Shown: one piece after another, positions 1 through 64,000 of the stretch
Position numbering within the stretch: position 1 is the stretch's first letter
Layout of the letters: each line of letters starts with the position of its first letter
Position numbers and translations under genes: made by a program
Source of the DNA: Moniliella sp. 'wahieum'
Taxonomy: Eukaryota
NCBI GenBank assembly: GCA_003971905.1
Contig: RSEE01000111.1
Coordinates: 62,001-126,000 of the forward strand
Direction: 5' to 3'
Length of the DNA stretch: 64,000 bases
The notes under the pieces: generated by a model
The model's database searches: none
What the model was told of the DNA's origin: nothing
What the model saw: only the letters and a program-made list of their open reading frames with translations

Positions 1-536
1 CACTTTACTCCGATTCGTCGCGTTGGCCTCGGTCACCGCACCGGCTCCCACCAGCGCACCAAATACCTCCGCTTCAATCCTATCCATATCGGCGGGGACC
101 TGGGACCCCGCGTGGCCCAAGCCCGCTCCGGCATAACCAACCAACACGGCAAACTTACGTTTCACGCGCTTTTCCTCCGCCTCGGGCACGCTCTCGCCTG
201 CCAAGTCCGCTGGCGTGGGGTGCCATCCGGGCGGCTGAGCGCGGCGCGAGGAGGGTTGGGTGCGTTGGTCCGGGTGGGGGTGGGAGGAGAGCGGGCGCGG
301 AGGGGCGGGGCGGAGGGGGGCGCCGAGCCAGACGTCTGCTGCCGGATCAGGTCTTCAAACGTGCACGCCGACGCGGCGGGCGGGACGGACGAGGTGGACA
401 GGGAGGACAGGGAGGACGGGTGGGGGGAGGAGGCGCGAGCGGAGCGACAGAGGCCGCACGACAGGTGGAGTGTCCTGCGCGGGACGAGGGGCGCGCGGGG
501 CCGGGGCGCGCACAGCGGCAGACGCACGACGGCCAT
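1..536 (-). CDS. TruA/Pus1-family tRNA pseudouridine synthase, 5' part (runs off the window), likely mitochondrial presequence
   Basis: Minus strand 180->1 reads EAEEKRVKRKFAVLVGYAGAGLGHAGSQVPADMDRIEAEVFGALVGAGAVTEANATNRSKV, matching the Pus1 N-terminal pattern KRKxAVxVGYxG...IExxLFxAxVxAGAIxxxN. The Arg-rich N-terminus MAVVRLPLCAPRPRAPLVPRRTLHLS starts at ATG 536. One frameshift is needed to join them. Confidence 0.75.
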
Positions 537-2795
537 CGTGGCGATGCTGGTCGTGCGAGTGGCGGAGGCGGAGGTGGAGGCGGTGGCCAATGGCCGGTGG
601 CCGATGGGGTGGACCTTCAACGGGCGCGGTGGGCGTGGAAGCTGGACTGGGGCGGTGTGGTGGGCTGCTCAGGCGGCAGCGCACAGGCGTGAACGAAGGA
701 AGGTGGGAGGGAGGGGGTAGGAATGGGAGTGGGTGTGGTTACTTGATTGGCTGGTTTCATGTCATCGATCATGCATCATCCTTCCTCCACACACCCGCAA
801 GAAGGCACAGACACTGCCCCCGCGCCAGCCGCGCCGCGTTAGCTTGTTCCTTCGCGTGGCCATTTCTAAAGTCTGTGGCCCAAGTCGATTGTCGACGAGA
901 GAGGATCCGACGCTGCCACCCAGTGCTCCACCGCCCCCCCCCCGACAGGCCATCCAGCTCGACTCCCCCCGCTACGTCCTCGCCCTCGTCGCCTGTCGCC
1001 AGGCCCCAGGAACAGGGCCTGGCGGGGGAGCGTGTGACTGTCGTGGTCGCGTCAGGCAGTCAGGCAGCATCGCTGACTATGGCCCCGTCAAAGCAAAAAC
1101 CAATCCCAATGGACCATTGCATCATCGCAGCTTGGCAGTGGCCGCTCATCTGTACTATAGCACTCGCCTGCAGCGCTTGGCCGGGGTAGCGTGCTAACCC
1201 TGCGCGTGGCCTGGTCCCACGCCCACGCCCACCTCCCACTTCCGCCTTCCTTCGTAGTCAGTCATCGAGCAGGCCAACTATGCGAATTTAGAATGCCGAC
1301 GGTACTTGGAGGTAATCGATCAAGTGGATCCAGGCCGTAGCCGTAGCACCAGGCACGGCGGACCCAGTTGTCAGACACGCTGGCTGTCGTGTCACCAGTC
1401 CACACCTCATACTCAAAGCGTAGTCAACGTAGTCCACTGTGCGTCCGTCAGATTCATAAACGGGTCTTATGTGGAGCGGATGGCCAAGAGTAGGTCGGAG
1501 CTTTTGGAAGGTCGAGGCGAGGGGTATACATATGCTCATTCGTTTCCACCACAATCAGTGCACCTACTGTGACGTCTCTGGCGCGTACTCGAAGAGGATA
1601 CAGCCAGAAGGTGGATTTGTCTCAACCCATGGCGCAGCGTCTAGTCTTGGCCTAAGTGGCTCAAGTGGATCAACCGGCACAAAGCTTTTAATTGACTGGT
1701 CGCAAACACCAGTACCTACTCTACAGTCTATGGTACCTGGTACCCCTCCGTTTCGGGCGTGGCGGTGGTACGAGCACGAGAACCGAGGTTTCTGCAATGT
1801 CCTAGAGGTTTCTGTTGTCGTGCGGGATGTGGGACACCTCGCAGCCACAATGGTGGTGGGGGACATTTTTGTACTCTTGATGGAACTTTTACGAAGAGGA
1901 CCAAGTCGGACTATGCTCAGATACGTCTGTTGGGCCGTGCACACCTGTTTGGCACACTGACTTTTTGGTTTTGGGACCGGGAGCGGACGTACTCTGGAAC
2001 GAAGGGTAGGGCCGAAGACCTGTTGGTACTGCGTAAGTACAAGTACTGTGACATCAAACGATGATCTTACCTCCAACCGGGGGGGCGGTATACCGGATCA
2101 ATACATGTGCACATCACTATAGCGTCACTACTGGTGCCTGTACTGGTACCTGTATCCCACCAGCGGTGGGAGACGGGGGGGGACGGGTAGGGATTGTGCG
2201 GATGGCCAGAGGTTGATGAGAGACAAAAAGCGATACGAACGTTCTCGTTCTCGTTCTCGGTCGCTTGATCCTTCGTCATCGGCTTTGGTGCGCTGTTGGG
2301 CGGGAGGATGCGCTGGGCTGAGATCTGAAATCTGAGATCTGGGATGCCTTGCAGCACGGCAGCTTGATCCGAAGAAACGGTCGCCCGACCGACGGAATCA
2401 GAAATCAGAAAGAACACAATGCACTACACGTCTATCAAAAGTAGCTACTGCTACTGCTGCCGCCCTCGGGCCCTAGGGCCTGGGCCCTGATTCCCTGGTC
2501 TCACGAGAGGTGGGGCACGTACGGTCGCTAGATGACTAGATCTATACTACGTGGTGAGGATGGGGCGAGGCAAGCCATCGAGTAACTACTACTCGGGCAA
2601 AGCAATGCGTTCGGGCGGTCCGTGCAAGGCAAGGCGGCAGTGCCAAGGGCATACAACTGGCAACTGGCATTCTCATCGGTGATCAATGAGAATGAAAATG
2701 AGAATGAGAATGCGAGGCGAAGCCCGAGACGAGGGGGAGAAAGTACATAGGGGGGGGGGGGGGTATGCGAGGCCAACAGAGAAGGGGAAACAAAA

Positions 2796-3330
2796 TCATA
2801 CACATGATCCACGGCCAAGAGGAAGAGGCAGGCTTAAAACATGGCCACGGTCAGGTACTGTCCGGACCGATCTTGGCGCGGCGTGGGGCCGGTCAGGTGT
2901 GGGTCGGTGTGGGTCCGGGTGGGGGTGGGGTTCGGGCGGGGAAATGAGGATGGCCGGGACGGGTGGTGGGGCGGGCGGGGCCGGGGGCGGGGGGCAGTGT
3001 GCGTCTGGGAGCGGTTTGGGCGCTTGGCGCGGGAGCAAGGCAGCGAAGGGCAGGAGGAACGAGGTGAGGGGGTAGACCCAGAGCGGAAGGATCCATTCAG
3101 GCACGGGCGGGAGCGGCGGGAGCGGGGGCACCCGTTGCGCAGCAGCGCACGCCACGAGTCGTCGGCCGTGGGGTCGGGGGGCAGCGGGAGGTAGGCGACG
3201 TGGCCCGAGACGGGGTCGAGGAAGAGCTGGCGGCCAGTGCGGATGGCGGGGTCGAGCCACCAGTCGTCGATGCCCGCGCGGCGGGCGGCAGGCGGCGGCC
3301 AAACACGCCCCGGCGATGGGCATCATGGTG
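2796..3330 (-). CDS. Possible hypothetical protein (frameshifted)
   Basis: Coding-like, C-ending-codon segments GIDDWWLDPAIRTGRQLFLDPVSGHVAYLPLP and PEWILPLWVYPLTSFLLPFAALLP lie in different frames. No family recognised; ends approximate. Confidence 0.3.
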
Positions 3331-4790
3331 CGCGTGTGGCGGGGGGGCGGGGGGGGGTCCGCGGGGGGGAGGAGGGGCAGGGGGTCGTCCATGGGGGGGG
3401 GGGGGGGGGGGGGTGGGGGGCGGGGGGGAGATGGCGATGGAGAAGCGCGGGTGTCTATACTGGAGCTGCCAGGCACGGGTGGGGCAATGGTGGGAGCAGA
3501 CGGAGGGCGGGCACGGGGGCAGTGGGGGGCGGTGCGCTGAGGCGCATGCGCGCCTTCCGATCTGGCCCGCGCTGTCGCACTCAGCGCTCAGCACGGCTGC
3601 CCCGTGCGGCGACGGGTGGAGTACCAAGTACCAGCGCACGCCTGCGTCGTCAGCCGTTCGCTCCCCGGCCGCGTCCGGCTGCCTTCGGGCCGTCTGGATC
3701 GCCTGCTGGAAGGGGTACTGATAGTGGTAGTGGTAGTGGTACTGAGTACTGACGCAGTCAGAGTAGCCTACGCCCCCATTCCATCGATAGGAGTTCTGAG
3801 ATTCAGATTCAGAATCACCACACCCGTCGATCCGTGACATCATCGATCACACATGCTCTCGATCACCCACCTGCACCCCTGCATCCACCGGGCGACGGCC
3901 GATCAGGCGCATCGATCATCCCGCGCATCCCGCCGGCCCACGGGCGAATGATGTCATGCATCATGCACTGCAGCTGATGACACCCAGCCAGGGTGCTAGC
4001 ACATCAGTACTCAATTCTCCCATCGTCTACCCTCACCATTCCCATGCCCACTCCATTCCCATTCCCATTCCCATTCCCATGCCCATGCCCACTCCCACTC
4101 CCGCTCCCATCGCAACGCAAAGCAAGGAGGCAGATTGAATCGATACGAGATGAAGATGAAGATGATGAGGGAGGCGGAGAAGAAGAGGGAGATGGAGATA
4201 AGGATGGAAATCGAGCACATACATGTCAAATCGTCTTTTGGCACTGGCCCACCCCATCCACCCAACCCAACCCATCCACCCCATCCACTAGGTACACCAC
4301 CCAGGCAACCTAGACAGCAGACCAGGAACTTGCACTCATGCCCAAGTGCGTACCGCGTACCGCGTACCACCTTCCGCGTAGGAACCTCAGGCACTGGAGT
4401 GCGTGGCAGCCAGCAGAGGGAGAAAGAACTGCTTGGACAGGGGCACGCTAGCTACTCGCTCGGTTCTGCGAGGGGGGGCAACAGTGAGCGGTGACATGTG
4501 ACATGTGACACCGCCGATGACATGGAACGCCCAGCACCGATCCTCGCATCGCGCATGTAGGATGTAGGATGTAGGACGAGGTAGGGTGTAGGATACAGGA
4601 CGTGGGATGGGGAAGCATGGGAAGAAGGGTGTCTGTGACTGGTCTTCGCTCCAGCGTCAAGCGTCAAGATGTTCGCTTGGGTCTGGGTCTGGGTCTGGAC
4701 CTGGGTCTGGAGTTGGAGTCGAGCACGGATACGGACCTCCGAGGGACCCCAGTTGGCAGCTGGGAGAACCTGTTCGCCCCCACTTCGTCC

Positions 4791-7700
4791 CTAAACAGGG
4801 ACCAAGAGCGTGCAAGAGCGTGGCAGAGCGTGGCAGAGCGCCAAGCTGCCAGAGTGTGCTAGTGCGCGCGACCGGAAGGGAGCAAGGGCGACGAGCCATT
4901 TTTTCCGACTCAGAGCAAGCCGGGGGAAGGTTCGAGTTGAGCCGGGACCAATCCGCGGCGGGTGAGACGGTTCGCGCAAGTGGCGTAAGAGTTGCAAGGA
5001 GGAATCAGCGAGGAGCTGCAAGGTCCAAAAGGATACGTTGCGGTAGCGTTCCAAGTTAGCGTTTTGGGACATGACGTGAGCCGCTAGAGCCTGGTACACT
5101 TTATCGTACATGATGGGCATGAGACCAGTTTGAGCCAAGTCCATCGACCCATCAAATTCGCTAAGGTCCATCACGATGCGCGCATGGATCGGGATCAGCG
5201 TCCGGTTCGCATTCATAAATGCTACAATTGGTCGGACGAACGCATGGTTCTTGTAGCTCAGCTGGTTGGTGAAGAGTGGCACGGCCGCTTTGATGTCTTT
5301 GAAGCGCACGTCCATGTCGATCACCACAGTGGGAGAGGGACGTTCGAGCGGGAGCGGACCTGCGTCGGGCTCGGAGGGCGGACCAAGGTCCGTCCCAGTC
5401 TCCGAGGAAGAGAGCACCGCGCGCTCGCGCTCAGTAGGTGCAACGGGAAGGGGGGACGATGACGACGCAGAAGCTGACGGGGGCGCCGTGCGACTGGCTC
5501 AGTCACTGGCTGTACCGCGGTGCACCTTGTTCTGCTTCGCTCACGTCTGCCTCCGCCTCTGCCGACGGGACCAAGCACGACGCATGTGGGTCATCCGTGA
5601 TGACGCCCAAGAAGGTCTGACGTCCGTCCTCGGAGAAAAGACTGAGGGTATCGGTCCAAATTTCGCCCGATGAATACGTTCTTTCAAGCGATGCAAAGCG
5701 ACGCGGACGCGTTCTTGTTTGACGTGGAGGGTACGTTGGCGCTCCGCCTCTGCTTCGGACGACAGGGCGACCTGGGACTCCTCGGCTTTCCTTGGGCCAA
5801 CTGGGCACCAGCGCCGACGGCTGTGACGGGGACCTCGATTGCCGGTTCGTTGAGGTCATGTTGGCCCGAGACAAAGCCTCCGCTCGGGCTGGGCGAGCAG
5901 AGACGCGCCTTGCTCAACAGGCTGGGAGGATGGCGTGTGCGTGTGCGGGTACTGGTCCCTGTCGCGCCGACCAGACCAGACAGGTTGGATGCAATCTCAC
6001 TAAAGATGGCGTTGATGTCCATGTCCTCGGTCAGGTCGCGCGGGAAACGCAGGTCGGCCACCACGTCGAACCGGCCACTGAGGATCCATGCAATGGGGCC
6101 AGTGGCCTGGGTCGACTGCGACTGGATGTGGTCAAAGTTGACACCGTCGATGCGGATGCGGGAACTGGTACGAAACGCGCAAAGTCAGTCTGGATTGTCC
6201 CCTGGCATGCGATGTCATAGCCCAGGAGTCGAGGAGGGGCGGGGTAGGCGTAAGGCAGGGGTTAGGGAGGGAAGAGAGGGGGTGGGGGGGGGGGACGTAC
6301 CACGCGGTCCCATTGGCTCTGCTGGTTCTGCGAGCGTTCTTCTCGACGGACTTGCCGACAGACTGGGGCGTGTATGGAGGGAGAAGAGGCATCCATCGAA
6401 CTCCCCGTAATGGAGTTGGCCGAGAGAATGTCGTAAAAGATCCACTGTTTGCGGAAGCGGGGCAAAGAAGCCGAGAAGACAGACATGTTAAACGGCCGGA
6501 ATGTTGGGCTGGTAAATCGTGATCAGCACATCCTCACGTCGAGTCGTTCCAATTCAAAGTCGCCATGTTTGGCAGTACGTCGTGCGGCCTTGGGGTCGTA
6601 CACCGGTTCGGTCCCAAAACACTTGGCGCCGATCCACCGTGCCACGCACACCACGTACCACCGCGCTGCGCAAGATGCCCTTTCCGTCCCACCATTGCCC
6701 AAAATCCAGTTGCACATCAATGCTGTCGACCGACAAGTCAAACATGGTAAAGTTGTTGTTCAACAACTCTTCCTCCAACCCACGCGCGCGCGCCGACATG
6801 GGCATCGCCATCTCCTGGTCTTCGTAGTACATCCCGTCCCACGCATGACCACTGTGGTTGTCCTGTGCACCAGGTAGGGACGGGGGCAGGAGGGCGGGGG
6901 GTGGCGACGTGGGTCTGTGTGCCCGAGGTGGAGTGTAGAGTAGTAACAGAGGAAGGGTACATAGGCCGCATCTCTTCGTCGTCGGCGTATACGGCGAGCG
7001 CCTTTGGCCCGCCAACACTTCCAGACGATTTGGCGCAACGTTTCGGGGTCGTAAGAGGGCGACGGGAGATGAAGACGTTTTTGAAGCTGATTCGCCCTTC
7101 GCGCCACTTGGGCACAATCGCCGACTCGAATACGACGCTCACCCCGTTTCGGCCGTGAGGTAATCGGTCAACTTGCGTGCGATCAGTGGTCCAAGTTTAA
7201 CAGCTTGGCACCGGCAAACACGACGCTGACAAACGTTGTCGTGCCACTACAAACAGCAAGATCGTACCCACTGAACCCAGGGTAAAAAAACGCACTGAGA
7301 TCGTCCGCTTGAACGCCGAAAAGAGCGGATGGTAAACCACTTGAACGGATCTGGAGCCGCGTCCAAAACCCGCGCGCGTACCGCAACAGTTCCTCTTTGG
7401 TAGGACGGTGCCAGGGGGGGGAGGTGCGGGTCGTGGGGATGTGGGTCGTGATCGAGGCGAGGGTGGTAAGGTCGTCGTACAAGCGCGCCCATCGTGGGTT
7501 TCCACAGCGGATCGTCGAACCCGCCCGGGCCAACGTAGGCCGGGAAGGCAAATGCGATGACGAAGGCGAAGAGGAAGATGGAGATGAAGAGGAAGGTGAG
7601 GTGTGAAGGTGAAGTGCGACCGTTGGGATCGGGACGTTCGCCCTACCAGCGGCTGGCGCCGCGGGAGGAATGGAAGGGAGATGAGGCAAGACGACCCCTG

Positions 7701-8221
7701 GATCTGACTCATCTTTTTGTTGAGTGAGAGGAGGGCGAGGTCGCGAAGGCCGGGCGGGTAGTTGTGGAAGAGTTTTGCATCACCGGATAGGACATGGGGG
7801 GCGACCGAGTGGGGAGGGGGAAGCAGGAGCATGAGCAGGAGCAGGAGCAGGAGCAGGAGTAGGGGAGGGAGGACAGGGCTGGAGGACTTCAGCGACGACG
7901 GTATTGGCGAGTGGCAGGGTGTGGGGTCGGAGGGATGGCGACGGGGGGAGGAGGCACGGCCGAGGAGGCAGGGCGCTCAGCATCGTTGGTGGTGGAGGCG
8001 GCGTGGGCGGAGGCGGAGAAGGCGCGGGCAGAGGACAAGGGGGATGGGCATGCGCATGCGCAGGGGAAGGCGCGGACAGCGGCTGGGGCGCAGGAGCGAT
8101 GGTGGCGGAGGAGGGAAGCGAGGGCGCGGTCGCAGCACGGCGGCGGCGGGGGGCAGGGTGCGTGTGGCGGTGCAGGCGAGGGCGCGGGGCGTGCAGCACG
8201 CCGAAGGGGGTGGGCCGGCAT
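4791..8221 (-). CDS. MDM31: Mitochondrial distribution and morphology protein 31/32 family (frameshifted in this assembly)
   Basis: Conserved blocks in successive frames: RPTKEELL..ARGFWTRLQIR/FKWFTIRS, VVFESAIVPKWREGRISFKNVFISRRP, NFTMFDLSVDSIDVQLDFGQWWDGKGIL..VVRGVRGTVDRR, DVRFKDIKAAVPLFTNQLSYKNHAFVRPIVAFMN..RTLIPI..EFDGS. Start and stop approximate. Confidence 0.88.
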
Positions 8222-8614
8222 GGCGGCGGAGGCGGCGGCGGTGTGTGGGAGGACGAGGCGGGAGGGCGATGCTACGCGTGCGGCATGCCGGGTGGCGGTG
8301 GTGGTGAGTATGATGGTGGTGTGGTTCGCCTTCGCCTTCGCCTGGGCGTCCGTCGGCTGGCAGCCAAGAACAAATTTTTGCCAGCCATCCGAATTGAAAC
8401 GGGCCGGCGAGCGTCGTGTGCTGGCACGGCGCCAGTCTCCCATGCTCCCGGGTCCGCCCTGTGTCGAGACAAGCTACTATAATCAATCCACCTATGCTGC
8501 CCTCATGTTATGGCCATTGGACCATCCCTCGATCCATCCATTTGCTCGTGCTTCTCCTCCTCCCCCCCTCTCATCGCCCCGCCACCGCGTTCCTCCGCCA
8601 CGCCTCAAACCGCA

Positions 8615-11214
8615 TCAACATCTCCGGCGTGATGGAGCGGCGGGTGGAGGCAAGCGCCGTGTCCCAATCGCGTTTCGTGATCGTGCGTGCGGGGCGGAGG
8701 GGGCCATGCCAGCGGCCTGGGCGAGAGCCACGACGTCCGCGCCCGAACATCCATCACTAGCCGCCGCCACAGCTGCCAGGTCTACGTCGTCGTCGAGCGG
8801 CATGGCGGCCGTGCTCTTGCGCAGCAATGATAGCCGCTGCGAGCACGGCGGCGGCGGCACAAATAAGTGCACGTCCAGTCGACCTGGACGGAGCAGGGCC
8901 GCGTCCAGTGCCTCGGGTCGATTCGTCGCTGCTAACACCACCACGCCTTCGCCTGCTTTGGTACGTGCTGTCCAGGCCATCGAGCTCGGTGAGCAAGGTG
9001 CCTAGCAACCGGTCCGATACTGCGTCCCCACCACCACCGCTGGCGGCGCCCATACCGCTCCGAGCGGTGGTCAAGGCATCGATCTCATCAAAGAACAGGA
9101 TGCAGGGTGCGGCAGCGCGTGCCTTGCGGAACAGGGCGCGCGTGCGCCGTTCCGACTCGCCCACATACATGCTGTACAGTTCCGGGCCTTTGACAGTGAC
9201 GAAGTTGGCGCCGCTTTCGGTGGCCAGCGCGCGCGCTAGGAGCGTCTTGCTGCACCCCGGTGGGCCGTAGAGCAGTACTCCGCGCGGAGGCGCGATGCCC
9301 AAGCGCGAAAACGACGCTCCATGCTTAAGTGGTGCCTCGACCGCTTGGCGCAACTGCGCCACCACGTCCCACGACCCACTGTCCGCCTGCGCTGGCGTCG
9401 GGTCCGAGCCATCGGGCACAGCTACCTCGGACCAGTGCACCCGTGGCACCTCGACGGCCAACTCGCGCAGCCCCGAAGGACGAACCACATTCAACGCTTC
9501 CAATACGTCTTCCAGCCGCACCGGCTCGAGCGTAGGTGGATGTGGATTCGAGTGCGCCAGATCGACCTGTGCCAAGTCCCGCGCCAACGCCTCCATCTCC
9601 CCTCTGCCGCCCCCTTCCACCTGGTTAGGGTGCGGCGGACGGACGAACGGCGCGGCGGCGAGAGGATCCATACGACCAATCGCGCGCATCGCTGCTTCCC
9701 GCACCACGGCAGCCAAGTCGGCACCGACATACGCATGCGTCTTTCCTGCGACCAAGCCCAGATCGTCCGACGACAGCTCGTGGGGGACCTTGCGCAGCAG
9801 CACGTCCAAAATGTCCCTTCGAGCGGGCAAGTGGGTACGCCCAACTCGATTTCGCGGTCCAAGCGGCCGGGTCGGCGGAGCGCCGGGTCCAGTGCGTTTG
9901 GTCGGTTGGTCGCTGCAATGACGGCGACGCGAGCGCGAGAGCGGGCACGGCCTTTGGTGCCTGCTGTGGCCGAGGAGGCAGATGGGGTGCTCGTACCCAT
10001 ACCATCCAACAGAGTCAACAGCGTAGCTACCACCTTCGATCCACATCGCCCGCGCCTGACGCAGCATCATCACTGGCGCCCGCGTCGGTCGAGGGGCCAC
10101 GCATCAATCTCATCAATCACCACGATGCACGGTTCTCTCCGCTGAGCTTCCTGAAACAGGGCGCGCAACTTGGCTTCCGTTTCGCCGTGGAACGCGCTGC
10201 CGAGTTCAGGCCCGTTGATCTGGACCACACTGGCGCCCACGGCTGCGCACACGGCACGCGCCAAACTCGTCTTGCCCGTTCCCGGGGGACCGTAGAGCAA
10301 TACCCCGCGCGGCGGCTTGAGACCGTACTGCTCAAACAACTCGGGCTGCAGTAACGGCATTCAATCAGTTTGCGCATCTCGTTGATTTCCGTCTCGAGAC
10401 CACCAAGCACCGAGTAGGCTTGGAAGGGGGTCGATGGCCTGCGGGGCGAGCTCGCGGCGTCGGACGAGGGAGGTGCAGCAGTGGCAGTGCCAGGAGCCGG
10501 AGCCCGATCAGGACAGGAGCAGGAGGAAGAAGCTCAAGAGCCGTCTCGGGGGTCACTTTGCACCCTACTCGGTCCCGTGAGGACGGGGATCGGCCATGCC
10601 ATCGACAGCCGCGAGGCGGAAGGTAATCTGCGACGTTGTAGCTCGACACTGGCCTGTGTGCCAAAGTGGAGAAACGTGCGGCTGGTGAGGGTCTGGCGGA
10701 GCAAGGCGACCAGCAACGGGCTTTCCTTGTCAGAGAGCGTTTCCGGCAGGGGCACCGGCACGCCCTCGTCAGAGTCCTGTACATCCTTCACGTGCTCCAA
10801 GCGCCATGCGACCGACGTGGCAGCTGGCAGGCTGTCGGGCGCAACGGCCGCACGCGCAGCGATCCCAGCGGATGTTTGTCGCTCTGGCCCTGTTCGCGGC
10901 GGGAGGAGGCAGGCGCGCACGGGCTCCGGCAGCGCCACATCGTTGTCCAAGATGGTGAAAGAAGGCCAGGCCATGCCGACGTACCACTGGGTGTCGGGGT
11001 CTGCGTCGGCCAGCTTGGCTACCACCTCGGTCGCGTGTCCTTCTTGCCGACCAAGGCGGGCGAGACGACGAGGAGCGGGCTGCCGGCGGGGACGTGCTGG
11101 AGGCGCATGGCCAGCGCGCTGAGGTGGATGGGCAGCGCCGGGTCGTCCGGCTGGGCGGCTATGCCGACGCGGGCGAGGCGAGAGGCCCAGCAGGAAGCTC
11201 GCCTTGGCGCTCAT
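8615..11214 (-). CDS. AFG2: Tandem AAA+ ATPase of the AFG2/DRG1 (SPATA5) type, 60S maturation
   Basis: Two Walker A motifs, [13 protein letters not shown] and [13 protein letters not shown] (the latter typical of Afg2 D2). Walker B motifs IDEIDA and FDEIDA. SRH motifs [21 protein letters not shown] and [19 protein letters not shown]. Several frameshifts; 3' end approximate. Confidence 0.85.
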
Positions 11215-11731
11215 CGGGGCCGGCGGTGGCGTGGACGGCCGAGAGGAAGGACGAAAAAAATAATCCACGCCAACAAAATGGACCAGCAGCCTGGCCGGAG
11301 TTTACGTCACGTGATGCACCTGCTCGTAGTAGCCCCAACATCCACATAACAAGAGGTAGTAGTAGTAGTGCGCTTGTCTGCTACGTAGCGCCCCCTGACT
11401 CTTCTTGGTCCACAGTACTGCTTTGCATAGCCAACACCATTCCTTCCACACACACGCATGCACGACATCTTGCCCGCACACAAGATGCTGGCGGTGATGC
11501 AATCACGATATTTCTGGGGGACCAGGGGGGAGATTGCGCGGGGGACAGGGGGGATATAACGGGCAAAAGAACGAAGAGACCAATCGAAATGCAGCTGACG
11601 AGCCAGCGCCACAGAAATGACAAAAAAAAGAACAAACCAAAGAGGGGTGACCAACCGTACCCGTCGCAGCCGCGTCAAGGGGCCAGGGGAGGTAGGGGGG
11701 GAAGAAGGGTGGGGGGGGGGTATGCGCACGG

Positions 11732-12729
11732 TTAGGCAGAGTGAGCCTTGTTGGCCATTTGGACAAACGCATTGTTGATCACGCCGAGGCGGTCAACGTT
11801 GCCGGCGGCAGGCGCCGAGGAGGCGCTGGCAGCAGGCGCGTTGGTGGGCACGGCCGAGGTGGGGAAGATGGTGGTAGCCTGCTCCGACACCTCCGATACC
11901 CCTTCCTCGAGGGACGCCGCGGCGGAGGCGGAAGCGACGGATGCCACGCTGACCGAGGACGCCGAGGCAAGGCTGACGTGCGACAAGGACGCCTCGGGAA
12001 GCCGCAGCGAAGCGGCGGCGGCCGACGAAGCAGCCGCGGCCGAGGCAGAAGAAGCAGCAGCAGCAGCAGCAGCCGAAGCGGAGGCCTTGGACGCCGAGAC
12101 GGACGACGCGTGGGCACGCCACGCCGAGGCGGCCGAGGCGCTCGAGACGGACGCCTTGGACGCCGAGACGGACGAAGCGTGGGCACGCCACGCCGAGGCA
12201 GCCGAGGCGCTGGAGACGGATGCCTCGGATGCGGCCGAAGCAGCGGCGGCAGACTTGGAGGCGGCGGCAGCCGAGGCACTGGACGCGGCGGCGGCGCATC
12301 GCCAAAGACCCAGGTGATGGGGATCTTGCCGGCGCCGAGCGGGGAGAAGAAGGAGAAGAGGGCCTTGGTCATGTCGAGGTCGGAGCCGCCACAGTTGCCC
12401 TGGCCAGTGGGACAGGCATCGGCGATGGTGGCGGTGTGGGATTGCCGTTGGCGTAGATGGTGATGGTCTGGCCGCAGTACTGGGACTGGGCGTTGAGGTT
12501 GCCGTACATGGGCTGGGCGAGGGCGACGTGAAGGCGTCGGGGAGAGGGCGCCGCAGGCGCCGAGGTCGCCGTGCTGGATCTCGTAGAAGGTGCCGGATGT
12601 TTCGTGGCGGGCAGCGTCGCGGGGGTGGTGGGCGCGGGGGCTGTGGAGGGCGTGGTGCGTGTGCGTGTGCGTGTGCGTGGGCGAGGAGGGGGCGGCGGCG
12701 AGGGCGCCGAGGACGAGGGCGGAGCGCAT
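11732..12729 (-). CDS. Secreted RlpA-like double-psi beta-barrel (expansin/loosenin-like) protein with Ala/Ser-rich tail
   Basis: Signal-like start MRSALVLGALAAA. Motifs GTFYEIQHGDLGACG, CGQTITI and TATIADACPTGQGNCGGSDLDMTKALFSFFSPLGAGKIPITW, followed by a low-complexity A/S tail. Frameshifted. Confidence 0.8.
12085..12222 (-). repeat. 69-bp coding tandem duplication (ASVSSASAASAWRAHASSVSASK x2)
   Basis: Two near-identical 23-codon units in the tail of the RlpA-like protein. Confidence 0.85.
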
Positions 12730-13148
12730 GGTGGCGGCGGTGGGGGGGATGGGTAGGGCAGGAGTGGGGATGGGCAGGAGAAGGTGGTGTGTGAGTGCTA
12801 GCAGTGCGAGGGGCTGTGCGGGTGCGCCCACACTGCCCCTGCGCCTGCGCGGGTGATCGGCGGCGGGGGTTGCGGCTGCGGCACGGGGCAGTGTGTGGCG
12901 GGGGCGCAGCGCCACTGTGGCGGCAGGCGAGCAGGTGGGCTGGAAGCTGGAAGCGCGGCGCGCGGCAGGCACTGGCGGACCTCCCTAACACACCCACCCA
13001 CTGCAATGTTGCATCCCGTGACCCCGCCACGTGACCCCGAAAAGCCTGCGTACGTCAGCCGCCGCCGCCCCCCCCATGGCGCAGCGGCGGCAGAAAACAC
13101 CCCCACCACCGCCTCTGCCCCCCCCCCCATCTCATCCTGCCCGCTACC

Positions 13149-16110
13149 ATGAGTGGGCCGCCGACCATGACGGCCTTCCTCAGGCCGCCGACGCGCTCTA
13201 CAAGGCCAGCGACCCCGCCGCCCGCACCCGCGCCAACGACTGGCTCCAGGAGTTCCAGCAGACCTCCGACGCCTGGGCCGTCGCCAACGACGTCCTCCTC
13301 GCCCAGTCCCTCAGCCTCGAGCCCCGCCTGCTCGCCCTCACCTTCCACAAGAAGGTCGTCTACGACCTCGCCCAGCTTCCCCCCGCCGCCCAGGACTCTC
13401 TCCGCGACACGCTCCTCGTCGCCCTCGCCGGGTACGCCGCCGGCCCCCGCGTCATCCAGAACCGCATCTGCCTCGCCCTCAGCGCCCTCGCGCTCCAGAT
13501 GCCCACCTGGGCCAACCCCGTGGGCGACATGATTGCCCGCTTTGGTTCCGACCCCCCACAGTCAACGTCCTCCTCGAGTTCCTCGCCGTCCTCCCCGACG
13601 AGGTCACCACCAACAACCGCATCCCCATTCGTGTATGTATGCCCTCCCCTCTTCCTCTCCCCTCTTCCTTGTCCTCCTCTTGCTGACCCGGACCGACGCC
13701 GGCAACCAGAACGAGGAGTACTATGCGCGTGTGCCGCAGCTTCTCGGCGCGCATGTAGAAGAGGTGCTGGGCCTGCTTGCCATGTACCAAACCGCCCAGG
13801 GCGTCACCACGCCCATCCAAGCCTCCGTCTTCCGCTGCATGCAGAGTTGGCTTGCCTCGGGCGAGGTGACCGCCTCGGACTTTGCCGCGACGCCGCTGCT
13901 GGGCGAAGCGATCAAGGCGCTGGGCGAGGACCTGCTGTTCGACGAGGCGGTCGAGGTGGTGTGTGTGTGGATCAAGGAGACACAAGAGATCCACGACAAT
14001 ATGAGTGCCATCACCTCGGTTGCGCCGCTGCTGATTGCGCTCGCGCCCCAGGTCCAACAGGCCGGGGACGACGAGGACCGGGTGCGTGGGTATACGCGTG
14101 TGTTTTCCCAGGCTGGCGAAACGTGGTCGCCGCTCTTTGTCTCCCACCCGGCCGACTTTGAGCCTTTGGTGGTCCAAGTCCTGCTCACCTGCACCGCCTA
14201 CAACGACTTGGACATTGTCGGCATCACGTTCCGCTGTTGGTATTTCCTTGCTGCTGCCGTGTGGCGTGCGCAGGAAAAGGCGTCTCGACCGGACCTCGAT
14301 GGTCTGCGCAGCGCCTTTGTCACGCTCCAGGACACGCTCATCCGCCACCCCGCTTCCCCGACGATGACAGCAGCTTGACCGGCCAAGAGCGTGACGATTT
14401 CCGTGACTTTCGCCATGCCATGGGCGACACGCTCAAGGACTGCTGTGATGTGTTGACCCCCGAACGCTGTCTCGCCCACTCGCTCGAATTGATCCAACAA
14501 GCCATGACGCGCACCCCGCTGAAATGGCAGGACATTGAGGCTCCGCTCTTCTCCATGCGCGCCATGGGCACCCGTGTGGACCCGCACGACGAACAGATCC
14601 TTCCCCAGATTATGGAACTGGTACCGCAGTTGCCTGCCAACCCGCGGCTCAAGTATGCCGGCCTCCTCGTCCTGGGCCGCTACACAAGTGGGTCGCGTAC
14701 CACCCGGACCGCATCCCCACCCTGCTCACCTACATCTCCTCGGCGTTTAATGATGGCCAAGAAGACGTGACGGCGGCAGCGGCGCGGGCGCTGCGGTTCC
14801 TATGCCTCGACTGTCGTTCCAGTTTGTCTTCGTACCTGCCGCAACTATTTGAGTTCTTCAGTATGCTCAACGCAACCTTGTCGCGGGAAGAACTACTGGA
14901 AGTGTCCGAGGCGATTGCGCATGTCATCTCGGCCCTGCCGCCGGGCGAAGTCTGAGATGCTACTCAAGTTTGTGCAACCTATTCTGCAAGCTGCCGCGTC
15001 GACGGCGACGACGGCAGGTGCGACGATGGAGCAGCTGAAACGCTCGGCCGATGCGTTGAAGCAAGTCGATCTGATGCTCAAGATCAACCTGGAGAACGCG
15101 AGCAACTACCGCCCAGCAGCTGTGCTGCCACGGCCCAGCAAGCCTACCTCTTGATTGACGCCATGATCCAAGCGCAGGCGACAAGACGGTCATGTCGGAA
15201 GCGACGTGTGCGCTGCTGCGGCGCGGGATCCAGTTCTTTGCCAGACGGCCGTCGAGGTGGTACCGACCATGGTGCTCACACTTGGCGCAGGCCTTCCAAG
15301 CGTCGGTCACCCTGCGTACGTGTGGATCGTAGGTGCAGCCATTGACAATTACGGTTTGCGTCCTGAGCCAGAGCTGCGCGAGGCGCTCAGCACCGGCATT
15401 CACCCTCGTATCGGGCAAGGTGATGCAAGTGGTGGATGCGGCGGCGCCGCGACTGGACACGGTGGCCGATGTGATTGATGATTATGTGCATGCGTGTGCG
15501 CTGTGCTGCTCGACGGCACCGTGGATCCTACTCTTATCGCCGCACCTGGACCGAGCGGCGCACTTGGCGCTCGATGCACTGGACCTGTACCAGCCCGCTA
15601 CCGTCCAGGCATCGCTAAGCTTCCTGCGTGACTTTGTAGGGCACGATGCGTTGCTCTTACCTCCTGCCGAGGGGTGCCGACGGCGGAGATGATGGCCGCG
15701 GCAGCGCAAGCGCCCGCGAGCGGGACCGACACACAAACGCTCACCACTTTCTCCCTTTTGTTGCGGGGGGTGCTTGCTTCGGGTCCTGCGCCGCTAGGAC
15801 CCCCGTTGGTGCACACCTTGCTCGTTGGTTTGACAGGCAAGTTTGATGCGGAAGAGCAGCCGATCACGGTATCCATTCTGCGCATGTTGGCTGGCGCGTT
15901 CCCAGCGCAGTCGGTCGAGTGGGTACGCGCAGCGCTGCCCAGTCTGTCCGCTAGCAACGTGGCCCAAGCGGACAAAGAAGCGTTTTGGACGTCGTACCAG
16001 ACCGCCGTCGCTAGCCACAACCTCGACCACATCCTGTCGCGCTCAACACGCTCTACCGTGCCTCGCGCCGCACCCGCGAACGCGCTCGCATGGATCGCAT
16101 CCAAGATTAA
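13149..16110 (+). CDS. MTR10: Importin-beta family transportin-SR / Mtr10
   Basis: ANDWLQEFQQTSDAW, KKVVYDLAQLP, LCLALSALALQMPTW-like, DLDIVGITFRCWYFLA, ERDDFRDFRHAMGDTLKDCC and WQDIEAPLFSMRAMG. Intron 13633(GTATGT)-13709(CAG) with a GCTGAC branch site. Likely end RERARMDRIQD* at 16110. Multiple frameshifts. Confidence 0.88.
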
Positions 16111-16879
16111 GCTTCGCACCCTGGTCTGGCTACGCGCGCCGCCTAGGTCCCGTTCCACCTCCTGTTTCTGTTTCTGTGTCTGTTTCGGTACCCACACCAG
16201 CACACCGCACACCGCACACCGCACCCAACTTCCCCGAGCCGCTGGAGGAGCGCTTGGTTTCGAATGCGCGGCCTCGACGCGGTGGGGAGGGGGGTACTCC
16301 CTCGGTCGCGTGGCCAAGAGACAAAGGAACGACGACGTTGGTGGACGCAGTGCAGTGGCGAAGATGGGAGGACGAGGACCGACGTGCGTGCCGAGCTAAC
16401 CGTATAATGACACCACCCCCAGCCAGCCTCGTTCTCTGGCGCAATGCATCCGGCGAGAACGAAGGAAGCAGGCACGGCCTGGCGCGTCGATGTGTAGGTG
16501 TTAGGCAGGTCGGATCGACGGGAAAGCAGGAACGTAGGAAAACTGGAACGCGGGAAAGCAGGAAAGCACTGAAGGAAAACAAGAAACAAACGTGAGTAGT
16601 TCCGACCCCAACGGGCCCCTAAGCTCTCGCGAGGGAAACTATACATGGCAGGGGTGAAGCCGGCGAATTAAACCGTGGTAGACAGAGGAGATATAGGTGA
16701 GCACCGCCGCCCATCAGACCGACTTCCAGGGACACGGGTTACAATCACTAGTACTTCGAAACGCGGCATTAGTTCGACCCCCTCCCTCCCCGGTAACGGT
16801 GCTGCTCTTGTAGTAGTTCAATACCTTTCGGGCGGCATTTGTTAGCCGAGCCGGCCTGCGCTCGGGTGCCTGCCCCGGC

Positions 16880-17060
16880 CTGCTCTCAGCTGGTGCTTCC
16901 CTCAGAGAGAGACCTGGATCCTTGGGCACACGCTTAGTTAGTCACTGTACGGACGAGCAGGTCTTCTCTCTGGTGCTTCGCACTGAGAGAGCCATTAGAG
17001 CTCATGCGTAGTTAGTCAATGTAGTGGGGAGCTCTTAGTCACTGTACTGCCGAGCTGGCC
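16880..17060. repeat. Degenerate direct repeats, ~80-100 bp spacing
   Basis: ctggtgcttc..gagagag and ttagtcactgtac..gagc each occur twice. Confidence 0.5.
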
Positions 17061-17315
17061 TGCTCGTCGTACTTTTGATCCGTCGCAAGAGCTCCCATGG
17101 ATGCCCTGTGAGGGGCTCCAACAACCATTACAGTCGTGGTTGTTTTTCTACTGAGACGGCGCCAAAGTTGGTTACAGCACCGTTGCGATCATCTCACCAC
17201 TTCGGGCGTAGAGAGCCTGCAAACCTGTGCAACATTCGCTGTTACACTGTTGGAGAAGAGCTGTCAAACACGATATGATTGTCATCTCAAACATCTCTGA
17301 TGTTCGTCATACGGT

Positions 17316-17536
17316 GCCTCGAAACCTGATTGCAAGGTGCTGGTGTACTCCTAGTTCACATGCCCCAACAATGTAGTTTTGCTGTTCAAACTTATTGCAG
17401 ATCAGTCCTCTAAACACAACTGATTGGCAGTTCAACCATCTCCAAAGTTGAACATACTATGCCTCGAAACATCTGCAGAAGTTGTTGTTATACTCCCAGT
17501 TCGCATGTCCGAACAATGTGCACTTGCTCTTCAAAC
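17316..17536. repeat. Degenerate direct repeat, ~145-bp period
   Basis: gcctcgaaac at 17316 and 17461; agttc.catg.cc.aacaatgt....ttgct.ttcaaac at ~17353 and ~17498. Confidence 0.6.
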
Positions 17537-19925
17537 AGCATCAACAATCGCATTAACCATCGCATTGATGCCATCCGATAGCCGTGCTGTGGTTTTGTTT
17601 GAACACCGTTGATACTTGCTGAGGAACGCCTATTGATCATCTCTCAAAGTGCATGTCATGCTGCGCTGGACCAACTGGGGCAGTCGTTCTTATGTTCGCC
17701 TCAAAGACTCACGATCGTTGCTGTCATTGTTTGCGCTTCAACACATCCATGTCAGGTGCTCAGATGCTTCGGTGGTGCATGTTCCCAACAAAACTAGAGT
17801 GGACGGAGAGATAGGCTGAATGATGACATGCATTAGTACGTTCCTATACATGCGTGAGGTGGAGGACGGGGAGCACAGGCTTGATGGGGAGTGCTGGGTT
17901 GGGGATGAGGAGCACAGGCTTGGAGGCGGTGGCACATGCTTGCTGGTGGCGGACCCAAGCTCAAAAACGGTGGCACAAGCACATGGCAAGCTCAGGCTTG
18001 GAAATGGCGGGCGCATGCTAGGACATGGCCGGCACGAGCTTGGAGACGCCTGACACAAGGTGGAACCAACAGTTGCCACCGGGCGAGCGCAAGCGTGGAC
18101 GCAACTATCAGACAGAGCACCACGTTGTACTTGCACATGGGCAATTCGAGCTTGAGAATGGCCGGGATGAGCGTTGAGATGGGGGTAACGATGGGGAACA
18201 ACGACGTGGTGAGGGGTAAGCGGCTGATGCGAGCGGGTCGGAATGAGGAAAGGTGGGATGGGATGGAATGGGAGACGGCATACTTACCGATGCGCGCGAC
18301 CAGGTTGCACATGGCCAAAAGACGACGTTTGAGATGAGGAACTCAAACTCAGCGACAGCAGGGGCGGGCAAAGTGGTGCGCATGGGCCGGCAGAGCGTCG
18401 GAAGCGGACGGCGCGGCAAGCTGCACGGTCTGCTTGACATGGGCGAGGCAGGTAGGAGGTGTCCCGAGACGAGGATCCGGATGGCCACGACGAGTGTCCA
18501 GACGGCCAAATCAAGAGCGGCGGTGCTGGTGGCAGGCGAGGCGGTGGCCATGGACGGCCAGTGCGCCAGACTGCGGCCAGAAGGCATGCGCAATGACATG
18601 TACCATCGCCTGCTTCCGCTTGGTCGACCGGACGGTGGCGATGGCCTAATGAATGGCGGGGATGGCGAAGCGAATGGCGGGGATGGCCTGTGGGTGTGTG
18701 GGAAGGAGGGGCGCGGCACTGGGGCGCGTGGGGAGGGTGGTGGACGTGAGAACGAGACCCGGACGGGTGGGAAGTGGCTGGCCAGACGCAGAAGCTGGCC
18801 AGATGACAGAGAAGAAAGGGTTAGTGGAGGGTAAGGGGGTGGCAGATGAGGCGCGGGAAACGGAGTCTGTGAATGGGGGTTAAACGAAGCAACAGACCTT
18901 GGGGGCTGGGCAAAGCCAGGCAGGTTAGGGTGGTAGTGGTAAGAACTCAAATAGAACCATCGCCAGTGTAGCGACGCGTGAAGGCTCTGACGTGGAGACA
19001 CCCAGTCGCTCAACCACAGACGGCGAGTAGAACCAAGCAACGAGGTGAGCGAGAAGAAGAGGAAGGGGGAAGGAGAGGTAGTGGCGAAGAGGACAGCAAG
19101 CCGGTAGTTCTAGCGTCTAGCTTTCACATGATTAGCGCTGGCGCTGATCGGGCTGATGTTTTCGGGACTTGGGACTGAGACTGATTGATGATCGATGATC
19201 GAGATCGAGTCGCGTGGTGGGTTTAACGCTTAGCTTGCAGGCCGCAGTGTGAAGGTGGTGGAGATGGGACGGATGGTTGAGATCATCTCGGCGTTCGAGC
19301 AAGAACACGGAGAAGTTGGCGCGCCCGCCTGCGCTCTGATGTGGCCGGATCCCGATGCCAAGCGAGAACAGCAATCAAGAACTGGAGGCCAATCGACGAT
19401 AGGGATTGAATATTGATTGCTGGTGAGCGATAGTACTAGAGAGTAGCGGAGAGAGAGTAGGAGGAGGGAGTGGAAGAGAGGGAAGACTAAGAGCTACTGA
19501 TTGCCGAGGCTTCTAGAAGTAGGCTTGGCACACTGCACTAGTAGTATCCCAACAGTGGGCACGCACACATATCCTGTTCCCCCCGGCAACTGGCAACGGC
19601 AACGGCAATGACAATTAACTAACGATTGTGCCCGTCCGCCGTGCCTGCCCTTCCCCGCGTCCAGCCTGCATCCACCTGGTCTGGCTTCAAGCTTCAACCG
19701 CACTCGATTTGCCTATAGACGGCGATTGTAGGCCGCCCGATTCACACCGCACCCAGAGCACACCTCACAGGTGGGTGGCTGCACCCAGCCCCGGCGGTAC
19801 GATGCACAGCAGTCGACTTTTTTCTTCCGATGACACCTGAGCGTGGTGAGCGGCGCACAGGCCTGAAGCACACTATCTCTATACTACGTGCCTTCCCGCG
19901 CAGAATGCAAACCGAGTCGATGCAG

Positions 19926-21163
19926 TTAGGCCGTGCCCAAGAGTTCGGGCGCGGTCTGGTCCTTGACATAAGCCGAGACCGACTCGACCTTATCGCACCA
20001 AGTGGCGAGGCGAGTACGCAGTTCTTCAATCTGCGTTCGGTCCAGGACGCGGGGCTGGACCCAATCCACCTTGACAGTCGCCTGGACCTGGTCCATGGTA
20101 CCGCGAATCAAATGGAGCGAGAGGGCCTTCATCACCAGATGTTCCACCTCGTCGAGCGGCAGGCGCGTCTCGCGCGCAATCGAGCCAAACGTGATTGCCG
20201 CGCGCTGTTCGGGCGAGCGGGCAAAGACAGACTGGATCAAGGCCATCAACACATTTTTGGCGCAAAACGAAACGTTGGCACCTAGGATCGGTTCCGCCGT
20301 TTTGGCAGGGAGTAAAATGGCTTCAAACGCGGCCAAGTCACCGGCATTGTACGCATTGAGCAGTTGCACCAGCAGCGCATGCGGCGTGCCCTCCAGCGCG
20401 GCCACAATCGGGTGCAACAGCAACTCGCCAAAGTTGTAAATCGCATCCGATAGCAACGCAGCCAAGGCCAGGTCGTGCGCACGTTCCACCTTGTCCTCGG
20501 CGGTCAGGTCCGTGTCGAGGTTGACACAGGCAAGGTAGAGCAACGAGTTTTTGTAGTAGGGCGCATACTCCGCCTTGGCTTTGTGGTAGTCGCCTGCGAC
20601 GCGGTAAAACGCACCGTACACGGCCGGGTCTACCGCGTCAAACTGGGCCAGCAGGGCGGCACAGTCGTCCATCGCCTGCTTGGTCGCGGGCAAGTTGCCG
20701 TGGAGCAGTTCGAGATGGGCCGCTTCCATGGCGAGGAGGATGTAGGCCTCGCGTTCTGGAAGGGCGAGTTGACGGCGGCGCGGGCGCCCGCGGAGGCCTG
20801 GTAGCGCGGCTCGCGCTCCTCGTCGGCGTCGGGCGCGGCGGGCTTGACGCAGCGACCTGGGCGGCGAGGAAGGCGCGGGCATCGGCCGGGCGCGGGAACC
20901 GCTTGACGACGCGCACGGCAATCTGGGCGCGGCGGAGCTGGTTGATCTTGCCCTCGAAGCCGGCGACAAAGTGGTGTAGAGGGCGACGGTGCGCGAGGCG
21001 GGTGGCGGCCTCGGGGACTGGAGAAAGTGCTCGAGGGCGAGGGTGAGCTGGTACCAGAGCTTGCGCTCGTACAGGTCGCGCATGGACTCGTACAGCGCCT
21101 GAGCACGTCGGGCGTGCTGGGCGCGACGGCCTGCTCGGCCACGTACGTAGCGGTGGCGTCCAT
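19926..21163 (-). CDS. RPN9: 26S proteasome lid subunit Rpn9 (PSMD13)
   Basis: LYERKLWYQLT, YYKNSLLYLAC, AHDLALAALLSDAIYNFGELLLHPI, EVEHLVMKALSLHLIRGTMDQV..VDWVQPRVLD (PCI domain). Start MDATATYVAEQ at 21163; frameshifts in the 5' third. Confidence 0.93.
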
Positions 21164-22176
21164 GGGGGTGGGGGTGGGGGCGGTGGGGCGGGCGAGGGCG
21201 AAGACGGCGGAGAAGGGGTTATTACGTCCTGCGGCAGGCCACGCGTCGTCCGCACGGGGCGGGGGCGCTGAGGTAATGGCACGTGTCCGGGGCGAGTGAA
21301 ATTGACAGCGGGGCGGAATGGAATGGAGAGTGGTGTACGTAAGCAGCGGAAGGGCGGGCTGGGAGCTGAGACCCAACGGGACGTGTGGCATGCGGGCAGC
21401 GTGTCTTCCCCATGGGCGCGTGCCGGCGTGCAAGGGGGGCCGCGTGGCACAGGGCCAGTGTGCTGCGTGTGTGGGCGGGCCCATGCGCTGCCAGGAGTGC
21501 AGCAGCACACGCGCCGGCGTGGAGCACTGGCACACTCGCCCGCCGCCCACCCTCGCGCAGCGCTCAGCGATCGGCACGCCCGCCGCGGCCACACCGCTGC
21601 CGTGCCGGCGCTGGGCGAGCGAGCGCCACAGCAACCCTAGCGGCGCGGCCGCCAGCGCGTGCTGGCACGCGGCGGGTGTGCGTGCGCACGCGCCAGCACA
21701 GGCGCCGTGCGGCGCTGCGGGCCGGCGGGGGACGGGGCGCGCCAGCTGGGCGGACGCTGCCGCAGTGCCGTCCCCTGCGCCGCGGCGGGCGCCACGCGGC
21801 GAGTGTGGTGGGAAAAGGCAGCCTGGCGCCCAGCGCGTTTCTGCAGCGCTGCGTTTGGGAGGCGACTTTACTTTCTCTCTCTCATCCACCCACACCATCC
21901 ACAGCCACACCCGCGCGCCTGGAGCACACGGCATTCATCCTCACCTCCATCTCCACTTCCACTTCCACGCCACCTCCATCTCCATCTCCATCTCCACCAC
22001 CACCACCACTTCCACCGCCACCCCTCCATCTCATCTCCACCCCCTCCTCCTCCTCTCCTCCACCCCCCATATTTATGGCCCCCACCTAACCCCCATCCAC
22101 CCCCAACCCCAAGTACGTCCCCCCCAGCCCATCGTCGCCCACACCTCCTAACCCCCCCCCACCCCAGTCTTTACCC

Positions 22177-25100
22177 ATGGCCGACCCTTCCGCCCCCCGA
22201 CCGCCAGCAGCGCCTCGCTGCCGCCAAGAAAATCGTGCGTCCCCCCCCCCCCCCCCCCCCCCCCCGCGCTCCTGTCTTCCTGACTCTCCCCCCCCGCAGC
22301 TGCGTGCCCACCGCGCCAAGCACGCCCGCCGCCCCCCACCCCCTCCCCAGCCCCCGCCACGACTCCCCTGCCCCCCCGGCTAGCGTGTCGCCTCCGCTGC
22401 AGGCAGCGCGCGGCACGCCCGTGGCCACTCCCGCACCTCCTCCTCTCCCTTCCCAGCGCACTCTGCTGTCCTCCTGCCCCCGCTCTCCCCCGCCGCCGCC
22501 TCCTCCCGCCGCCTCTCCCGCCCGTCTCCTCCCTCGACCCCCACCCCGCTCCCACTCCCGCTCCGACTCGCGTGGCGTATTGTCAAGCCACTGCCCAGCC
22601 CCCGCCGCAGCAGGATAGACGCGCCATTCCAAGCGCCAGAGCACCAAACTCAATGATGTCTCCCTCTTGTTTGGCGGTGTCCCCACCACCCTTCGACCGA
22701 CTGGCTGGACGACGAGCCTCGTTCCACTCCTCCCGTCGTCCTGGCCCCGGCCCCTGCTGCGCCGCGCCGCGCCCGTCCCACCGTCCGTCCGGCTGTCCCG
22801 CACCATCCCCGTCTCGGCAGCATCTCTGTTTGGTCCGGTGCCCTCCACGCCCGCTACGCCCGCCACGCCCCATTCTCACGACAGCAAGCCCTCCGCCACG
22901 CCTTCGAGCAAGCGCAACAGTCGCCACCTTCGCCATGCTAGTGTGTCGACAAAACGCGACAGTCTCGAGATTATGGCCTCGTCTGGCTCTAGCTTTTACT
23001 CGCCTGCCGACCGGCGTCGATCGGCACGCTTGTCGGGCGCCGTGCCGGCGTCGATGCTGTTTAGCCAGTCGGGGTCGGGGCTGTCGCAGGCCTGGTCCTG
23101 GTCCGCGGAAGAGGAGCCAGAAAGTACGGACGACAGTCGGTTGACCGCGCTGGAAAAGCTCGAAGGCAAAACACGTTCTTCTTCCGAATCCTGCCAGTCG
23201 CGTCCGTCGGCCAGCGACCCACGGCCTCCCTCGTCGCCGTTCCCCTTTGCACTGGAGGAGAGTGCGAGTCGGAACTCGGTGGCGCTTCCGTCGTTTGATG
23301 CGCTTCACGGATCGGAACCGATGGACCAGCGCGTGTCCCGTACGCTGCTGCAAGAGAACGAACACTCGACGCAGCAAGATGCCTTCCCGCTTGGGGTGCA
23401 GGACTTTGACCGTGCAGCTTCCGACACATCCTCTGACGATACCGAGGTGGCCGAGGTAGACACCTCGACGCCGCCGGCAGAATCTGAAGCCGAAGGACTC
23501 AGCACGTTGCTGGAAGAAGAGGAGGAGGAAGACAATTCCTTTGCCCCGACTGAATCATCCGAGGTGATTGAGCATCAACGTGTGCTTCGGCGCAAGAGTC
23601 TGGCGCCCGCACCGCTCAAACTGCAGTCCCGTCCGCTCAGCATGCGATTCCAAGGTGGTCCTCTCCTCCGTTCGGGCGGGACCATGGTGCCGTCAACGTC
23701 GATGCCGGACCTGTCTGGGCGCGGCACCCCGTCCCCGTCCCCTACCCCGGCCCAGAACCAAACCCAGAACCAGAACCAGGGCAAGGACACGAAAGAGGAG
23801 GACGTGGCGACGCCGCGTGCCAAGCGCTTGTCGTTGTTCATGGACGATGTGCCCCAGTTTAAAGAACTTCAGCTGTCCAGTTCCAGTCCCGTGTCTGCCA
23901 CGACCGAGCTCCCAACCAGCGCATCGACGAGCAGCGTCAAGGCCCGTCGTCGCAGTTCCATCATGTACAAGACGGATACGGGTGCGATCGTGCCTGCGCG
24001 TCGGGGCTCGACTGCCCGTCGCGGCTCGGGCAGTTTGTCCTCGATCCTGCTGGACGAGCTACGTGGGAAGGCGGCGCAGGATGCACAAGCGCTCGAGCAA
24101 GCTCGGCAACAACTTGCCGTTGCCCGGCTCGAGTTGGCTGAAACACGCGGCCAGTTGGACCAAGCTTGGTCCGAAGTGCACGAGCAGGAAGATCGGTTCA
24201 AAGCCGTGGAACGCGACTTGCTTGACCGCATCGAGACGCTCACACGTGCGCAACACGAAGCGATGGAAGCCGTAGCTGTGGCGGAGCGCAAGGCCAGTCA
24301 GCTGGCTGACCAACTCGAGTTGGCCGAAGCTGAACGGGACACGTACAGGGACGATGTGGACGGGTGGCGAGAACGGTGTTCGGAGCTGGAGCAGCGTGCC
24401 GAAGTGGAGAAGGCACGTGCAGACCGAGAGACGGAGGCACGCAAAACCGTAATGGGCAAAACGGAGCGACTGATTGCCCAGCTCGTTGCGCTTGACCAGC
24501 CGGTTGCTCCGGAGGACCAGCTGACCCGTGAGGACACTACGGTCCAAAGCGAGACCAAGGTGCACGAGCGTCGTTTCAGTCCTGTTTCTGCTTCGCCCGT
24601 CACGCCTTCGCCCGAGGCGACGGTCAAGTTGCTGTCGGACATGCGGCAGCAAATTTTCAACTTGGCGCGCACGCTGGAGCACGAACGGGAAGAACGGCGT
24701 GCTGTCGATACGCAGTTGGCCGAAACGCGAGCCGAGTTGGCCTCGCTTCGCAGTCCCACCCAAGACGAAGGAGACGACTCGTTTGGCGCAGGGGAAGATG
24801 CGTTTGCGCTTGAAGGGCTGGGCGCACCAGAGATTATGGTGACTGCCTCGCGCACCGGACGTAACCGACACGTGTTTGCCTACGACTCGAGCAACGACAG
24901 TTACTCGCCTCCCAGCACGGTGGCCACCAGCGCACACGACGGATCCGTCTCGATCCTTTCGGACCGTCCGTCGTCGGAGGATGTGTGGAAGACGGGTGGG
25001 TTTGGCGAGATGACGGACGAAGAGGATTTGGGGTTGGGCAACAGCCACCATACTCATGCCTCGCTCGCGCTCGGCCGACGCGACACGCTCCACACGCTCC

Positions 25101-26387
25101 CCGAGGCCGATGAGGAACCGACCGCCGCGACGCCCGTCCTGGACTCGGGGGCGTTCCAGCCGTGTGTTCCTGACCCGGAAGCGCACTTTGACCCGGAAGT
25201 CGATCCCGAGGCCGAGGCCGAGACTGATGCTGCGGCTGAGAACGCTGTCCCGTCCGGTGCCGAGGCAAGCTGGATGACAGACCCCGAGGCGGAGACGACG
25301 CCAGTACCTGTGGACGCGGATCCGGAAGCAGAAGAAGGGTGGGAGGACGAATCGCATTTGATGCCGCGCGAGCTGTTTGGCGGTGCAGCGACGCCCGAGT
25401 TGAGTGTGACGGGTCCGACGTCGAGCCAGACAGAGGGCGACGAGACGCCGACGCCGCTGGAGGAAGAACAAGAGGCGGTGTTTGACTTGGGGCAGGGGTA
25501 CGACGGGTGGGAGACCGAGTCGGACTCGTCCGAGACCAAGGCTAAGGAATTCGATCGCACCTGGTCCTTCTCCAGTGCGTCAAGCAAGACCCAGGAGATT
25601 GCGCGGCAACGCGAGATGGTGGCGCAAGCGCACGGCGGTAAAGTGCCATGCAACTTTACCCCTGGGCCCAAGCTGCCTGGACACGACTTTTTCGGGATCA
25701 ATACCGAGTTGGATATGCCGCCGTTGGCTTCGTCGTTGCCCAGTTTGGACTTGCCTCCTATCCCGCTCACGGGGCTGCCTGTCCGTCACGTTCGTCGCGC
25801 ATCCAAGATGATGCGGGAGAACCTGGACGCGTCGACGAGCAAGATGGTAGCGCGCAACTCGTTGTTGGGCATGACCAGTTCAGCGCTGTACGGTCTAAGT
25901 GGGTACTTTCTCGCTCGGCCCACGTCGATGGTGGGTGCTGTAGCTGGCGCTGCAGCGCATGCGGCGCATTCCTGTGTGGCCAACACACCCCGTTCCAATT
26001 TCACTTCGTCCACTGCACACCAGGCAAGCACGCCAATGCCGATTTACGCAACAGTACCGCCCAATCCTTCTCCAGTGCCTACTCGAACGCTTTGCCCGAC
26101 GGACGCGCCGATGCCGCCCTGCAGACGCTGATCCAGGAACAGGGGGCAACCCGACATGGCAAGCACCTCCTCGCTTGCCCGTCCCGGCTTCTACCCCTGC
26201 GCGACTGACCTTGGCACCGCCCGCACCTGCACCAGCAGGCGCAGGACGGGAGAAACTTGCCCCCCGCCGTCTGGTGCCCAGGGTAGGCGTGACCAACCCC
26301 CCCTCGCTCTTCCCGGCGCCAAGGGATACGCTCGACTTTGGTCCGGCCACCGAGGGCGTAGGTGCCTGGCCGCTCATCTGCATCTAA
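22177..26387 (+). CDS. Large coiled-coil / low-complexity protein with a GM130-like N-terminal motif
   Basis: Exon 1 MADPSAP-DRQQRLAAAKKI, intron 22235(GTGCGT)-22299(CAG), then LRAHRAKH. Open 1154-codon frame 22667-26131 with long E/Q/R/L heptad stretches (~24050-24750). Probable C-terminus TLDFGPATEGVGAWPLICI* at 26387 via a frameshift. Confidence 0.7.
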
Positions 26388-28030
26388 CGTCAGTCTTGTG
26401 AAACGGACCTCCCCCCCCCCTCTCCCCTCTCCCTCTTCCCCCTACCTCCTACTAGCTTCTACTAGCTCCCACTACCTTTTCACTGCATCCCCCCCTCCCC
26501 CCCTCTCTCTCTCGATTGGTGTCTTTTTTTTCTCTTGGTAACGCTCCTCTGCATCCTGATGTATTTTCTTCACTTCCCCCCCCCCCGCCCCCTCTTTACC
26601 GAAAACTTTTGTCCTCTCCCATCTGCCCATCTGCCCATTTTGTCCCTTCCCCCCCCGCTGTGCTCTTGACTATTTTTTCCGTTTTCCCTGTTGCTCGTCC
26701 CCCCCGGGGTTTATCTCCGTGGTTTACCTCTGGGGTTTACCTCTGGGGGAGCAGTAGTTACCGGACACAAGAAAGCTCTGCGCTCTTCATTTGATGTTTT
26801 TTTCCTTGTTTTTTCTTATGGTTTTCTCTTGTTTTCTCTTTGGGTGAAGGGGGGGGGGGAGGGTGCGCCTTACTACATACGCTTAACACCTCGGTGCTTG
26901 TATCTGCCCTATGCCCCCCTCCCCCCTTCGTCCCCCGCCTCTGGTGCCCCACTCGCTTGGTGGTCCAATGGACCGACTCTGTTCCTGCTCCTGCTTCTGC
27001 TTCTGCTTGCATTTGGGTTACTTGGGTTGGTTTCAGGTTGGGGTTGGCGGTCGGGTTGGTGGAGGGGGCGATTCGGGTACGGTAGGGTGGCAGCTGAGGC
27101 TGCGGTGGGTAGCTGGCGAAGTGTCAGGCCTCAGGTTCAATGTGGCGACGGCATTTATTGGCATGGGTGTGAGTACGTTGAGTCCGGAGGACGGGAGTAT
27201 GGAAAATCGATGGCAAGATCGAATACCGAACGCCGTGAGTAGTACTCCGAACTCAGAGTAATAATGACGAGTGACAGTAACAATCAAAATGCAGATGGGT
27301 GCACCACTGCATGCCGAGCACAGAGATAGCAGTATTGTGTTGTGCAACGACCGACGACGACGAAAGAGGAGGAGGGTGGGCTACTGGATGTTCCTACGGA
27401 GGCGCGGGAAGGTGGCGGTGCCTGCAGTAGCCTCGAGCGGAGGATGGTGGCAAACACGTGTACGGACTTCGGAATCTAAGGACTAAGTACTTGCGTGTAC
27501 CACTCGACCGTTGGGCCGGCGCCTCACTGAGCATATACGGTATCCAAAGCGGGCGTGGAACAAGAACTAAAATCAAGGCATTGATCCATTAGTCGTTGAA
27601 TGGTCGTAGAATCGCTTTTGTTGTCGTCCAGTGGACGGACGAGAGCGACGGAGAGAGGAGAAACCTGCTCGAGTTGGGCGGGCGCCAGAGGCAATAAGAT
27701 GCGAGGTGGAAGCCCTGGGGCACAAGGGAAGCATCAGGGTGTGACAAGAAAAGGGGGGTCAGACACTCTGCGGTTGGCAGATGAACGGGTGGGCAAGGTG
27801 GTGGAGGTGAGGGTGGGCTACAACAAAGAGACGTTGGCCTCTGTGGGGCTGAGATTCTGAGAGGATCGCCCCAGCTGAAAGCCAAAAAAAAAAAAAGCGA
27901 ATTAACCCGTCAGAGGAATAGTGTGGGGTTTATTGCAGTTTAGTATTAATTGCAGCGCGCCAACTCCGCCTCGAGTTCATTCCGCCGGGAGTCTGCTGTT
28001 AATTTTTTTTTCTCAACGCCCGCCCCACCA

Positions 28031-28064
28031 CATCCATCCATCCATCCATCCATCCATCCATCCA
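28031..28064. repeat. (CATC)n microsatellite upstream of NOP10
   Basis: Run of catc units seen directly. Confidence 0.9.
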
Positions 28065-28107
28065 TCTTCCCTCCGCTCATCCCGCCAGCTCCCCCCTCTC
28101 GCCCACG

Positions 28108-28458
28108 ATGCATTTGATGTACACGCTCGACAGCGTACGTGCCCCGCCTACGCTGCTGCCTCCGCGCCTGCGTCGCGTCTCTCTCTCTACTGACACCGCC
28201 TCCGCTCCAGAACGGCAAGCGCACCTACACGCTCAAGAAGGCCACGCCCGAGGGCGAGGTGACCAAGAGCGCGCACCCAGGTACGTTTTTATTTTTTTTT
28301 TCTCCTCTCCGCCGCCTATGTGCCATTGACCTAACACCACCCCTCACCTCCTTTGCCTGCCATCCAGCCCGCTTCTCGCCGGACGACAAGTTCCCCGGCA
28401 ACGCGTGACGGTCAAGCGCCGCTTTGGTGTGCTGCCCACGCAGCTGAGCAAAGAGTAA
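28108..28458 (+). CDS. NOP10: H/ACA snoRNP subunit Nop10 (two introns)
   Basis: Introns 28135-28210 and 28281-28367 (GTACGT...CAG). Spliced product [41 protein letters not shown](S)[20 protein letters not shown]; one base is missing near 28393. Confidence 0.95.
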
Positions 28459-30033
28459 CTTGCAATGCACCATCTTTTCATGTCGTGGTTGTCTTGGTTG
28501 TCGTGGTTGCCGTGGTGGTTGGTTCGTTGGCGCTTGTGGGCTAGCACTGCGCCACAGCGCCCAACAAACTCAGCGGCACAACCAACTTGTGTTTTGGGGG
28601 TCAGTCTGTGCTGTCGGTGTCTTGGCCTTGCTCCCGTTTCTCGGGTCGACGTGCGGGGGGAAGGGGGACAGAGGAAGCAGGACGTACAAAGATGGTGTCG
28701 CCATCTTCAATGCCGGCACTGAGGAGGGACTGCGTGCCTGGCTCGCTGGGTGTGGTATGGTATGGTGTGGTATGGTGCGTTGGGTTTGGGTCGTACTCAG
28801 TATCCTTCCTCTGCCCACCTGCCGGGGGGAGGGGGAGAGCACGCACAGGGTCCGGCCATAAAACACGAGCCGCTGCCAGCTGGGGTCAATGGACAGCGGC
28901 AGGACAACAAGGTCTTGAGGTCTACCACTGTAGCAGTCGGGGGGAGATAGAACTCATGGTCTGGGGCACAGCGTTCCACGTTCTACGGTCAACGGTCCGG
29001 CCGTGGCAGGCTCTCGTGACGGGCTCTCGTACGAGGGGATGCTGCGCGTGGACGAAGGGGGAGGGGGACGCACCGATCCAGCGGGGGTCCTTGACAGTGA
29101 TGGTGAGGGTGGTGCCATGGCGAGACGCGAGACGCGGGCAGGGGCAAGTGGCAGGAGGGGCGGAGGGATGAGGGCGGGAAGGGGCAGCAAGGGAGGGGTG
29201 TTATTTATAGTTGTCTGATATCCTGGCCATTCCCCTGCTTCCCTAACAGGGGGGGCGCTATCAAGCAACACACGCAAGATAAACGGGTCGGTTTAGGCGT
29301 GGCGTTTCGCTGTCCCAGGCTTCAGCTCAGTGAATGATATGGATGAAGAGTGTAGGATGCGAACACGTAGGCTGCGCAGCTGCGCCAGACCAGCGACGCA
29401 GACACATCGCAGACGCCCTGGAGAGGGCTTGGATCTTGCAGGACGCCTTGGTTTGATTGGAGACGCCTCGGATCGATTGCTTAATGATTGCAGACGCCCT
29501 GGAGCGATTGGACAGGCGCCGGAAAAGCGTGGCAGGCGTCGGCTGGGCGGAGGAGCAGGGGCGGCCCGAGGGGACTGATGATCGATGATCACCCACCAGC
29601 GCACCCACACTCGTCTGCTGCCGCGCACGCACACTGGCGCCCTGCCGCGTCGGCCAGATGGGTGCCGGGACGCAGGGTTGGTTACGTACGCAGGACATGG
29701 CGCTGTGCGGCTGGCACACACACGGCGTCTCCCCTGGCGCATGCAGCGAGCCCAGCCGAGTCCCTCGCGGCTCGCGGCTCGTCACTGCTTGGTTGTTCTC
29801 ATCGCCATCCTCATCGCCATCCTCATCGCCACCTCATCGCCATCCTCATCGCCATCTCATCGCCATCCTCTCGCCATCCCATCGCCATCCCCATCGCCAT
29901 CCTCATCCCCCTCGACGACACCCTCCCCCTCGCCTCGCCATCCCCACCCCACCGCCCATGGCCCGTGGCGGGCTGCACTACGACGGCAGTGTCCCAGCCC
30001 GCCCTGCGTGCTGGGCGGCATCAGTACGCCGAC

Positions 30034-31333
30034 ATGGCCTCCCTCCTCCCCCACCTCAACACCACCGACCCCGTCATGGCCGCCTATGCGCGCGTCGTGT
30101 ACACTGCGCTGGCCTACGAGCAGGCGGCGGCCAGTGCACCGCTGTCAAGGCCCTGGCCGACGTGCGTCTTGCCGTGACCTACATCATCATCTACACCTCA
30201 CTGTGCACGGTGCTGTTTCTGCTGCTCACCACCGTCCTGCTCAAGGGCGGCCTGGAGAGCGCCAAGCGCCGCTCGCCCATCGTCTGGCTCCTCGCTGCTC
30301 CATCCTCCTCGGCCTTGTCGCCTCTGTCTTTGACACGGTCTTCTGGACCGTCGAGATGGTCAATGCGCGCATCCCGTCCCAGGTCGCCAATGGCCTGTAC
30401 GTGGTGGAAGACCTGATGCTTTCTTGTGCCCTGGGTTGTTGTCTGGGCGCTGATCCTCCGCCTGGCTGTCTTCTGGCCCCCAGCTCTGTTTGGGCGCAAG
30501 AAACAGTTGCTGGTCATCTTGCCTCCTTCGGTACTGCAGTGTGCCAGTTGGCCTGCTACGGCCTCGTCCTGCGCAGCGTCCACCACAGCGACAGCCGCAT
30601 TGCCTCTGACTTCTCGCCGCAAGTCAGCCAGCCCAAACCTGCGAGCATGGTGCTGGGTCAGCACGCGTCTGCCATCCGCATGCGCTGGGACCACGCGCAC
30701 TACGCGACGTTGTCACTGCGCTTCTCTATGTCAACGTGGGCTTGTCACGACAATGGTGGCGGATGCGCTCCCACCGTGGCACAGGCACCTTGGCACAACT
30801 GCGTCGGTGGATTGGCAAAGCACCTGATCCTATCTTACGTCTTGCTTTGCCACCTACCATGGCCACCGCTGCGCCGACTCCTTGGCGCGGGAAGAGGAAG
30901 CGCGGCTCTACCGTTCGCTCCGACCGCAACGAAGGGTCGGGCTGTGGTGGACGTTGATTCGTACACTGCATTTTCTCGCGTTTGGGTTCTGGGTGCCGAC
31001 AGCTACGGCGGTAGCTAGTTGGGTCGTGCTGGCTACCCAGAAAACTGGAGGTGGCCATGTACCTCGAAGGGCGTTGGTGTATGTCTTCCCCTTGGCGGGC
31101 ATGTGGCCTGCTTGGGCGCCACATCCCGATCTGGATCGAGAAAACCACTATACCCTTCGGCCACAACCACGTTTGTTACGCCCCCGAGGAAGGGGAAGAG
31201 TCCAAGTACGATCCTGGCGAGAAAGGAAACCGGAGCTGGAGGCGGATCCGGAGCAGGGCAGGAGCAGGAGCAGGAGCAGGCACACGAAAACGAGGGCATA
31301 CCCAAGCCCATGGGACCGAGGTGGTATCTCTAG
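30034..31333 (+). CDS. Multi-pass membrane protein (possibly 7TM), frameshifted
   Basis: Start MASLLPHLNTTDP (N-glycosylation sequon NTT). Hydrophobic segments AVTYIIIYTSLCTVLFLLLTTVLL, ILLGLVASVFDTVFW, WVVVWALILRLAVFWPP, LILSYVLL and FLAFGFWVPTATAVASWVVLA. End approximate. Confidence 0.6.
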
Positions 31334-33229
31334 CGGACTTTTTGATGGACTCACCTCCCTGACCGACTCATTTTCTTCCCCCTGTCCTGGGCCACCTTCG
31401 CCTCCGCTCCAGGACAGGTGCGAGAGCCGGACCGGTGGGTTTCCCCTGCTGCGGTCTGGTCCGAGTGCGCTTCCGACGCACGAAGTGTCAAGGGAGCGGG
31501 GTAAGGGGGTAAGGGCAAGCAAAAGGAAAGAAAAGAAAAGCCAAAAAAAGTGGTGGTTGGGGGGGGGCTTCGGTCCTCCATGCCATGCCTTGCCTATGTT
31601 GTCGCACTATGTACCTTACCTTACCGTACCTATCTTGCCTTACCTTGCCTCACCGGCTCGCCGCCCACCTCTCCGCACCATGCTAACACGCTCACGTTGC
31701 CCCCCGCCTCGTTCCAGCTTGCCCCCTGCCCCTTTTGCTCTCTATATCTACTGCTCTGGCCTCGCGGATGCGAGGTCCCAATCGTTGTACTTGTGCGTTG
31801 GACGATCGATGGTGATACCCTTAATGGACGGCCGTGGTGGTGGTGGTGGTGGTAGTGGTAATGGTAGTGGGAGGGTGCAATGGCGGCGAGGGGAACTTTT
31901 CAATAGTGTGTGTGGGCGACTGTGCTTTTTGGGCGACTGTAATCTTACGCTACATACTGGGGGGGCGGGCGGGGGGCTGGTGTGTGGGTGTGTGACAGGT
32001 GACACAAACAGCTTGTGACTTATGAAGCTTGAAGTTCAAGTTGAACCTTAAGGCCTAAAGGGGATAATAGGGGTCGGTAATGGGGTGGTTGTCCACTGAT
32101 ACTGGTTCCTGACCCGTCTGTCCCGCTGCTGTAGCCGGGGCGCCCCAGGGCGGTCTGTGGTATTCCGAGTGGGAGAGAAACGCGGGGGAAAGTAGGATGG
32201 ATCGCCGGGGAATGCACGGAAGGAGGGGGGGCGAGGGAGCAGGTATGCGTGGATTGGGTGGGCACGAAGCGGGGTTTGGTCGATCGTTTGGTCGATCGTT
32301 GCGTGCAAAAGCCTAGCGATGGACGTTGGACGTTGGACGTTGGACGTTGAGGGCGAATGGCAGCAAGCGGACCCAGGCGCGTCTTGCCAGTGTGTGGGCG
32401 CAGGATGGGTGGGTGTCGAGTGGAGCGGAGGCGACGGACGCTGTTGTGGCGGCCAGCCACAGCAGCGGGTGGTGCGTGCGGTGGCAGAGGCGGGAGGACT
32501 GCGGGGATGTGGAGCGTTCGGGTGGGCGGCGGGGGTTACCGTTGCGTTGGATGGGAGGATGTGGTGGCCGCCGTCGAAGCACTAAACACGGCAAGCAGGT
32601 GGCTGTCGACAAGCACACTGGCCCTGCCGCTCCCTCGGTTGCAGCGTCGGTGGGGCGGCGGCGTCTGGGAGGCGGTGGGGCTGCTCTTAGCCGGCGCTGA
32701 TCCACGCCCACTGCCCGCCCGCCACGTTCTCCGCCCCCGATCGCCGTTGCCGCGGGCGGTTCGGGTTAGGTCGCTCTCGCCTCCTCTCTTCCTCTTCCTC
32801 TTCTTTTCCCCCCCTCCTCCACCTCCCTCCCCCCCCCTCTCTCTTAGCCCGTCGCCCGACCTTGTGCAAACTCCTTTTTGCTTTCTGCCGTTCCCCCCCC
32901 ACACGCGCCCTTTGCACCGGCGCAGAGGTGCCCACGCCTCGTTACCCGCCCAGCAGCAACTTGCTTCGTATGTCCGCCCCCACGCCTTCCCCTGGCCCGA
33001 ACAGGACGGTACGTGTGCCCCTCTCCTCTCCCTCCCGCCCCGACGGCAACGCCACATCGGATCGGCCCTCGCCTGTGTCCCCTCCCAGGGGGCGGGCGGG
33101 CGGCTTGCTTGTGGGCCGACGGTTGGGTGTGGTGGCAGAACCCCGACGGTGGATTAGATTCGACGCGTCGAGAGGGACCGCGGACGGAGGGCTCGTATCC
33201 CACAAAAGTGGCTACTTTACTAACCCGCC

Positions 33230-33230
33230 G

Positions 33231-33271
<41 letters not shown>

Positions 33272-33272
33272 G
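33230..33272. repeat. (GTCT)n microsatellite
   Basis: About 10 tandem GTCT units seen directly. Confidence 0.95.
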
Positions 33273-33309
33273 CTCTTCTGGCCTGGCTGTGCATGTCTCG
33301 ACGATGCAT

Positions 33310-36287
33310 GATGGCCACCATGGATGACCCCCGCCTCGCACCCGCCCCCTCTCCGCCGCTCCGATCGGGAAATGGGTCGACGGGAACGGGGCCACCACCT
33401 CGATCGCCGCTGTTGCCTGGTTGCTTGTCCCCCGGTGCTTGTCCCGCCATGCTTGGGCCCTGCCCGCCGTCCGTCGTGATGGCGTGTGTGTGCGCCTCTG
33501 CCTCTGCCTCTGCCTCCGCCTCCGCCTCCGTCACCACGCCCCCTTGGCGCTCCAGCCCGCCCCGCCATGCTCAACCCCCCGCCCGCCGTGCCGGACGACC
33601 GCCGCTCGGTGCGCCGCCCGGCGCCCTTGTCCTTGTCCCCCCACGCAGCGCGCAGCGCGCACCTCACCGCGCCCACCCCCCCGCTCGTCCGAGTTTCCCC
33701 TCTCGCCCATCTCGCCTCTTGACCGCACCCCGCACGCGCGGCTCGGATCCGGATTCGACCCCCTCTGCCCCTGGACGCTGCCCGACACGCCCGACACGCC
33801 CCTCGACCCACGCAGCCCCTCCCTCGGCTGCCCGCCCGCCGGCGGCGTCGCTGTTGGCGCACCCACGGGCGTTGGTGTTGGTATCGGGCTTGGGCTTGGC
33901 TTCCTCCCCACCCTCCGGCCCCAGGACCTGGACCGTCGCCTGGATCGGGACCGTGCGGACCATCGTGCGCCCACCTCGGCGGCGCCTTTCTTCCCCGCAC
34001 CCCACTTATCCTCCCCCCCACACCCACACCCACACCCACCCACAAGCACGAAGCGGAAACGTCCGAGGCAACCGCACGCGAGATTCACTTACTCCGCACG
34101 GCATCTGTGCCGGACTTCCACGCTGGCCGTGCCAGTCCCGCCGCCACACGGTTGCCCGCCTCTTCCCAGCACGCTTCGCACTTTGGCCTGGCACGGTTCC
34201 CTCCGCACACGGTGCCTCGTGGTCTAGGTTCGCCCTTGATCAACCCGCCCCGTTCGGCACCTTTTCACCACGGCATTTTCCCCCTCTTTGCCTTCCCTCC
34301 CTTCCTCCTCCTTCCCCCGCCTACCTCCTCCCCCTCGCTCCCCATCCGCGCCGACTTGCACTTCAAGCCGTTTGGCGCACATGCGTCCCCGCACCTGCTG
34401 AGCCACCCAAGCCTCCTTGGCCATCCCAGTCACCCGAACCATGCGAGCCACCTCACCAACCCGAGTAACCCGAGCAACCTAAGCAACCAGAGTAACCTAA
34501 GCAACCTAAGCAACCCGAGTAACCTAAACAACCTGAACAATCCGAGTAACCTCAGCAATCCGAGCAACCTCAGCAACCTCAGTACCGATCCACTCGAATC
34601 ATCCCACCTACCCCAACCGCCTGTGCTCCTACGCCTCCTCGCCGAAATGGAAGTGGACTCGCCCACGCCCACGCCACTCCCTTCCCACCCCCTACTACGA
34701 GAGACGACGACCGCGCCAGGGACGGAACGCTGGGCCGCTGCACCCTTGTCCGTATCTTATCTTTTGGTCCTGTGTGGGCAGCCCAAGTGGGCAAGGAGGA
34801 AACCGTGTTGTTTTCACGCCAACAGGATATGGTACGTCCCCCCCCCCTCCCCCTATCGCGCCGTACACGTAACCACTTGAATTGGCATGGTCAGCCGTTC
34901 TAACTCTTCTTCTTTTCCAGCTCATCTTTGGTGGTCGGAACGGGTTCAACCCGCGCCATCCACTTGGCTTTGTGCGCACGTTGCACAGCTTTGAGCGATG
35001 GGAAAAGATTGTGGATACGGGAAACGTAGGAGCGTTCCGGTTCCAGCGGGGCGACTGGTTTTGTGACTTGTGTGGGGAAAAAATGTGGCGGTGGCGCTTG
35101 TCGTGTCGGAAATGCAAGACGGAGCATGCGGCAACGCGGTTGCAGGATCGGAACCAGATTGGGGTCAGCTTGACCCCGGCCGCACTGGCAACTGCTTGGG
35201 AACGGGTCAAACGGACGGAACAGGCCATGTTGTCCGCTACTCTCTCGGCTCTTCACACTATCCCTTCCCTTCCCTTGTCTTTGTCTTGTCCTTGCCCTTG
35301 CCCCTGCCCAGCCCGGCCGTTTTCTACTCCACCGCTGGCTCAGACGACCGACGTCCCCCCGTCCCACCCGTCCCATCCGTCCCATCCGTCCCATCCGTCC
35401 CATCCGTCCCATCCGTCACTTGCTTCTCTCCCCCCTCGCCCGGGACGGGCTCCCGGGCTGGGCATGCCATCCGGGGTACTATCTCCTTTGGCACTTCGTG
35501 CGTTCGCCTGCGCCATTGCTCCAACCCGTTTCGTCACGCTGTACCCTTCGCCGCTGGCCGATGTAGGATACGGACCGGAGCCCAGTCGTCGTCCGAGCTT
35601 TGTCCCGAGCCCAAGCCCTACCCTTGGCCCCATCCCCACGGCACCTGCTACGCCCCTGGCCCAGACGGACCTCGCCGCCCACCCATCTCCCACCCCAACC
35701 CAGCACGACAGCACCAACGGGCCAACAGGACCAACGGGACTAACGGGACTAACGGGACCAATGTGACCAACGGGGCCAACGGGGCTGATGCCCCTACCAC
35801 CCCAGCGGCGTCCCTCCCCACCAACCCGTTCTTCCACCCCACGCCAACCTCCACCTCGCACGTGACCGTAGCCGCGCCTTCGAACGTCAATCCGTCCTCG
35901 CATCCCAGCCCGAATCTGAATCTGATCTGAGTCTGAGCCCGACCTGGGTCTAAGTCCCACCTGTGTCTGAGCCCGAACTTGGGTCTGAGTCCCAACCTCA
36001 ACGCGAATGCGAACCTGAATCCGAATCCGAACCCGAACCCGAATCTGAACCCGAATCTGAATCCGAGTCTGAATGCGACTGCGACCGCCACCGTGATGGC
36101 GACGACGCTGGATCCGGACCTGGCTTACGTCCCGGACCACCGAGCCACACCACCCGCCTCCGCACTACGTTCTCACCTCAGCCCGTTGACCCAGATGTCC
36201 CCCCTCCTCGCTCACCTTCCTCTCCGCCCGAGCGTGCGTGATACGCTTCACCCTACCAAGGGTTTGACTCCTAAGTTCAGCGTGTAG
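33310..36287 (+). CDS. Low-complexity protein with a RanBP2-type zinc finger
   Basis: FRFQRGDWFCDLCGEKMWRWRLSCRKC (~35035-35115; W-x-C-x2-C-x10-C-x2-C). Probable intron ~34832(GTACGT)-34920(CAG). Pro/Ser/Asn-rich arms. Start and end approximate; frameshifted. Confidence 0.65.
34455..34582 (+). repeat. 9-bp coding microrepeat (SNP/SNL tripeptides)
   Basis: Translates as NPSNPSNLSNQSNLSNLSNPSNLNNLNNPSNLSNPSNLSNLS. Confidence 0.85.
35361..35417 (+). repeat. 9-bp tandem repeat (ccatccgtc)n encoding PSH repeats
   Basis: About 6 tandem units seen directly. Confidence 0.9.
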
Positions 36288-36403
36288 CTGGGATTCTCCT
36301 GCCCCCCTGACTTTCTGAACATGTTCTCTTTTTTACCGTCCCAGTAATCGTATGCGACACTGACACCAGTACATATTGTTGGCCTTTTAGCTGATGCGTC
36401 CTA

Positions 36404-36457
36404 TCATTGACAGAGCCTAAGGCTGGGACAGGGGGAATGCTACGCCTAAACCGAACC
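36404..36457 (+). repeat. 54-bp dispersed motif, copy 1 (TIR-like)
   Basis: TCATTGACAGAGCCTAAGGCTGGGACAGGGGGAATGCTACGCCTAAACCGAACC; 4 mismatches to the reverse complement of 42231-42284. Confidence 0.9.
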
Positions 36458-36839
36458 GTTCATCTGCGGGGGTTACCTGGAAGCGCCCCCAGGTTAAAAG
36501 TAGCTTATTCAGTACACCATCGATCATCTGCATCATCAATAGTATCAGACGCAGATCACGTGCATCATGTATTGTTGCCACGTCACCCACCGGTGCCTTG
36601 CCTGATCGTAGATGTGAAAGCTAGACCCTAGAGTTGCCGCGCGCAGGCCAGCAGGCCACGTGTACATTCCTGTCCCACTGCTTGCTCTGTCCTCTTCGCC
36701 ACCACCTCTCCTTCCCCCTTCCCTTCTTCTCGCTCACCTCGTTACTTGATTCCTACTCGCTGATCGTCTGTGGTTTAGAGACTAGGTGTCTCCAGGTCAG
36801 AGCCTTCCACGCGTCGCTACAGTATGCGTCATGTGCATC

Positions 36840-38244
36840 ATGCAATGATCAATTGATCTCGGTTGTAGAATGGATAAGCACTTGGTCCAGCCCCTTGCCT
36901 CTCAGTTGGGGGACGAGCATTCCATGTCACCAGCAGCTGTGGCCAAATGAATAGCCGTGGTTGTTTCCCCCTTGGTGCATCCAGCATTGACCCACCCGCA
37001 ACTCCCACATTTGCGAAGACGTAGCCTGTTCCTGTCCATACACGTGTGTAAAAGGTAAGCACCACTGGTGGAGGCTGAACTCGATCGCCTTTGACCACAA
37101 ATGTTGTTGTTCTGGATAGATGACCAATGACATACCGAGGATGGATTGCGCTTGAAAAGTTGAACCCAAAAGTAGATATCTTCTTTGTACCCCGAACGAG
37201 GAAACTCTTGACCCTTGTACCAATCCCTGTACGCTTGAATCTGCTCCCTGGTGAATCGTATGTAAATATCATGAAGGGTACACCAAAGCGAGAAGCAGCG
37301 TAGCATTTCTCCAGACCTTATCGTTGTCGTGCACCCAATATGAGAGGTTGTAGTCTTCATGTTCATAATCCCACGACACTCATGAGAATGGGAATTTAAG
37401 TCAGCCTCAAGTTACTGTTACACAAATATGAATGTACAGTACGCACCGTAATGGTACAAGGGCTGCTTCGCCCTTTTCGAGAACTGAAAAATGACCCATA
37501 TAAGGTACAAATGGCCACCGTCACTCCGAAAACGAGGAGTCGAACGAAGGCTGCTGGTTGACTGCTTCCTTCGTACCCTTGATCAAGAATCGCGTCTTAT
37601 CGTGCTCCACAGTCGAATGTACGCCAACTGGTGACGCTATTACAGGCCAAATATTGGTTAATATTCCTGTGAGATAGTTCGACGGACCAGAGGAAGAGCG
37701 TACTTACCGGCATACCCCCGCTACCACAGGCAAATCAGCAACCATAAGAATGAACGAAGATCCCGGAACAGTGAAGTCGATACGGGGTGCAGCCACTTGG
37801 TCCAAGGACGTCGCTGCGGTGCCCCCTGCGCCACGTATTGCAATCCGGTGAGAACACTCGGTATACCAACGCCAATACTATGTTGATAATGAGAGATCGC
37901 TTGGTCTTGGCATGGTTGGTTGAGTTGGTTGACAGAATGGCCAAAATCTCTCTAAACAAAATCACCTCGGTGCAGGATAACCCGGTTAGAGACCACTGTT
38001 CGATTGGCAACGATATATCGCACCAATCAATGGTCGTGCACGGTCTGAGTGTTACCGCCGATAGCATTTTGACATTGGAATATTTCCAGATGTTGGTCGT
38101 CATGATCGTGCTTGACACAATCGAGTAAAGCAGTACTCGGTACGCATAGATGCCCGCCCTTCTTGAGTTGCACAGGAGGAGAAGACGACCAAACATGCTC
38201 AAGACACCGAGTGTACCTACGATGCCGGAATATGCCGTTACCAT
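36840..38244 (-). CDS. STE3: STE3-type (Pra) mating pheromone receptor, 7TM GPCR; introns plus frameshifts in this assembly
   Basis: STE3 hallmarks in order from ATG 38244: WCDIS; FREILAI..KRSLIINIVL; (shifted) GIPSVLTGLQYVAQGHR-SDVLGPSGCTP; intron 37707(GTAAGT)-37667(CAG); NIWPVI; FVRLLVFGV; probable second intron from ~37445; SWDYEHEDY; FMIFTY(G)FTREQIQAYRDWY. C-terminal end approximate. Confidence 0.88.
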
Positions 38245-38717
38245 GGCTGGTGTTTTGAGGGGGATCGAAAGACTGAGTTGGAAAGAAGAGGTGAAAATGA
38301 TATAAAAGAATGTGGGAGGACCACGTATATATGTACTTCGGGATTACTAAAATACTATAATGCTGCTATATATAGGATCGGACGATCCGGCAAAACGATA
38401 TGGGGAAGATTATCGATACTAACGGTCGGTGTTGTCACGCGTGACTCATTCATTAATCATGCAGAAACACTTTTACTTACACATATTGACGGAAAGACTT
38501 CACTCTTGAGAAGCTTGAAGCTTGAAAGCACACAAAAGGAGGCAAACGCATATATTGCCTTTGGGCCTCTCCCATACAGGCTGCCACAAGGCCGGGTCGC
38601 GTGCACAGAGAAATGAGCGTAGCCGAAGCAACACCCCCCAGAACGGGTTTAGCTGTAACAGTCAGTTTAATCGAAGGAACAATACCGGAAGGGGCGATGG
38701 GTGATACAAAAAAGGAC

Positions 38718-38726
38718 ACAAAGGGA
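38718..38726 (+). promoter_or_regulatory. Pheromone response element ACAAAGGGA (Prf1/HMG-type) in the STE3-pheromone 1 divergent promoter
   Basis: Exact match to the Ustilago maydis PRE consensus; 300 bp upstream of the pheromone ATG. Confidence 0.7.
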
Positions 38727-38766
38727 AAATGCTGCAAAAGGGGGGAGACCAAAAAAGCCGCACCTG

Positions 38767-39500
38767 CCGATACACCGCCTTCCAGCAACATACATAATAT
38801 CGGTACGTCAGCAAAACTGGCGTGTAAAAGGAGCCGCGGGGGTTCCGGCTAAAGAGATAGGAAACAGACGATAGTATACTCTGCTAGGGACAGTGCACTG
38901 CTATTTAAGAACCCATTTTCCACAATGCCGGACGCACATCACCACTACCCTCACCCACTCTTTCTCTCCTCTTCAGCCTCTGCCGTCGCGCATCAGCACA
39001 CCGTATCTTCCATCAAGATGTCTCTTTTCACCATGTTCACCATCCCTACCAACACGATGGCGGCCGAGCCTCTTGGCCCTGACCAGGACCCGAGTATGTA
39101 ACGCAGCTCCGTTTGGTCTGATTCGACCGCCCCAACCGTATGTTGCTAACACTGTGCTGTTTGCACGCCCAGCTGGTTCCATGACTGGCTGTGTCATTGC
39201 CTAGAGGGGCTTTCTGGTAAAGCCCTCCCATGCCGGTCAATCCCCAATCCTCCCTTCACTGCTGTTAGTCAGCTTAGGCATATCAGCAGTTCTCCTTGGC
39301 ATCCCTATAGTTGATGCTGATCTCTGCGCCTGTTTGGCCCGTTGAGATGCTGAGAGGCGTGCACCATGATGTGTTTGTCTTTCAGTCTCTTCTAGCGCGG
39401 CCCCGGTATTTGATCACTCTTCTCTTTTACCTCTTATACCCCCGGACCCCCCCCCCCCCCCCCCCCCACCTATAGGAGAGAGCAGACACTTTGTGTGTTG
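38767..39500 (+). repeat. Pheromone cassette repeat, copy 1 (promoter, gene, 3' region, poly-C)
   Basis: High identity to ~42612-43345 and ~49959-50615; TATTTAAG at 38902; C21 tract at 39447-39467. Confidence 0.92.
39018..39204 (+). CDS. mfa: Lipopeptide mating pheromone precursor, copy 1: MSLFTMFTIPTNTMAAEPLGPDQDPTGSMTGCVIA (35 aa, CAAX = CVIA)
   Basis: Exon 39018-39093, intron 39094-39172 (GTATGT...GCTAAC...CAG), exon 39173-39204. Size, N-terminus and C-terminal CAAX are typical of basidiomycete pheromones; divergent from STE3. Confidence 0.93.
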
Positions 39501-39713
39501 CATTGATCAATGGTCCGTGAGCAACAGAGAGAGGCCTGGAAATATCCCTGTTTCCCAGTAAATATTAAGGAAGAGCGTTTGCACGGAATCGACACACCGA
39601 CTACTAAGGTTTGACCTAACCTCAATATTTAATGCCCTCTTACCCCCTACTGTGGCGTCACCCCCTAGAGAGGCGTTGTCAGCGCATCTCTCCCTGCCCG
39701 CCTTTCTTGTCCA

Positions 39714-39769
39714 AGTCCTGGCCGTTTAGTCCTGGCCGTTTAGTCCTGGCCGTTTAGTCCTGGCCATTT
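39714..39769. repeat. 14-bp tandem repeat (agtcctggccgttt) x4
   Basis: Seen directly. Confidence 0.9.
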
Positions 39770-39789
39770 CCAGCCAATTGATTGAATAA

Positions 39790-40745
39790 TACATGCAACC
39801 TCTCTCGTCTCTCCACTTAGCTGCCTCCTCTTCATCATCCAGCCTCTCGTCCTCCAGAGAGTTCCATGCGCCCAGTGGCGCGAGCCTTCCTTCAGCCGGT
39901 CAATTCCCGGGCCGTACCACAGCATATCGCGTGGGTTCCTTTCCAGCCACGTCGACAGCCGCCCCTGGACAGCCTCAGCTCTGGCAGTGTTTGTTCTCCA
40001 CTGACTCTACCCGTCCCTAAGTCCCAGAGGCTTCAGACACGTTACTATACGGCCCAAGCCGGTGCATAGGCAGCCTTGCCACACGTGCAGCCGCCTCAGC
40101 TTCATACTCAAAGGCTTCTCCTCGTCCCTAGCTCCACTCGGATCCACCAAGTAGCCCAATCCCGAAACTTCCTCGAGTCGTCTTTCTGTCACCTAAGGAA
40201 TTGTACCCCCAAAACGTGGGCGATCCCCTTGGCGGGTCCCGCCTGTGACAGGGTCGGCGTAATTCGCGTTGAATGGATCGAGCCCACCGCATCCTCGGTA
40301 CCACCTATCAGCCCTGATGCATTTTTCTCCACATCTCCGCCTTGCTGTACGACTCCGCCTGTTGTGCCACGGATACTCTTTTCACCACTGCTCCCCTTTG
40401 ATCCAGTAGTAAAGTCCCCATAGGATGGAAGGCATTATATAACACACTCATCCACCTATCGAGCGTAAACGCTAGGTCATTGGAGGATTATCCGAACGGA
40501 GCTAGGGCCAGGGCAGAGACGCGTCGGGTGGTGATCGGTCTTGCAAAATAAGCATTGTGGGCACAGTCGGCAGTCTTGTGGCCAGGGCGACGGCATGGCG
40601 GCACAACGCTGGTCGTGGATTGAAGGTACACTACACCGTGTGCGAGTGTGGTCGTTGGTGCGGCAATGAGGGCACCGCCAACAGTGAGCACGGTAGGGGG
40701 CATTTTAAGGTAGTGGACGGGCGCGTCGACGCGACCCTGTGTCAT
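39790..40745 (-). pseudogene. Decayed CCHC zinc-knuckle gene, copy A
   Basis: Reverse-complement similarity to 41065-41600. ATG 40745 (MTQGRVDAP..); knuckle remnant CRRPGHKTADC. Confidence 0.7.
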
Positions 40746-40759
40746 ACACAGCGGATTTC

Positions 40760-40900
40760 AAAAAGAGGTAAAAATATCAGCGATGTTCGGGAGCTGACAT
40801 CGGCGACGTGTTTGCATGGTTTTGAGGAAAATGATGTCAGCGACATCGAAAAAGAGGTCGTTGATATCAGCGACGGCGCAAAAGAGGTCGTTGATGTCAA
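40760..40900. repeat. ~30-bp degenerate tandem repeat (aaaagaggtcgttgatatcagcgac)
   Basis: Several imperfect units in the spacer between the head-to-head zinc-knuckle copies A and B. Confidence 0.75.
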
Positions 40901-40904
40901 TGAA

Positions 40905-40943
40905 GTAGCGTCCCCCTGTCCCAGCCTTAAGCTCTGTCAATGA
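40905..40943 (-). repeat. 54-bp motif, copy 2 (partial, 39 bp)
   Basis: Reverse complement reads TCATTGACAGAGCTTAAGGCTGGGACAGGGGGACGCTAC. Confidence 0.85.
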
Positions 40944-41064
40944 AATGGACATGGTCTAGAGATCTTTTATTACCATACGCGAGGGAGGTGCAAGAAATCC
41001 GCCAACAACCCTACTGCCCCCCCCCACCTGCACGTGACGGGGGGCTGCGCCAACGATCGGGCAT

Positions 41065-42097
41065 ATGACAGAGTCGCGTCGACGCGTCCCTCCACTCCCT
41101 TAAAATGCCCCCTACCCGTACTCACCGCCGGTGCCCCCATTGCGGCACCAACGACCACACTCACGCACAGTGTTCCTTCAATCCACGCCGAGAGTTGTGC
41201 TGCCACTGCCGTCGCCATGGCCACAAGGCTGCCGACTGCGGTAGTTTCGGGTTTGGGCTATTTGATGGATCCGAGCCGAGGAGAAGCCTTTGGGCGTGAA
41301 GCCGAGGCGTCCGCACGCGCGGAAAGGCTGTGTATGCGCCGGATTGGGGGTAGTAACGTAACTGAAGCCTACGGAGCTTAGGGACGGGTAGATGCTGTGG
41401 AGGAAAGAGACTGTCAGGGCTGAAGCTGGGCGGGAGCTGTGCACGTAGCTGTGAAAGGAACCCACGCGATATGCTGTGGTATGCGGAACCGACCCCGCTG
41501 AAGGAAGGCTCGCGCGACTGAGCAGATGGAGAGCTGGAGGACGAGGTTGGATAGTGAAGATGAGACAGCTAAGTGGAGACGATAGGTTGCCTGCATTACT
41601 CAATCAGTTGGCCGGAACCGTCAGGAGTTGGACAAGAAAGGTGGGAAGGGACGAGAATGGAAGGTGGGATAAAGGATCCCCACTGATTGAGGATGCTGAC
41701 TGTTGGCTGACCCTGTTTTGGTAACCCCCTCCTGTCTAAGCCTCACCGCACTGGCATATAGATGTTGACAGAGCGAAGCAGACGAAGCTGCTACAGAGTG
41801 CCACTTGGGAGCACTCATCGCGATCCTATGGATCAGCTGCAACGCAGCCTTCAGACAAGGCGTGAAGGCAATGTTCAAGCAACATCTGAATTGAAGGAAA
41901 GGAGACAGGAGAGAGAGAAGGGAGATGAAGCGAGCAGGGCGCGCGCGCCCTGCGAGCGGAACTCTTCCGCCCGGGTAAGTGAGCGTCACCGATCCACCGA
42001 GAGGGCCGTGCAAGGGAACCCCAGCACTACCCTCCAACAGAAGCAAGCGAAGACTGCGAAGGCACTAAGAATGTCATCCGATAGCACTTCCTCGTAA
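41065..42097 (+). pseudogene. CCHC zinc-knuckle gene, copy B (most complete), interrupted by stops and frameshifts
   Basis: Starts MTESRRRVPP. Two perfect C-x2-C-x4-H-x4-C knuckles, CPHCGTNDHTHAQC and CCHCRRHGHKAADC (in ORF 41105-41299). Ends MSSDSTSS*. Confidence 0.78.
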
Positions 42098-42230
42098 ATG
42101 ATAATGTCTTTTCGTGATCCGCTGTGTAATATGCCCGATCGTTGGCGTAGCCAGCCTCACCTACCCGTCACGTGCAGGTCGGCGAGCAATAGGGTTGTGG
42201 CGGATTCTTGTTCACCCTCTCTGATATAGA

Positions 42231-42284
42231 GGTTCGGTTTAGACGTAGCGTTCCCCCTGTCCCAGCCTTAAGCTCTGGCAATGA
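42231..42284 (-). repeat. 54-bp motif, copy 3
   Basis: Reverse complement reads TCATTGCCAGAGCTTAAGGCTGGGACAGGGGGAACGCTACGTCTAAACCGAACC. Confidence 0.9.
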
Positions 42285-42394
42285 TATGGATTCGAAAGTA
42301 GTAGAGATCGCAGTAACCTCTCTTCAAGCTGCAAGCAGTTGGCTTCATTGACCCTGTGTGAAACATAGGTCAGGTGGAACAGCGAGCAATGTAC

Positions 42395-42403
42395 ACAAAG
42401 GGA
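42395..42403 (+). promoter_or_regulatory. Pheromone response element ACAAAGGGA upstream of pheromone copy 2
   Basis: Exact match to the PRE consensus. Confidence 0.65.
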
Positions 42404-42865
42404 ATTATTTTTCGACCCAACAGCAGCCACAACAGTCATATTGAAGGAAGTATACTATGTAGCTGAAAACCTTGGATTGGCGTATGAAAATATGGCTCAA
42501 GACCTTCACTGCCAGTGGGGGTGAACGAGATTCGCTCCACCCACCCCGAACAGAGAGGGCGGACCTTCCGAAAGAGATTTGGAACTTCCGAAAGAGGGAG
42601 AGTCGACTTGCCGATACACCCTGCGTTCCAGCAACGTGGACATCGGTACGTCACAGCAAACCTGGCGTGTAAAAGGAGCCGCGGGGGTTCCGGCTCAAGA
42701 TAGGAAACAGAGGATAGTATACTCTGCTATTAGGGACAGTGCACTGCTATTTAAGAACTCATTTTCCGCAATGCCGGACGCACATCACCACTACCCTCAC
42801 CCACCTCTTGTCTCTCCTCTTCAGCCTCTGCCGACGCGCATCAGCACACCTTAACTTCCATCAAG

Positions 42866-43054
42866 ATGTCTCTTTTCACCATGTTCACCATCCCTACCAA
42901 CACGATGGCGGCCGAGCCTATTGGCCCTGACCAGGACCCGAGTATGTAACGCAGCTCCGTTTGGTCTGATTCGACTGCCCCCCGACCGTATGTTGCTAAC
43001 ACTGTGCTGTTTGCACGCCCAGCTGGTTCCATGACTGGCTGTGTCATTGCCTAG
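42866..43054 (+). CDS. mfa: Pheromone precursor, copy 2: MSLFTMFTIPTNTMAAEPIGPDQDPTGSMTGCVIA
   Basis: Exons 42866-42941 and 43023-43054; 81-nt GT-AG intron with a GCTAAC branch site; intact CAAX and stop. Confidence 0.93.
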
Positions 43055-43340
43055 AGGGGCTTTCTGGTAAGCCCTCCCCATGCCGGTCAATCCCCAATCC
43101 TCTCTTCACTGCTGTTAGTCAGCTTAGGCATATCAGCAGTTCTTCTTGGCATCCCTACGGTTGATGCTGATCTCTGCGCCTGTTTGGCCCGCTGAGATGC
43201 TGAGAGGCGTGCACCATGATGTGTTTGTCTTCAGTCTCTTCTAGCGCGGCCCAGGTTTTGATCACTTCTCTTTTACCTCATATATTGGACCCCCCCCCCC
43301 CCCCCCCCCCCCACCTATAGGAGAAAGCAGACAGTTGGTG

Positions 43341-43511
43341 TGTTGTTATAGACCCGAGAGAAGGTAGTTGGTACTAGTGTATTGCATTAGTTGCACATGA
43401 GCTACAGAGGATAGAGAATATTCCTGCCCGCCAGGAAGGAATATTGCATGGAACCAACCAGAAGGTTCCGGACTTGGGCTACCGCCGCCACTACACCAGT
43501 GTGGCGTCACA
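43341..43511 (-). repeat. Possible 3' LTR of the copia element
   Basis: TG...CA-bounded ~170-bp segment just beyond the RNase H stop, next to a short purine run (GGAGA) on the minus strand. Weak similarity to 39496-39661 (shared tgtggcgtcac). No matching 5' LTR found. Confidence 0.3.
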
Positions 43512-43547
43512 TCTCCACAAGCCCAAGGACGGTACCGACGGTTTTCC

Positions 43548-46500
43548 TCAAGCGCTCGAGCTCTTCAATCCCCACCAAAACCTATAGGCACCGGAGTGTC
43601 CAGGTGGGGGGAGATCAGGAATAGGACCCAATTCGCGGTCACGCAGCGGCTCCAGGGCCATGTATGCCCGGCTCTTGCTGTGGAGGTCGGAGACGTTGTC
43701 CACACCTTTTAAGGACACAGGAGTAACAATCCCTGCTCGGTTGCTCTCACGTATATAGGTGTAGGAGCGGGCAACGTGGCGCGTCCCTTTGGCAGAACCC
43801 CAATTATTCGCGCAGGCGACTGCTGCCACGGATGAGTCGCGCCGAAGCGCGAAAGGAATACCTGCGGGAAAAGCACCAAGCTCCGCTAACAGTTCACGCA
43901 GCGCCATAGCATAAGCCACACCCTCACTCGCTGCCACATACTCCGAGTCGCCCGTGCTGCGTCCCACCACGCGCTGCTTGGCCGAGCGCCAGCCAACCAA
44001 GGCTCCAAAAACGTAGACTGCCAGGCCAGAGGTGGCCTTGCTGCCCCACCTTTCGTTCTTGTAGCTACTGTCGGTAAAAAGTTCCAGCGGTGGGCCAAGG
44101 GTAGGGTGGAGTCGGAGCGCTAGACCAGCATTGTGACCCAGATAGCCCCCTACCCCGGCCAAAGCCGTCCAGTGTTGGGGACCAGGGTCAGCGCAGAATT
44201 GTCCAAGGGAGCGCACAGCAAAAGCAATGTCCGGCGGGTGCAGGACGCGATCCATCCTAGTGTTCCCACTTCACTGGCGAAGCGATGTGTCTCCTCCTCC
44301 GGACACTGTCGCTCGCCTTCAGCGCGGGGGACAAGCTGAGTCCCCGTAGGAAGGGCTGACGATAAGGTGGCTCGCCCTCACGTCCAAATCTTCACGTGCT
44401 CGCCTTAATATAGTCCTCCTGAGAGACATGGCACTCTCCAGGTCGGAAGCGAAACGCACACTCAGAAAGTATGCTAACGGACCGCCGTCCTTGACATCCA
44501 CATGTTGGCGTAGGTCCCATAAGAAGTTGTAGTATGCCTCAGCAGATGAGGCAGCGACGCAAGGATCATCCACCATATACAGAGGATGATCACTTCTTCA
44601 CCGCGTACACGGGTAAATACGCACGGGTCGGCGATAGTGGAGGTGCAGCCGATGAGTTGGAGCAACCCGGTAAGTTTCTCATACCATCTCCGCGAGCTCT
44701 GCTTCAGGCCATACGGGGCTTTCTTGAGTAGCCACACCTTACCATCTTCCCCGCCGAAGCCCTTTGGCGGTTCCATGCACACGTATATTCGCTTGGCTGG
44801 ATGTCGGCATAAAAGAAAGCGAACACCACATCGCAAGTGAAAACGGGTCAGTCATGACGCAGAGCAAGAACGATAACGGTTAGCAGTGCCATGAAGCGTA
44901 CAGTGGCGGAAGATTACGTAGTAGCTGGATCATAGTCAAGGCCCGGGCGTTGAAGGAAGCCCTGGCCTACCCACCGGGCGCGCCGCCGAACTAGTCAACC
45001 GGCCTCGGTTTTGTAATGGCAGACAAAGCGAACCCTCGACACCATGGCATCACTCCCTTTCGCCGTCACTCCCTTTCGCCGTCACTCCCTTTCGCCGGCC
45101 GCTGCACGCTCTCCCAAACCCCCCCGGTCTTCCAGATTCTTCACCTCATCCCCGAAAGCCTGCTCCCACTCGCTTGCATCCGCACCTCGTCGGGCTTCAT
45201 ACTCATTGCGGGGATCCACCAACAGAGGAGGGACATCCCCACCATTGTCCCCACCATTGTCCCCACCATTGCCCCCACCACTTCCCACTGTGGTCACAGC
45301 CGCGGCAATGGGATGGGACGGTTGATATGCTTCGTCCCTAGTTTTGCCCTGATAGGGCCCAAAAGTTTGGACCAAACTGATTGCGCAAATCAGCCTGTAG
45401 GGCCGCCTGCCGTCTCGGGCGTTCATTGTGGTCCGGTACCGCAGCATTCGGCGCGGTTGGCTCCAACTCCGCAATCGTGGCTGATGGAATCAACGTGCGC
45501 CTGGGGCACAGGTCCAGGTAGTTGGTGTCATCACCCCATCGTAACATATCCCTCACCCAGGTGAACCGCCACTGCGATACTTCCCACTCGCCCACTAGCC
45601 ACTTGCTTTGGCCCACGTCGTATCCAAGCGAGGAGCACCACGGGACGACAAGCGATTCTCCCGATCCTCTTCGTTCACGAGCGCATGGGCCACTGCACCA
45701 AAGCGATGAAGGTACGCTGGCGCAGCTGGTTTCTCCAGGTAACGCGTGGCAGGATTCGGAGGGCCAAGCTTGCCGATACTCATGTTGTGTATATATGCTG
45801 CGGCCTCAATGGCGAGCGGCCAAAGGTCCACATTCATCCGCCATGCCCGCATCTTGCAGTAGGGCTCGCGTAGTCGTGACAAGTTCTTGTTGGACACGCT
45901 CCACTTTGCCATTGCTGGCGCTAGCATTACACACCGTCTGGATGTGGCGAATCCCCATTTCAGAAAAGAAGGAAGCAAGAAGAAGCAAACTCAGTACCTT
46001 GGTCCGAATGGACGACAGATACCCTGTACCCCTTGTGCTGGAAACGTCGCTCCTCTTGGACGATGTGATTCCGGAGGAAGTAGCAACCTTGTCCTTTCCC
46101 GCCGCAGGATAAACGGAGCAGTACCTGGTGTGATCGTCCAAGATCATGAGCATGACAGTGGCGCCAAAAGCGTCTGACAGGGGGAACGTTGTCATCACGT
46201 CAACATGTAGCTTGTAGAGCGGTTGAGGGGAAGTCACGGGTTCGGCTACCCGATGGTGGGGAGCGTGGCGAGCTTTCTCGGTGGCACACACGGTACAGAA
46301 CCATTTGCTTTCCGCGCGGCGGACAACTGCGGCCGGTACCTCACAACTGTGTCCTTTGGAGGATTCAACCAGGCGGCCGAGTCCTATATGCCCTAAGCTC
46401 CTATGAGCGTCCATAACGCGCTCAAGATCGCCCTTCGAGGGTGTGGCCCGTGCAGAAGACGCGCTTGCTGTCGCCACGATTGGCGTCGGGGCCAACACGT

Positions 46501-47476
46501 GTGGCTGGGCTAAAAAAGTGGGAGTCGAGCACGACCTTGGCTGGCGGCGGCGTGTGCTGGTGTAAGTTGCGCATCGCCGCCCTGGGCGCGTCAGGTTCCC
46601 ACGGCAGGCCGACATCGCTCCGGGCGGCCGTGGTAGGTGGTGGAGTCTAAAGTGGGGCTGCTTGGGCTGCGCTGACCGGACTGGTTTCAAGGTTTCACAC
46701 AGGTCGACGTGCAACCAGTTGCACGCGCGGCCGGCAATCAACGTCACTAGTCACTAGTCACTAGTCACTGCTATGCCTGAAGTTGCCTCGCCAAGTGATC
46801 ATCGATCACTCGACAGAAGCGGGTCTACCAACCCTTCCACTAGACGGCACTCTGGCATGTAAAGGGATACAACTTCAAGCTTCATCGTTTACGCGTTAGG
46901 CCTTAGGGCGCGTACCCAGACGCGAACATCACCGATGTGGTTGCACAGCACAAGTTCACCATTTGCCAGCTCCGCCTTTTCCCGCGTCAGTGGGCCGCAC
47001 GTTCACCACCGGCCATCCGAGTCATTACGCAGAAGTGTCCATGGATCCTGAGAGATGCGTGCCTGCTTGAAATAGCCTCAGATTGTAGACGCCAACAGGG
47101 GGCCAGAAAGGCTGTCTTTCAGGGCCCGGTGAGGGGACGTGAGCCCGTCCCTGTCCAACATGTTCTCAACAGGACTAACTGCCCCCTCAAAATCAGCCTG
47201 GTAATTGTACCCACAGTCTCAGAGCTTGCCTTTTCCAAACAGGAGGATACTTGTCTTGATTTTCCTATCCAATATTCGCTCGACAGATCCAAACAAGTCT
47301 TGAACATACGACGACCAGGGACCATAAGATGTGGCCTTGGCTGTGAGCTTGGGAAGACTTGACCAGCCACCGCTGCGATTCACAGCAGTTTCAACCGCGG
47401 CGTTGAACGTAGGAAGCGAATCTTGGGATACGACCGTAGACAAAGGTGTCACGACGCTGGGGTTGAACGTTGACAA
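43548..47476 (-). mobile_element. Degenerate Ty1/copia LTR retrotransposon (gag fragment, integrase, RT, RNase H)
   Basis: Gag-like LPKLTAKATSYGPWSSYVQDLF. Pre-integrase HRSLGH..CTVC. Integrase LHVDV..ILDDHTRY..NGKVER. RT WVGQGFLQRPGLDY, MEPPKGF..LKKAPYGLKQSSRRW, ADPCVF and VDD. RNase H PDIAFAV..FTDSSY..WRSAKQRVVGRSTGDSEYVA. The IN-RT-RH order defines copia; no protease recognised. Confidence 0.93.
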
Positions 47477-47570
47477 CTTACACGCGTGATTACCTGATGC
47501 ACCTGCAGTGCTCCCACTCAGTTGTGTTTTTGTTCATGTCAGGTTCTCTCTAAGTTGCGTCCACTGCATA

Positions 47571-47624
47571 TCATTGACAGAGCTTAAGGCTGGGACAGGG
47601 GAGTCGCTACGTCTAAACCGAACC
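47571..47624 (+). repeat. 54-bp motif, copy 4
   Basis: TCATTGACAGAGCTTAAGGCTGGGACAGGGGAGTCGCTACGTCTAAACCGAACC, ~95 bp upstream of the copia gag-like ORF. Confidence 0.9.
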
Positions 47625-47637
47625 TGTGAAACATATA

Positions 47638-48506
47638 GAACGAGGAAGTGCTATCCGATGATATACTCTTAGTGCCTTCGCAGCCTCCACTTGCTTCTGT
47701 TGGAGGGTAGTGAGCTTCACGGGCCCTCAGTGGATCGGTGACGCTCGCTTAACCGGTTGAAAGAGTTCCGCTCGCAGGCCGCGCACGCCTTGCTCGCTCC
47801 ATCTCCCTTCTCTCTCTCCTGTCTCCATCCCTTCAGACGGTGCTTGATTCCTTCATGCCTTGTCTGAAGGCCGCTTTGCAGCTGATCCATAGGATAAGTC
47901 GCACTCTAGCAGTTTCGTCTGCTTCGCTCTGTCACCATCTATATGCCACTGCGATGTGGCTTAGACAGGAAGGGGTTACCAAAAAGGAGTCAATCAATAG
48001 TCAGCATCCTCGATCAATGGGAATCCTTTATCCCACCTTCCATTCTCGTCCCTTCCCGCCTTTCCTGTCGAACTCCTGACTGTTTCCAGCCAATTGATTG
48101 AGTAATACAGGAAACCTTTCGTCTCCACTTAGCTCCTTGCCAAGCGTGCGGCCGCTTCGGCTTCACGGCCAAAGGCTATCCAGCAAATAGCCAAAGCCCG
48201 AAACTACCGTGAGTCGTTCTGCACGTAAGGGATTGTACCCCACCAGCCTGGGTGAGCCTCCTGGCAGGGCCTCCCTGTACGCCTGTGACAGGGTTATCAT
48301 CGTAATTCACGTTTCATGGATCGGGCCTACCACCTCTTCCATCCCCTCCCTTGGCCACCGAGTCCCTTTGGGTTATCCCCCCCCCTCTCAATTGCTCTCC
48401 ACATCTCCTCCTTGCTCTATCACTCCTCCTTGCCAGGGTTACTCTTTGCACCACCGCTCCCCTTGTAAGGTATGGGAGAGGGGACGCGTCGACGCGACTC
48501 TGTCAT
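47638..48506 (-). pseudogene. Zinc-knuckle gene family, copy C (knuckles deleted)
   Basis: ATG 48506 gives MTESRRRVP; the 3' half matches the reverse complement of ~41570-42095. Confidence 0.7.
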
Positions 48507-48521
48507 ATGCCCGATCATTAA

Positions 48522-49413
48522 TCACGAGGAAGTGCTATCGGATGACATCATTTTTTGTCCCTTCGCAGCCTCCGTTTGCATCTGTTGGGGTGGTAGTGTT
48601 AGGCCTCCCCTGCACCCCTCAGTGAATCGGTGACGCTCTTGCTTAGCCGGTCGAAAGAGTTCCGAAAGAGTTCCGCTCGCAGGGCCCGCGCGCCCTGCTC
48701 GCTCCATCTCCCTTCTCTCTCTCCTGCCTTCTTTCCTTCAGATGCTTGTAGACTTGTGGTCACCCCTTTGCCTTCACGCCTGCAGTGTCTGAAGGCTGCT
48801 TTGCAGCTCATTGGTAGGATCTTGAGTGCTCCCAAGTCGCACTCTATAGCAGCTTCGTCTGCTTCGCTCTGTCAACATCTACGTATACGCAGCCTTGCCA
48901 CGCGTGCAGCCGCCTCGGCTTCACACCCAAAGGCTTCTCCTAGCTCGGATAGCCCAGGCTCAAAACTACCGTGAGCCGTCTTTCACGTAAGGGACTGTAC
49001 CCCACCAACCTGAGTGAGCCCCCTGGCAGGGCCCGCCTGCGACAGGGTCGTCGTAATTCACGGTACATGGATCGAGCCCGCCACCTCTGGATCATCGATC
49101 ATCCTTACTCCATCCTTCCACCAATCCACTTTGTCCTCCCCTCTCTTCTTGTCCTCCCCCCTCTTCTTGTCCTTCCCCCCCCACCTTATTTTTGTCGCAA
49201 AGACCCCAATTGCTTTCCACATCTCCTCCTTGCTCCACCGCCCCGCGGCAGTCTTTAGCCAGGTCGACGGCCGTGGGGGCACAAACGTGGGAGTGGATTG
49301 AAGGGGCACCGTGTGCCAGTGTGGTCGTTGGTGCCGCAATGGGGGCTCCGACGGTGAGTACGGGTAGGGGCATTTGAAGTGGGTGGAGGGACGCGTCGAC
49401 GCGACTCTGTCTT
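48522..49413 (-). pseudogene. Zinc-knuckle gene family, copy D (ATG changed to AAG), head-to-tail with copy C and divergent from pheromone copy 3
   Basis: KTESRRRVPPPTSNAPTRTHRRSPHCGTNDHTGTRCPFNP...; ends MMSSDSTSS* at 48522. Confidence 0.72.
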
Positions 49414-49737
49414 ATGCCCGATCGTTGGTTGGCGCAGCCAGTCCCACCCACCCGTCACGTGGTCCGCGGGCAGTAGGGTTGCACATTTCTTTTGCCTGCT
49501 CGAACATGGAACTAAGAGATTGGCGTAGCCAGCCCCGCGGAGCAGTAGGGTTGCACATCAGGGAGCAGTAGGGTTGCACACTTTCTTTGCACCCTCGCAT
49601 ATGGAAAGTAACCGGTAACCGGTAACCTCTCTTCAAGTTTCAAGCTTCATTAAGCTTCAAGCTTCAAGCTTCAAGCTTCATTGGCTTCATTAAACCCTGT
49701 GTGAAACATAGGTCAGGTGGAACAGCGAGCAATGTAC

Positions 49738-49746
49738 ACAAAGGGA
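49738..49746 (+). promoter_or_regulatory. Pheromone response element ACAAAGGGA upstream of pheromone copy 3
   Basis: Exact match to the PRE consensus. Confidence 0.65.
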
Positions 49747-50217
49747 ATTATTTTTCGACCCAACAGCAGCCAACAGTCATATTGAAGGAAGTATATGTAG
49801 CTGAAAACCTTGGATTGGCGTATGAAAATATGGCTCAAGGCCTTCACTGCCAGTGGGGGTGAACGCGGTGAACGAGATTCGCTCCACCCACCCCGAACAG
49901 AAAGGGCGGACCTTCCGAAAGAGATTTGGAACTTCCGAAAGAGGGAGAGTCGACTTGCCGATACACCCTGCGTTCCAGCAACGTGGACATCGGTACGTCA
50001 CAGCAAACCTGGCGTGTAAAAGGAGCCGCGGGGGTTCCGGCTCAAGAGATAGGAACAGAGGATAGTATACTCTGCTATTAGGGACAGTGCACTGCTATTT
50101 AAGAACTCATTTTCCACAATGCCGGACGCACATCACCACTACCCTCACCCACTCTTGTCTCTCCTCTTCAGCCTCTGCCGACGCGCATCATCACACCTTA
50201 CCTTAACTTCCATCAAG

Positions 50218-50406
50218 ATGTCTCTTTTCACCATGTTCACCATCCCTACCAACACGATGGCGGCCGAGCCTATTGGCCCTGACCAGGACCCGAGTATGTA
50301 ACGCAGCTCCGTTTGGTCTGATTCGACTGCCCCCCGACCGTATGTTACTAACACTGTGCTGTTTGCACGCCCAGCTGGTTCCATGACTGGCTGTGTCATT
50401 GCCTAG
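50218..50406 (+). CDS. mfa: Pheromone precursor, copy 3: MSLFTMFTIPTNTMAAEPIGPDQDPTGSMTGCVIA
   Basis: Exons 50218-50293 and 50375-50406; 81-nt intron with a canonical TACTAAC branch point; intact CAAX. Confidence 0.93.
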
Positions 50407-51025
50407 AGGGGCTTTCTGGTAAAGCCCTCCCAATGCCACGGCAGGTCAATCCCCAATCCTCCTTCACTGCTGTTAGTCAGCTTAGGCATATCAGCAGTTC
50501 TCTCTTGGCATCCCTATAGTTGATGCTCATGTCTGCGCCTGTTTGGCCCGCTGAGATGCTGAGAGGCATGCACCATGATGTGTTTGTCTTTCAGTCTCTT
50601 CTAGCGCGGCCCTGGTACTTCATCTATCCATTTCCTCATCCCTTTTCCTTTGTTTCTGCGCGTTGCTACAGTGAGGGTGATCCAATGGAGGGTGTTTGCG
50701 ATAGTTATAGACGGGGTGAGGATTGTGATGCAGGGGTGGATGCGCTGTTGGTGTGCGATTGAGAGTCGGCGGTTGGCATTGCGAGTTGAGATGTTCGGTC
50801 TGAGAGAAAAAGGCGATGGTGGTGTTTTGAGCTGGCAAAGGCGCACTGCCATGTGGCACGCTGCCGGCGTCGGCACACGCGTGTGGCCTGCTGACGTAAG
50901 GGGTGGACGCGTGCGGGTGTTGGCTGTGCTGGTCTGCCTGGGACGCGCCACGCATTTCGCCATCGCCATCGCCACCGCCATCGCCACCGACTTCACCATC
51001 GTCTCTGCCATCCCCGCCGGGTTCC

Positions 51026-54000
51026 ATGTCGCGTCGGCACCAGACGCGTCCTCCCTCCCCCCGCCGCAGCTGGGCCTGGGCGCCGCGCCGATGCGCACGC
51101 CCGTCGCCTCCTCTGCCCCCCGTCTCCCGTCGCGCGCTGCCTCCGCGAGCCTCGGCCGCCGTGCACGCGGCAGCCTGGTCGGCCACACGCGCAGCGCCAG
51201 CGGCGCCAGCACCAGCACCAACCTCAGCGCCAGCCGTGGCATGCGCTTCCCGCGGTTGTCCGCCCTCGACCTGCCCCCATCCTCCCCCGTGGCTGACGCA
51301 GCGGCCGAGCTGTCGAGCGTGCTGGGCGTCGTGTCCTTTGCCGCGGACCGCGTCCTGCGCGAGTACCTCGCGTTTGACCCCCACTTCCATCTCTCCGCTC
51401 TTTGGCGCCAGTGGCTCGCGTTTGCCACTGTCAAGCAGACCCAGCTCTCCCCACTGCCGACTTTTTCTTCGAGTTTGTCGACCTGCCACGTCTCGCCAAC
51501 ATCTGGGCCCTGCCTTCTCACGCGCTTCCTCCGGCTGCCGCGACGGCTGTCCACAAGGCCAATTGTGCCACACTGCTCCATTTTGCCTGGCAGCTTCCTG
51601 AACTCCCAAGCCTGATCCAGAGCTCGATCCAGACGGCTCGGCTGCCGCCAGAGAGGCACAGTACTTTGACCCAGACCTGCTCGATGCACCGCTCCAGGTG
51701 CGGGACGATAGCCAACTTGCCATCACTCCCCGCCACTTTCTTCTTCACGTGATTCCAGCTCATTGGCCCTCCATCGATGCCCCAATTGTCAACGCCTACT
51801 TTTTCCTCCGCATTCGTTACACACCTCTCTCCCAGATCGTCCATGCGCTCCGAGGGTTGGACGAGAGGGTAATGACCCATCACCAAACGCGGGCTACCTG
51901 CCAAGCTGCTCTGGTTCAGGTTGGCAAGTCTTCAACTGTAGAACGTGACTGGGCTCAGCTGGTCCAAGCCGGTCGCCTCTCCACCGAAGAGCAAGCCAAT
52001 GCGGTCAATGAGGTCCTAGCGCTGATCAACGACTGGGTCGAAGCTGTGGAGGATATCCTGGTTCAGTACCTCGCTGCTCCCGCCTCCTCTTCTGATGCTA
52101 AAGTTGGCCAATTGGCGGCCGAGGAGATTACAGCAATTCTCCCGGTCGCACATGGGGCCGAGGAGTTGACGCTTCTCGTGCGCGAATTTTTGGAGCATCC
52201 CGAGTACCTCGACGCCCCCCCAGCCAACGAGCCTAGCTTCACCCTACCCAGCCGCTCTGTTCTTCGATCGGGACTCTCCTCGGCGCACTCTCGCCCGCCA
52301 CCTTCTTCAAGACGAGAGGTCCGGGCATCGTTGCCCCCGAACCTTCACCGCCAGAGATCCACCTCAGTCTCTTTTACCTTGCCCCACGTTCGGCCGTCAT
52401 CCGTTGCCCTCACTTCGCGTATTGGTGAGCGCATTCTGTTTGCCTCGGATGATGATGAGTTCACTTCGGCCCGGGCGGAGCAGCCGGATGCCAACGAGAC
52501 AGGTCTCAGTCGATCTCAGCGTCGCGCCATCCTCGAAGACTTGTCGAGCGACGAGGAAGAATCTGAGGTGGAGCAAGCCCAGTCAGACGCACCCAGTTCG
52601 GATGCCGAGCAAGCTCTGCCTGAAGCGACCCAGGACCCGGATGCACCTCATCCCGATATGGAGTCGGCATCGGAAATGTCCTCTGTTGCAGAAGACGTCG
52701 ACTCGGGCTCGGCTCTGCGTATTCCACCCCGACCCAAGGTCCCTCGTCCCCCGTCAGAGAAAGAGAGCCGCCGCGCCTGTCCAGGAGGAAGAGGCTGAAC
52801 CTGCCCCCATGCCCGAGAGCGACTACGACTATATCCCCCGTGAACAGCCTCAGGAGCGGGAGGCACGACCTAGCGTGGTACTCCCGCGCCGGCCACGGGC
52901 AGAACAAGGCGTGGCAAGACAACCCGAGGAGAGGCTGGCCTTTGGGCCCAACAATGAGCTTATTCGTACTACTGCGCCTCGTCCCCGCACCGGGCTCGTG
53001 AGTCGCCATCGAGGCCGAGGAGAAGAAAATGTGCAAGATCAAGAGCAGGGAAGAGACTCGTTTGATTCCCAAGGGGTGTGGCCCTCACCCTTTACCAAAC
53101 GCCGACTTACCAATGTCGAAAGTTCCACCCCCCTCGCCTCGCCCCAGCGTCGCCGTAAGAATCTGACCCAACCCGCAAAGAAGGCATCCAAAAGGCAGGA
53201 ACGCAGATTCGAGCGTTCTGATTCTGGTTCACGAGACGAGTCAGAGCAGCAGCCCCGGCCGAGTCATCACAACAGCCTCAAGAAGAAGAGTCCGAAAGGC
53301 TTGCGCCCCAGCCACCGCATCGAACCCGCCCTACATCCGCATCGGCAAGTACTGCCACTGGCCAAGTCAAAGCTTCAGGCCGAAGGAGCCAGCAGAGAGA
53401 TGCCGAACTGGTCCAAAGGTTATCGCTTGAGCAACGGAGGCAAGTGCTTCTCAGTATGATGGACGAGTCAGATGTGTTGGAGTTCGATTCCCAGCCTTTA
53501 TCCGAATCCCAAGGATCAATTGGGAACCAAGGGCGCACTGGGGCCACAAGATCTGCTGAGATGGCCCTAGGGTCGCAAGCCTCCCCCGAGCCTCAACAGG
53601 ATGAGGAGGTGCGTCCTGCACCGGCACCTCCAGCACTCCCAGACTTGGGGAACATCGAGAACGATGGAGGCGCGCTAGAGTTTACCACTCTCGATATAGA
53701 ATTTCCGCCGCTTGAGGACGCCCCCGAGCCGCCTGGAGAACAGGAGGACCAGCCATTGCCTGTTTCGCCCCCTCCACGGGACACTCCTCTTGTCGATTCA
53801 GGGCGTCGTGCGGCGACGCGTCCTGTGGCACCCGTCACAGAAGAGACGGAAGGAGGTTTCGAAGAATGAATTTGCTGAGAGGGTGCAGCTGGAACACACG
53901 CATCAATTGGGAGAGGGAAGGGGCCGAGCAGCTGCACTCGGGGGGAGGCTGCCCCATGCCTCAAAGATTATGACCCCCCAAGAAATGCAGAGGAATATCC

Positions 54001-55277
54001 GACACCTCATGGAAGCTAAGGAACTTGCTGACCGCGGACAGAGGTGGGCCTATGTTCCCCCCACTCGTACCGATCCTCCGCGGCCCAAGGTTTCCATCCG
54101 CCAGGCACCCCCGACAGCCTCCACGCGTCCCCCGCATCTTGCTCCGCGGCGCGATCCCCCCGCTGGGTTCCGATCGATGGCAGGCCTGGGCCGTCAGAGG
54201 TGGACGGAGAAGGAGTCGGATACGTTGGTCAAGCGAGTGGCGTGGATCAGCTATTGGCTCGCCAGGGATGGTGGAGCATCGAGAGCAATCCCAACAATGG
54301 GAGAGAAGCGGATTTGGGGGCTGGTGCGCTACTACCACGGCACCAACGGCGTTTATGACCACTCTCTCGTCCGTTTTGAACAGGGCACACGCTTCCGCGA
54401 TCGCGTTCGCACGCTGCTCGATGAGCAAATGAGCCGAGGACTGCCAGAACCGTGGTGGGTCAAGCGCTTTATGGGCTACAGTGAACACGTACGTCCTCTT
54501 TCCTTCAGTTTTTCATTTGGATATGACCTAACCCTCCCACCACCAGCTACTTTTTAAGCAGGTCCGTCTTCAACAACGTGAGCGCCAGCGCGCCTGGGAC
54601 CTGCAGCACGGCGCTGACGTGTCGGATGAGGAGCTGCGCATGTCCTCCGACTCGGAGGCGGAGCGCATCCCTCTTGATGAGCTTACCCCGGAGCAGAGGC
54701 AGCTCCTTGAAATGCCGAGCTGGTCTGGGCGCGCGACTCGGAACCCCACCCCAAGCGGGAGCTTCTCCGGCTCTCTGCGGTTCATAACCAAGCCCAGGCC
54801 GGGATCCGGGTAATGGAGACGTTGGAAGAGCGTCGGCGGATCCTCCGGGGAAATGAGTCAGAAAACGAAGATCGTGGTTGGTTCTCTGAACTTGAAGAAA
54901 CCGACGGCGCAGATGGCTCCGAAGAGGAACAGGATGAGTTGGACGAAGGCAGTCAGGGGCAGCGGGAACAGGACCAGGACCAAGACCAAGATCAAGATCC
55001 TGATCAAGAAAAATTCCATGAAGAGCAAGACATGGAGGCAGACCAAGCCCCCGCTCGTCTTGGAACGGATCATTCCCAACGAAGTGATAGTCATGCCCGA
55101 CCCCGAGCCTCTTCTTCCCCTCCCCTGAACCTCCCACGACTGGTATGCAGCTTCGCTCCAGGGCCAACCCTTCTCAGTCGTCCCATCCGTCCCAGCTCAT
55201 CCCGGCCGCGGCCTCGGCCCCGGCCACGCCCAGCCACCGATGAGCCTCTTTCCAAGCGCCTGCGTCGGCGGGTTTAA
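51026..55277 (+). CDS. Large nuclear protein with a C-terminal telobox-like Myb domain (TRF2/Taz1/Tbf1-like), frameshifted
   Basis: RQRWTEKESDTLVKRV...IWGLVRYYHGTNGVYDHSLVRFEQGTRFRDRVRTLL (~54192-54420) resembles the fungal telobox pattern RxWTxEExxAL..WxxILxxxGxxG..LxxR..LKDKARNL. Helical N-terminal region and acidic disordered linker. Intron ~54489(GTACGT)-54561. Basic NLS-like end KRLRRRV*. Confidence 0.6.
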
Positions 55278-58200
55278 CCTTTGGCATTGCTCTCTCCCGC
55301 TCCTATGTTTGTGTCCCTTGTTTGATGTGATTGTTTTCTATTCTGTGATTCTTTTGTATTCTCGATCGCGATCCCCCTTTTGCCTGGGCAGGGAATACGA
55401 CTGGGACTGGCTCAGGTACAGGTGAGAAGTCCGGTTGCCCGTCAAAGGGTCTCAGGCACCCCAGACCCTTGGGCCGCAGCTGCAGCGTATATATGGAACG
55501 TGCGTGAAAGAGATTGGATTCAAGGTGGTGTATATGTATGCGAGAAAAGGACGAAGTATAAACTATTGCAGTGGCTCAGCGCCGAATGCGTTTGAAGGAC
55601 ACGTTCATGCGGACAAAGCGAAGTATGCTGGGCGCGGCTCAGTACCTCAATACTCAACAACACTGATTCAGTGGGCAGAATCAGCTAAGGGGACTGCAAT
55701 CTCTTCACGGCTTCGCGATGGGCAGGAGGAATCGGCGGATGGCTGGCGATATAAACGTTAAACTCTATGGTAGCTCTATTAACACGCGCCGATAAGATAA
55801 CAAAATCCAAACACCTGTCGAGACTGTCCCTGAATGTCTCCTATACCAACCTCCAACCCCTGTACGCGTTGTCCCGGCTACGCCAGTCACCTACTCCCCT
55901 CCTGTCTTTCTTCGGCACTCCACAGAGCCAGAACTCTCTCAGCTAGTGCCTGCTGGTGCTCTCATCAAACGCTCCTATCTACACGCTTTCAATAACGTTT
56001 TCACCAAACATCGTAGATCTCAGTTTGACTGACATGTTGACATCCGATCGGGGTGTTATCGTTATCAGCGCTCTCTGACAGCATTCAAGCTTTGAGTGAT
56101 GAGCGTGTGTGGCTCGTACAATTAGTTTATAGTCCTGCTGTTGCTTGTCACATCTGCCTATCACAAAAGCTCTTTTTTTGACGCGAGCACCCCTCTTGCT
56201 TCACCTTTGTGACTTGCCATGATCTAACACAAAACGAGATCGGGAAGCTGAGCCACCTCCGTAGTTTGGCTTGGACATTTAGTGGTGGCATGCCGAACAA
56301 AAGTGATTGGTGGGGGCTTTTACCACGGCGGATGGCAAATGATTAACCGTGGAACATGCTACTCGCACAGCTGTCTCCACAGAGAAAGGCTCTCTGATCG
56401 TTCCGACGACTGCTCATGCACTCATGCATCATGGAGACGTTGGTTCCAAAAGAAGCGGCACATGGCTGCAATTAAACCATGGCTTGTCCGGGAGGGGGGA
56501 TGTGCACGTTGGAAGCGAGTCAAGAACACGAGAAGTACGTGACGACGTGTGAAAATGATAAGGCACAGAGCCGTCTCGGCTCTGTGGAGACGCGTCGAAG
56601 GGAGATCACAGGTGAGGCCAGATCTTTTTATCGAGGTAGAGGCAGCATTGAGAAGAGATTGGTTGCCAGGATGTGGGAATCAGTATCTAGCGGTGAAAGG
56701 GTATTGCTCCCAAGTGCTAGAAGTGAATATATATGGCAGCTTGACCTGATTCAGGATCGACAAACAAAACAGGCAGTATCCATGGTATCGACAATGGAAG
56801 GGGATTGGTCAATCGCAGATAAGGGAACACAGAAAGGAGGGAGAAGAGCAGCGAGACCGATATCAAGCCGAGGAAAGAAAAGCGAAAGGGCGAGGGACTG
56901 GTTATAGACCGAATATAAGCTGGACGCACATAAAAAGTGGGATCGAGATCGGCGATAGTATCGCTAAACACAGCCGGGCGAAGATAAACGCAGGATAACT
57001 TAAAGATAAACAGAGGATTGATGTGGTGATAAGGCAGAAGAGAGTGGCGGGTGAATCTTCGTCACATGCCAGAAGGAGTAACTAAGAAGCCCAGCGGTGT
57101 AATCAGTTTGGTCGTTCAGTACATGAAAGAGATAGAGAGTGTAGAACGGCATTGACATTCCGTCTTTCCAATGCTTTTTTTCGTTTCTCTCTCTCGGCAT
57201 GGACGTTTACCTTTTCTCTCACTCTCGATTAGGCACTCTCACTTAGGCAAGCTGTAAGTTCATAAGTCACTTTCCCCGGGAGGCTATAAAATGCACTGTA
57301 GTCTCACCTTTCCCTATACGCTTTGACCACACCTATACTCCCTCCTTCCTTTCACGTTGAGCATATGCGTTGACTACCTCTGTTACTGTCATTCCTGAGT
57401 TATATTGATCGTCGCGACCACATATGCTTTCACCTTTATCGGCCACCTATAGTTATCGCCTTTGTACTTCCCACATAGGGTTCTCAGATCTCATGTCCTG
57501 TCTCGACGAGGGGTATACATCGACCTCTCGTAATAGGATGGAGATCAGGTCATGAAGAGACAAGGCAAAACCAAAAAGCCTCGAGACTACAGCTACTAGG
57601 GGAAGTGGCTGTTGGTTGGGCAGAGACCTTTTAGTGGAGGTCCCTCACAGTTTCCACGTGATGTGCGAGGTATTGACAGGCTGCCAGACCTGAGATCTCG
57701 GAGCCAACTGGACCTTCAAGCGCTTCAAAAGGGAAACATTATGAGCGCACCGGCACGGTCCTTGTTGAGTGTTGTGTTGGTCAGTAACACGATCCCCCCA
57801 AGCACTGATCGCCGTGTGTGCAATAAGCTGAACGCTCACATACGCCTCCGATCGGTCAGATCGGTGGCATACTGCTCTTACGGCAAAAAGGTGAGGAGAC
57901 GATGTCGATGATGCAGAGCCCCCACCACGCTTGTGTGGGGTTAAGCTCCAAGACGTTTGGGGGCAGACGTGTGTCAGAGTAGGGTGATGGATGTCGATGA
58001 TCTGAGCCCAGATCGCCCGATCCGGCAGGAGGCAGCAGTGCACTGGTCTCATCAACTCGAGCGATCCCTTGCTAACTGACTATCCACTTTTGTCCATCGA
58101 ACCGCATTCTATTCTTCTCGTTCCACCATCGCGGTTCTAAGACTCTGGCCACCGCTCTGGGAGTTCAACACACGCGCTCTGAAGAAGGCTCAGCAGGGCT

Positions 58201-61200
58201 CATCAGCAGCTTTTAACCACTGAGCTTGAGAGCGCGCTGAGCTCAGACTGAGCTCTCAGCACCAGGCTCAGTCTACTAGTAGAGAGAGCACGATCCATGG
58301 TATCTGAAGTGTCCCCAACACATGATCCACTGCATGTGTGTACAGATGGTTGTGGTTCGTGGGGATGGAGAGAAGGAACGCATCCGGCCTCAGCGCACTC
58401 AGCATCAGTGTCACAAAATGGCACGAGGTCTGATGCGTTTCTTTCGTGCTGAGAGCCTCAGCGCTGAGGGTCAGCGATGGGGCTCATCGCTCCGAGCTCA
58501 GCTACCATGCATATGAGTGTTTTTCTTATTGACTTTACTTCCTGCTGACTGCACTTCCTAGTGCATATATTTGTCGGTCGGGTTGGTCCACACCCCGGAT
58601 TTGCATACCCAGCACACGCCGTGCTTTAGCGCGTATTGCGCTCAGCCTGAGCACTCAATAACAGGTAAGTGTTCGTGAGGTACTTTCGGGCTGTGTGGGG
58701 TACAGGTAGTGGTGCGTGACCGGGGCACAGTGCATGACCAACGAAGCTTTTGATGGGGCGATGCGTGGCGTCACCTGGCGGCCTTACGCGGTCTGATGTC
58801 GCTCTGAGATCTGAGCCTTTCTGAGGTCTAGGGACGCCTGAGTCGCGGGTGCGTCTGAACGTGAACGTTGAACGTTAACCTAAACTCTGATTGGATCGCT
58901 GTGGTCTATGACCCAAGCATGCACTGATTGGATGAACATGAACTGCACTCACATTCTTAATGGCAACAATGACCCAAAATCTACCATGAGAGAAGAGAAA
59001 CCCCAATCTGAGAGGTGTGCTCATACGTGAGGTCATGACGGCCGCGATGAGGTCGTCGGTGGCAACTCTTCAGCCCTGTTACGTGTTATGCCGCTCATAT
59101 GAGGCCATGCGGACTGCCCCACTTGGGCCCATATATGCCCTGTTTTGCACGTTTTGGACCCGTTCTAGTATCCCTCCCATTAACACCCTCTCGCGGTCAT
59201 TTCCTCAGACTCAGACAGGCTTCAAGCTTCAAGCTTCACTCCGCCCCCGCGTCTCACTGACATTGTTTAGCGTTGAACTTAGCCCTCTTTTATGGAGACT
59301 CTCCGACGAGCCTTGCTGGTTATACCGATTTAGCGCTTACCCCACATTTGCTGTGATGTGGTTGTGGCCAATTGTAGTTGCGGCGGTGGCCGTACAGTTA
59401 AACTGTTCTACGTGTAACTAGTAACTATTAACTGCGCCACACAATTGGGCTGCGGTCGTGTCCTGGCTGCCGGATATGCCGGGTATATACTGGGCACCGC
59501 TACCCCGCTTTGGGTGGCCAATATCCTATCCCATCGCAGTCAGTACCTAGCACGACGGGGTTCTACTCTACTACTACTGCGGCGGGAGGATGGGGGCCCT
59601 GGTCACTGGGCACATGTCGGACCATGTCAAAACGTCAATGAATACGGAATCGTCCCGCATCATGCATCGCACTGAATATCCTCCAACATGTAAGCATGCA
59701 GTACCTGATGCGAACGTGTCAGTTTCTCGATGTAGCACCTCGTAGCGGCCCCTGGTCGACTGGTCGAATCGTCCCTCCACATCCCCACTGACCTTGAAGC
59801 TTGAAGCTCTTTAAGCTTGAAGCATGACCGGTCCGGTGACCGGCCGTGGCAAGCCGCGGCTTTGGCGCAGGCACCTCAGACACTGGAGAGTTGGACGTTA
59901 GGTGGGTGGGGGCTGGAGGGCGGTGTGGGGTTTAGAAGCGGGCACCAGGGTCTGTTGGTTCGGGACCTATATCGTGTCGAACGTCCACATGCCTCCACAG
60001 CGCCTCTAGCACCTAGCTTGCGTTGCCCCCCCCCACCCGCCACCCGCCACCCGCCATTCGTACCGTGCATGGCGAAGGTGGTGCCACGACCACCAGTAGC
60101 TTGTAGTACCTTGTACCGTACCGGGTACCTTTCTCCGTTTTACTCGCACCAGGCTGCGCCGGGCTGAGCTAGCGCGGAGCTCAGCTGGGCCCCAGCCGAC
60201 GAGCTTGAAGCTTAACGTCTTCATCAATCCTTGTAATCGAGTAATCCCTGTAATCCCTGTGCGCGGTCATCGATCATCTCATCATCTAGCGGATTACGGA
60301 TGGTACGGCACTAATCAAGGCACCCTGATGCACCCCAAACCACCGCGGACCCGCCCCACCCCACAAGCACGTGTTGCGATGGGCAGGCTTGACGCGTGGA
60401 GGAGATGACAGCATGATGACAGCACTGCGTCTGGCGTAACACTTGCGCTGATGGAAGGTGGGACACCGATGCGCAGCCACGTGCGGCAGCGTCGTAGTGG
60501 ACCAACCACATCCCCTGCACCCCTGGCGCCATCAGTCTCTGCCAGCCTGAAGCTTCAAGCTTCAATGATTGGGCGCTCAGACTGAGCACGGCGCACTACT
60601 GGGTCGAGATTGGGATGGAGTGATGGTGAGATCTGCCATCTGCCATCTGAGATCTGACGCGCGGATGGCGCGTAAGCGGGACAGCGGGGGGGGTTCTGAT
60701 CGAACTGATCCGAGTAACGCCTGCGAGCATCAGGCGTTGCTTGGTGCGTGCCATCATGCAACACGTGTCACACATCACGTGTTTCCATGTCATGCATGTC
60801 ATGCATGTCGCATGTCGCATGTCGCATGTGCATGCTTGATCACCAATCACCGACCATTGCATCATCCATCATCCTCAGACGTCACGCATCACACGTTACA
60901 GAACATCTCGATCAGCGATCGATCACTAACACTAAGGTACTAAGTACTAACTGGCTAGGGTTATCGATCATCGTGCATCATGCATCATGCATCATGTCGG
61001 TCTGAATAGGGTTTGCCCTGGTCTGTAACCAGGTAACGTGTAACCTTCTGTAGCCTGCAACATGCAACTCTGGTTAAGAAAAGAAAGCCACCGACTCAGA
61101 TGGACCCGCCGCCCACACTGGCTTGCATCTTTTGGCCAAGCCAGGTCCCTGTGCACCACACCAAAGTCGCGCAACCCGCATGACGATCTCCTTCTGCGCC

Positions 61201-64000
61201 CCCATCCATCCTCCCACTCACAACTACACTGCACCCACTTTCCCCCTGTAATCAATAATTGCTCAAACAGAATAGTGTTTAGCCGACCTTCTCCCGTCAA
61301 AAGGGTCAAGCTTCCAACCTCATAGGCCAGTGGTACCCATTGCATCAACGGTCAAAACGGTCACCTCTCTCTATACGCACCAAAAAGTCTGCCCCCAATA
61401 CCAGATCTCAGTCTCCGATCACCAGTCGCCCCATACCGCGATGGATCGGCCCTGAATGAGCCTCGTTTGACCTTGCGCCAGCTTGCAGCAATAAGATCAA
61501 TGAGATCAATGAGATCAATGAGATCTGCGATTCTGAGAGCCCTGGAGCCGGTGCCTGCCAAAAAAGCTTACCCTAGGAGACGGCGCAACCATCTTCATGA
61601 TCCATTCAACGTTGAGTTCAGCGTTCATGCCACCTGTGGTGAAGGTAAGAGGCTGTGTTTGACGTTTATACCACCACACATCAGTACATAAGTCAAGCCA
61701 AAAAAGAACAGAAGAAGCTCAGGCGGAGGCTGCCACCGAACACGCGATGGATTGACCCCGGATGCGTTTGATGGTGGTACTGAGTACTGAGACTGAGTAC
61801 TGATGCTGAGCGCGATGGACCACTTAATTAGGCACGCTTTCGAGCGGACAGGGCGTATGGGTTGAGATGTCGCCAAGCCAAGCAGGACACACAGCAAACT
61901 ATTATATACAGCCGTGACAAAAGCATCTCTGACAAGAGGTGGGATCTGAGATCTGAGAGAGCAGGTGAGTGTGCAGCCCCAACCCTCGACTGCTCTGCGG
62001 ATTCTATGGCCTGAGGTCTGAGGCTTAGACCTGAGGGTGAAACACTGCGGCTGATCCGCGGAGACGATCGTATGATGGGGCGCACGGTCCTGCCCGCGTG
62101 GTCTGTGCGTGTCTGTACTCAAAAGTATTGAACCACCAAAGGGATTCTTGATGAAGACATCTCGAGCACGATGGTCGATAGGCAAAGTGTCGTGTTTCGA
62201 CCATCGATCATTTGTGGTATGAATACGATGAGAACCCACGAAACATATGCTCTGCGGGACATCCAGCCGAGAGAGGGCTACGAGGCCTCCGGCGATCTGA
62301 CGCGGACACAGGATCTGAGATCTGAGATTCTGAGGTCTGAAATCGAGAGGGGGAGAAACTTTTGGAGGATCTCTTACCGATGTTCCGATCCTGGGCGCAT
62401 CACATGCTCACATGACTTGCACGAGAGTGTTTGCATGAGCATGAGCAGGACTAAGTACTAATGGGCGACGTATGGCGTGGCATACGCATCAACAACGCCA
62501 CAACCTAATGGAGGTAAATGGGCTTGTCTTATCTGCCCGCATCATCATCGTCATATCAGGACACCTAAGTTGGTGATCGGCCGGTCCGGTGATCGATCTT
62601 CCCGACGGAGCACCGGGGACCCAGCCATGCCTGCCGCGGTTCGATGGCGGTATTGAACTTGAAGCTTGAAGCTTGAAGCTTGACCGGCTGGGAGCACAGA
62701 GGTATTATACTGAGGCCCGAGGTCAGCCAGGTCAGTCTCAGTGCCCGACCGTAGTAGTGGTAGGCGGAGCATCGACCTGGCACATGTCACGTACATCACA
62801 CAAGGGACAGTACAGTTGGGCATTGCGGCCGATGATGGTTCGGGGGAGAGCAACGGTTACCGGTTTTGATTATCGCGTTACGTGTTACGACTGAATTATT
62901 GCATGGCGAACGAACGGAAAGCTTAAAGAGATCGTTGTCATTTAATCCACCCCCGGGCGTTTGCGATCGAGGTCCGAGAGCCCGACGCCCTGCCGTCAAG
63001 CTATGCTCTCTACGAAGAACCAACACGCTGGAGTGCTTGGTGCTTGACAAGAGGCTTGACACACACTTGACAGTTGCGAGGAAGCTTGAAAGCAAACCCA
63101 TAACGCGTAACGCTAGCAACACATACGCTCAGCGCGCTCAACGTCTTGTAACGTAACGAAAGAGAGGCTATACCGCTAAAAGGTATCTAAGACGAGGCTA
63201 TTCTCAACGCTCAGCGCGCTCAGCCCCGCTCAGCCTGAGCGCTCTCATCGACAGGACCACACTTGAGTCGGTGTTGCATATGTAGCTCATCGAGAGTAGA
63301 AGCAGAGGCAAGCAATAGTCAGGCCGACCTTCATTCCGAGAGCCTCTTACTTCTCGATCACGTCTCAATGACAGCCACGCGCCACGAGCGCGTCAGCACG
63401 ACCGGAACCCTTGGGGTGCCTATACCTACATCCACCGGCCACATTAGGCCGTAAGGATGACTCCGACGACTCGGCCGGATTGAAGCTTGAAGAGATGGTG
63501 AGATGGTATCATTCACAACTCAGACTGAGTTCAGTATACTGAGTCGGTAAGGCCTAAGGAACAATGGCGCTTATGCATGTTATGCGCTTATGCGCTTACA
63601 CCCGGTCAGCCAAGGGCTATGTATACCCGAAAAGTGCTCTAGGCGATACGGCTCTCCTCGGCGCTGCGTACGATCCAAGCGGCTCGAAGCGACGCAGGTG
63701 GCAGCACGGCGCCCTCGGGCCCAGCTGGTCCGTCCCAACGTGCTTGGCGCGTAGCGTGTGCCAGCCGATCGCCACGCCCGCTCGAGTCGGCCAAGTTGAT
63801 GCCTGGGATGGCCTGAGGCTCAGGGCCAAACGTCTGATGTCTGATTGGTCAACGGGCCAGCGTGGGGCGTGGGGGCCAATCATTAAATTCATCACGCGCG
63901 CGTCGGCGCGCCACCATGCACCATGCCACCTCGCGGACGCAAGACGGGGCTGCTGCGCTGGCCACGGTCGAGGTTCGACAGTGGTGCGTCACGTGTCACG

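Follow-up and report, generated by a model that had tools for sequence, protein, structure and literature searches.

The window, by which we mean the whole 64-kb stretch of DNA analysed here, contains an STE3-family pheromone receptor gene (pra) on the minus strand at 36838..38244, identified by a Pfam STE3 match, by profile alignments and by a match to P0122, its closest relative. From an ATG at 38244, exon 1 (38244-37708) leads into an intron that begins at 37707 and ends, its acceptor being uncertain, at 37667 or 37628; exon 2 ends at 37447, intron 2 spans about 37446-37379, and exon 3 runs to one of three candidate stops (36838, 36902 or 36927), according to which frame is the true one. 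At several points the frame of the gene is broken by a single base. Because only the 5′ part of pra is in frame, ORF 37738-38343 matches Pfam STE3 (PF02076) with E=1.3e-6 and 28.3 bits, marginally below the 29.2 cut-off. The frameshift-aware STE3 profile proposed as a check in an earlier note on this DNA also found the gene, aligning STE3 positions 11-208 at 68.8 bits, compared with 14.8-19.4 in six control stretches, so that together with the Pfam match the receptor gene described in that note is borne out. The 3′ half was weaker: profile positions 205-303 scored 24.1 (25 shuffles, 14.8 ± 1.7, maximum 19.8), and none of three short 3′ pieces matched Pfam.

After frame correction, 73 of 183 alignment columns are identical between pra and P0122, which itself matches STE3 with E=1.6e-19 and ends at a splice-donor position common to pra. 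The other of the two matches to the first receptor piece in the search of representatives, P0121, was a repeat artefact and was dropped. Hydropathy of the patched pra pieces gave five segments above threshold, compared with the seven membrane helices of the receptor family, and an AlphaFold model covering residues 1-125 (mean pLDDT 45.8) was set aside. Among the 120 STE3 proteins retrieved for comparison, those that are named come from Agaricomycetes; a metagenome scan with the receptor alignment returned 144 pattern matches, none of which was confirmed.

The receptor gene diverges from the first of three pheromone precursor genes across a shared, bidirectional promoter of 773 bp (38245..39017; GC 0.476), in agreement with the gap of about 770 bp reported before. 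This promoter holds an exact pheromone response element (PRE) on the plus strand at 38718..38726, which lies 300 bp from the ATG of the pheromone gene and 474 bp from that of the receptor gene, and a one-mismatch site at 38532. Using the PRE motif ACAAAGGGA as defined in the legend to Fig. 3 of PMC3248468, we found three exact matches in the 64-kb window, where 0.31 would be expected and 2 of 100 shuffles reached three; two of the matches are duplicates of one another. All three lie 300-480 bp upstream of a pheromone copy, one for each, which confirms the PRE motifs listed in the earlier note. Sites with one mismatch showed no excess in the window (14 vs. 11.65 expected).

All three pheromone genes lie on the plus strand. 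Copy 1 (39018..39204) consists of exons 39018-39093 and 39173-39204 around an intron at 39094-39172, and has Leu at codon 19. Copy 2 (42866-43054; intron 42942-43022; Ile at codon 19) belongs to a larger unit at 42322..43345, which has a duplicated upstream region with a PRE at 42395 and a 3′ flank in common with copy 1. Copy 3 (50218-50406; intron 50294-50374; Ile at codon 19) belongs to a unit at 49662..50624, which shares its upstream region with unit 2 and carries a PRE at 49738. Each copy has 108 coding nucleotides, one intron of 79-81 nt with canonical donor, branch site and acceptor, and a product of 35 residues that ends in the CAAX motif CVIA before the stop, which confirms the CAAX pheromone gene and its two further copies. 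A six-frame scan for CAAX-stop ends recovered these three copies and one unrelated match within a copia relic. A search of exon 1 gave no pheromone family match, and a metagenome scan with the pheromone 3′ end gave none either.

Transposon remains and frame breaks

Between and around these genes lie a Ty1/copia relic and a family of non-coding repeats, which confirms the transposon debris mentioned in the earlier note. A 143-bp dispersed repeat sits just past the 3′ end of pra (36680..36821; second copy at 18967-19101, 89% identity), and a terminal motif of the repeat family lies further downstream of pra (36398..36490, plus strand), facing copies at 40902-40950 and 42231-42295. The latter two, of about 60 nt, fall within 39758..42295 together with two facing copies of a non-coding dispersed repeat (39758-40740, plus; 40991-42210, minus). 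A third, internally duplicated copy of this repeat and another terminal motif (47560-47625) occupy 47560..49481 on the plus strand, and the window holds five occurrences of the motif in all. The degenerate Ty1/copia retrotransposon (43341..47560, minus strand) retains the order integrase, reverse transcriptase, RNase H, interrupted by stops and frameshifts (RVT_2, E=1.8e-9; weak integrase matches, rve E=0.045 and SH3_retrovirus E=0.25). Self-BLAST of the window found no matching pair of LTRs for it, and we therefore regard it as a truncated relic, not a whole element. A fragment at 39495..39665 is related to the piece at 43341-43515 (global alignment score 11.5 vs. −40.7 ± 10.7 for 200 shuffles) and, given the position of that piece beside the RNase H end of the copia relic, may be LTR-like. 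Rfam and tRNA scans of the window gave no matches.

The facing arms of the terminal motif (56 nt, 93% complementary, 5773 nt apart; 36402 vs. 40949 or 42290) enclose pra and pheromone copy 1. A bolder reading would make these two genes a cassette that was moved or flipped by the element to which the ends belong, with the same elements driving pheromone amplification; it would entail a strain with this three-copy allele, a second, different allele and split homeodomain loci, in a mating system rebuilt by transposons where pheromone dose evolved as in Cryptococcus. We hold this to be improbable; neither a target-site duplication nor a transposase was seen for the proposed cassette.

Frame breaks are common in this assembly. 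Introns and single-base deletions leave the ORF track without a complete gene, and since the same deletions break essential neighbouring genes, this failure, which the earlier note had remarked on, says nothing about the locus itself. The nearby RPN9 gene needs six frame corrections in 1235 nt against an 84%-identical relative, and nearby AFG2 and transportin-3 change frame within conserved domains. A codon model placed 3-7 frame switches per kb in six of seven genes, numbers that are upper bounds because intron borders are also counted. With breaks dense in pra, at most one in the 3.2-kb ORF at 22973-26128, and none in the 324 nt of the three pheromone frames, the error rate is patchy.

These breaks bear on whether pra is still a gene. 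It could be a true pseudogene in a decaying P/R locus of an asexual or hybrid lineage, where transposons have accumulated and the pheromone genes alone are intact. Self-similar repeats do cover 47.5% of 36300-50620, as against 0.6% of the left flank and none of the right; the base that precedes the AG of intron 2 in pra is non-canonical, and every acceptor of intron 1 needs a correction to restore the frame. Exon 1 requires 7-9 frame corrections in 518 nt, a rate 1.4 to 3.6 times that of RPN9 and higher at p=0.019 on the count least favourable to an intact gene (p 0.019-0.46, according to how compensated breaks are counted), but this number comes from an alignment at 40% identity, which over-calls breaks. 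Moreover, the breaks are of one or two bases, the same type as in the three essential neighbours, the corrected exon 1 path contains no stop codon, and the PRE and the conserved STE3 motifs are retained. We give decay little credence: RPN9, AFG2 and transportin-3 are broken alike, so the breaks in pra are probably assembly errors and the gene is probably intact in the organism.

Base composition and the origin of the pheromone copies

The earlier note had described the island as a drop in GC relative to both flanks. This was true of the left flank (0.542 in the island vs. 0.628) and of the gene immediately to the right (0.610; 50621-55300), but not of the DNA beyond it (0.533; 55301-64000), and segmentation of the window by GC gave a single break, at 36240. 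Among non-coding sequences, the island (0.537) compares with 0.56-0.63 in five intergenic stretches of the left flank and 0.533 on the right. It is in the receptor gene with its promoter that GC is clearly low (0.48-0.49), and GC3 of pra is 0.61, compared with 0.68-0.95 in 11 flanking coding pieces. The dip in GC is thus real yet not special. As a cause of low GC we considered repeat-induced loss of CpG, but the observed/expected ratio gave no clear signal (0.80 in the island vs. 0.77-0.95 elsewhere, with a minimum of 0.59-0.64 in the pheromone units). The names given to the two flanking genes were not confirmed: the frame at 35011-35178, labelled a RanBP2 zinc finger, shows four cysteines in a zinc-ribbon pattern but does not match zf-RanBP, the supposed Myb gene at 54150-54485 has no Pfam match at E≤1, and neither label finds support in the Atlas.

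Since GC falls just as low in the ordinary non-coding DNA of 55-64 kb, base composition is a weak argument for a non-recombining island, although it is plausible that these 14 kb are the allele-specific, non-recombining part of the locus. The same equality of GC would suit a cluster of receptor and pheromone genes without a role in determining mating type, either fixed in every strain or forming, with another locus carried alongside it, a pair for self-signalling, and with the island as repeat-rich intergenic DNA. The divergent pair and its PREs, however, form the mating-type-determining layout of Malassezia and the Ustilaginales, and we think such a cluster distinctly improbable here.

Copies 2 and 3, which we take to be the later duplicates, lie 3.8 and 11.2 kb beyond copy 1, with transposon remains between. 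They encode the same peptide, from which that of copy 1 differs by one Leu/Ile exchange, and coding substitutions between copies number 0-1 of 108. The flanks are less alike (2-10 substitutions of about 240 in the 250 bp upstream, 4-7 of about 200 in the 205 bp downstream), and beyond 260 bp upstream, copy 1 shares with copies 2 and 3 the 12-nt PRE core alone, the alignment score not exceeding the shuffle maximum. That copies 2 and 3 were created by noise in long-read assembly, the real locus having one pheromone gene, is very improbable. The assembly is indeed prone to error, self-BLAST shows the units to be 92-95% identical, and indels account for many of their differences (15 events in 926 nt when units 2 and 3 are compared), but substitutions also separate them (14/926 and 26/724, over half of them transitions), each unit has its own neighbours and ends, 7.3 kb of unrelated transposon sequence lies between units 2 and 3, and the flanks differ more than the coding parts. 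The three copies probably arose by successive local duplications, copy 2 having the same 3′ flank as copy 1 and the same 5′ flank as copy 3, and selection or gene conversion has probably kept the coding part nearly identical. Because copies 2 and 3 encode one peptide and copy 1 is a single Leu/Ile away, the likeliest effect of the additional copies would be a higher pheromone dose, not a further specificity.

A probable P/R mating-type locus in a smut-related lineage

On the evidence of RPN9, a single gene, the host is a basidiomycete. The best named matches are Ustilaginomycotina (45-51%), and in the RPN9 tree the host groups with P0001 (100/100) and then with Tilletiaria (96/98), its nearest named neighbour, on a long branch; judged from this one gene, it appears to be a long-branched Ustilaginomycotina fungus. 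An initial assignment of the host to Moniliella found no support in the analysis. The earlier identification as a basidiomycete P/R (a) locus is supported by the receptor family, the divergent CAAX pheromone gene, the PRE sites and this lineage, and we are confident, short of certainty, that the region is the P/R ('a') mating-type locus of such a fungus, with duplicated pheromone genes and a probably intact pra. If it works as established smut biology suggests, the precursor would be farnesylated at Cys32, trimmed, methylated and secreted; the receptor would respond to pheromone from the opposite allele and not to that of its own; and the signal would pass to a Prf1-type HMG factor, which would bind the PREs and raise expression of both genes.

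A literature search that covered few subscription journals found no description of such a locus in Moniliella, Moniliellomycetes, Peribolosporales, Georgefischeriales or Tilletia. The ascomycete Schizosaccharomyces pombe likewise has three intron-containing CAAX genes, the M-factor genes mfm1-3, but these are not known to be linked to the receptor or to form a mating-type locus. Within the subphylum of the host, the P/R locus of Malassezia, in the available text of PMC10055393, also pairs a divergent precursor gene (MFA) with an STE3-type receptor gene (PRA) and consists of those two genes alone, whereas the locus described here adds two pheromone copies and some 10 kb of transposon remains. 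The a (PR) locus of the Ustilaginales, so far as the portion of PMC3248468 consulted describes it, has at most two precursor genes per locus and three allele-specific clades. It resembles ours in its single receptor, its CAAX precursors and the exact PREs upstream; in contrast, the locus here has three near-identical copies, each with an intron, and a very divergent receptor. None of the Ustilaginales genes lba, panC, lga2 and rga2 was recognised among the frames scanned here. In Exobasidium vaccinii, another non-model member of the Ustilaginomycotina, the precursor gene is duplicated as well, but so is the receptor, which is single here, and HD genes are adjacent (PMC7766764, in part); we found no homeodomain match in the window. 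The same partial source reports that Rpn10 and CAF1 are often linked to smut receptors, and neither was seen among the frames scanned in the window.

The closest parallel in copy number lies in a different subphylum. In tetrapolar Cryptococcus, according to the sections of PMC12510652 at hand, each mating type has two to four pheromone copies, GC is below that of the genome, and pheromone duplication has been proposed as a driver of locus expansion. Those P/R loci, however, extend over 87-95 kb, where many genes (STE20, STE12, MYO2) are trapped and the copies are often divergent, while the present island is about 14 kb, has its copies all in direct orientation and contains no protein gene besides the receptor, the pheromones and the copia relic. 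This is a known kind of locus, P/R (a), in which a smut lineage has a number of pheromone copies like that of Cryptococcus, and it is unusual mainly for three near-identical, intron-containing pheromone copies split by transposon remains.

The locus leaves the understanding of how P/R loci work unchanged. It indicates a capacity for sex in a smut-related lineage for which the protein sets searched contain no close named RPN9 match, and its sequence yields PCR markers for strain pairing. With three copies, against one in Malassezia and at most two in the Ustilaginales, and with the parallel to Cryptococcus (PMC12510652, in the part available), it offers for study what may be an early, small version of the Cryptococcus type of locus expansion.

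The receptor gene and its broken frame

An STE3-family receptor gene, as the earlier note had proposed, starts at 38244 on the minus strand, identified by a Pfam STE3 match and by profile alignments. Its in-frame 5′ part matched Pfam STE3 (E = 1.3e-6) and gave the sole STE3 match among 251 open frames scanned over the window (116 + 135: frames of 150 aa or more to the left of the island at 36300–50620, and a selection of at least 70–75 aa inside it and to its right). When the first 125 residues were searched against 1.84 billion representatives, two matched; one was dropped as a repeat artefact, and the other, P0122 (184 aa), the closest receptor relative, is itself STE3 (E = 1.6e-19). With frameshifts allowed, exon 1 and P0122 match in 73 of 183 columns, and P0122 ends at the same splice-donor position. 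A profile built from 120 retrieved STE3 proteins plus P0122 aligned over its positions 11–208 with 68.8 bits in a frameshift-aware check, compared with 14.8–19.4 in control stretches (n = 6), and an X read-through of the receptor matched the profile lacking P0122 with E = 2.7e-18. The 3′ half, whose presence is weakly supported, scored 24.1 over profile positions 205–303, compared with 14.8 ± 1.7 in shuffles (n = 25); none of three short 3′ pieces searched alone matched Pfam.

RPN9 (19929–21163, minus), AFG2/Drg1 (8760–12900, minus) and transportin-3 (13100–16600, plus), all housekeeping and normally essential genes, also carry small frame-breaking deletions. RPN9 needs 6 corrections in 1235 nt relative to an 84%-identical relative, with two more compensated clusters visible, and the frames of AFG2 and transportin-3 change within conserved domains where there is no intron. 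Because such genes are broken, small deletions must be frequent in the assembly, which is error-prone. MDM31 lies at 4800–7800 (minus). Receptor exon 1 needs 7–9 corrections in 518 nt, a rate 1.4- to 3.6-fold that of RPN9 (p = 0.02–0.46). A uniform error rate is disfavoured by a 3.2-kb ORF at 22973–26128 (plus; about 1050 codons, coiled-coil, no Pfam family above the cut-off), which, unlike its neighbours, has at most one break. We consider it quite unlikely that the receptor is a true pseudogene.

Pheromone genes and response elements

A two-exon gene on the plus strand begins at 39018, 773 bp from the receptor start, and encodes a peptide of 35 residues ending in CVIA; further copies begin at 42866 and 50218. 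The divergent CAAX pheromone gene and two additional copies reported earlier were thus recovered, all three with a canonical 79–81-nt intron and an open 108-nt frame. The copies differ at 0–1 of 108 coding sites and by 1–4% in their flanks. Units 2 and 3 have 960 bp in common, 540 bp of it upstream, and units 1 and 2 have 750 bp in common, including a longer 3′ flank; these shared stretches suggest that the copies arose by successive local duplications. Substitutions between units (14/926 and 26/724) and the different surroundings of each speak for genuine copies. Copies 1 and 2 are each followed, at almost the same position, by an LTR-like piece (39495–39665 and 43341–43515); the two pieces are related though diverged, and stem either from independent insertions at one site or from a single old insertion copied along with the gene.

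A search with the Ustilaginales pheromone response element (PRE) motif (PMC3248468, Fig. 3 legend) gave three exact sites in the window, one upstream of each pheromone start at distances of 300, 471 and 480 bp, as the earlier claim of PRE motifs would have it. Two of the three are a single duplicated site, and allowing one mismatch gave no excess across the window.

Repeats, composition and borders of the island

Of the island, 47.5% is self-similar repeat, compared with 0.6% of the left flank and 0% of the right. This share comprises the pheromone units, a 1–1.9-kb non-coding repeat present three times and copies of a ~60-nt terminal motif; a truncated Ty1/copia relic (43341–47560, minus) is not counted. 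The transposon debris noticed earlier is present. Four of the window's five terminal motifs (29285–29350, 36398–36457, 40902–40950, 42231–42295 and 47560–47625) fall in the island. The motif belongs to a non-autonomous element and may represent either a 5′ end of Helitron type or a terminal inverted repeat. Facing copies flank the segment that holds the receptor gene and pheromone copy 1, which is a lead only, since the window holds five copies and no target-site duplication was seen in the alignment. A 143-bp repeat (89% identical) occurs at 18967–19101 and, immediately behind the receptor gene, at 36680–36821.

The reported GC drop of the island (0.542) holds against the left side (0.628) and the next gene on the right (0.610), but not against the gene-poor 8.7 kb past 55300 (0.533). 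Because that DNA is equally low and segmentation of the window placed only one break, at 36240, most of the dip comes from missing GC-rich coding sequence. GC is 0.48–0.49 in the receptor gene and its promoter (receptor GC3 0.61 vs. 0.68–0.95 in 11 flanking coding pieces), and they alone resemble the recombination-suppressed, low-GC pheromone/receptor (P/R) loci of Cryptococcus in the excerpts of PMC12510652. Short tandem duplications number 1.3 per kb in the island, 4.4 in the left flank and 4.9 in the right tail; a low density would be expected of transposon-derived DNA. The tail at 55300–64000 (at least 8.7 kb) has many 5–9-nt tandem duplications and no Pfam, Rfam or tRNA match.

Neither border label was confirmed. 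The left gene (34873–35250, plus) has a four-cysteine zinc-ribbon pattern, which by eye we take to resemble a RanBP2-type finger, and has no Pfam match to that family. The right gene (51600–55280, plus) is long and mostly low-complexity, and its small tryptophan-containing domain (54150–54485), called Myb, has no Pfam or Atlas match. Further left lie a small three-exon NOP10 (28109–28459, plus; exon 2 Pfam E = 9.6e-7) and a possible gene at 29960–31300 (plus) with hydrophobic stretches, many frame breaks and no Pfam match.

Host lineage and kind of locus

The best named RPN9 matches were Tilletiaria, Tilletia, Malassezia and Ustilaginales (45–51%). In a 38-row RPN9 tree, the window and the protein P0001 grouped together (100/100) at the tip of a long branch; Tilletiaria joined them next (96/98), and the pair fell in none of the Tilletia, Ustilaginales or Malassezia clades. 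As a single gene was used and long branches may be misleading, we claim from its sequence a host in Ustilaginomycotina and no finer placement.

In the portions of these sources consulted, a Malassezia locus holds just one MFA and one PRA in divergent orientation (PMC10055393), and an Ustilaginales locus a single receptor with no more than two precursors (PMC3248468); Exobasidium vaccinii has duplicated precursor and receptor genes (PMC7766764), and Cryptococcus loci two to four pheromone copies in 87–95 kb (PMC12510652). By this comparison the core of the locus is standard, and its pheromone copy number is a novelty only among the smut lineages that these sources treat (PMC10055393, PMC3248468, PMC7766764). 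The literature searched, with most subscription papers outside its coverage, gave no description of such a locus in the candidate lineages, and metagenome scans found no related loci. The earlier observation is largely right: STE3 receptor, a divergent CAAX pheromone gene with two further copies, and PRE sites make this a P/R mating-type locus of an already known kind, and the island is a candidate for its allele-specific part. By analogy with smut biology as outlined in parts of PMC3248468 and PMC7766764, the precursor would be farnesylated at its CAAX box and processed, the receptor would perceive the partner's pheromone, and a MAPK signal would reach an HMG factor (Prf1) that binds the PREs. 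Because the copies are near-identical, the additional pheromone genes would raise output and add no specificity.

Follow-up and report, generated by a model that had tools for sequence, protein, structure and literature searches.

A probable pheromone/receptor mating locus in a relative of Tilletiaria, with a single STE3-type receptor gene and a triplicated pheromone gene

Genes, promoters and repeats of the island

The window is the whole 64,000-nucleotide stretch of DNA analyzed here, and its positions 36300-50620 (hereafter the island) hold a single receptor gene, three copies of a small pheromone gene, and a series of repeats, with the remains of a retrotransposon among them. The features are as follows, in order of position.

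36900..38244 (3' end approximate), minus strand: STE3-type pheromone receptor gene (pra-like), recognized by Pfam, phmmer, hhalign, frameshift-aware alignment and GC3 periodicity
38245..39017 (773 bp), no strand: divergent promoter region of the receptor and pheromone gene 1, with an exact PRE at 38718-38726 (+)
39018..39204, plus strand: pheromone precursor gene 1 (exons 39018-39093 and 39173-39204; 79-nt intron; 35 aa; CVIA end)
39500..42320, no strand: repeat block of dispersed-element fragments with CCHC-knuckle-like ORFs, internally inverted
42322..43345, plus strand: duplicated pheromone unit 2 (gene 42866-43054, exons 42866-42941 and 43023-43054; 81-nt intron; PRE)
43551..46750, minus strand: Ty1/copia-type retrotransposon remnant (reverse transcriptase; degenerate integrase and RNase H regions)
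47560..49660, no strand: repeat block, inverted partner of 39500-42320, with 73-94% identity in pieces
49662..50624, plus strand: duplicated pheromone unit 3 (gene 50218-50406, exons 50218-50293 and 50375-50406; 81-nt intron; PRE)

The three pheromone copies are near-identical direct repeats on the plus strand, each encoding 35 amino acids across a single intron and ending in CVIA, in keeping with the CAAX pheromone gene and two further copies proposed by the first-pass annotation. Canonical splice signals accompany all three; in gene 1 these are a GTATGT donor, a TGCTAAC branch site and a CAG acceptor. Units 2 and 3 share 94.6% identity across 963 bp, and copy 1 departs from copies 2 and 3 at one of 108 coding bases, at 15 of 233 aligned upstream bases and at 10 of 209 downstream bases. 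A loose CAAX pattern fits 15 ORF ends, three of which are the pheromone copies, and no pheromone-like sequence is found among the remainder; a full-text literature search with the nine C-terminal residues of the pheromone found no mention of them. Receptor and pheromone gene 1 are transcribed divergently, and their start codons (38244 and 39018) lie 773 bp apart, which bears out the gap of about 770 bp first suggested.

The exact response element, ACAAAGGGA, lies 300-480 bp upstream of every pheromone copy (38718-38726, 42395-42403 and 49738-49746). These are the only three exact sites in the window, against 0.31 expected, and two of 100 shuffles also reach three; as units 2 and 3 are duplicates, only two of the sites are independent. 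Allowing up to one mismatch yields 14 sites against 11.65 expected, and hence no enrichment.

The copia remnant and other repeats occupy the space between the pheromone genes. The block at 39500-42320 pairs in inverted orientation with 47560-49480, and the transposon debris that had been noted is confirmed by a reverse transcriptase match (Pfam RVT_2) at 44477-44851 on the minus strand (E 1.8e-9; 38.0 bits, where the cut-off is 31.6). The integrase match (rve) is weak (E 0.045) and no direct repeats that could form an LTR pair bracket 43551-46750; we therefore treat this element as a remnant and not as an intact copia element. Dispersed repeats make up 47.5% of the bases in the island, compared with 0.6% and 0.0% of those in the left and right flanks, respectively. 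The drop in GC content relative to both flanks is confirmed: the island (0.542) lies below the left flank (0.628) and below positions 50621-55000 (0.61). At positions 55001-64000 GC returns to 0.536 without repeats, and the high-GC right flank is thus just 4.4 kb or so in width.

The receptor gene

Judged from its sequence, for which the evidence covers helices 1-5, a gene of the STE3 family of seven-helix receptors is present at this locus. The start codon lies at 38244, and the first 170 or so codons (38244-37738) are secure. Pfam STE3 (PF02076) matches the ORF at 37738-38343 on the minus strand (E 1.3e-6), in agreement with the STE3-motif receptor gene originally described; the score of 28.3 bits falls 0.9 bits under the curated cut-off of 29.2, for a fragment of 169-202 amino acids that spans profile positions 4-143 of 292. 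This ORF is the sole STE3 match among 12 local ORFs and among the 248 ORFs of at least 110 amino acids that make up the Pfam scan of the window. A phmmer search of 1.84 billion representatives returned one real relative, the protein P0002 (E 2.5e-14), which itself matches Trametes STE3 proteins bearing PF02076. When the window sequence and P0002 were compared together with Trametes STE3 by hhalign, the probability was 96.5% (E 9e-10), with the motifs WCDI and QGHR..GC.P aligned. Frameshift-aware alignment of the receptor with P0002 scored 273; null scores peaked at 105 with 78 other segments and at 118 with 30 shuffled proteins. Over 38250-37800 a single frame shows clear third-position GC periodicity, and GC3 in the receptor is 0.61 at an overall GC of 0.48; both values are unusually low relative to other genes in the window, the overall GC by a wide margin.

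Short introns and frame breaks divide the second half of the gene, which is correspondingly harder to follow. No STE3 match was obtained by Pfam in the 11 other local ORFs, so this half is not recognized piecewise, and five rescanned ORFs from it likewise gave none at E up to 0.05. Frameshift-aware alignment of this half with two Trametes receptors scored 78 (null maximum 85, and so inside the null range) and 100 (null maximum 89, and so just above it); motif-level matches with weak alignment scores occur near 37550-37490 (helix 6) and 37379-37360 (an SWD..H loop). The helix-5 sequence is plausible both with a 41-nt intron at about 37707-37667 and without it.

Other searches added little to this picture. 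Among 792 candidates from a word-index search with the first exon, made to find longer relatives, none was significant, and a search of PDB sequences with a profile of the receptor and P0002 gave none at E up to 1. An STE3 cluster appears at rank 17 (score 0.88) among look-alikes in the ESM Atlas, the top entries being unnamed or of cAMP-receptor type, and we take this as a lead only. One candidate relative, P0001, is a repetitive protein that was matched in eight stretches, and was rejected as spurious. No second receptor was found in the window by tblastn with P0002-P0004, besides the one locus.

Placement, neighbors and comparison with known mating loci

In a tree of RPN9 the window is sister to Tilletiaria anomala (SH-aLRT 99) within Ustilaginomycotina. 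RPN9, about 16.7 kb away, is one of the genes recognized by Pfam among the scanned ORFs of the window, together with an AAA ATPase, transportin, MDM31/32 and NOP10. The RanBP2 zinc-finger and Myb genes that the first-pass annotation placed at the borders of the island were not recovered, as Pfam at E up to 1 detects neither domain in the flank ORFs. No homeodomain gene was detected among the scanned ORFs, and nothing in the 64 kb consequently points to a fused bipolar locus. Rfam at gathering thresholds and a tRNA scan, both across the whole window, gave no matches and no genes, respectively.

The a locus of Ustilago maydis and other Ustilaginales, which belong to the same subphylum as the organism studied here according to the RPN9 tree, likewise places an STE3-type receptor beside short CAAX pheromone genes (PMC3248468, PMC7766764). 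Promoters of the Ustilaginales locus carry ACAAAGGGA response elements, and exact ACAAAGGGA sites precede the pheromone genes here; this motif serves as a marker of PR loci in that order in the legend of Figure 3 of PMC3248468. Unlike the U. maydis a locus, the present one holds three intron-bearing copies of one pheromone gene, a receptor so diverged that single-sequence searches yield one relative, and retroelement remnants inside the locus. Frequent neighbors named in PMC7766764 are Rpn10 and CAF1, in contrast to the five Pfam-named genes found here.

Several near-identical pheromone genes, embedded in repeats within a single locus, are also known from the red yeasts (Sporidiobolales) and from MAT of Cryptococcus neoformans, and there, as here, each copy has duplicated flanks and coding sequences are more alike than flanks (PMC3236058). 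The copies in those fungi are described as lying in inverted repeats, whereas the pheromone units here are direct and only transposon fragments are inverted. Red-yeast A1 precursors carry tandem peptide repeats, whereas the precursor here holds just one peptide. A duplication of pheromone genes at MAT is shared by Exobasidium vaccinii, which lies at Exobasidiomycetes grade in the same subphylum, but its receptor genes are reported as duplicated too (PMC7766764), in contrast to the single receptor locus in this window.

Interpretation and alternative readings

Taken together, these findings support the core of the original annotation, namely a basidiomycete pheromone/receptor locus that lies in a repeat-rich island of low GC, with an STE3-type receptor, three copies of a CAAX pheromone gene, PRE sites and remnants of transposons. 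We consider it likely that this is the P/R ('a'-type) mating locus of an Ustilaginomycotina fungus close to Tilletiaria, and as such the site that encodes mating compatibility in a relative of the smuts that has received little study. The locus is an ordinary example of a well-known kind, its receptor gene being present once and its pheromone gene three times. The low GC and repeat load of 36300-50620 are compatible with an allele-specific (idiomorphic) region, and do not amount to a demonstration of one.

By analogy with mfa/pra of U. maydis and with yeast a-factor, the precursor would be farnesylated at the cysteine of CVIA, trimmed, carboxymethylated, cut at its N-terminus and exported. Binding of a pheromone by the receptor of the very cell that makes it is not expected, and the receptor encoded here would, by the same analogy, answer the pheromone of the other allele and not its own. 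Binding would then be relayed by a G protein, and from there by a MAP kinase cascade, to an HMG-box factor which, at ACAAAGGGA sites, would raise expression of both pheromone and receptor; what would be an exact Prf1-type response element precedes each pheromone copy. The likeness of the three copies may be maintained by selection, by gene conversion or by both, and reduced recombination around an allele-specific region could account for the low GC and the repeats.

A bolder version of this reading, which we regard as doubtful, would place the receptor and P0002 in a deeply diverged STE3 lineage invisible to ordinary searches, and possibly in an ancient class of receptor alleles, retained trans-specifically, from an understudied branch of Exobasidiomycetes near Tilletiaria. 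The AT-drifted, repeat-filled island would then record a long-standing arrest of recombination around the triplicated, intron-bearing pheromone genes.

Some bipolar mushrooms have lost polymorphism at their P/R locus. The genes described here could similarly be working pheromone and receptor genes that do not determine mating type, with every strain carrying the same allele (as in those mushrooms or in a homothallic species) and with the island as nothing other than a transposon-rich, AT-drifted intergenic neighborhood. One allele was seen, from a single strain; low GC also occurs without repeats at 55001-64000, so that a drop in GC does not by itself single out MAT; and Tilletiaria anomala, the nearest named relative, is reported with truncated bW/bE proteins (PMC7766764). 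Even so, we judge this reading improbable given that repeats are concentrated exactly around the genes of the locus (at most 0.6% in the flanks) and that GC and GC3 of the receptor are unusually low, both of which fit long-standing reduced recombination, and that the divergence between the receptor and other STE3 proteins is extreme, as would be the case for old balanced alleles.

Also improbable, in our view, is a relic locus of an asexual or self-fertile lineage, with intact pheromone genes alone surviving beside a receptor pseudogene in decay. The low Pfam score, the weak second half and the low GC of the receptor would all suit such decay, as would the several frame changes that cluster in some 100 bp of it (near 37884/37866, 37825 and 37782), but conserved receptor motifs continue across the breaks without stop codons, GC3 periodicity is retained, P0002 retains the same divergent sequence type, and genes of an essential type are broken at similar density. 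Indeed, single-base frame breaks occur across the whole window. The proteasome gene RPN9 has four in about 340 bp and, once corrected, is 86% identical to P0005, and the AAA ATPase gene has one, its AAA domain changing frame within 4 nt; those in the receptor thus do not count as evidence for a pseudogene.

Returning to the reading of a functional mating locus, the lack of complete ORFs in the island, which had been remarked upon at the outset, has a plainer cause than degeneration, since introns interrupt both the pheromone genes and the receptor and single-base frame breaks affect the whole window. The genes most likely appear broken mainly through these introns and base-level errors of assembly, and the frame breaks of the receptor are most likely such errors rather than decay; with single-base indels this frequent, accurate reads should be consulted before any gene of this genome is called a 'pseudogene' or said to have 'no complete ORF'. 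Automatic annotation would miss these genes, given the tiny size and the splicing of the pheromone genes and the strong divergence and frame errors of the receptor.

A diverged STE3-type receptor gene across frame breaks

The STE3 receptor gene proposed in the first-pass annotation is borne out by profile evidence, and its predicted protein is, from its sequence, very diverged. Of the window's 248 ORFs that reach 110 aa, a single one, the stop-to-stop ORF at 37738-38343 on the minus strand (first Met at 38244), matches Pfam STE3 (E 1.3e-6, profile positions 4-143 of 292), at a score of 28.3 bits, slightly below the 29.2-bit cut-off. A phmmer search of 1.84 billion representatives matched two proteins: P0001, a repeat protein whose match is spurious, and P0002, a 184-aa fragment with 32% identity to the receptor (E 2.5e-14). 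Used in turn as a query, P0002 retrieved two Trametes receptors with PF02076 (E 9e-5 and 6.5e-4), and when the receptor and P0002 were combined in a profile, the motifs WCDI and QGHR..GC.P fell within its alignment to this pair (96.5% probability, E 9e-10). A word-index search for longer relatives gave 0 significant hits among 792 candidates, no relative was found in the PDB, and in the ESM Atlas an STE3 cluster ranked only 17th (score 0.88), which is a lead only. Third-position GC of 0.61, well over the total of 0.48 for the gene, and the distinct periodicity of one frame between 38250 and 37800, together constitute a coding signal.

Genes identified by Pfam elsewhere in the window, two of which bear on the reading frame of the receptor, are as follows.

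4794-7779, minus strand, MDM31/32
8618-10103, minus strand, AAA ATPase
13022-14952, plus strand, transportin
19929-21218, minus strand, RPN9 (proteasome)
28118-28405, plus strand, NOP10 gene fragment (H/ACA snoRNP; E 9.3e-12)

A purpose-written protein-to-DNA aligner, permitting frame shifts and GT-AG introns, was run on RPN9, with its closest database relative P0005 as guide, before it was applied to the receptor, guided by P0002 or the Trametes receptors. RPN9 (19929-21163, minus strand) aligned without an intron once the frame was shifted at four points, near 21097, 20972, 20838 and 20755, and its identity to P0005 was then 86%, versus 69-71% for the uninterrupted ORF. In the minus-strand AAA ATPase the frame switches near 8960, where Pfam AAA positions 98 and 97, in different frames, lie within 4 nt of each other. 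Under P0002 guidance, frame changes in the receptor near 37884/37866, 37825 and 37782 greatly improve the match across helix 4, the QGHR motif and the GC.P loop. The frameshift-aware score was 273; none of 78 other segments of the window exceeded 105, and none of 30 shuffled proteins exceeded 118. Because breaks in the housekeeping genes are of like kind and density, those in the receptor are not readable as decay; small indel errors appear to be frequent in the assembly, and ORF-based annotation of this genome is therefore unreliable. Nor is ORF length alone evidence of a gene here, since GC-rich DNA readily yields long frames on both strands. An open frame of 1170 codons at 22619-26128 (plus strand) has no Pfam domain, and three overlapping frames, each of more than 330 codons, occupy 50604-51744.

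Downstream of ~37700 the receptor gene model is uncertain. Guided by the two Trametes receptors, the whole gene scored 205 and 223 versus null maxima of 190 and 191, and the second half alone scored weakly, at 78 and 100 versus 85 and 89. Of two introns proposed by the aligner, that at 37622-37551 (72 nt) has a weak donor, and that at 37446-37379 (68 nt; GTGCGT donor, CTGAC branch site, in-frame stops) is a plausible candidate. Helix 6 and the SWD..H extracellular loop are matched at motif level, helix 5 has two candidate readings, and the 3' end lies at approximately 36900.

Pheromone genes and their regulatory motif

The annotated CAAX pheromone gene and its two further copies are all recovered on the plus strand.

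39018-39093 and 39173-39204, plus strand, exons of copy 1 (intron 79 nt)
42866-42941 and 43023-43054, plus strand, exons of copy 2 (intron 81 nt)
50218-50293 and 50375-50406, plus strand, exons of copy 3 (intron 81 nt)

All three introns open with the donor GTATGT and close with the acceptor CAG, and their branch site reads TGCTAAC or TACTAAC. Every product is 35 aa long with a C-terminal CVIA, and the sole residue to vary is number 19, where copy 1 parts from copies 2 and 3 (Leu/Ile). Copies 1 and 2 differ at 1 of 108 coding bases. Besides gaps, their aligned flanks differ at 15 of 233 bases on the upstream side and at 10 of 209 on the downstream side; these differences fit a coding part that may be under selection, gene conversion or both. 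The copies are carried on duplicated units of ~0.7-1.0 kb, of which units 2 and 3 share 94.6% identity over 963 bp. Runs of ~20-25 C follow units 1 and 2 (~39445-39470 and 43285-43312) and are lacking after unit 3; tracts of this kind are also difficult for long-read base calling. Neither another pheromone type nor a second receptor was found in the window, and the C-terminal string had no match in the literature searched.

The motif ACAAAGGGA is a marker of PR loci in Ustilaginales, according to a figure legend (PMC3248468, Figure 3). Pheromone response elements had been noted here, and ACAAAGGGA does have exact matches in the 64 kb, three in all and each on the plus strand (38718, 42395 and 49738), which precede the respective pheromone start codons by 300, 471 and 480 bp, versus 0.31 expected; three were reached in 2 of 100 shuffles. 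The first site falls in the promoter common to receptor and pheromone, and the other two both lie in the duplicated unit, so that the independent events number two. With one mismatch allowed, sites were not enriched in the window (14 versus 11.65 expected).

Mfa-type pheromone genes with a pra/STE3 receptor are the textbook content of pheromone/receptor (P/R) loci in Ustilaginomycotina, and the window locus fits among known loci of this type. An account of P/R loci surveyed across 16 Ustilaginomycotina genomes, Tilletiaria among them, notes a duplicated pheromone in Exobasidium vaccinii (PMC7766764). A passage on red yeasts and Cryptococcus neoformans describes several identical pheromone genes amid repeats (PMC3236058), and the window locus, with several copies set in repeats, resembles these. 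Its own traits are three direct-repeat, intron-bearing copies of one pheromone gene, an unusually diverged receptor, and retroelement debris within the locus.

Repeats and composition of the island

GC figures and dispersed-repeat cover establish that the lower-GC, repeat-laden island is real. In this window of high-GC fungal DNA most 1-kb bins lie at 0.58-0.72, with a descent to 0.48-0.59 from ~36 to 51 kb; GC is 0.542 over 36300-50620, versus 0.628 to the left (1-36299) and 0.61 to the right (50621-55000). The drop claimed relative to both flanks is thus present on each side, with the reservation that the right high-GC stretch is narrow, GC returning to 0.536 from 55001 to the window end. 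Dispersed repeats cover 47.5% of island bases, versus 0.6% and 0.0% of the left and right flanks. The second low-GC stretch (55001-64000), which is free of dispersed repeats, gave no Pfam match and has ORFs of no more than ~150 aa, might be part of a larger region around MAT.

Transposon debris, also part of the original description, includes a copia-type remnant and fragments of a second repeat family.

43551-46750, minus strand, copia-type retroelement remnant (RVT_2 E 1.8e-9, integrase only E 0.045)
39500-42320 and 47560-49660, second repeat family fragments, mutually inverted
40477-40704 (minus), 41069-41299 (plus) and 49258-49557 (minus), repeated ORFs with a C-x2-C-x4-H-x4-C pattern
36402-36490, 40902-40949, 42230-42291 and 47567-47625, and outside the island 29251-29344, dispersed element of 50-90 bp

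No LTR pair was found for the copia-type remnant. The C-x2-C-x4-H-x4-C pattern, seen directly in ORFs of the second family, resembles retroviral gag zinc knuckles; these ORFs had no Pfam match, zf-CCHC included (E up to 1). The dispersed element (79-93% identity, both orientations; four in the island, one outside) may represent one end of a mobile element. An inverted repeat of 143 bp (89% identity) links 36680-36821, just past the receptor 3' end, with 18967-19101, near RPN9. The island's left edge carries a 6/12-nt microsatellite of CCGAAT/CTGAAT-like units (35870-36080), set within overlapping ORFs rich in proline, serine and asparagine.

Flanking genes and phylogenetic position

Domains were sought window-wide in the 248 ORFs that reach 110 aa, in 114 smaller ones to the right of 50.6 kb, and in 44 selected ORFs. 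Neither a homeodomain nor a protein kinase was seen among these, and frame breaks could mask some domains; the RanBP2 zinc-finger and Myb genes assigned to the flanks were not confirmed by Pfam on the flank ORFs. The best named relatives of RPN9 are from Ustilaginomycotina throughout (45-51% identity). In a quick maximum-likelihood tree of this single gene, in which the window sequence has a long branch (37 rows, the window plus 36 of the 120 matches listed), it groups first with P0005 and next with Tilletiaria anomala (SH-aLRT 99), within Ustilaginomycotina.

Follow-up and report, generated by a model that had tools for sequence, protein, structure and literature searches.

A probable a-type mating-type locus with three intron-split genes for one predicted lipopeptide pheromone beside a STE3-type receptor near Tilletiaria

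In the window, by which we mean the whole 64-kb stretch of DNA that was analysed, three short genes were found on the forward strand, the first of them beside the divergently oriented first exon of a putative STE3-type receptor (Table 1). A previous sequence-only reading had proposed three near-identical, intron-split pheromone genes at 39018, 42866 and 50218, an arrangement confirmed by direct reading and alignment. Each copy consists, by direct reading, of a 76-nt exon 1, a 79-81-nt intron and a 32-nt exon 2, which in copy 1 includes the TAG stop. The introns are in phase 1; they begin with GTATGT and end with CAG, and their branch site reads GCTAAC or, as in copy 3, TACTAAC. The junction predicted earlier, in which the end of exon 1 (...GACCCGA) is joined to the start of exon 2 (CTGGTTCC), was likewise found by direct reading in all three copies. 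The strict pattern GTATGT-N30-60-CTAAC-N10-30-CAG has 3 matches in 64 kb, all of them at the pheromone genes, against 0.08 expected from shuffles; as the three genes are duplicates, these matches represent a single independent event.

Table 1. Positions and characteristics of the features identified at the candidate locus (window coordinates).
Feature	Position	Strand	Details	Basis
STE3-type pheromone receptor, first exon	37708..38244	-	start codon at 38244; transcribed away from copy 1	Pfam STE3, phmmer, frameshift-aware alignment
Perfect pheromone-response element ACAAAGGGA	38718..38726	+	300 nt upstream of copy 1 ATG, in receptor/pheromone intergenic region, outside the copies' homology block	
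Repeat unit 1	38762..39415	+	TATTTAA promoter box 38902-38908, 5' leader, gene, ~210 nt of conserved 3' flank	blastn self-comparison, alignment
Pheromone precursor gene copy 1 (predicted)	39018..39204	+	exon 1 39018-39093, intron 39094-39172 (79 nt), exon 2 39173-39204	direct reading, alignment, intron pattern
Repeat unit 2	42322..43345	+	42606-43345 common to unit 1; 42322-43256 common to unit 3	blastn self-comparison, alignment
Perfect pheromone-response element ACAAAGGGA	42395..42403	+	471 nt upstream of copy 2 ATG	
Pheromone precursor gene copy 2 (predicted)	42866..43054	+	exon 1 42866-42941, intron 42942-43022 (81 nt), exon 2 43023-43054	direct reading, alignment, intron pattern
Copia-type reverse transcriptase fragment	44477..44851	-	between copies 2 and 3	Pfam RVT_2 E 1.8e-9
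Repeat unit 3	49662..50624	+		blastn self-comparison, alignment
Perfect pheromone-response element ACAAAGGGA	49738..49746	+	480 nt upstream of copy 3 ATG, within a duplication shared with copy 2 (family D6)	
Pheromone precursor gene copy 3 (predicted)	50218..50406	+	exon 1 50218-50293, intron 50294-50374 (81 nt), exon 2 50375-50406	direct reading, alignment, intron pattern

The predicted spliced product has 35 aa in all three copies, within the range of roughly 30-60 aa of pheromone precursors, and ends in ...DQDPTGSMTGC-VIA followed by a stop, that is, in a CAAX box with the Cys fourth from the end. Left unspliced, the frame of exon 1 runs into a stop after 27 codons and carries no CAAX box. 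Codon 19 is the sole coding difference: copy 1 has CTT (Leu), whereas copies 2 and 3 have ATT (Ile). The last 16 residues are identical in 3/3 copies; the alignment thus agrees with the earlier claim that the precursors differ at residue 19 alone and share their C-terminal peptides. The 5' leader contains indels that are not multiples of three, as well as an upstream ATG that shares the frame in two copies but not in the third, and therefore the 35-aa frame is the conserved one. Counting substitutions only, 1 of 108 coding columns is variable among the three copies versus 40 of 572 in flanks and intron (Fisher one-sided p = 0.006), and with indels included the figures are 1/108 versus 73/572; the fine differences between copies are partly unreliable because the window has 1-nt indel errors.

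Across all six frames, the window has 49 CAAX-like endings. No other convincing CAAX-ended candidate for a second pheromone type was detected in 26-64 kb by a scan that reads single ORFs and that another intron-split gene of different sequence may escape; this result and the identical C-terminal peptides support the earlier proposal that the arrangement is not one of two specificities. The Pfam scan of the unspliced ORF 38875-39201 (copy 1, containing exon 2) yielded no match, the equivalent ORFs of copies 2 and 3 falling below the 100-aa cut-off. A literature text search for 'GSMTGCVIA' returned no paper, and neither did the control 'MTLCVIA'; because pheromone sequences sit in figures, this search is uninformative on the novelty of the peptide.

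The receptor exon and copy 1 are transcribed divergently, with 773 bp between the two start codons. The exon matches Pfam STE3 with an E value of 1.3e-6 (28.3 bits, just below the cut-off of 29.2), and its phmmer match, the protein P0122 (E 2.5e-14), is itself STE3 by Pfam (70.7 bits) and bridges the exon to this family. Linkage to a receptor, a mark of lipopeptide pheromone genes, is therefore found at copy 1 in the form of this exon, sub-cut-off in Pfam and connected to STE3 via P0122. Frameshift-aware alignment to P0122 requires three frame changes, at about 37882, 37824 and 37750, and the longest receptor frame has a stop ahead of the GTAAGT donor. Two matches were returned by the full phmmer scan with the receptor ORF, P0122 and P0121; the latter, a repetitive protein of 729 aa aligned over 8 weak segments, was set aside as uninformative. 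The word-index protein search gave 0 matches with the window receptor ORF, and only two weak Trametes STE3 matches (E 9e-5 and 6.5e-4) with P0122. Regarding the C-terminal half of the receptor, Pfam run up to E 10 on 11 ORF pieces found no STE3 match, and the frameshift-aware alignment of the downstream part to two Trametes receptors scored 37, versus 29-50 in 16 shuffles. As a lead only, in an Atlas search with the receptor ORF the fungal 7TM clusters scored 0.91-0.92, and STE3 appeared first at rank 17 (0.88).

The motif ACAAAGGGA is the pheromone-response element of the Ustilaginales, mapped at the a loci according to the legend to Fig. 3 of Kellner et al. (2011). Three perfect matches were found in 64 kb, compared with 0.31 expected (three or more were reached by 2 of 100 shuffles), all of them on the sense strand and one upstream of each copy. 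The element of copy 1 lies outside the duplicated block, and the matches therefore amount to two independent occurrences, not three. Elements with one mismatch show no enrichment, the window having 14 of them versus 11.65 expected. As in the Ustilaginales, response elements thus occur at both pheromone and receptor genes, the copy 1 site being common to the receptor intergenic region, and use of this element beyond the Ustilaginales is suggested. Altogether, the divergent STE3-type exon, the perfect elements and the higher conservation of coding than of non-coding sequence support the pheromone genes proposed by the sequence-only reading.

The pheromone genes are embedded in a three-way repeat unit of ~650-740 bp (38762-39415/39500, 42606-43345 and 49953-50624), with an identity of 92-95% and 41 substitution columns, and copies 2 and 3 have ~960 bp in common. 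All three copies are located on one contig, within 11.4 kb. Homology between the units stops at different points, and the flanks differ: copy 1 adjoins the receptor gene, copy 2 is followed by the copia fragment, and unique sequence comes after copy 3. Because the sequences diverge by 6-8% and the flanks differ, the three copies look like true paralogues, which would stem from segmental duplication in a repeat-rich, gene-poor stretch. The units are surrounded by other degenerate repeats. Pfam detected a single family in 147 ORFs, a weak, sub-cut-off zf-ChsH2 match (E 0.007), and among ORFs of at least 100 aa beyond copy 1 it found the RVT_2 fragment, a sub-cut-off CDC45 match (E 0.0095) and nothing else. 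RIP-like mutation was considered and rejected as the reason why G+C is lower between 36 and 50 kb, as the dinucleotide indices were without signature.

The window carries 1-nt indel errors. The RPN9 gene contains four single-base deletions in 1.2 kb and, once these are bridged, is identical to the protein P0001 at 347 of 412 positions, and the AFG2-like ATPase gene presents a frame change at ~9829 without room for an intron. A receptor pseudogene, first suspected from the early stop and the three breaks in frame, was dropped as a reading after the RPN9 deletions and the AFG2-like frame change were found: since both genes show similar frameshifts, the breaks are no guide to decay of the receptor.

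The organism was placed by means of an RPN9 tree comprising 34 of the 120 matches listed and the window sequence. The window groups with P0001 (SH-aLRT 100) and then with Tilletiaria anomala (95), inside the Ustilaginomycotina (98), which supports the smut-like context noted earlier. The outgroup is not one clade, as one row labelled outgroup grouped with Rhizoctonia, and the placement of the window is unaffected by this. The best named RPN9 match is 49% identical, among the matches listed. A pheromone/receptor locus would be added from a poorly sampled branch of the smut subphylum without a close named proteome.

With a probability of about 0.78, we interpret this region as an a-type pheromone/receptor mating-type locus of a member of the Ustilaginomycotina near Tilletiaria, in which three paralogues encode one farnesylated lipopeptide pheromone and a STE3/Pra-type receptor adjoins them. 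By analogy with a-factor-type pheromones, a Prf1-type HMG-box factor would drive transcription from the ACAAAGGGA elements, and removal of the phase-1 intron would join the N-terminal pro-region to the C-terminal CAAX part. The final Ala of a CAAX box directs farnesyltransferase. Processing as in a-factor-type pheromones would entail farnesylation of the CVIA Cys, cleavage of VIA and carboxymethylation of the Cys; the N-terminal pro-region would be removed as well, so that the Leu/Ile difference would not reach the mature peptide, which would then be exported and recognised by cells of the compatible mating type through their receptor. Since all copies give the same predicted mature peptide, their most likely role is redundancy or dosage, an explanation also put forward for Cryptococcus, rather than two specificities. 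Their similarity may reflect dosage with purifying selection or concerted evolution, two processes indistinguishable here.

Several other explanations have to be weighed. Distinct specificities among the copies, the situation at the a loci of Sporisorium reilianum, are suggested by the single residue that differs, but are extremely improbable: residue 19 is 13 residues before the Cys, most likely in the removed pro-region, and the terminal 16 residues do not vary. The assembly is error-prone, and one real gene could have been written three times through mis-assembly or uncollapsed haplotypes. Nevertheless, we regard such an artefact as very unlikely, given that the copies are no more than 92-94% identical across the shared unit, with its 41 substitution columns, that homology ends at differing points and each copy has its own flanks, and that a single contig holds all three within 11.4 kb. 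A dispersed repeat containing no genes, in which a short ORF arose by chance together with signals resembling an intron and an ending like a CAAX box, would be in keeping with the degenerate repeats around the units and with the 49 CAAX-like endings of the window, which are frequent by chance. This is highly improbable considering that perfect 5' splice, branch and 3' splice sites occur together, that the frame closes on CVIA only when spliced, that a TATA-like box is present and a perfect response element occurs at non-homologous positions, that a receptor gene adjoins, and that the coding sequence is more conserved than the flanks.

The genes could also be relics of pheromone signalling lost in the lineage or mating type, the receptor being a true pseudogene and the pheromone copies intact merely as a result of their shortness. 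The three frame changes relative to P0122, the stop preceding the GTAAGT donor in the longest frame, the STE3 similarity not found downstream of the exon and a region poor in genes and rich in repeats (zf-ChsH2, RVT_2 and CDC45 matches only) are consistent with such a loss. However, the receptor breaks, too, are accounted for by sequence error, because the same kind of frameshift is present in RPN9 and the AFG2-like ATPase, which would not be expected to be dead; moreover, the three pheromone coding sequences are all intact and vary less than the sequence around them, and the response elements are perfect. Loss of signalling is therefore considered unlikely. If the receptor breaks are genuine, the locus could be in decay. 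We judge it quite unlikely that the breaks are genuine and that this is a mating-type haplotype of an undescribed lineage near Tilletiaria with the pheromone gene tripled under continued selection and the linked receptor decaying. If true, such a combination would represent a 'sender-only' or transitional state, for example toward asexuality or a rewired compatibility system, and would also mean that the Prf1-type response element is older than the Ustilaginales.

Taken as an a-type pheromone/receptor locus, the region belongs to a known and ordinary type of mating-type locus and leaves the current understanding of basidiomycete mating unchanged; precedents exist both for multiple identical pheromone genes, in Cryptococcus, and for lipopeptide pheromone genes split by an intron, in Schizosaccharomyces pombe and Yarrowia lipolytica. 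ORF-based pheromone hunts would miss such genes, because the CAAX box appears only once spliced, and the same intron limit is stated by the authors of a yeast pheromone-finding method, who describe S. pombe mfm1-3 and Y. lipolytica YlMFA4 as farnesylated pheromone genes with an intron (Srikant et al., 10.1101/2021.09.28.462209). The likeness to these genes lies in the interruption by an intron, a shared origin of which is not implied, and in contrast to the genes described here, the ascomycete genes are not clustered beside a receptor. In S. pombe, three M-factor genes give rise to one identical mature peptide.

Cryptococcus belongs to another subphylum, and its pheromone copies are located in a large MAT locus with STE20, STE11, STE12 and other genes, whereas none of these genes was seen in the window. 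The CAAX ending of Cryptococcus MFalpha, as quoted by the sequence-only reading, is presumably CVIA, the same as here. According to the Discussion of Passer et al. (2022), each mating type has several identical copies of its pheromone gene (MFalpha or MFa), which is taken to increase the amount of pheromone produced. The resemblance, several copies with an identical predicted mature pheromone in one mating type, is one of arrangement and not of descent, and the present locus would constitute a further, probably independent, case of one lipopeptide pheromone gene multiplied.

The a locus of Ustilago maydis and other Ustilaginales, in the same subphylum, similarly has a short CAAX precursor adjoining a STE3-type receptor, with perfect ACAAAGGGA upstream. 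The U. maydis mfa genes are not known to have an intron, unlike the split genes found here, and where Ustilaginales loci have two mfa genes, these are known to encode different pheromones. Neither lga2/rga2, which belong to the a2/a3 alleles, nor the usual border genes were recognised by Pfam in 306 ORFs, these genes being weakly modelled and the frames error-ridden. At most two mfa genes are reported for the Ustilaginales a loci described by Kellner et al. (2011), in contrast to three copies of one pheromone in this case. Outside the Ustilaginales, Exobasidium vaccinii, another member of the Ustilaginomycotina, likewise has at least two pheromone precursor genes at its locus: in section 3.3 of Kijpornyongpan and Aime (2020), pheromone and receptor genes are duplicated at MAT a, which is read as raising compatibility. 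Here, by contrast, the pheromone gene alone appears to have been multiplied, with its predicted product unchanged.

Direct reading of the DNA and alignment of the copies confirmed the proposal of an earlier sequence-only reading, namely three forward-strand pheromone genes (copies 1 to 3), each split by an intron and encoding a 35-residue precursor in which residue 19 is Leu or Ile. All three genes are intact. In every copy, exon 1 comprises 76 nt, beginning with ATGTCTCTTTTC and ending with GACCCGA, and exon 2 comprises 32 nt, beginning with CTGGTTCC and ending with TGTGTCATTGCCTAG; the spliced product closes with the CAAX box of its C-terminus, ...DQDPTGSMTGC-VIA. Codon 19 is the sole coding difference in the alignment (CTT in copy 1, ATT in copies 2 and 3). 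The predicted phase 1 introns measure 81 nt, except in copy 1, where the length is 79 nt (a difference that, like other small indels between copies, is subject to the sequence-error caveat discussed below). They start with GTATGT and end in CAG, with a GCTAAC (copy 3, TACTAAC) some 25 nt from the 3' end. Without splicing, the exon 1 frame is closed by a stop after 27 codons and has no CAAX box. The strict pattern GTATGT-N30-60-CTAAC-N10-30-CAG matched three times in the window, all at the pheromone genes, against 0.08 expected; because the copies are related, these matches represent one independent event.

Coordinates of the features identified in the window
Feature	Position	Strand	Basis or setting
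MDM31/32	4794-7779	-	Pfam scan, left part of window
AAA ATPase (AFG2-like)	8760-10103	-	Pfam scan, left part of window
Transportin-3/importin-13-like gene	13022-14375	+	Pfam scan, left part of window
RPN9	19929-21218	-	Pfam scan, left part of window
Perfect ACAAAGGGA	38718	+	300 nt upstream of copy 1 start codon
Pheromone copy 1	exon 1 39018-39093; intron 39094-39172; exon 2 39173-39204	+	direct reading
Perfect ACAAAGGGA	42395	+	471 nt upstream of copy 2 start codon
Pheromone copy 2	exon 1 42866-42941; intron 42942-43022; exon 2 43023-43054	+	direct reading
Copia-type RVT_2 fragment	44477-44851	-	Pfam
Perfect ACAAAGGGA	49738	+	480 nt upstream of copy 3 start codon
Pheromone copy 3	exon 1 50218-50293; intron 50294-50374; exon 2 50375-50406	+	direct reading

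Comparison of the window with itself by blastn, together with a MAFFT alignment, delimited a shared unit of ~650-740 bp (38762-39415/39500, 42606-43345 and 49953-50624) that takes in the gene itself, its leader, a TATA-like TATTTAA ~110 nt upstream of the ATG, and 3' flank conserved over ~210 nt. Over this unit, and with gaps included, the pairwise identities were 92.4% (1 versus 2), 91.6% (1 versus 3) and 93.8% (2 versus 3). Thus, copies 2 and 3 are the closest pair, in agreement with their common Ile at residue 19, and they share additional upstream homology (42322-43256 versus 49662-50616, 94.6% identity). A run of ~20 C, found 3' of the conserved flank in copies 1 (~39440-39470) and 2 (~43290-43310) and absent from copy 3, marks the point where homology between units stops.

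Upstream ATGs at 38925, 42771 and 50119, ~15 nt downstream of the TATA-like box, share the reading frame of the pheromone ORF in copies 1 and 3, whereas that of copy 2 does not. This, together with leader indels whose lengths are not multiples of three, indicates that the leader is non-coding and that the 35-residue frame is the one kept; the upstream ATG probably lies outside the transcript or else opens a short upstream ORF. Considering substitutions only, variable columns amounted to 1/108 in coding sequence, 3/81 in the intron, 18/270 in the 5' flank and 19/221 in the 3' flank, that is, 1/108 coding versus 40/572 non-coding (Fisher one-sided p = 0.006). When indel columns were included the comparison became 1/108 versus 73/572, the substitution count being preferred because the window carries indel errors. 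The lower variability of the coding sequence is consistent with purifying selection acting on every copy; gene conversion along a short tract spanning the gene would look much the same.

The motif ACAAAGGGA, which in Ustilago maydis serves as the pheromone-response element of Prf1, was noticed first in a repeat common to copies 2 and 3 (repeat family D6). Three perfect matches were found in the window, where 0.31 were expected, and three were reached in 2 of 100 shuffles. Since only the sites upstream of copies 2 and 3 fall within duplicated sequence, the copy 1 site being in another context beyond the homology block, the three count as two independent occurrences; the copy 1 site also falls within the intergenic region common with the receptor gene. 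One-mismatch versions showed no overall enrichment in the window (14 found, 11.65 expected). A one-mismatch element, ACAAAAGGA, occurs at 38532-38540 (+), between the receptor gene and copy 1 and 186 nt away from the perfect site there. Exactly the ACAAAGGGA motif is given for Ustilaginales a loci in the legend of Fig. 3 of Kellner et al. (2011; PMC3248468).

The receptor gene is represented by an ORF at 37738-38343 (-) with a Pfam STE3 match (E 1.3e-6; 28.3 bits, slightly under the curated 29.2 cut-off), whose ATG at 38244 is divergent from copy 1 at an ATG-to-ATG distance of 773 bp. A phmmer search with this ORF against 1.84 billion representatives returned two matches in all, including P0122, a protein of 184 aa (32% identity, E 2.5e-14) that Pfam clearly recognises as the N-terminal part of an STE3 protein (70.7 bits, E 1.6e-19). 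With P0122 as tblastn query, one locus only was hit in the window, the receptor (E 4e-19). Taken alone, the receptor looks like a pseudogene: its alignment with P0122 needs three frame changes, near 37882, 37824 and 37750 (for example, a conserved ...LQYVAQG stretch is in one frame and the next, ...HRSDV...GC, in another), its longest frame meets a stop codon ahead of a GTAAGT donor, and no STE3 similarity was demonstrable downstream of the exon by Pfam or frameshift-aware alignment.

Nevertheless, RPN9 and the AFG2/SPATA5-like ATPase show like frame breaks in the same window. Four single-base deletions (~21095, 20970, 20848 and 20753) have to be bridged between RPN9 and its closest relative, P0001, after which 347/412 residues are identical, and the ATPase changes frame at ~9829 with no space for an intron, its two overlapping ORFs each carrying on the other's match to solved Afg2/SPATA5 chains. 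RPN9 also has a locally garbled stretch around 20250, some 100 codons from its end, that keeps the frame. The one-base breaks in conserved housekeeping genes point to sequencing or assembly errors, and the window seems to derive from an assembly in which indel errors were left uncorrected; gene models therefore need frameshift-tolerant methods, and the receptor frameshifts are unusable as evidence of decay. The locus would be more notable were the receptor truly in decay next to pheromone genes amplified and kept under selection, but we consider this very improbable, since sequence error accounts for the receptor's breaks.

At an E-value of 1e-20 or lower, the RPN9 ORF matched 1518 proteins, the top one at 71% identity; the best named matches listed were all from Ustilaginomycotina (45-51% identity), including Tilletiaria anomala, Tilletia, Malassezia, Pseudozyma flocculosa, Testicularia and Thecaphora. 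In a quick maximum-likelihood tree (LG+G4, SH-aLRT support) of the window and 34 of the 120 listed matches, which is a single-gene tree with a long branch and a window row of unusual composition, the window grouped with P0001 (100) and then with Tilletiaria anomala (95), within an Ustilaginomycotina clade of 16 rows (98). The previous impression of a smut-like context therefore holds, and the host is taken to belong to Ustilaginomycotina, probably near Georgefischeriales, with no close named relative.

Pfam scans covered 306 stop-to-stop ORFs: 90 of at least 170 aa at 1-36 kb; 69 made up of a 260-aa ORF at 61.6-62.4 kb and all those reaching 100 aa within 35.5-57 kb; and 147 of 175 in a third set, which omitted 17 before 39370, 10 inside the repeat unit of copy 2 and 1 already scanned. 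G+C content changes from 0.60-0.70 left of 36 kb to 0.49-0.60 over 36000-64000, and the pheromone genes are placed at the margin of a gene-poor stretch. The ORFs scanned at 36-64 kb revealed no Pfam families beyond STE3, RVT_2 and sub-cut-off matches to CDC45 (E 0.0095) and zf-ChsH2 (E 0.007) that look like chance; among those beyond copy 1 (39-64 kb), the RVT_2 fragment alone reached the curated cut-off. No RIP-like dinucleotide bias was seen in 36000-64000. Around the pheromone units, a degenerate repeat mosaic in both orientations (39768-42095 and 47640-49481) includes a near-palindrome (39768-41617) and inverted arms of ~530 bp (41567-42095 versus 47640-48134, 83% identity) that flank copy 2 and the copia fragment; this mosaic may have mediated the pheromone-unit duplications. 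Further left, an open frame of 1170 codons at 22619-26128 (+) had no Pfam match and, given the high G+C, may be spurious or encode a low-complexity protein.

Judging from knowledge of a-factor-type pheromones, an HMG factor of the Prf1 type would activate transcription of the genes, splicing would join the two exons of each precursor, and the Cys of CVIA would be farnesylated, the final Ala of a CAAX box being the residue that directs farnesyltransferase. VIA would be cleaved off and the Cys then carboxymethylated, the N-terminal pro-region would be trimmed, and the finished peptide would leave the cell through a Ste6-type transporter, to be detected by the receptor of the compatible mating type. 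The pheromones of U. maydis have 9 and 13 residues; by analogy, residue 19 would be removed in processing, so that three genes would yield one product. Across 26-64 kb, no CAAX-ended candidate of another kind came to light. The predicted single product and this result argue for redundancy or dosage rather than the two-pheromone design of Sporisorium reilianum, in line with the initial view that this is not a two-specificity arrangement.

In S. pombe, three intron-containing pheromone genes yield one peptide. Farnesylated-pheromone genes with introns are mentioned for S. pombe and for Yarrowia lipolytica (YlMFA4) in a preprint (bioRxiv 10.1101/2021.09.28.462209). The Discussion of Passer et al. 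(2022; PMC9296135) states that every Cryptococcus species examined has several identical copies of MFalpha or MFa in each mating type, an arrangement thought to raise pheromone output. Section 3.3 of Kijpornyongpan and Aime (2020; PMC7766764), covering 16 genomes, describes duplication of precursor and receptor in Exobasidium vaccinii, and divergent pheromone/receptor pairs 500-700 bp apart in Puccinia are likened to smut a2 loci in PMC5295586. Each element of the locus has precedent; this combination in this lineage was not found in print by text searches, which are blind to sequences shown in figures. Response elements, a neighbouring receptor and coding conservation support the original pheromone-gene interpretation, as well as the view that this is a mating-type locus of the pheromone/receptor kind in which the pheromone gene has been triplicated. 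It thus adds a locus of known type from an under-sampled smut relative, with three pheromone genes in contrast to the maximum of two per locus found for Ustilaginales by Kellner et al. (PMC3248468).
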